Assembly: GCA_037137395.1 (NCBI GenBank)
Contig: JBAXKK010000033.1
Location: 1-24,960, forward strand
Direction of reading: 5' to 3'
Source of the DNA: Elusimicrobiota bacterium
Lineage (GTDB): Bacteria; Elusimicrobiota; Elusimicrobia; Elusimicrobiales; UBA9959
DNA: 24,960 nt
Shown: piece by piece, positions 1 to 24,960 of the stretch
How positions within the stretch are numbered: the stretch's first letter is position 1
Layout of the letters: each line of letters begins with the position of its first letter
Made by a program: the position numbers and the translations under genes
Notes under the pieces: generated by a model
Told to the model about the DNA's origin: nothing
The model's input: only the letters and a program-made list of their open reading frames with translations
Databases searched by the model: none

Positions 1-1385
1 GCGCCTGGGGATGAACTTGGCGCGCCCGGCGCGGCACTTGCGGACGCAGAGTTGGAACCGCTGTTGGCCGGGCTGCCTATGGTAGGCTGCACGGTGTTAA
101 AGCCGCAGGCGCAGCTCCTTCCGGGAGGAAGCTGTGTACTTGTGGACTTTTCGCCCTTATCCTTAAGGAAAGGGTCGCCTATCGCACCGTATGTCCTGCA
201 ATCAGCGGGATCGGTGGAGGCCAAATTATTCGCGGGGGACCAGCAGAACCTTTCCGCCGCCGGGGCGGAATTCATGCCGAAGAGGCTCTCCGTAGCGCCT
301 TTCACGGCCTCGGTAAGCACACCGTTAAAACCGGCGAGCATGGCCTCGATTATCTTCTTAGGTATCTCGTACTTCTTATAGAACTCCCACTCCTGCGCTT
401 TTAAAGCTGCGTTTTTTTCAAGCAGTTCCGCCAGAGTTTCTTTATCACTGACGCTCTTGTTGTCACGGATACTTGAGCCTGTAGCGGCGCGGTACTTTTC
501 TCCTTCCGAACCGCCGCCCGTACCCCCCATTCCCTTGCCCGGATCTACTGAATCCGCAGCAGCCTTATCCAGCGAAGTTATAGAACTCCCGCCGTTAAAG
601 TTTCCGGCTGCTTTGTCGGCCTGACCGCGCAGCTTTTCATAAGCGCCCTTACTGGCGCTGTTCAACGACGCAGCGACCCCTTTATACCCGGCTGTGGCCA
701 CAGGTCCGATCATGGAGCGCGAGGCCGCCTTGCCGGACGCGCTTCTGGCGCTGTCAAGTATCTTGCCGCCGCTTAAAGAACCGCTGGTCCTTGAACCTTC
801 TCCGCCGAAAGATCCCAGAGCTCTGAGCGAACTCTGCATCCTGGGGATGACGGTGGGCACGCCGGCCGATCTGGAGGCCTGGTTAAAAGCAGCGCGGGCT
901 GAATCTTTCATCGAATCCCTGAAATCCCCCCCCTTAGGCGGCGAACTGGTCTGAACCGCGGCGATAGGTTGTGACGAGGGCGCGCCGAGAATCAGCGAAG
1001 CGGGGTCTCTGGCGCTTAAAGGCGTGATGATCTCTCCGGAACCGTCGGGCGAACCCTGACTTAAAGCGTTAATGCCGGGCTCATAAAGCGCCCCGGTGCC
1101 GCCTTCGGAGCGATAGCCGAAGCCGGGCGCCAGCTGGTCGGCCCCTGCAGGCTTGGACATCATATACTCGGCCACGGGCGCCATAACCAGCACCCCGAGC
1201 CCCACCGTGACAAAGGCGATATCTTTTTTAGAAAGGTTTTTAAGCTTGTCCATGATGCTGCCGGCCGCCTTTGAGAAGGCGGGAGACTTGCCGAAAGAAG
1301 AAATTTTATTAAAAGAGGCCCCGGGGTTACCTACAACAGGCCTTCCTTCGTCGCGCTTTTTATCTTCATTATTCTCGTATTTCAT
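1..1385 (-). CDS. Hypothetical Gly/Ser/Ala-rich single-pass membrane protein, 3'-partial (>461 aa); absent from the supplied ORF track
   Basis: Hand translation from ATG 1385 (GGAGG 6 nt upstream): MKYENNEDKKRDEGRPVVGNPGASF...KKDIAFVTVGLGVLVMAPVAEY...SKGAYEKLRGQADKAAGNFNGG...KAQEWEFYKKYEIPKKIIEAMLAGF...RFCWSP...SCACGF...; no stop before the window edge. Confidence 0.9.
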   Translation of the reverse strand, partial: MKYENNEDKKRDEGRPVVGNPGASFNKISSFGKSPAFSKAAGSIMDKLKNLSKKDIAFVTVGLGVLVMAPVAEYMMSKPAGADQLAPGFGYRSEGGTGALYEPGINALSQGSPDGSGEIITPLSARDPASLILGAPSSQPIAAVQTSSPPKGGDFRDSMKDSARAAFNQASRSAGVPTVIPRMQSSLRALGSFGGEGSRTSGSLSGGKILDSARSASGKAASRSMIGPVATAGYKGVAASLNSASKGAYEKLRGQADKAAGNFNGGSSITSLDKAAADSVDPGKGMGGTGGGSEGEKYRAATGSSIRDNKSVSDKETLAELLEKNAALKAQEWEFYKKYEIPKKIIEAMLAGFNGVLTEAVKGATESLFGMNSAPAAERFCWSPANNLASTDPADCRTYGAIGDPFLKDKGEKSTSTQLPPGRSCACGFNTVQPTIGSPANSGSNSASASAAPGAPSSSPG

Positions 1386-1433
1386 AAACGCCTCCGCACG
1401 CTTTAGTAACTTTAAATATGTCTTATAGTTTAC

Positions 1434-1462
1434 CTAATATGCCCGTCTGTTCCAAGTGTCAA
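1434..1462 (-). promoter_or_regulatory. Possible internal sigma70 promoter for the 1385 gene, overlapping the palindrome GTCAATTGAC
   Basis: TTGACA (1462-1457), 17-nt spacer, TATTAG (1439-1434); perfect 10-bp palindrome at 1458-1467; the -10 element is imperfect. Confidence 0.35.
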
Positions 1463-1517
1463 TTGACCCATCCGCTTATAGGCCCAATGGCCCCGCGCGA
1501 ACATTCAAACCGAACCA

Positions 1518-2774
1518 TCAGCGAAAAAGCATCAACATTCTTATAATCACGTTTGGCTTATCGCATTTACTGATAATCCGGCCGCCGTTTTTATCGTTTT
1601 TAAAATAAATGCCGCAGTCCATCGGTGATGTGCTGATCTGACATGCGCGCGCTAATATGGCCTGATTATCATTAAAATCTTTGCACAACTCTCCCTGCCG
1701 CGTGACGCGCGCGTTCCATGGATCAATGTCACCATAACACATCGGCGGATCACCCGCCTGCGCCAGGCTGTCCATCTCTTTGGCGTCCGCGGATATTTTT
1801 TCGCCCTGCGCGGATCTGGCTCTCGCGCAGTCCCCGGCCAGCTGCTGCCCGGTCTGATCGTCATCCAGCGTTTTCACAAAACCTTCCGCGGGAACAGACG
1901 CAATAGCGTCAGTGCGCATACCGCCAAGTTTTACATAATTGCCGTCATAGGCAGCGCCGGTATATGATGCCTTATGCTCGTAGGCGGAATTCCAGGATCT
2001 GACGGCAACCTCGTCCGCGGAAAAAGTTTCCGCCAGCTGTGACATAGGCCTCTTGCCGCCGAAGCTATTTTCCCCTGCTGCGATTTTACGCCTGACATCC
2101 CTCCAGGAGAAACCCGACGCGCGGCCCGTCATTTTGACCGGCACTTTCTCAGCGCGGCCCGGCACCGGGATAATGCCGTCGGCCTGGTTCATCGCGTCGG
2201 CGTACATACCCGCCTTGCGGTCCCCTATGTTGGCGGGGTTAGAAATCAGACTCCTGTTAACATAAGGCCCCAAACCGGCACGCGGGTCACTGCCCGGCTC
2301 TCCTTTGAGGTCAACGGTTCCGGCACCCTCGTAGTCGGCGGCAGCTCTTTTGCCTGCCTTCCCGACTTCGCTGTTGTAAATATTGGCCGTTCCCTTTATC
2401 ATTGTCAGGGTAGAAACGTCGCTGCAACCCGACTCGCACGGAGGCGCCGGCTTTAGCGCGCCCGTCAGCTTATTCCGGTAAGAGCCCCGCGCGCTGTCCG
2501 CAGCAGCTTTGTCTATGACGCTTTTAACAAACTCCCTATAATTCCCCTCATTAGTGGCTGAAACAAAGCGCCCCAAACCAACAACCCTTAACGCGGCGGC
2601 TACCGGCGGCGTCTCAATAATCTTCCCGAAAATATCGCTTGAGAAAAGGACCGGCATTGAGGCCGCGGCCACCAACAAAAATATGGTCACATATTTGACC
2701 CGGCACCGGAAAAGAGGCGCGAGCGCGGCCAGCAGGGATTTTTTTTTGTGTTCTTTCACGAATCCTTTTCCCAT
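1518..2774 (-). CDS. Hypothetical membrane-anchored protein with Cys-rich C-terminal domain (418 aa)
   Basis: GGAG RBS before ATG 2774; basic N-terminus EHKKKSLLAALAPLFR; TM segment YVTIFLLVAAASMPVLF; six Cys in the last ~105 aa. Confidence 0.85.
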   Translation of the reverse strand: MGKGFVKEHKKKSLLAALAPLFRCRVKYVTIFLLVAAASMPVLFSSDIFGKIIETPPVAAALRVVGLGRFVSATNEGNYREFVKSVIDKAAADSARGSYRNKLTGALKPAPPCESGCSDVSTLTMIKGTANIYNSEVGKAGKRAAADYEGAGTVDLKGEPGSDPRAGLGPYVNRSLISNPANIGDRKAGMYADAMNQADGIIPVPGRAEKVPVKMTGRASGFSWRDVRRKIAAGENSFGGKRPMSQLAETFSADEVAVRSWNSAYEHKASYTGAAYDGNYVKLGGMRTDAIASVPAEGFVKTLDDDQTGQQLAGDCARARSAQGEKISADAKEMDSLAQAGDPPMCYGDIDPWNARVTRQGELCKDFNDNQAILARACQISTSPMDCGIYFKNDKNGGRIISKCDKPNVIIRMLMLFR

Positions 2775-2825
2775 ACAAACTCCCTGGAAAATCTGACCGG
2801 GGGAATCCGCGCTGACGCAGCGGCT

Positions 2826-4469
2826 TCAACTTATCATTCCCCCCTTTTGATTTTGCACAACCTGACACACCTGTGTCTGCTGCGAAGCAGGAGCCCTCGA
2901 TGTAGAGGAACTGGAGCTCCCGCCAGCCATGCCGCCCAGCAGGCCCAGGATACCGGCAATGGCAGCCATCCACATAGGCTTTACCGGACCGATGCTTATA
3001 CCCGTCATAGCCTGGATAGCCGCGGTCGAAGCGATGCCGCCGCCGATAGTGTAAATAGTGCCCAACATCTTCTGGCCGTACGTAGAGATCAGCTTGACGC
3101 CGATAGCTGTCGCCATCGCCGCGACCGCCAGAGCGATAGTGCAGATCATTATACCGATAGCATAAACAATCGCGCCTATTGCCGCGGTGTATGGGTTACC
3201 CATCAGCGCCCTGCCAAGATCTACGACCCAGGCGCCGATAATAGACAGCACTGACGAAAGCAGTATAAGCATCATCGCCCTTTCAGGCAACCCCTTCCAG
3301 GGGCTGACATCGTCCCCTGTACCGGGGGCGGACGCCGTCGTTTCATTCGCGGCCGTACCGCCGCCGGAGGTGTTATCCAGCGAGGGTGAAGTGACGATCC
3401 CGGAGCCGTCCGTGCCGCTAGTTCCCGTGCCGCCGGAGCCGCCGGAGCCGCCGGATGTAGTGCCTGCGCCTCCGGTTCCCGTAGTTACGGCGTCGGTAGT
3501 GGTGCCTTCCCACGCCTTATCCTGAGTTGAACGCTGCTGATCCGCGCTGGTGCTGCCTACGGTGGTCTGCTGCGCGGACTTTACTCCTTTGGCCTGGGCG
3601 AACGCGCCTTTGCCGACCCGGTCCATCGGTTTTCCGCCTTTGGCGTTTGAGAACACCGGCCGCGCGGAACCTTTACTGGCCAGAAGTTTTTTTCTCTGAT
3701 CGAACTTGGGGGTGGTAACGAAACCGGCGCTCAGACTGCTGAGCCCGTCGGACTGCGCTCCGACAGCGCCGGTATTGAACTTATTACTGAACCCGCCCAT
3801 ATTGCTGAATTGGCCGCCGGCGCTGCCCAGCGAAGTGGAAAGTCCGCCGGCGCTGAAACTCCCGGCAAGCTTACCCAGCATCTTCTGCTCCATGTTGCCC
3901 ATGTTGTCCTGTTCTGATGCCTGAGCGTCGGCCCCCTCACCGGCCTTATCTTCCGGAGCGGGCTTATCCTTAGACGTGTCGCCGTTCTCATCTGCGGCGC
4001 CGGCCGCGGCGTTCTCATCCATACTGAGGGCGCCGCTGTTGGTTTCCCTGAACATGTCAAGCGAGGAACCGGGGTTCTTCGTCCCGCGCAAAATCGCGGG
4101 GACATAATTTTCAGAGGTCTTGCCGGAATTGAATGAACTGGTACCTGCTTTGGGATTGGAAGGGGCCTTCATATAAAGCGTCATGCCGATAGCGCTGCCT
4201 ACAACAACCGCCGTAACGATAAGCCCGATCTTGCCGGCCAGCAGAGCGCCGATGCCGCCCAGGCCACTGAGACCGCCTCCAGCCGCGCCGGAGGCAGCGC
4301 CTAACTTCGCAGCGCCAAAGGCGCCTTGCCCAAATTTGGCGGCGCCGGGAAGAGCCTCTCCGCCCATGGCCCCCTTCCCGCCAACACCCACATGTGACCG
4401 GAGCCAGGGAATAAAGCCCTTCTTCCTATCCTTCTTCTCTTTAAAATTTATCTCAGGTAAATCGCTCAT
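2826..4469 (-). CDS. Hypothetical Gly/Ser-rich membrane protein with an N-terminal TM and ~4 C-terminal hydrophobic helices (547 aa)
   Basis: Start moved from 4508 to ATG 4469 (GGAGGTTATATG); TM IGLIVTAVVVGSAIGMTLY; low-complexity middle; DDVSPW followed by a hydrophobic Gly/Ala-rich C-terminus. Confidence 0.9.
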   Translation of the reverse strand: MSDLPEINFKEKKDRKKGFIPWLRSHVGVGGKGAMGGEALPGAAKFGQGAFGAAKLGAASGAAGGGLSGLGGIGALLAGKIGLIVTAVVVGSAIGMTLYMKAPSNPKAGTSSFNSGKTSENYVPAILRGTKNPGSSLDMFRETNSGALSMDENAAAGAADENGDTSKDKPAPEDKAGEGADAQASEQDNMGNMEQKMLGKLAGSFSAGGLSTSLGSAGGQFSNMGGFSNKFNTGAVGAQSDGLSSLSAGFVTTPKFDQRKKLLASKGSARPVFSNAKGGKPMDRVGKGAFAQAKGVKSAQQTTVGSTSADQQRSTQDKAWEGTTTDAVTTGTGGAGTTSGGSGGSGGTGTSGTDGSGIVTSPSLDNTSGGGTAANETTASAPGTGDDVSPWKGLPERAMMLILLSSVLSIIGAWVVDLGRALMGNPYTAAIGAIVYAIGIMICTIALAVAAMATAIGVKLISTYGQKMLGTIYTIGGGIASTAAIQAMTGISIGPVKPMWMAAIAGILGLLGGMAGGSSSSSTSRAPASQQTQVCQVVQNQKGGMIS

Positions 4470-4527
4470 ATAACCTCCCGATTTATACGGACCAAAAACT
4501 GTCAACATTTAGCGGACTATGCAAATG

Positions 4528-6054
4528 TTAAGGCGTTTTAGCCCCAACTGTCCCGACCCCGCCGCTGGCGCCTACGGGCGCGGTTGAGGCCCCGGTTGCG
4601 AGAGCGCCGGTCGTGGTCTCAGACACAATTTTTTGGGCATCCGCTATGCCTTCCTGCGCCCCGCTCACAGCCTCATAAGCTTTGTATATAAGCATGCCGC
4701 CCGCGGCCATGTACATGATTCCGGTCCACTTCTGTTCGTAGTCTTGCATCAACTTCAAACCGGCATATACAACAACTGCCGCAGCGGCCATAGCCGCATA
4801 AGCGGCGTATATGGCGTAATTGTACATCTGGATGGCGGCTGCAAATATCGGAGCGGCGGCGGCTGCCCCTCCGGGAACGGCAGCGGCAGCTTTAGCTTTC
4901 GCCAGCAGGGCTTTTGCCTTTTTGGCGCATGAATTGGCTATAAAGATAAACAGCGCGGACGCTATCATGCCGTAGAGCGCCAGGTCCGTGTATTTCTCCC
5001 AGGGCGACACATCCTCTGCCGCCGGCGTTGCCGCGGGAGGCGTAGAGTCGTTGCTGCTAAGGTTTGGGTCGCTGTTCTTTAGCTTGTTGCCATCGGTTAC
5101 ACCTGACCCGTTCAGTCCGGCCCCGCCGCCGGCCGTACCCACGTCGCCAGCGCCGCCGGTTTCTCCGGAAAAAGCTTCAGTAGCGCCGGTTTTGCTAGTA
5201 GCCGCGGTGGATGAACCCGCTGCCCTCACGCCCTGAGCTTTGGCGTATTTAGCCTGTCCAAAAGCGCCCCGCTTTTTAAAACTGGAAGCGCGCTTGGACG
5301 CGCTCTTTATCGGGGAAGCCTTGGCGCTTTTTATACCTGAACTGTTGCCCTGCCCCGCCGGAGCCTTATAGATAGGAGCAAACTTACTGTTTACTCCGCC
5401 GAACATCCCGCTGCCGCCCGCCAGTGTTGAACCTCCGCCCTTAGAACTGCCGAAGCCCTGGACAGTCTGAAGCTTGGGGCCGCCTCCAGTCGGAATGTTT
5501 GCCGATGAATCGGCCGAAGCTCCTTCGATAGCCGCCTTATCTTCGGCAGCCGCGTCCTCGGCGGAAGCGTCCTTCTTTTCAGCGTTCTCCCCGTCTTCGC
5601 CGAGACCAAGTCCGTCTTTTTTGGCCTGATCGCGAAACATGTCAAAACCGGAAGCCGAGGCGTCCGCCAGTTGTTTGGCGCGTTCCCGGGCAGCGTTCTG
5701 GGCCTGCTCGTCGTAGTAAGTATCCTGGAACATGTTTGGCGTGTAAACGGATTTGGAGGACGGGCCCAGGAAATTATAGAGCACGCCTATCCCGGCCGCT
5801 ATCGTGGCTACGCTCAAGATTATCCCCATTATGCCGGCCTTGGTGGAGAAAAGCCCGGCAAGTCCGGAGGTAGAACCAAACAGGGACGCGAACCAGGAGC
5901 CGAACCCTGAACCGGATGAGCCTAAGCGCGCGCCGGCTGAGCCGAAGCCCGCGGCACCGCCCGCGCCGGACGACCCGCCCCTGAAAAGGCTTGAAAGGTA
6001 CGCCCAGAAACCGATTTTCTTTTCTTTCTTTTTAGATTCATTAGATTCGTTCAT
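4528..6054 (-). CDS. Hypothetical Gly/Ala-rich membrane protein, paralog of 2826-4469 (508 aa)
   Basis: Start moved to ATG 6054 (GGAGGCTATATG); shares KKK..GF..L, DMFR, GAF.QAK and DVSPW motifs with the neighbouring gene; ~3 C-terminal hydrophobic helices. Confidence 0.9.
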   Translation of the reverse strand: MNESNESKKKEKKIGFWAYLSSLFRGGSSGAGGAAGFGSAGARLGSSGSGFGSWFASLFGSTSGLAGLFSTKAGIMGIILSVATIAAGIGVLYNFLGPSSKSVYTPNMFQDTYYDEQAQNAARERAKQLADASASGFDMFRDQAKKDGLGLGEDGENAEKKDASAEDAAAEDKAAIEGASADSSANIPTGGGPKLQTVQGFGSSKGGGSTLAGGSGMFGGVNSKFAPIYKAPAGQGNSSGIKSAKASPIKSASKRASSFKKRGAFGQAKYAKAQGVRAAGSSTAATSKTGATEAFSGETGGAGDVGTAGGGAGLNGSGVTDGNKLKNSDPNLSSNDSTPPAATPAAEDVSPWEKYTDLALYGMIASALFIFIANSCAKKAKALLAKAKAAAAVPGGAAAAAPIFAAAIQMYNYAIYAAYAAMAAAAVVVYAGLKLMQDYEQKWTGIMYMAAGGMLIYKAYEAVSGAQEGIADAQKIVSETTTGALATGASTAPVGASGGVGTVGAKTP

Positions 6055-6068
6055 ATAGCCTCCGGGTA

Positions 6069-7055
6069 TCATTGAGCCATAGTAGATGTCGTTCCTGTCG
6101 CTCCGGTCGCCCCCATCTCTCCCGCCCCTGCAGAGAACATGCTGCTGAACATCGGGCCAAGCAAGCTGCTTATTATCATTTGTATCAGCATCTTTTTTAT
6201 CTCTTCGTCGGCTGAATCGTCCTTCACGGCCTTAGGCACCGGCAGCGTTACTTTTTTCTTGCTGAGCTGGGGGTCGTTGGTTTTAAGATCCTGCGCAGCC
6301 GCGCCCAAAGCAAGTCCGGATTCGGCCGCGTCCTGTTCCAGATCCGTGTTGAGGTCGGCATTATCGACGTTAGCGGTTTTCCCGAAAGCGGAAGTCGCGC
6401 CGCTGGCAGCCGCGCCCGGATTAGCGGACTTGGCCGCCTGCGCGCTTTTCGCCTCGGTTTTCGTCAGCATGGCCACCAGCGAGTTGCGCTTGTCGGACGC
6501 TGTCATATTTTTTAAATTCTGGTCGGAAGCGGGCGCTAACTCAGACTTGCCGGCCCCGCTGCCGAAGAATTTATTATACGCGCCGCCCGCTGTCATGGAA
6601 TTGGAATTGCCGGACGTTATAGACGGCATGTAGTTCAGTTTGCCTTTGGAGCCTGAGGCCGACGATCCCGCTGCTCCGCCGGAAGCCGGCGCGCCAGGAA
6701 GAGGAACCGAAGCCTTGCCGGAATCTGACGCGGAGGCCGTCCCTTCAGCCGCCTCGTCCGAGGGGCCTGACTGGAAAAGAGAGGACGCGATATTTTCTCC
6801 GGAAGTGGCGGGATTATTCAACATCTCTCCGCTGAGAGCGTAGCCGGGCGCTCCGCCCTCCTGGGGAATATCATTGCCTAGCGAACTGACGTCAGCTGTC
6901 CTTGTTTTGAAAAAATTTCCGGTGGCCACGGAGGCGTCCATAGAGGAGCCCTGCATAAAGGGACCCGAAATCCAGGCGCAGATTATTATCAGGGCGACTA
7001 TCCCGCCTATAATATATTGCTTGGCCTTAGATTTTTCACCCGTTACTTTCAGCAT
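6069..7055 (-). CDS. Hypothetical Ser/Ala/Gly-rich membrane-anchored protein (about 328 aa)
   Basis: Likely start ATG 7055 (MLKVTGEK; the track start is GTG 7103); TM YIIGGIVALIIICAWISGPF; C-terminal hydrophobic/amphipathic helix KKMLIQMIISSLLGPMFSSMF. Confidence 0.85.
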   Translation of the reverse strand: MLKVTGEKSKAKQYIIGGIVALIIICAWISGPFMQGSSMDASVATGNFFKTRTADVSSLGNDIPQEGGAPGYALSGEMLNNPATSGENIASSLFQSGPSDEAAEGTASASDSGKASVPLPGAPASGGAAGSSASGSKGKLNYMPSITSGNSNSMTAGGAYNKFFGSGAGKSELAPASDQNLKNMTASDKRNSLVAMLTKTEAKSAQAAKSANPGAAASGATSAFGKTANVDNADLNTDLEQDAAESGLALGAAAQDLKTNDPQLSKKKVTLPVPKAVKDDSADEEIKKMLIQMIISSLLGPMFSSMFSAGAGEMGATGATGTTSTMAQ

Positions 7056-7146
7056 AGCCGTTCCGCCTTTGGCTGCAAATAAACTTAAGACCTCCCCTGA
7101 CACGATCTTGCAAAAAGTTCAGGGCAAAGCCAACATCTACATTGAT

Positions 7147-7175
7147 GTTATAGCAGGAAATATTTGACTTGTCAA
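7147..7175 (-). promoter_or_regulatory. Near-consensus sigma70 promoter for the five-gene membrane-protein cluster
   Basis: TTGACA (7175-7170), 17-nt spacer, TATAAC (7152-7147), with an extended -10 (TGcTATAAC). Confidence 0.65.
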
Positions 7176-7189
7176 GGGGCTCAAAGGGC

Positions 7190-7218
7190 TTGCGCGGACA
7201 CCGTGCCAGTAGTATAAT
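7190..7218 (+). promoter_or_regulatory. Sigma70 promoter for the divergent radical SAM gene
   Basis: TTGCGC (7190-7195), 17-nt spacer, TATAAT (7213-7218), 22 nt before ATG 7241. Confidence 0.55.
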
Positions 7219-7240
7219 TCCCGAAGCGCCACCTGACCTT

Positions 7241-8617
7241 ATGGCTGAAGAACAAACACCGGACCTGTTACTAATAGACGACGAGGACGACCCCTTCCGC
7301 GGGAAAGGCGCCGCAGACACAGCCGCGCCAGAAGATGCAGGCCGCATTATCAATATGGGTTTCCGCGCCGCGCGCTGGGCTTTTGAGCCGCCGAAGCTGG
7401 CCGTACCGCTGCTTTCCGCCCAAGCGAAGGCCGCCGGGCACATGGTAGCATCCATATGCCGGCCCCTTCTTCCCTGGAAAAGAAAAGCATTCCGCCGGCT
7501 GCTGGAGAACCATCCGCTCGCCGCCGGCATTACCACCGTGGCCATGTTTGAGACCGGCCTCATATCGCGCATCATTGCTGAAATACGCGAAATCAGCCCC
7601 CACACAGTTATCATACTTGGCGGACACGGAGCGGAGAATTCGCGGGAGATACGCGCGCTGGGAGATCTCACCATAACCCGGCACGGCGAAGGCATCCTGG
7701 CAGAAGTTATCACGGCGCTTAAAAACGGAACCCCGCCGGACCGGATGCCGGGGGTTGCAGCCGACGCGGACGGCTCGCTTTCCATACAGGGCAGCCTGCG
7801 CTACGAAGGCATTCAGCATGTACTGCGCCCGGACTGGAGCGCCGCCAGTTCCGCCTGCCGGCGCTACCCCATAGAAGCCTCACGGGGCTGCACCTTCAAC
7901 TGCTCTTACTGCGGCTTTCCCGGCAAGGCGGGGCAGGTGTTCCGGCCGGCAGCCGAAGTTGTCGATGAGATGCTTTATGCGCGCGAGATGCATGGAATAA
8001 GGTGTTTTGACTTTGTTGATTCATCCCTGACATCAGACCCCGAGTTTATGCTTGAACTCTGCTCTTCCCTGCGCAAGTCCGGCCTGCGGGCTGACTGGAG
8101 ATGCTTTGCCAGACCCGACGCTTTTGATCGCGCCCCCGAACTGGCGGCAGAGATGGTCGCGGCCGGTTGCAGCAGGATTTTTATGGGGATTGAATCAATA
8201 CACGACCATATACTTTCCGGCATGCGGCGCGGCATGAATCGCGCGACTATAGAACGCGGCCTCGAAAAGGTTTTCAAGTCAGGGATAAAAATACACGGGA
8301 ACTTTATAATAGGCTTCCCGGGCGAAACGGAAATGACCGTAAAAGAAACAGCGGAATTCATAAGCCGAAGACCTTTTTCCACGGTGTATCTCTGCACCTT
8401 CGGCATGTCCCCGGAGATGTTAGAACTGGCTGCCAAGGAACCGGCGCGCTACGCCCACCTTTCAGGCAAGCCGGCAAAGGGCTGGCGTCACGACGGCATG
8501 GACTACCTTGCCGCCTATAATCTGACGCTCTGGGCCGCGAGAAAGATAAATCTATCGAAGCTGTGGCCTACAGCCTTCTCCCCCGGCAGCAATAATCCAA
8601 ACCATCCGCCTTACTAG
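7241..8617 (+). CDS. B12-binding domain radical SAM protein (class B methyltransferase-like, about 458 aa)
   Basis: EASRGCTFNCSYC (CxxxCxxC), VIILGGHG, HGEG, FVDS, FMGIES and FIIGFPGET motifs; start placed at ATG 7241 downstream of the promoter (the track start is TTG 7169). Confidence 0.88.
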   Translation: MAEEQTPDLLLIDDEDDPFRGKGAADTAAPEDAGRIINMGFRAARWAFEPPKLAVPLLSAQAKAAGHMVASICRPLLPWKRKAFRRLLENHPLAAGITTVAMFETGLISRIIAEIREISPHTVIILGGHGAENSREIRALGDLTITRHGEGILAEVITALKNGTPPDRMPGVAADADGSLSIQGSLRYEGIQHVLRPDWSAASSACRRYPIEASRGCTFNCSYCGFPGKAGQVFRPAAEVVDEMLYAREMHGIRCFDFVDSSLTSDPEFMLELCSSLRKSGLRADWRCFARPDAFDRAPELAAEMVAAGCSRIFMGIESIHDHILSGMRRGMNRATIERGLEKVFKSGIKIHGNFIIGFPGETEMTVKETAEFISRRPFSTVYLCTFGMSPEMLELAAKEPARYAHLSGKPAKGWRHDGMDYLAAYNLTLWAARKINLSKLWPTAFSPGSNNPNHPPY

Positions 8618-8645
8618 AATATGCACCGGGTCCGCCCGCATGGCG

Positions 8646-8664
8646 GCCGTGAAAGCGGCGTTTT
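8646..8664 (+). terminator. Possible intrinsic terminator between convergent radical SAM genes
   Basis: GCCGT-GAAA-GCGGC stem with a GNRA loop, followed by GTTTT; the stem is short. Confidence 0.4.
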
Positions 8665-9623
8665 CAACGCCAGCTTATAGGGGTTTTCACGCACACATCG
8701 CATATGGAGGAATTTATACCGGGGATTTCCCTTATCGCATGATCAAAAAATGAGCCCATAAGGTTCTTCTCTTCATACACGCCGCAACACCTGTACAAAC
8801 ACCCGTCAAAATCTATTGTCACCAGGTAACGCTTGAGCATGCAGTCCGCCGGCGTTTTAAGCGTGCGTGCGATTTTCTCTTCCTTTTTCAGGTCTATGAA
8901 CCGGCGGTAAAATTCCGAGAAACGCTCTTTTTCCTTCTGAAAAGCGGCGTTCCCCTCAACGCAGGAGACGGAGCAGCGGGCAAGCTTAAACTTAACGCCG
9001 TTCTTACGGCAGAAATCTTTCGCGAGGACGGCTTCCGCCTTGTTATACACGTAATCATGAAATTTGACAACTATCTCCATTGCGCCGCGCAACCGCTTTT
9101 TGGCAGAAACAAGATCGCTAATGTTTTCCAACACCATCTTTATGTCGCCGCCTACATGGTTCTTTGAGTATACTTCCTGTGACATGCCTGACAGAGATAC
9201 CTCCAGCCGATCCAACCCGGAACTCACAACCGCGTAAGGGTCCGTCAGGCAGTTCAAATTAGTGAAGGCGATGATCTTTGCGCCGGAAAGCCGGGATTTG
9301 GCGTATCTCGCCATTTCAGGGAACAAGGGATTAAGAAGGGGCTCGCCCCAGTTAGCCAACCATAATTCGCGCACCCTTACATTTTCGTCCCGGAACTTTT
9401 CGATTATTTTTTTAAAAAGTTCCATATCCATCGCGCCCCGTCTTCCGTTAACGAGGCCGTGGACACCTCCTCTCGGGCACATGACGCATTTAAGGTTGCA
9501 GTCCGCGGATATTTCCACGCAGACGGTGGCTCCTGCCGGAAAAAAACAGTCGAAATAATAGCTCATCGCCCGGCTCAGCCCGCTCCCGGCAAACCGGCGC
9601 TGGAAAAATCTTCGTATATTCAT
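8664..9623 (-). CDS. Radical SAM protein with C-terminal SPASM/twitch-like Cys motif (319 aa)
   Basis: EISADCNLKCVMCP; WGEPLLNP; C-terminal C...IDFDGCLYRCC...MGS...CDVC. Confidence 0.88.
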   Translation of the reverse strand: MNIRRFFQRRFAGSGLSRAMSYYFDCFFPAGATVCVEISADCNLKCVMCPRGGVHGLVNGRRGAMDMELFKKIIEKFRDENVRVRELWLANWGEPLLNPLFPEMARYAKSRLSGAKIIAFTNLNCLTDPYAVVSSGLDRLEVSLSGMSQEVYSKNHVGGDIKMVLENISDLVSAKKRLRGAMEIVVKFHDYVYNKAEAVLAKDFCRKNGVKFKLARCSVSCVEGNAAFQKEKERFSEFYRRFIDLKKEEKIARTLKTPADCMLKRYLVTIDFDGCLYRCCGVYEEKNLMGSFFDHAIREIPGINSSICDVCVKTPISWR

Positions 9624-9662
9624 ATCGGTGCAATTTTCTTAGCAACAGTTTCACGGTTGCCG

Positions 9663-10493
9663 TTACCGCGCTTTCTGCCAATAGACGCCCACCCAGTCAA
9701 TCGGAATTATTTCCTCCCGGATCGAGCGCTCTTTTCTGAAATCATGAACAGCCGCTTTACAGGATTCAACAGCCCCATAGTCGTCAACGATCAAAAAACC
9801 TCCTGCCGAAAGCTTGTGATATAAACTTTTCAGGGCGTCCATCGTCGACTCATACAAGTCGCCATCAAGACGCAGCACGGCAAGTTTTTCTATCGGCGCG
9901 TCCGGCAGGGTCTCTTTAAACCAACCCTTTAAAAAACAAACCTGCTCGTCTAAAAGCCCGTATCTTTCAAAGTTTTGTTTTACCCGCTCCAGAGAAACCG
10001 CCAAATCTTTATACTTATAGAGATTGACCCCTTTATCCTTGGGGTATCTGACTTCATCCGGCCTGGGCAAACCCGCGAACGAGTCGGCGACAAAAACTTT
10101 CCTGTCGGTGACGGCATAAGCTTTTAAAATGGCGCGCATAAAAATCGTCGCCCCGCCGCGCCAGACTCCGGTTTCTATCAAATCACCAGGCACATTATTT
10201 TTGATGATCTGCTCGACGCAATACTGAATATTATCCAGCCGCTTAAGCCCTATCATGGTATGCGCTACCGGCGGCCAATCTTTCCCCGACACCCGCCTGT
10301 CTTCGCCCTGGTCGCGGAGATTTATAATTTCAGGATTATTTTTACGAAGCAGCAGTTGAACAAAGAATCTTTGTATTTTTTTATTCCAGGGCGTAAAATT
10401 CCGGCATTCATGCTCGTAATAAATCGTATTGGTAAGGCAGCGCTTCATCAGATCCAGGTACAGCCCGCTGCAATTTTCATTATTTACCGGCAT
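9663..10493 (-). CDS. TylF/MycF/NovP-family (macrocin-type) O-methyltransferase
   Basis: TMIGLKRLDN, GDLIETGVWRGG, DSFAGLP, GWFKETLP, LRLDGDLYEST and IVDDYG signature motifs. Confidence 0.93.
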   Translation of the reverse strand: MPVNNENCSGLYLDLMKRCLTNTIYYEHECRNFTPWNKKIQRFFVQLLLRKNNPEIINLRDQGEDRRVSGKDWPPVAHTMIGLKRLDNIQYCVEQIIKNNVPGDLIETGVWRGGATIFMRAILKAYAVTDRKVFVADSFAGLPRPDEVRYPKDKGVNLYKYKDLAVSLERVKQNFERYGLLDEQVCFLKGWFKETLPDAPIEKLAVLRLDGDLYESTMDALKSLYHKLSAGGFLIVDDYGAVESCKAAVHDFRKERSIREEIIPIDWVGVYWQKAR

Positions 10494-10513
10494 CTAAATC
10501 TCCCGTAGTTTTA

Positions 10514-11425
10514 TTAAAATCCGCGAGCTGCGGCGCCGGCGGTGTCCTGTGGTATGCCCACGGCGCTCCAGCCGTATTTTCGCACCAGGCGGCACAACCC
10601 CCTGAGTATGCGAAAGAAAGTGCGAACCGGCATCGCGCGCCCGGTCTGCGAGCCGGAGTTGGGCCCCGCCGGCTGCATGCTTTTGCTCAGCCCGCCGTGA
10701 AAAACAAAAGCGTCTGGCACGGTCGCCAGCTTCCACCCGGCTTTTCTCGCTCTTATAGCGTAATCCACTTCTTCCATATAGCCAAAGCCGAACCCCTCGT
10801 CAAACGGGCCCAGCTCCTTATAAACTTCGCGCTTAAATAACATGCAGAAACCCAAAAGCCAGCCTGCCTCAACAGCGGGACTTCTTCGGCCGGACAGGGC
10901 CAGACCGAAAGCGTCAAAACGGCGCAGCTCTCCGTCCTCAAAAGATTCAAGCGGAGCAGGCAGCTTGGCAGCCTGCTGCAGCGCGGCATTGAAACCACCG
11001 TTACTCACCGGACCGGCCAGCCCCAGCCTGGGGTCCGAGTCCAGCGCGGCCTCAAGCCTGGCCAGGGCTCCGGGCGCCAATCTGGTGTCGCTGTTACATA
11101 ACAGTAGACGGGAGCCGGTTGCCAGCGAAAGTCCTTTATTAGCCGAGCGCAGATAGCCGAGATTTTTTATATTCCGGTGGTAAATGACGTCGGCCCAACT
11201 CCCGGCTTCCCTGGCGGAAGCGGCCGTCTCGGCCTCCAGCGGGGAAGCGTCGTCAACGATCACCAGCTCCACCCTCCGCCCGGCGTTCAGCCGCAGGCCG
11301 GAAAGGAAAAGCCGGTCCAGCATTTCAGCAAGATAGCGGTTCCGGCTGTAGACCGGAACTATAACGCTCAGCGTACCCCGGTCGCGCGCATGATTTAAAC
11401 CAGTTTTACGATTCATAAAAATCAT
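10514..11425 (-). CDS. Glycosyltransferase family 2 protein
   Basis: LSVIVPVY, IVDDAS, NLGY..SANKG, LLCNSD, GPFDEGF..GYMEEVDY..RA..AGW, FVFH; start could be 11416. Confidence 0.9.
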   Translation of the reverse strand: MIFMNRKTGLNHARDRGTLSVIVPVYSRNRYLAEMLDRLFLSGLRLNAGRRVELVIVDDASPLEAETAASAREAGSWADVIYHRNIKNLGYLRSANKGLSLATGSRLLLCNSDTRLAPGALARLEAALDSDPRLGLAGPVSNGGFNAALQQAAKLPAPLESFEDGELRRFDAFGLALSGRRSPAVEAGWLLGFCMLFKREVYKELGPFDEGFGFGYMEEVDYAIRARKAGWKLATVPDAFVFHGGLSKSMQPAGPNSGSQTGRAMPVRTFFRILRGLCRLVRKYGWSAVGIPQDTAGAAARGF

Positions 11426-11457
11426 CAGAGCCTATGCCTATAAACAAGGTCTCCGCG

Positions 11458-12267
11458 TCAGACGGGCAGGCGCAGGACGCCGATACCATAGCTTACCTGC
11501 GAGGTGTCCTCTATATATTCCGTCCTGACCCCGGGCAGCGCGGTCTCCCTCCAGAAACGGCTTACGGCTACGCCGAACTCCTCCAGACCCGGTTGTATGT
11601 CGTGAAAGGCTATCACCCCTCCGGGTTTTACAAAGCGGGAATACATTTCAAAATCTGATTTCACTCCCGCAAAGGTGTGGTCGCCGTCTATAAAAAGCAG
11701 ATCAAGTTTACGCCCGCCCAAAGCCTTTTCGAACAGCGCCGCGCTGAAGGGTGATTTTGAATCTCCGTCTATGAGCCGCAGGTCCTGTCCCGGACCCGCC
11801 ATAGCCTTGAGCAGCGGCAGTCGCCAGGATCCTTTATTTATAAACGGCAAAGGTCCGCTATGTATCGCTCCCGGAAGATCAAGGCTTATTATAAGGGCGT
11901 CCGGGGCCGCGGCGCGGCATAGCAGCATCAGCGTCCCCCCTTTTGCGCGTCCTATTTCCGCCACGACTGAAGGCGGGGCGGGGAAGGTTTCTCTCAAAAA
12001 AGAAAGTATCTCCGCACGACGCTGCAGCATCCCCGTAAAAAATGAACCTGAGCCCAGGATAAACTCGGCGGATTCCTCCAGGCCTGAGGAGGAGAGTTCT
12101 CTCAGCCTGAAAAGACAATAAAAATATTTGGCCGGGAGCATTAGCAACAGAGGGATTATGGCCGCGAGGCGCATCAAGCCGGGCGCTAGCGCCGCCATAA
12201 GCGCGGCGCAACCAAGCAGCAGAAACCGGAAAACCAGAAAAAGAAAGGAAAGTTTAAAAGGCTTCAT
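11458..12267 (-). CDS. Class I SAM-dependent methyltransferase (Methyltransf_24-like) with N-terminal TM hairpin
   Basis: EIGRAKGGT, DLLFIDGDHT..GVKSDF and GGVIAFHD motifs; two hydrophobic N-terminal segments. Confidence 0.85.
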   Translation of the reverse strand: MKPFKLSFLFLVFRFLLLGCAALMAALAPGLMRLAAIIPLLLMLPAKYFYCLFRLRELSSSGLEESAEFILGSGSFFTGMLQRRAEILSFLRETFPAPPSVVAEIGRAKGGTLMLLCRAAAPDALIISLDLPGAIHSGPLPFINKGSWRLPLLKAMAGPGQDLRLIDGDSKSPFSAALFEKALGGRKLDLLFIDGDHTFAGVKSDFEMYSRFVKPGGVIAFHDIQPGLEEFGVAVSRFWRETALPGVRTEYIEDTSQVSYGIGVLRLPV

Positions 12268-12350
12268 TGTTCATCGCGGAAAATAATAACGACGCAGGAT
12301 TATCAGGCCATTCCGTTTTTACGCCTGACATTTACTCGCTCAAGCCTCTA

Positions 12351-13529
12351 TCACTTCAGGCCGAGCAGGGCCTTATGCTTCTCCGCTATCAGCGCGGCCA
12401 ACTCGTCTATCTGCGCGAGGTCGGCCGCGGTGGGCAGGCCTTTAACCATGACCGGCTTTAAAACTTCCGCCTTCAGATTGGGGATCATGGCGGCGATAGT
12501 TTCAAGCGCCCTACCGCCCCAGCCGAAAGAGCCGATTACCGATACGAATTTCGCTTTAGGCTTCAGCAGATTAGCCAGGTACGCCCCGTAAACGGCCTTG
12601 GGGTGCGGCCCCATTAGCACTGTCGGGGTGCCTATAACAATGGTGGTCGCGTCCACCATCGCCATGGCCACGCGACCCTCGTCGATCTGCTCCAAATTAA
12701 GCTTTTCCACGGAGATGCCGAATTCCTGCAGACGACTGACCAGTCGGTTGACCAGAACAAAAGTGCTGCCGTGCATAGAGACATAGGCCACCAGAACATT
12801 GTTTTCGGTCGGCCCGCCAGCCCACTTCTGATATAGGTTTTTTACAAAAGCCACATTTTTGTGCACGGGTCCGTGGCTAGGAGCGATCATCGCGAGATCC
12901 AGGCTCTTGATCTTTTCGAGGTTGGCGAGGATACTGGTCCGAAACGGCATCATAATCTCCGCGTAATAGCGTTTCATCGGATCGTGCACTACATTTTCTT
13001 CGGAGAAAACCGCGCCGGAGGCCAGATGGGAACCGAAAAAATCGCAGGAGAAAAGGATCCCGTCCTCTTTAAGCCAGGTGACCATAGTTTCGGGCCAGTG
13101 CACCCAAGGAGTATAAAAAAACTGCAGGGTCTTGCCACCCAGATCCAGAGTGTCGCCGTCCTTAACCTCGATAAACTTTTCAGCCGGGACATGCAGATGA
13201 CTCATCAGAAACTCTTTGCATTTGGGGTTGGTCACAACTTTGGCCATGGGATACTTTTCCAGAACAAACGGGATGGAGCCGGAATGGTCCTGCTCGGCAT
13301 GGTTGGCGACCAGATAGTCCAGCGTTGTGACATCCTTGAGGAAATCGAACAGAACCTCACGCTTTTCCGGATCCACGGAATCAATGAGGACCGTCTTAGC
13401 GGCGCCTTTTACCAGATAGGAATTATAGCTCGTTCCCTCCGGAAGAGGTATGAGGGAGTCGAACAGCCTCCGGTTAAAATGATTTATCTGCAAAAAAAAC
13501 ACATTGTCTGAAAGTTTTACCGGTTTCAT
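12351..13529 (-). CDS. fprA: Flavodiiron protein (FprA, A-type flavoprotein; metallo-beta-lactamase plus flavodoxin domains)
   Basis: HAEQDH, HWPE, SCDFFGSH and PSHG diiron-site motifs; SMHGST, GTPT and GSFGWGG flavodoxin motifs; start moved to ATG 13529 with an AGGAG RBS. Confidence 0.93.
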   Translation of the reverse strand: MKPVKLSDNVFFLQINHFNRRLFDSLIPLPEGTSYNSYLVKGAAKTVLIDSVDPEKREVLFDFLKDVTTLDYLVANHAEQDHSGSIPFVLEKYPMAKVVTNPKCKEFLMSHLHVPAEKFIEVKDGDTLDLGGKTLQFFYTPWVHWPETMVTWLKEDGILFSCDFFGSHLASGAVFSEENVVHDPMKRYYAEIMMPFRTSILANLEKIKSLDLAMIAPSHGPVHKNVAFVKNLYQKWAGGPTENNVLVAYVSMHGSTFVLVNRLVSRLQEFGISVEKLNLEQIDEGRVAMAMVDATTIVIGTPTVLMGPHPKAVYGAYLANLLKPKAKFVSVIGSFGWGGRALETIAAMIPNLKAEVLKPVMVKGLPTAADLAQIDELAALIAEKHKALLGLK

Positions 13530-13550
13530 AAGTATCTCCTTAATTAAATC

Positions 13551-13578
13551 ACCCTGCACCCTGAACCCTATACCCTGT
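13551..13578. repeat. Heptamer tandem array (ACCCTNN)x4
   Basis: ACCCTGC ACCCTGA ACCCTAT ACCCTGT between the moaD-like stop and the fprA RBS. Confidence 0.85.
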
Positions 13579-13579
13579 T

Positions 13580-13858
13580 TTATCCCCCTGAAATCGGCGG
13601 GAAGACGTGAAGGATATCTCCCGCGCGCACTTTTGCCTTACCGATCTTTCTGTTATCTACTATCTCGGAATTAAGCGTCAGCACAAAATGGTTTCTGACC
13701 GTCCCGTCTTTTTCAAACAGTATTTCCGAAACATCAGTCTTGCAGGAAACGGCGAGCTTTAGAAGCAAATCGCGTACCGTGCGCCCTTCCAATTCGGCCT
13801 TGGAAATGCCCAGCCTTTTTCTCAAAGTCGTATAGATCATTACGGTTATTTTAGGCAT
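13580..13858 (-). CDS. MoaD/ThiS-family ubiquitin-like sulfur carrier (92 aa)
   Basis: Beta-grasp size and C-terminal GDILHVFPPISGG; start at ATG 13858 (MPKITV), because the longer N-terminus in the track is translated repeat. Confidence 0.88.
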   Translation of the reverse strand: MPKITVMIYTTLRKRLGISKAELEGRTVRDLLLKLAVSCKTDVSEILFEKDGTVRNHFVLTLNSEIVDNRKIGKAKVRAGDILHVFPPISGG

Positions 13859-13862
13859 AAAA

Positions 13863-13926
13863 CAGCGCGGCAGCAAGACAGCAAGACAGCAAGACAGCGC
13901 GGCAGTACGACAGCAAGACAGCAAGA
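13863..13926. repeat. Octamer tandem array (CAGCAAGA)x8, degenerate
   Basis: cagcgcgg cagcaaga cagcaaga cagcaaga cagcgcgg cagtacga cagcaaga cagcaaga. Confidence 0.92.
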
Positions 13927-13943
13927 CAACGAAAAGAAACCTA

Positions 13944-13985
13944 TTTACGCTTTACGCTTCCCGCTTTACGCTTCCCGCTTTACGC
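13944..13985. repeat. Heptamer array (TTTACGC/TTCCCGC)x6 spanning the moeB-like C-terminus and stop codon
   Basis: tttacgc tttacgc ttcccgc tttacgc ttcccgc tttacgc. Confidence 0.9.
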
Positions 13986-14719
13986 CTTCCACCACAGACC
14001 GGGCAGTTCCGCCGTTTCTTAAGCCGCACGAAGTGGGTGGCGCCGCCGGCGATATCAAATATGGTCAGCCGGTCGCTATGAGACGGCAATCCGCATATCA
14101 GTTTTATAACTTCCACGGCCTGCATTGCCCCCAGCACTCCGGGCACAGGGCCTGGCACAGAAGTAAATCCTTTTATCGGAGGCGGAGTATGCGGAAAAGC
14201 ACATCTCAGGCACGGGCCCCCGCGCGGATCCAGGACGGCCAGTTGGCCCTCAAAACCATAAACCGCGCCGTGTACAAGTATCCTGCGGGCCCGGAAACAG
14301 GCCTTATTCATCTCGAAACGGGCTTCAAAATTATCGGTACAGTCAACTACCAGTCTGTATGTTTTTAAAATGGGCGCGATATTTTCCGAATTAATTTTCA
14401 GGCAGAAGGTTTCCGGGCGGGAAGCCGGGTTAAGCTCTTTAAGGAATGCAGCCAGCAACGCGACCTTGGCGCGGCCGACATCCCGAGTTTTGTAGAAAAC
14501 CTGCCGGTTAAGATTAGAGAGTTCAAGCAGCCCGGGATCCGCGAAACCAAGCCGCCCTATTCCCGCCGCTGCCAGATAGGCAGCGACCACGGATCCAAGA
14601 CCGCCGGCGCCGACCACCAGGACCGACGCGTTCTTTAATTTGGCCTGGCCACGCAGCCCGATGCCGGGGACCGCCAGTTGCCTTGAATAGCGCTCGCGCT
14701 CGGCGGAAGTGAGACTCAT
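13952..14719 (-). CDS. moeB: ThiF/MoeB/HesA-family adenylyltransferase (E1-like)
   Basis: RYSRQ, VLVVGAGGLGS, SNLNRQ, DCTDNF..R, PCLRC and CPVCG; the start overlaps the murC-like stop (ATGA). Confidence 0.9.
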   Translation of the reverse strand: MSLTSAERERYSRQLAVPGIGLRGQAKLKNASVLVVGAGGLGSVVAAYLAAAGIGRLGFADPGLLELSNLNRQVFYKTRDVGRAKVALLAAFLKELNPASRPETFCLKINSENIAPILKTYRLVVDCTDNFEARFEMNKACFRARRILVHGAVYGFEGQLAVLDPRGGPCLRCAFPHTPPPIKGFTSVPGPVPGVLGAMQAVEVIKLICGLPSHSDRLTIFDIAGGATHFVRLKKRRNCPVCGGRRKAGSVKREA

Positions 14720-16095
14720 GCGCGCGCCCCGAACTTGCTTTTTATACTCCCGAAAATCTCCTTTGCGAAATCCGAAAGGGTCCAGTCCCGCGCGCCCATG
14801 ACCAGGACAACATCTCCGGGTGCGGCGAGCTCAACAGCCCTGGCGACAATATCGCGCCGCTGTTTAAAATAAAAAGCCGTTCCGCCGCGCGCGCTGACTT
14901 CGTCCGTCAGGTCCTTAGAAGATATATCCTTTGCCACGGTGCCGCCGGCGTAATAGATCTCAGGCATGATAAGAATATCTCTGCCCTTCAGTTCTTTTAA
15001 AAAAGTGTCCACAAGCTCACGCCTGAGATGGCGCGTGGGCGAGAAACCGTGCGGCTGATAGATCGCTATTACGCGCCGGTCGGAATCCTTGTGCAGCGCG
15101 CCAAGCACCGCTGAGATCTTGGCCGGATTATGGGCGTAGTCGTCCACCACGGTTACGCCGCCCGCTTCACCGGCCAGTTCAAAACGCCGCTGGACTCCGC
15201 GATATTTTTTCAGGCTTTCGGCGCAGAGCTCAGGCTTGATTCCCATGTCCAGAGCGACGGCTATGGCCGCCAGGGCGTTCTCTATATTATAAAGCCCGGG
15301 CGACGGCAGCACGAAATTTACCCCGTTCAGTTTAAAACGAGAACAAAACATCTCCAATCTTAAATCCTCAATTTTAAATCGTGAATCGCCCCTGCCGAAA
15401 AGCCCGGCCCCGGACCTGAAATCGGACAGCTCCGGATCATCGGCGTTCACGTAAAGTTTTTTCACGTGCCCGGCGAACTGCCTGAAAATGGCCTTTATAT
15501 CGGCCACCTCCTTATGGTCCTTGCTGACATTGAGTATCAAACCGGTCATCGGATGGTATTTAACTATAGTGCCGTCGGATTCGTCAGCCTCTATTACGAG
15601 AATGTCGCCTTTGCCGCGCCAGGCGTTGCCGATAAATCCCCGCTCCTTAAGCGCGACCAGCGGCCCGCCGGTAATAACGCTGGGGCCCAGTCCGGCTTCC
15701 TCAAATATAGTGAACAGCATCCCTACCACCGTGGATTTGCCGCTCGTACCCCCTACGGCAACGGTCCTAAAAGTATCCACATAGTGAGAAAGAAGTTCCG
15801 AGCGGTGAAGGAGTTTAGCGCCGACGGCGCGCGCCTTGGAAATCTCAGGGTTGGACTCCTCTATGGCGGTAGAAACCGCGACTTCGGAAGTGTCCTCGTC
15901 TATACCGCTGCCGTCCTGCGGGAATATCTGAATGCCCAGCTTTAAAAGCGCCGTCTTAAAAACCAGGTTCCCCCCGTTATCAAAGTCACGGTCGGAACCC
16001 GTCACCGCGCGGCCTTCCATTGCCGCTATCTGCGACAGGGCGCTCATGCCTGAGCCGCCTATGCCGATAAAATGTATTTTTTTTGCGCTGCTCAT
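14716..16095 (-). CDS. murC: UDP-N-acetylmuramate--L-alanine ligase family (MurC/Mpl-like) Mur ligase
   Basis: IHFIGIGGSGMSAL, GSD, GGTSGKST, EADESDG, DH, RRFE, DDYAHNP, YQPH and MGA motifs; may be a non-dcw paralog. Confidence 0.8.
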   Translation of the reverse strand: MSSAKKIHFIGIGGSGMSALSQIAAMEGRAVTGSDRDFDNGGNLVFKTALLKLGIQIFPQDGSGIDEDTSEVAVSTAIEESNPEISKARAVGAKLLHRSELLSHYVDTFRTVAVGGTSGKSTVVGMLFTIFEEAGLGPSVITGGPLVALKERGFIGNAWRGKGDILVIEADESDGTIVKYHPMTGLILNVSKDHKEVADIKAIFRQFAGHVKKLYVNADDPELSDFRSGAGLFGRGDSRFKIEDLRLEMFCSRFKLNGVNFVLPSPGLYNIENALAAIAVALDMGIKPELCAESLKKYRGVQRRFELAGEAGGVTVVDDYAHNPAKISAVLGALHKDSDRRVIAIYQPHGFSPTRHLRRELVDTFLKELKGRDILIMPEIYYAGGTVAKDISSKDLTDEVSARGGTAFYFKQRRDIVARAVELAAPGDVVLVMGARDWTLSDFAKEIFGSIKSKFGARA

Positions 16096-16243
16096 AGATT
16101 GAATTAAACGATATTATGACCTCATCATCAAGCCTATGGCGGTGCCGTAACAGGGCCTATGGCCACCAAGACAGGCAAGTGATTAGTCAACTGAATACAA
16201 ATTTTATACCATATATATAAATCACACTATAATACCGGAAACC

Positions 16244-16447
16244 ATGGACTGCAAGAAAAACGCAAACGCTAAGAATTGCACCTGCACTTATGAGCCCTGT
16301 CCCAGGAAAGGAATTTGTTGTGAGTGCGTGGCATATCACCGCGCCGCCGGTGAATTACCGGGATGCCTCTTCAGCAAGGAAGCTGAACGGACTTATGACC
16401 GTTCTATTGAAAATTTTATCGCTTTAAACAAAGGAACCACAAAATGA
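16244..16447 (+). CDS. Small Cys-rich protein (DUF6485-like, 67 aa)
   Basis: C..N...[21 protein letters not shown]....ELPGC.F...AERTYDRS pattern (family name from recall); ATGA overlap with ridA. Confidence 0.8.
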
Positions 16448-16821
16448 AAACAATAATTTCCACCCCCGAAGCCCCTTCCGACCCCAGCCTCTATTCCCAA
16501 GCAGTGGAAGCCGGCGGCTTCATTTTTATTTCCGGCCAGCTGCCGATTGACCCCGCTACCGGAAACATGGAAGCGGCCGACACGGCATTGCAAACCAGCG
16601 CCGTCATAAGAAACATTGAAGCTATACTCAAATCGCGCGCCCTCACGCTTGAGAACGTGATTAAAACCACGGTATTCATGACAGATCTCGGTGAGATTCA
16701 AAAAATGAACGAAGTTTACGCCCGTTTTTTCGCTAAAAACCCGCCGGCCAGGGCGACTATAGAGGTTAAAGCCCTGCCCAAATCCGCGCTGGTTGAAATA
16801 GAGGCTGTCGCCGTAAAGTAG
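16444..16821 (+). CDS. ridA: RidA / YjgF-YER057c-UK114 family reactive enamine/imine deaminase
   Basis: [28 protein letters not shown] (catalytic Arg) and VEIEAVA motifs. Confidence 0.92.
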
Positions 16822-16846
16822 CAGGTACAGTTAAAGGACGTTCCTA

Positions 16847-16874
16847 GCCCTAAACCCTGACCCCTATACCCTGA
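16847..16874. repeat. Heptamer tandem array (NCCCTNN)x4 directly before the malQ start
   Basis: gccctaa accctga cccctat accctga; same unit family as 13551-13578. Confidence 0.8.
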
Positions 16875-16878
16875 ATTT

Positions 16879-18438
16879 ATGCATCACCTGCTTGAAAAAA
16901 AACATACGGGACTTCTCCTTCCGCTTTTCTCCATGCGCTCAAAAAAAGACTGGGGGATAGGCGATATCTCCGGCATGGCGAAATGGATAGACGCCGCGGC
17001 CGCGCTGAACCTGGACCTTATACAACTCCTGCCGGTTAATGAAATGCCGCCCGGAGCGGAATGCCCCTACACCGCCCTCAGCGCTTTCGCCATAGACCCC
17101 ATTTTCATCGCCATAGACGATATCCCGGAACTCTCCGAATGCCCCGAATTAAAAAAAGAGCTGGCCGCGAAAAGGTTTCAGACGGTGCTGCGCCATCTAC
17201 GCCGCTCCACCATCGTGCATTATAACGATATTAAAGGGCTGAAATTTAAAATTCTCTGGAAGATATATTGCGCCTTCCATGAGAACCATATCCTTAAAGA
17301 CACTGCCGCCGCGAAAGATTTTTTTGCTTTCACCGGGAAGAACGCTTTCTGGCTGAACGACTACGCGCTTTTTCGCAGACTTAAAGACACTCACACCTGG
17401 ACATCGTGGACTCACTGGGAGGAATCTCTCAGGCGCCATGACAGCGCGGCTTTAAAAGAGTTTGAGGCCGCCAACGAAAACCAGGTGATGTTCTTCAGAT
17501 ACCTGCAGTGGGTGATAGACCGCCAGTGGCGCGCGGCCCGAGAGCATGCCGCGGCCAAGGGCATTCTTCTGATAGGCGATCTGCCGTTCATGGTTAACCA
17601 GGAAAGCGCTGATGTATGGGCGCGCCAGAACGAATTTGACATCCAAAAGGAGGTCGGAGCCCCGCCCGACGCCTTCAGCGAAACTGGCCAGAAATGGGGC
17701 CTGCCCGCCTACCGCTGGGACGAGGTAGAAAAAAATAATTTTGAATGGTGGCGCTTGAAAGTCAAAAAATCGGCCGATTTCTACGACCTCTTCCGGATAG
17801 ATCATATGGTGGGATTTTTTCGCACCTGGATCATCCCGCACGACGTGAATCTAAAATCGCATTTTGACATAACGGACCCGGCCGCCCAGCGCGCGCGTGG
17901 AGCACGTTTTCTTCAGGCCGTTCTCGGGGCCAGCCGGATGCTGCCCGTGGCTGAAGACCTTGGCCTTATCCCCCCTTTCGTATATGAAGTCCTGGCTGAA
18001 ATGGAGATTCCAGGTTACAAGGTAATGCGCTGGGAAAAAGATAAGGCCGGCCAATATGCGGAGCCAGAGAACTACCCGCGCGTCGGTTTCGCAACCTCCT
18101 CCACCCACGATAATGAACCCGTAGCCGACTGGTGGGACACAGTGGACCTGGTAGAGAAAAAACTTTTCTGGGCGATGGTTTCCGGCAGGAATGAAAAACC
18201 GCCACTCTTCTCTAAGGCCAGGGAAGCGGTTATCAGGAAACTGCTTAAGGCGGCCTCAAGCCTGCTTATCCTGCCCATACAGGACATCTTCGGCTCAAAG
18301 GACCGCATCAACACGCCCAACACCATGGGCGTGCATAACTGGACCTACAAATTCCCCACACCGGTAGAGTACCTCTTCAAAAAACACAAAGTGCTCCTTG
18401 ACAACTTCGCCGCAATGGTTAAAGAGGAAAGATTATGA
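16879..18438 (+). CDS. malQ: 4-alpha-glucanotransferase (amylomaltase, GH77)
   Basis: GIGD, QLLP, PY..LS.FA, GDLPF, GAPPDAFSETGQKWGLP.Y, RIDH..GF, AEDLG, STHD and RINTP motifs. Confidence 0.95.
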   Translation: MHHLLEKKHTGLLLPLFSMRSKKDWGIGDISGMAKWIDAAAALNLDLIQLLPVNEMPPGAECPYTALSAFAIDPIFIAIDDIPELSECPELKKELAAKRFQTVLRHLRRSTIVHYNDIKGLKFKILWKIYCAFHENHILKDTAAAKDFFAFTGKNAFWLNDYALFRRLKDTHTWTSWTHWEESLRRHDSAALKEFEAANENQVMFFRYLQWVIDRQWRAAREHAAAKGILLIGDLPFMVNQESADVWARQNEFDIQKEVGAPPDAFSETGQKWGLPAYRWDEVEKNNFEWWRLKVKKSADFYDLFRIDHMVGFFRTWIIPHDVNLKSHFDITDPAAQRARGARFLQAVLGASRMLPVAEDLGLIPPFVYEVLAEMEIPGYKVMRWEKDKAGQYAEPENYPRVGFATSSTHDNEPVADWWDTVDLVEKKLFWAMVSGRNEKPPLFSKAREAVIRKLLKAASSLLILPIQDIFGSKDRINTPNTMGVHNWTYKFPTPVEYLFKKHKVLLDNFAAMVKEERL

Positions 18439-19379
18439 ACCAGGTTACAGGTCACAGGTCACAGGTCACAGGTCACGAACCGCCAGCCATAAATTGCAGG
18501 GGGCCCATAACCGGAATTCCGGAGCTATTCGCTATTCGCTTTTCACTGTTTCGCTGCTTCGCCATTTCGCTGTTCGCTATTTCACTGTCCTCCTGCTCCC
18601 TCAACCGGCTTGCGGTAAAGTCGACCGCCTCGGTCATTGATAAGGGCTTGCCGGCCATCTACAGAGAAAAAGACCCTCAATTCGCCAGAGAAGCCCTGCC
18701 TGCCAACCTAAAATTGATGGAAGTGCTTCTGGAAAGCGACCCTGGTAATCAGGCCCTACTGCTGGACGCGGCAATGGGGTTCTGCGGCTACAGCTTTATG
18801 TTTATAGAGGACGAGAACGAGGCGCGGGCATCCGGCCTTTACCAGAAAGGCGGCGGCTACGCCCTGCGGGCGCTGGCGCTTAAAGGCGCCGTCAAAGACG
18901 GCTCAGCGGACCCGCGCGCGCTGGACAAAAACACGGCGGCGGCCGCCTTCTGGCACACTTTCTGCCGCGCCGCGTATGTGAACCTCAACCGCGACGACCC
19001 GGACGCCGTAGCCGAGCTCCCAAAGATAATGCCGGTGGCCGAAAGAGTGGCCGAACTTACCCCGGCCTACTACTACAACGGCTCTTACGCCATGCTCGGA
19101 ACATATTACGCTCTGAGACCTAAGATATTGGGAGGCGATCCGGAGAAAGCCAAACTAAATTTTGATAAGGCGATGCAGGGCGGCGGTGCCGGTTTTTTGC
19201 TGAACGGCTACATGGCCGCCAGGATGTACGCCGTGGCCGCGCAGGATGAGGATTATTTTGTGAAGGTTCTGAACGCTATTCTCTCCGCCGAACTCAAAGA
19301 CGACGAAGCGCGGCTCCCTAACGAAGTGGCGAAGATCAAAGCAAAAAAACTTCTGGAGAAAAAAAATGAGCTCTTTTAA
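18435..19379 (+). CDS. tatT: TRAP transporter TatT component family lipoprotein
   Basis: LSSC lipobox; DP.FA..ALP..LK..E.LL, Y...F and LGGDPEKAK..F..A motifs; immediately upstream of dctP; ATGA overlap with malQ. Confidence 0.82.
   Translation: MNQVTGHRSQVTGHEPPAINCRGPITGIPELFAIRFSLFRCFAISLFAISLSSCSLNRLAVKSTASVIDKGLPAIYREKDPQFAREALPANLKLMEVLLESDPGNQALLLDAAMGFCGYSFMFIEDENEARASGLYQKGGGYALRALALKGAVKDGSADPRALDKNTAAAAFWHTFCRAAYVNLNRDDPDAVAELPKIMPVAERVAELTPAYYYNGSYAMLGTYYALRPKILGGDPEKAKLNFDKAMQGGGAGFLLNGYMAARMYAVAAQDEDYFVKVLNAILSAELKDDEARLPNEVAKIKAKKLLEKKNELF
18441..18475 (+). repeat. Heptamer array (CAGGTCA)x5 inside the tatT 5' end
   Basis: caggtta caggtca caggtca caggtca caggtca. Confidence 0.92.
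18524..18590 (+). repeat. Mixed 7/8-mer array (GCTATTC-like)x9 encoding the TatT signal-peptide hydrophobic region
   Basis: gctattc gctattc gcttttc actgtttc gctgcttc gccatttc gctgttc gctatttc actgtcc. Confidence 0.8.
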
Positions 19380-20394
19380 CCGCCGGTGGCTATCAAAAAC
19401 TTCGACAATACTGATTGCCGGTTACTGGTTGCTGTTTACTATCCAGCCGCTTCAGGCTCAGACTGTGGTAAAGTTCGCCACGCTGGCGCCGGAAGGCACC
19501 GCCTGGATGAAAACGATGCGTCAGTTCAGCGACGAGGTCTCCGTTAAGACCGATGGCCGCGTAAAGTTCAAAATCTACGCCGGCGGAGTTTCCGGCGACG
19601 AGAAAGATGTTGCCAGGAAGATCCGTCTGGGCCAACTGCAGGCGGCTGGCTTCACAGGTGTGGGCCTGGGCGAAATAGCCCCGGAAACCCGCGTTCTCGA
19701 TACGCCGTTCCTTTTCAAAAACACGGCTGAGCTCGACAACATCTATAAAATGATGGACGCGGACTTCCGCAAGATATTTGAGTCAAAGGGCTACATACTG
19801 CTCGGCTGGACCGAGGTCGGCAATGTCTACATCTTCTCCAACACCCCGGTAACGAATCCGGCGGATCTGCAGAAAGTAAAAATGTGGATCTGGGAAGGCG
19901 ACCCCATAGCCGAAGCCACTTTCTCCGCCATGAAGATAAAACCCATTCCACTCTCCATTACGGATGTTATGACTTCGCTTCAGACCGGAATGATAAACGC
20001 CGTCTACTGCGCGCCGGCGACCGTTATACCGCTGCAGTGGTACACAAAGATGAAGTACGCCATGTCCACTCCCATCGCCACCGCTTCGGGCGCCGTGGTA
20101 ATCTCCAGAAAAGTATTTGAGCTGCTCTCCAAAAACGATCAGAAAAACATGCTTGAAGCGGGCGCCAGACATTTCAAGGCCCTGACTTCGACCAGCCGCA
20201 GGGACAACGAGAAGTCGATAGCCACCCTTAAAAAGGAAAATGTTATTTTCAGCGAGCCCGCCGGCCCGGAAACGCTGGCCATCTTTGAAAAGATGGGAGA
20301 AGAAGCCCGGAGATCCCTGGTGGGTAAACTTTATTCCAGCCAGCTCCTGGAAAAGATAGCGGGCGCTCTAAAGCAGTTCCGGATGAAAAAATAA
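19366..20394 (+). CDS. dctP: TRAP transporter substrate-binding protein DctP (TatP type)
   Basis: Signal peptide; KFATLAPEGTAW, TDGRVKFKIYAGGVSGDE, GQL, PFLF and SLQTGMI motifs. Confidence 0.92.
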   Translation: MSSFNRRWLSKTSTILIAGYWLLFTIQPLQAQTVVKFATLAPEGTAWMKTMRQFSDEVSVKTDGRVKFKIYAGGVSGDEKDVARKIRLGQLQAAGFTGVGLGEIAPETRVLDTPFLFKNTAELDNIYKMMDADFRKIFESKGYILLGWTEVGNVYIFSNTPVTNPADLQKVKMWIWEGDPIAEATFSAMKIKPIPLSITDVMTSLQTGMINAVYCAPATVIPLQWYTKMKYAMSTPIATASGAVVISRKVFELLSKNDQKNMLEAGARHFKALTSTSRRDNEKSIATLKKENVIFSEPAGPETLAIFEKMGEEARRSLVGKLYSSQLLEKIAGALKQFRMKK

Positions 20395-20416
20395 AGATTT
20401 GTTTGCAATTAAATCT

Positions 20417-20451
20417 GCCTATGGCATACGGCCTATGGCTTCTGGCAAGCA
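20417..20451. repeat. Heptamer array (GCCTATG-like)x5 between dctP and dctQ
   Basis: gcctatg gcatacg gcctatg gcttctg gcaagca. Confidence 0.75.
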
Positions 20452-20470
20452 GACAGTTTCACAATAAACC

Positions 20471-20977
20471 ATGAAATATTTTTTTAAAATTGAAGATTAT
20501 CTCGTCAGGGGCGAAAAGGCGCTGGTAGTCTCTTTTATCGGCCTGATGATTATATTTTCCTTCCTGCAACTGACGCTTCGCCTCGTATTCCATTCCGGCA
20601 TAGTCTGGCTGGACCCCGCGCTCAGGCACATGGTGCTCTGGACCGGGCTGACAGGCGCGGTCCTGGCCGCGCGATACGCCAGACATTTCGCCATGGACGC
20701 GCTGGTGAAATTCCTTCCGGAGCGTCTCCACCGACCGCTTAAAATTTTTACGGATGTCTTCACTATCGTAGTAGCCTGCGCGCTTTTTGGCGCGGCCCGG
20801 AAATTCATCCGCGACGAATTCGAGTCCGGCTCGGTGGCTTTTTACATAGGGAATATGGGAGTGCAGGGCGGCTGGGCCGGCATGATACTCCCGGCCGTCT
20901 TTCTGCTGATAGCCTTTCACACATTCATCAATATGTTCAGGCAGGAGAAAACAGACGCCATAAGCTCTCAGCCGTAA
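20471..20977 (+). CDS. dctQ: TRAP transporter small permease DctQ
   Basis: 168 aa with four hydrophobic segments; Q..LR, W.D...R..VLW....GA.LA....RHF.MD; located between dctP and dctM. Confidence 0.9.
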   Translation: MKYFFKIEDYLVRGEKALVVSFIGLMIIFSFLQLTLRLVFHSGIVWLDPALRHMVLWTGLTGAVLAARYARHFAMDALVKFLPERLHRPLKIFTDVFTIVVACALFGAARKFIRDEFESGSVAFYIGNMGVQGGWAGMILPAVFLLIAFHTFINMFRQEKTDAISSQP

Positions 20978-21204
20978 GCATAATAACAGTTGCCGTAAGA
21001 ATGATAACGGTTGCCGTATGCCATAGGCCATTAGCCATACGCAGAAAAAGACTGCCGTTTGCTATTAGCCGTACGCTATATGCTTTAAAGGAGTTCCCTG
21101 ATTTTTCCGCGAATGGCCAATGGCGGATAGCAAATGGCATTTCACTCTGCGTATGGCCTAAAGCTTACGGCCTGTGGCTTGCGACCTGTGGCTGATAGCA
21201 ATAG
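20957..21204. repeat. Composite heptamer arrays forming a long imperfect inverted repeat between dctQ and dctM
   Basis: Left arm has GCCATAN/GCYRTNN units and right arm has GCNWATG units; GCCATACGCAGA (21034-21045) is the exact reverse complement of 21146-21157; a near-duplicated 21-mer lies at 20971/20992. Confidence 0.85.
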
Positions 21205-21219
21205 TTGTATCTGACAATT

Positions 21220-22476
21220 ATGGGCATACTGATAGCATTTATAATTCTAGGCTTGGCTTTCCTTGGAGCGCCCGTTTTTTCGCTCATCGGCGGGGGCGCG
21301 CTTTATCTCTTCTGGGCGGCCGGCATAGACTCCTCAGCCGTTATAGTTGAGATGCTGCGCCTGGCGAGCCTGCCGGCTTTGATCGCTATACCTCTTTTCA
21401 CTTTCGCCGGCTATGTGCTGGCCGAGAGCCGCTCCCCCGGACGCATGCTCAGGCTAGGCGCGGCCCTCTTCGGCTTTCTGCCCGGCGGATTGGCAATCGC
21501 CGCTCTTTGCGCCACCGCCATCTTCACAGCCTTCACTGGCGCCTCGGGCGTGACCATTATCGCGCTGGGCGGCCTGCTCTACCCGATGCTGACCAAACAG
21601 GGTTATCCGGATAAGTTCACGCTGGGATTGATTACCACCACCGGCAGTCTGGGATTATTATTCCCCCCCAGCCTGCCGATAATACTTTACGGGCTCATCG
21701 CCAAGATAAGCATAGATTCCCTTTTCAAGGCGGGGCTCCTGCCGGGCCTATTCCTGCTGGCGGTGCTGTCGGTATACGCGCTGATTGTGGCCAAAAGGGC
21801 CGGGATAAAAAAGCAGCCTTTCTCCTGGCTGGAATTAAAAACCGCCGTAAGAGAAAATGCCTGGGAGATACCTCTCCCATTCCTCATCATCGGCGGCATC
21901 TACCGCGGCTTCTTTACCGCCAGCGAAGCCGCCTCGATCATGGCCTTCTATGTGTTAATTACTGAAGTTTTTATTCACCGGGAATTGAGCCTGCTGCGGG
22001 ACATACCGAAGATAGCGGTAAAAAGCATGATGCTGGTGGGGGCAATTTTTGTAGTTCTGGGCACGGCTCTTGGCTTCACAAACTACATGATTGACGCCCA
22101 GATACCGGACCAGATCTTCGCCTGGCTGCACTCTTTCGTGGCCAGCAAGGTGCTCTTTCTGCTCCTGCTGAACGCTTTCCTGCTGGTCATAAACATGGTG
22201 GAAATCTTCTCGGCCATTATTATAGTGGTTCCGATCATAGCACCCATTGCCATGAATTACGGCATAGACCCGATACACCTGGGCATCATCTTCCTGCTTA
22301 ACCTTGAGATTGGATACATGACGCCGCCGCTGGGCTTGAACCTGTTCCTCTCAAGTTCCAGATTCGACAAAAAACTCCCGGAGCTCTACTCCGCGACGCT
22401 CAGCTTCTGGTTCATCCTGCTGGGTGTGCTGGCGCTGGTCACCTACTTCCCCCAGCTATTCTTTATAAAACCATAG
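21220..22476 (+). CDS. dctM: TRAP transporter large permease DctM
   Basis: LIAIPLFTFAG, GASGVTIIALG, GSLGLLFPPS, TASEA, GIDPIHLG and IGYMTPPLGLNLF motifs; ATG 21220 preferred over TTG 21205. Confidence 0.93.
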   Translation: MGILIAFIILGLAFLGAPVFSLIGGGALYLFWAAGIDSSAVIVEMLRLASLPALIAIPLFTFAGYVLAESRSPGRMLRLGAALFGFLPGGLAIAALCATAIFTAFTGASGVTIIALGGLLYPMLTKQGYPDKFTLGLITTTGSLGLLFPPSLPIILYGLIAKISIDSLFKAGLLPGLFLLAVLSVYALIVAKRAGIKKQPFSWLELKTAVRENAWEIPLPFLIIGGIYRGFFTASEAASIMAFYVLITEVFIHRELSLLRDIPKIAVKSMMLVGAIFVVLGTALGFTNYMIDAQIPDQIFAWLHSFVASKVLFLLLLNAFLLVINMVEIFSAIIIVVPIIAPIAMNYGIDPIHLGIIFLLNLEIGYMTPPLGLNLFLSSSRFDKKLPELYSATLSFWFILLGVLALVTYFPQLFFIKP

Positions 22477-22480
22477 CAGG

Positions 22481-22511
22481 TGCCAGGCTGCTTTTTAAAA
22501 GTAGCCCGGCA
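22481..22511. terminator. Stem-loop between convergent dctM and ppk1 (possible terminator)
   Basis: TGCCAGGCTGCTTT-tta-AAAGTAGCCCGGCA imperfect 14-bp stem; no strong U-tract. Confidence 0.5.
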
Positions 22512-22527
22512 TTATAAACTGCGATTT

Positions 22528-24603
22528 TTATTGTTTGCGGACGGGTAACCGGTATTCAAGAAGGGTCCCTTTGTAAGAGCGGGCCGCCAAAGCAACAAAA
22601 AGGAACTGCGAGCGCACAGGCTTTTTGCCCGGCGCCGGTCTTATCAGTGAATATGAGCCGTCAGGTTGCAGCTGCCTGGCCTTCACGTTGTCCGCAAGGC
22701 CCCCCTCCAGTATGACTTTCCTGATGTAGCTCTTGAGCACGGCATCTTTCACGGGGAAAGCTATCTCAAAGCGATTGTAAAAATTGCGCGGCATCCAGTC
22801 GGCGCTGGCAAGATAAAGCCGGTCCGCTCCGCCCGCTCTGAAATAGTATATGCGGCTGTGTTCAAGGAAGCGGTCCACGACGCTTATCACCCTTATATTT
22901 TCGCTCAACCCTTTTATTCCTGGCTTAAGGCAGCATATTCCGCGCACCATCAGTTCAACCTTGACGCCGGATCTGGAGGCCTCGTAGAGGGCGCTGATAA
23001 TGCCGGGATCCACGAGGGAATTCATCTTCGCCATTATCAGCCCTCCGCCGTCCCGCTGGTGGGCGATCCTTTCGGCGCGTATCATGCGCATAACGCCGTT
23101 CCGCAGATTTACCGGGGCCACCAGAAGGTCCCTGAAGCGTGGGAGCGGGCGGCCGGTGGCCAGGGAATTGAAATAACCGTAAACCTCGCCCCCTATTTCC
23201 TTGTCGCAGGTCAAAAGCCCGATATCCGTGTATTGCCGGGCTGTACCGTAATGATAATTGCCGGTGCCAAGATGTGTGTAAGTTCTATTTTCCTGTTTCT
23301 CGCGTCGTATGACCTGTGTCACCTTGCTGTGAACTTTTATGCCTTTGAACGGGGGAATAACCTTGACCCCCGCGGCACGGAGTTCTTTCATCCAGCGAAG
23401 GTTGTTCATCTCGTCGAAGCGCGCCTTAACCTCTACGTAAACCGTGACTTTTTTACCGTTGGCGGCGGCTTCCTTCAGCGCCTCCATAACCGGCGAGCGT
23501 TGGCCGGCGCGGTAAGCCACATGGTATATTTCACTTACGCAAGGGTCGCAGGCCGCCTCTTTAAGAAAACTCACCACTATATCGAACGAATCGTAGGGAT
23601 GATGGAGCATTACGTCACGCCCGCTTATCATGCGCATTATGCGTCCGGCCTTTCTGAAGGGCGCCGGCACCGCTGGCACAACGGGAGGATACTTGAGATG
23701 TTCAAAACCCTCAAGGGCGTAAACCGCGAACAGCGCCCTGAGATCAAGCGGCATGTCAAAACGGTAAAGTGAAGCTGAATCGAGCCGCAGCGCAGAGGCC
23801 AGGAACATGGCGCCCTCGGAATAATACGGAGCATCCACCTCAAGGCGCACCACCCTGGAACGCAGCTTATTTCGCGATTTATACTCGATATACTCCTCGA
23901 TAGGATCCTCGTCGTCCGCGCTGTACCGCAGATCGTGTTCCCGTATTATCTTGAACGGAAAAGCCTCAATAACCTCCCTGTCCCTGAAAAGCTCATGCAC
24001 CTTTGAACAGATCCAGCGTTCCGCCAGCGCAAAAACGGCTTCCCCCTTAGGCGACGCCAGTCTGAGAAGGCGCAGTTCGCGCTCCTCAACGGTTATCACG
24101 GCGTATTCTCCGGGGAAGCGCACGAATATATGTATCCGGTCACCCTGCAGCTCCGGGAGCATCTCGGAAGATTTTTTTATTACGGGTTTGAGTGTTTTTA
24201 ATTTTTCACGTATCTCAGCGCCGAATGTAGCATGTATGCCGTCAAACCTGGTATAAATAGTTATGCCGGAGCGTCTGAGTTCGTTAATAATATCTTCCAG
24301 CAGGGAGGCCTGGCGGCTTTTCTGCCGCAGGACCTCTTCGCGTATCTGGACGATAGCCTGCGCGGCGCTCAATCCGTCCGGGAAACGCCGGGAGGGATCG
24401 CGCCGGGCCATACGCGCTGTTTCGGCAACACGCACCATGAAGAACTCGTTAAGGTTGGAGCTTACTATCGCAGCAAAGCGAAGGCGTTCAAGGATGGGAA
24501 CTCCGCGACTGGCGGCCTCGCCCAGAACCCTGTCATTAAAGCTCAGCCAGCTCAGATCTCTGTTGAAATACTGGCGTCGGGAAGAGGTGGGGCGCGGTGT
24601 CAT
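22528..24603 (-). CDS. ppk1: Polyphosphate kinase 1
   Basis: NRDLSWLSFN.RVL, SNL.EFFMVRVA, HHPYDSF, KARFDE, KVHSK, HLGTGNY, KMNSL, VRGICC, RFLEHSR and SADWM.RN motifs. Confidence 0.96.
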   Translation of the reverse strand: MTPRPTSSRRQYFNRDLSWLSFNDRVLGEAASRGVPILERLRFAAIVSSNLNEFFMVRVAETARMARRDPSRRFPDGLSAAQAIVQIREEVLRQKSRQASLLEDIINELRRSGITIYTRFDGIHATFGAEIREKLKTLKPVIKKSSEMLPELQGDRIHIFVRFPGEYAVITVEERELRLLRLASPKGEAVFALAERWICSKVHELFRDREVIEAFPFKIIREHDLRYSADDEDPIEEYIEYKSRNKLRSRVVRLEVDAPYYSEGAMFLASALRLDSASLYRFDMPLDLRALFAVYALEGFEHLKYPPVVPAVPAPFRKAGRIMRMISGRDVMLHHPYDSFDIVVSFLKEAACDPCVSEIYHVAYRAGQRSPVMEALKEAAANGKKVTVYVEVKARFDEMNNLRWMKELRAAGVKVIPPFKGIKVHSKVTQVIRREKQENRTYTHLGTGNYHYGTARQYTDIGLLTCDKEIGGEVYGYFNSLATGRPLPRFRDLLVAPVNLRNGVMRMIRAERIAHQRDGGGLIMAKMNSLVDPGIISALYEASRSGVKVELMVRGICCLKPGIKGLSENIRVISVVDRFLEHSRIYYFRAGGADRLYLASADWMPRNFYNRFEIAFPVKDAVLKSYIRKVILEGGLADNVKARQLQPDGSYSLIRPAPGKKPVRSQFLFVALAARSYKGTLLEYRLPVRKQ

Positions 24604-24639
24604 ATATTCTCGGTACAGGCAGTTAGCCTATACATCAAT

Positions 24640-24693
24640 ATTATAAACAACTCAGATTCAAAATATGTAAATGATATGTAAAGGCGGAGTAAA
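24640..24693 (-). promoter_or_regulatory. Candidate Pho-box-like activator site plus -10 element upstream of ppk1
   Basis: Minus strand TTTACT-N5-TTTACA-N5-TTTACA (24693-24666, exact 11-bp period), then TATAAT at 24645-24640 with no -35 at normal spacing. Confidence 0.5.
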
Positions 24694-24694
24694 A

Positions 24695-24960
24695 TCAGAA
24701 TGCCTTGATATTCTCTGTCTCCGGCGAGAGGCTTTTCATGAAACAACTGAGGACCCGGTGATACTTGTCCATCGGCTCCGGGTGCATGGGGAATTTTTTG
24801 CCAAGTTTTCCGTCGAACTCGAGCAGGCTGTCAATGCGATCCAGCTTCGTTCCAAGATCATTTTCCTTGCTCTTTAATTCATTCTCATATTCCCAGAAAT
24901 TAGACACGGAGTGGAACGAGCCTGTTTTAATGTGAAAAGCGCTGATATGATCGAGCGAGG
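24695..24960 (-). CDS. 3' end of a hypothetical protein entering from the right edge
   Basis: The frame of track ORF 24695..24907 stays open to the window edge (SLDHISAFHIKTGSFHSVSNFWEYENELK...ENIKAF*); no family recognised. Confidence 0.6.
   Translation of the reverse strand, partial: SLDHISAFHIKTGSFHSVSNFWEYENELKSKENDLGTKLDRIDSLLEFDGKLGKKFPMHPEPMDKYHRVLSCFMKSLSPETENIKAF

Follow-up and report, generated by a model that had tools for sequence, protein, structure and literature searches.

A 24,960-nt contig of an Elusimicrobiota genome (hereafter the window) raises the question of what is built by five adjacent minus-strand genes, A to E, that lie co-oriented downstream of a strong promoter and belong to no characterized family (Table 1). 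Because the window is the entire contig (C33), gene E is truncated at the contig end. An earlier note on this DNA had described a near-consensus promoter, GGAG(G) ribosome-binding sites before four of the genes and no recognizable domain, and all three statements held. The promoter of gene A has an extended −10 element and is missing from the automatic promoter listing because that listing demands a −10 hexamer ending in T; GGAG(G) stands in front of every gene except A; and searches with the proteins yielded nothing better than E = 0.037 in Pfam or E = 0.049 in NCBIfam and no match at E = 0.01 in PHROGs. The gaps A–B, B–C, C–D and D–E measure 14, 58, 51 and 132 nt.

Table 1. Features of the A–E cluster in the window
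Feature	Positions	Strand	Description
Promoter of gene A	7147..7175	-	TTGACA (7175-7170), 17 nt, extended -10 TG + TATAAC (7152-7147)
Palindrome	7164..7175	-	TTGAC-AA-GTCAA; overlaps the -35 box; likely operator (function inferred)
Gene A	6069..7055	-	328 aa; N-terminal TM helix, Gly/Ser-rich linker, shared two-helix core, LK..DP motif, C-terminal amphipathic helix
Gene B	4528..6054	-	508 aa; basic/amphipathic N terminus, Gly-rich TM helix, linker, shared core, C-terminal hydrophobic helical domain
Gene C	2826..4469	-	547 aa; paralogue of B over its full length; C-terminal domain predicted as a four-hydrophobic-helix bundle
Gene D	1518..2774	-	418 aa; TM helix, linker, shared core, Cys-rich domain
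Possible internal promoter for gene E	1434..1462	-	TTGACA, 17 nt, TATTAG in the D-E gap; read from sequence, putative
Gene E	1..1385 (ORF 3-1385)	-	first 461 aa, no stop; member with the highest conservation

All five proteins have a single hydrophobic segment close to the N terminus, to which B and C add others in their C-terminal parts; the combined share of Gly, Ser and Ala ranges from 30% (D) to 45% (B). The N-terminal side of the first transmembrane (TM) helix is the more positive one in all alignment rows of A (26/26), D (25/25), E (110/110) and Z (9/9), and in only 50 of 85 B/C rows. The subunits are predicted to be single-helix anchors in N-in orientation that hold a Gly/Ser-rich, largely disordered tether in the periplasm, much as the earlier note had proposed. 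Its picture of uniformly short N termini needs correction for B, C and E, in which this part spans 50–75 aa, and so does its C-terminal module for E, since the true module of E lies beyond the contig end. In the nearest relative, where gene E encodes 838 aa (800–1400 aa across relatives), this module is a predicted long helical bundle of ~350 residues, and the window holds the front half only. Gene D in the window lacks the hydrophobic tail that most of its orthologues in the family carry.

An old paralogue expansion had been suspected from recurring short motifs. Profile comparison linked A, B, C and D at about 88–99.9%, with shuffled controls at ≤1.3%, and tied E more weakly to the other paralogues (80%); a further paralogue, Y, is linked to Z (98%) and to A (89%). 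Several of the motifs lie in aligned regions: B and C can be aligned over GAF.QAK and DVSPW, A and B over SAFG/EAFSG and LK..DP.L, and the D core that holds AAYDG aligns with B/C in deeper profiles (87.7%). The GNFNG and KKIIEAM matches of E and the KKK..L.A.L..LFR match of D with B have no significant alignment behind them. Judged from these sequence profiles, the case for common ancestry is strong for A, B and C, moderate for D and weak for E. Across relatives, an operon holds five to seven paralogues.

A survey of 301 Elusimicrobiota genomes revealed a conserved, lineage-restricted cluster, as anticipated, and connected it to a Tad pilus operon. Gene E was found in 138 genomes, 137 of which also encode a lineage-specific TadG-like pseudopilin (labelled from its position and leader, without a Pfam match); one genome has gene E only, tadG alone occurs in eight, and 155 lack both. 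Of the 76 genomes with both genes on one contig, 72 have gene E on the strand of tadG and 5.6–24.5 kb downstream of it (59/63 in family f2, 2/2 in f6 and 11/11 in f8); because the genomes are kin and f2 is mostly one genus (62 of 88 genomes), these linkage and co-occurrence counts stand for few independent lineages. All three loci inspected in family f9 likewise show Gly-rich TM genes behind tadG, and the cluster is retained behind tad in several families, whose genomes measure 1.2 to 4.6 Mb. Tad can also occur in the absence of the cluster: no match to gene E was obtained in two genomes that have tadG (G013, 89% complete; G014, 96% complete). In the closed genomes G090 and G279, gene E lies far from tadG and has no A–D next to it; a search of these two genomes for B/C, which had no positive control, gave no match.

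The linked operon encodes a complete Tad system, comprising Flp-type pilins, RcpC/CpaB, a secretin, a TadZ–TadA fusion, TadB and TadC, and ends in the TadG-like and TadE pseudopilins; in families f1, f6, f8 and f9 a gene for an FtsH-like AAA+M41 protein intervenes between the pseudopilins and the cluster. A–E themselves are not pilins and match no component of this type IVc/Flp machinery, nor did we find a known Tad accessory protein resembling them. Tad systems have been noted in Elusimicrobia, and the portions of that report available to us name no other family systematically associated with them (PMC6668835). Because the genes lie directly behind the Tad operon in most placeable relatives, they are likely an undescribed add-on to the pilus. 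At a probability of about 0.5, we favour the reading that A–E are a relocated part of the paralogous set behind the Tad operon and that their products serve in the inner membrane as an accessory module of the pilus.

The relocation concerns the family of the window, in which the cluster has moved away from tad with its gene order kept: gene E and tadG share a contig in 0 of 21 genomes, and in 6 of 8 loci inspected paralogue Y has stayed behind tadE, or behind tadE and ftsH. The earlier note had expected pilus, secretin or ATPase genes past the left edge. Beyond gene E at this locus lie instead a deoxyhypusine synthase gene, an unannotated signal-peptide gene and dnaX; the expectation is borne out at the ancestral locus, and the window's genome has its Flp pilin, TadE/G pseudopilins, RcpC/CpaB, secretin, TadA ATPase, TadB and TadC together on contig C3.

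That a whole family keeps the cluster intact off the tad locus would also suit an independent envelope scaffold, a periplasmic structure of its own for shape, membrane tethering or division that shares with tad only an ancestral neighbourhood or a regulator. Gene E is almost always single-copy, as a housekeeping gene would be, and the palindromic promoter element of gene A was not found at the tad operon of the window's genome. We nevertheless regard such a scaffold as the less probable account, roughly half as credible as a pilus module: gene E occurs without tadG in only one of 138 genomes, the linkage is seen in three families by count and in a fourth by inspection, and loci differ in their number of B/C paralogues (two to five) and have foreign genes between them, which a fixed housekeeping scaffold does not usually show. 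The linkage could also reflect gene order inherited from one ancestor, without physical contact.

Two further readings make specific predictions about the first hydrophobic helix. A class III pilin leader has Gly at −1 and Glu at +5 followed by a hydrophobic helix. If A–E were pilin-like tip subunits, cut by prepilin peptidase before that helix and built into the tip with TadG and TadE, this signature would be expected. The genes do follow pseudopilin genes, and B orthologues keep K-A-G just before the helix (K/R-x-G in 42 of 85 B/C rows); the G-x4-E signature is nonetheless present in 0 of 296 rows (the sets overlap), K/R-x-G stands at the same place in 0/26 A, 1/25 D, 0/9 Z and 0/13 f2 rows, and the window's proteins have no pilin Pfam match. 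Tip subunits are therefore very unlikely, even though Tad tips are made of variable minor-pilin sets (PMC12075869). Fainter still is the prospect of force transducers of the TolA/TonB type driven by a proton motor, which the data already largely refute. The coarse layout is alike, with an N-terminal TM anchor, a long linker and a C-terminal module; yet the S-x3-H core of the SHLS motif, described as a feature of the TolA/TonB TM helix (PMC12204202), lies near the first TM in 0 of 296 rows (the sets overlap), the 52 + 22 neighbouring proteins scanned contain no ExbB/TolQ or ExbD/TolR match, no TonB_C/TolA_C match was obtained, the modelled C-terminal domains are all-helical, and five to seven paralogues occur per operon.

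Under the preferred reading of a pilus module, A–E would come together at the pilus base by way of their anchors and the two-helix core that they share. Their differing C-terminal modules (the hydrophobic bundles of B/C, the Cys-rich domain of D, the helical rod of E) may build or brace a contact site where pilus retraction brings the cell against another cell or a surface, and the FtsH-like protease, whose gene lies between tadE and the cluster in several families, might remove or remodel these membrane subunits. The role of the add-on is possibly cell-to-cell contact; any physical association of A–E with the pilus is inferred, as is a part in delivery. Tad pili serve in adhesion, DNA uptake and prey killing, and accessory parts determine which. 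A module of no known family kept behind tad across several families is a new candidate for such a part, and the link makes an orphan cluster testable, by asking whether A–E bind at the base of the pilus and how the pilus behaves in their absence.

Genes behind the cluster extend the comparison. In families f6, f7 and f8, gene E is followed by a gene for a ~1000-aa protein and then by one for a second, related large signal-peptide protein, of 2400–3100 aa where complete, with superfamily-2 ATPase motifs and few TM helices. Pfam gave only weak ResIII/DEAD matches for these giants and a PDB search nothing under E 0.05; to judge from their motifs, the ATPase domains may be SecA-like. In a polymorphic toxin system, a variable toxin domain at the C terminus would be followed by an immunity gene; of six giant proteins, one ends in a CdiA_C domain (E = 5.6e-15), directly followed by a 138-aa ORF without a Pfam match. 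The order tad, A–E, giant protein resembles Omnitrophota loci in which giant genes with a divergent SecA-DEAD-like domain have in front of them a secretion locus that contains rcpC, secretin and pilin-like genes; the Elusimicrobia proteins differ in their length, signal peptide and few TM helices, and the description of the Omnitrophota loci, in the portions available to us, mentions no paralogous membrane set (bioRxiv 10.1101/2023.11.21.568195). The context of A–E links Elusimicrobia with the Tad-plus-giant-protein pattern that has been described in predatory Omnitrophota.

A bolder and improbable reading is that the Tad pilus has been turned into a contact-dependent delivery machine, with five to seven FtsH-remodelled, tethered paralogues as the conduit for giant self-powered ATPases, some toxin-tipped; if so, much of a poorly known clade, gut lineages included, would be contact-dependent predators or competitors. 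Slightly more doubtful again is a pilus-coupled translocon, in which B/C hairpins would leave the inner membrane, insert into the target membrane and, with the rod of E, form that conduit. Type III secretion (T3SS) translocators (SctE/SctB) and helical pore-former heads have Gly/Ala-rich hydrophobic hairpins encoded in adjacent paralogous genes, as in B/C, where an expanded, variable Gly/Ala-rich bundle sits on a long tether; those translocators and pore formers are secreted and, unlike the predicted form of A–E, lack an N-terminal anchor. Strongly hydrophobic helices behind a signal anchor would stop by default in the inner membrane. No translocator or pore-former family was among the best 25 of 33 Pfam families for the 64 alignment members, no specific fold match was obtained, a PDB profile search gave nothing under E 0.1, and the ATP/ADP translocase family matched as a marginal fragment only (E = 4.9e-4). 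The giant proteins of f6–f8, one with CdiA_C, would suit a translocon, but giant genes were not found in the window's genome, and a TPR or other gene follows gene E in the f2 loci inspected. Contact killing by Tad pili has a precedent in the Myxococcus Kil system, whose tips are minor pilins acting with a needleless T3SS (PMC12075869).

The palindrome at the gene A promoter recurs upstream of gene A in 9 of 12 relatives and upstream of D in G115, G295 and G102, and exact copies of the 12-mer number only six in 2.7 Mb. Against the reading of a pilus module, the element also precedes unrelated genes, for a clostripain-family peptidase and a formiminotransferase-like protein. In its favour, the TPR gene that follows gene E in f2 is displaced to contig C41 in the window's genome (32–39% identity, E ≤ 1e-71), where it has the same palindrome-plus-promoter arrangement as gene A.

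Genes A–E, five co-oriented genes of the window, constitute a real, conserved module of paralogues that is new to the literature. None of the five matched an entry in Pfam, NCBIfam or PHROGs, and no publication on the cluster was found in the literature searched. The window is the entire contig C33 of a 2.7-Mb genome (G000); four of the five genes have GGAG(G) ribosome sites, and each protein carries one N-proximal hydrophobic segment, with additional C-terminal segments in B and C. The order A-B-C-D-E was retained in 13 of 13 close-relative loci, as far as the contigs extend. In the nearest relative, E encodes 838 aa, and downstream of it come genes for a deoxyhypusine synthase and for an unannotated protein with a signal peptide, then dnaX; because this trio begins at the end of contig C48 in G000, the cluster most likely terminates with E.

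Elsewhere in the window, 7169-12267 holds two radical-SAM genes and three others at the place that the A-related gene Z occupies in most relatives, with products that we take to include a TylF-like methyltransferase, a glycosyltransferase and a second methyltransferase; 16879-24603 is ordinary (presumed 4-alpha-glucanotransferase, TRAP transporter with TatT-like lipoprotein, polyphosphate kinase). Two small G000 contigs, C143 (2.8 kb) and C155 (2.1 kb), carry a Z gene and a diverged second A-B-C fragment with 48–70% protein identity to the window genes and a stop within C. They are likely contamination (7.7% is reported for this genome) and may otherwise be a second cluster copy.

Features of the A–E cluster, its promoter element and related loci
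Feature	Location	Strand	Remarks
Gene A	6069-7055	minus	
Gene B	4528-6054	minus	
Gene C	2826-4469	minus	
Gene D	1518-2774	minus	
Gene E	3-1385	minus	truncated by contig end
Promoter of A–E	7175-7147		TTGACA-17-TATAAC, upstream of A
Exact palindrome copies	window 7164-7175; G000 C2:106523, C8:248, C12:17353, C41:5856, C80:8373		
Gene Y	G000 C3:17673-18983		directly behind tadE, then S41 peptidase with PDZ domain; paralogue of Z and A
Giant proteins	L045, L065, L067, L071, L072, L076		2413-3114 aa, signal peptide, split superfamily-2 ATPase motifs; mostly two genes behind E

Among the 301 Elusimicrobiota genomes surveyed, a narrow E profile matched 55 and a widened version 138: G000 and 20 of 22 others in the window's family (f1), 86 of 88 in f2, 4/4 in f6, 1/1 in f7, 25/26 in f8 and 1/1 in f12, with no match in the other families (for example, 0/89 in f15). 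The E profile had 465 matches among 1.84 billion cluster representatives. Distant loci hold two to five B/C-type genes each. In G096, five TadG-like-profile and five B-profile matches point to an apparent expansion of the system, one B-like gene adjoining a 2477-aa ORF.

A TadG-like profile matched in 145 of the 301 genomes; E and tadG occurred together in 137, E only in 1 and tadG only in 8, and E lay 5.6–24.5 kb downstream of tadG on the same strand in 72 of the 76 genomes with both on one contig, counts that represent a few independent lineages because the genomes are kin. Inspected loci of f8, f6 and f2 (for f2, 5 of 10 loci in one set, as well as G131 and G259) have tadG followed by tadE, in some cases by an FtsH-like gene, and then by the cluster. 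Similar Gly-rich TM genes take the cluster's place in 3/3 f9 loci, and at distant loci TadE-like, TadC and two-component genes stand immediately upstream of the cluster. Within the window's family, E and tadG shared a contig in 0 of 21 genomes, and Y followed tadE, or tadE and ftsH, in 6 of 8 loci read. G000 contig C3 carries a full tad operon (Flp-type pilins, TadE, RcpC, secretin, TadZ-TadA, TadB and TadC), with TPR and two-component genes, a TadG-like gene and a second TadE. The simplest history, inferred from distribution rather than from a rooted tree, would be one ancestral operon from which Z-A-B-C-D-E was relocated in the window's family. Tad systems in Elusimicrobia have been reported before (PMC6668835); the part of that report available to us describes no additional family in systematic association with such systems.

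The FtsH paralogue between pseudopilins and cluster (L044:7704-9359 and orthologues) retains the HEAGH motif intact, and its membrane part at the N-terminus is very short; none of this type was found in G000. There, C3:33015-34622 encodes TadB with a ~250-aa N-terminal extension, 34653-36869 a TadZ fused to TadA, and the secretin (240 aa) almost lacks N-terminal domains.

A palindrome, TTGAC-AA-GTCAA, overlies the −35 box of the A promoter, is kept in 9 of 12 relatives and also lies upstream of D in three distant genomes. Five of its six exact copies in G000 overlap a −35 box with a correctly spaced −10 box, and the sites form a small putative regulon: A–E, a TPR gene, a clostripain-family peptidase, a formiminotransferase-like (metabolic) gene and a contig end. 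As the TPR gene is the orthologue of one found behind E in f2, the element is common to two displaced parts of the old operon; its presence before peptidase and metabolic genes, and the failure to find it at the G000 tad operon, count against a simple story.

We consider A–E, at about even odds (roughly 0.5), an inner-membrane module accessory to the Tad pilus, whose subunits would assemble, contact the pilus base and serve cell contact, with the FtsH-like protease possibly acting on them. An independent scaffold is a distinctly less probable reading, and a pilus-coupled translocon is unlikely. Tad without the cluster in G013 and G014 shows that some Tad systems can do without the module, and two closed genomes carrying E without A–D beside it (G090, L102:12294-16352; G279, L103:4708-8877) show that E can stand alone. 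In G090, E lies downstream of a type IVa pilus gene cluster.

The N-side of the first TM segment carries the greater positive charge in every A, D, E and Z row and in 50 of the 85 B/C rows. The topology predicted from this places the N-terminus in the cytoplasm and the body in the periplasm, with which the median of 8 Cys in both D and E is consistent. AlphaFold predicts four hydrophobic helices for the C-terminal domain of C (64-row alignment; pLDDT ~90 over the first three), behind a disordered linker and two short core helices, and for E (110 rows) a disordered front half that contains short helices, plus a helical bundle of ~350 residues (pLDDT mostly >90); structure comparison gave no specific match for either model. 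One D (G016, L027:18227-19837) has a C-type hydrophobic tail in place of the Cys-rich domain, a sign of module exchange among paralogues. Pilin-like tip subunits are a very improbable identity for A–E, which lack the pilin signature, in contrast to the minor-pilin tips described for Myxococcus Kil pili with their needleless T3SS (PMC12075869). TolA/TonB-like transducers are less probable still, since the SHLS motif that marks them (PMC12204202) is missing from A–E.

Behind E, families f6, f7 and f8 carry genes for a ~1000-aa protein and then for a second large signal-peptide protein, 2400–3100 aa where complete, with superfamily-2 ATPase motifs that we take to be SecA-like. A PDB search with this larger protein returned nothing under E 0.05, and neither gene was found in G000. 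The arrangement is reminiscent of the Omnitrophota giant-gene loci, which lie behind a secretion locus with rcpC (10.1101/2023.11.21.568195). One of the six giant proteins, that of G303, has a CdiA_C domain at its C-terminus, and its gene is followed by a small ORF.
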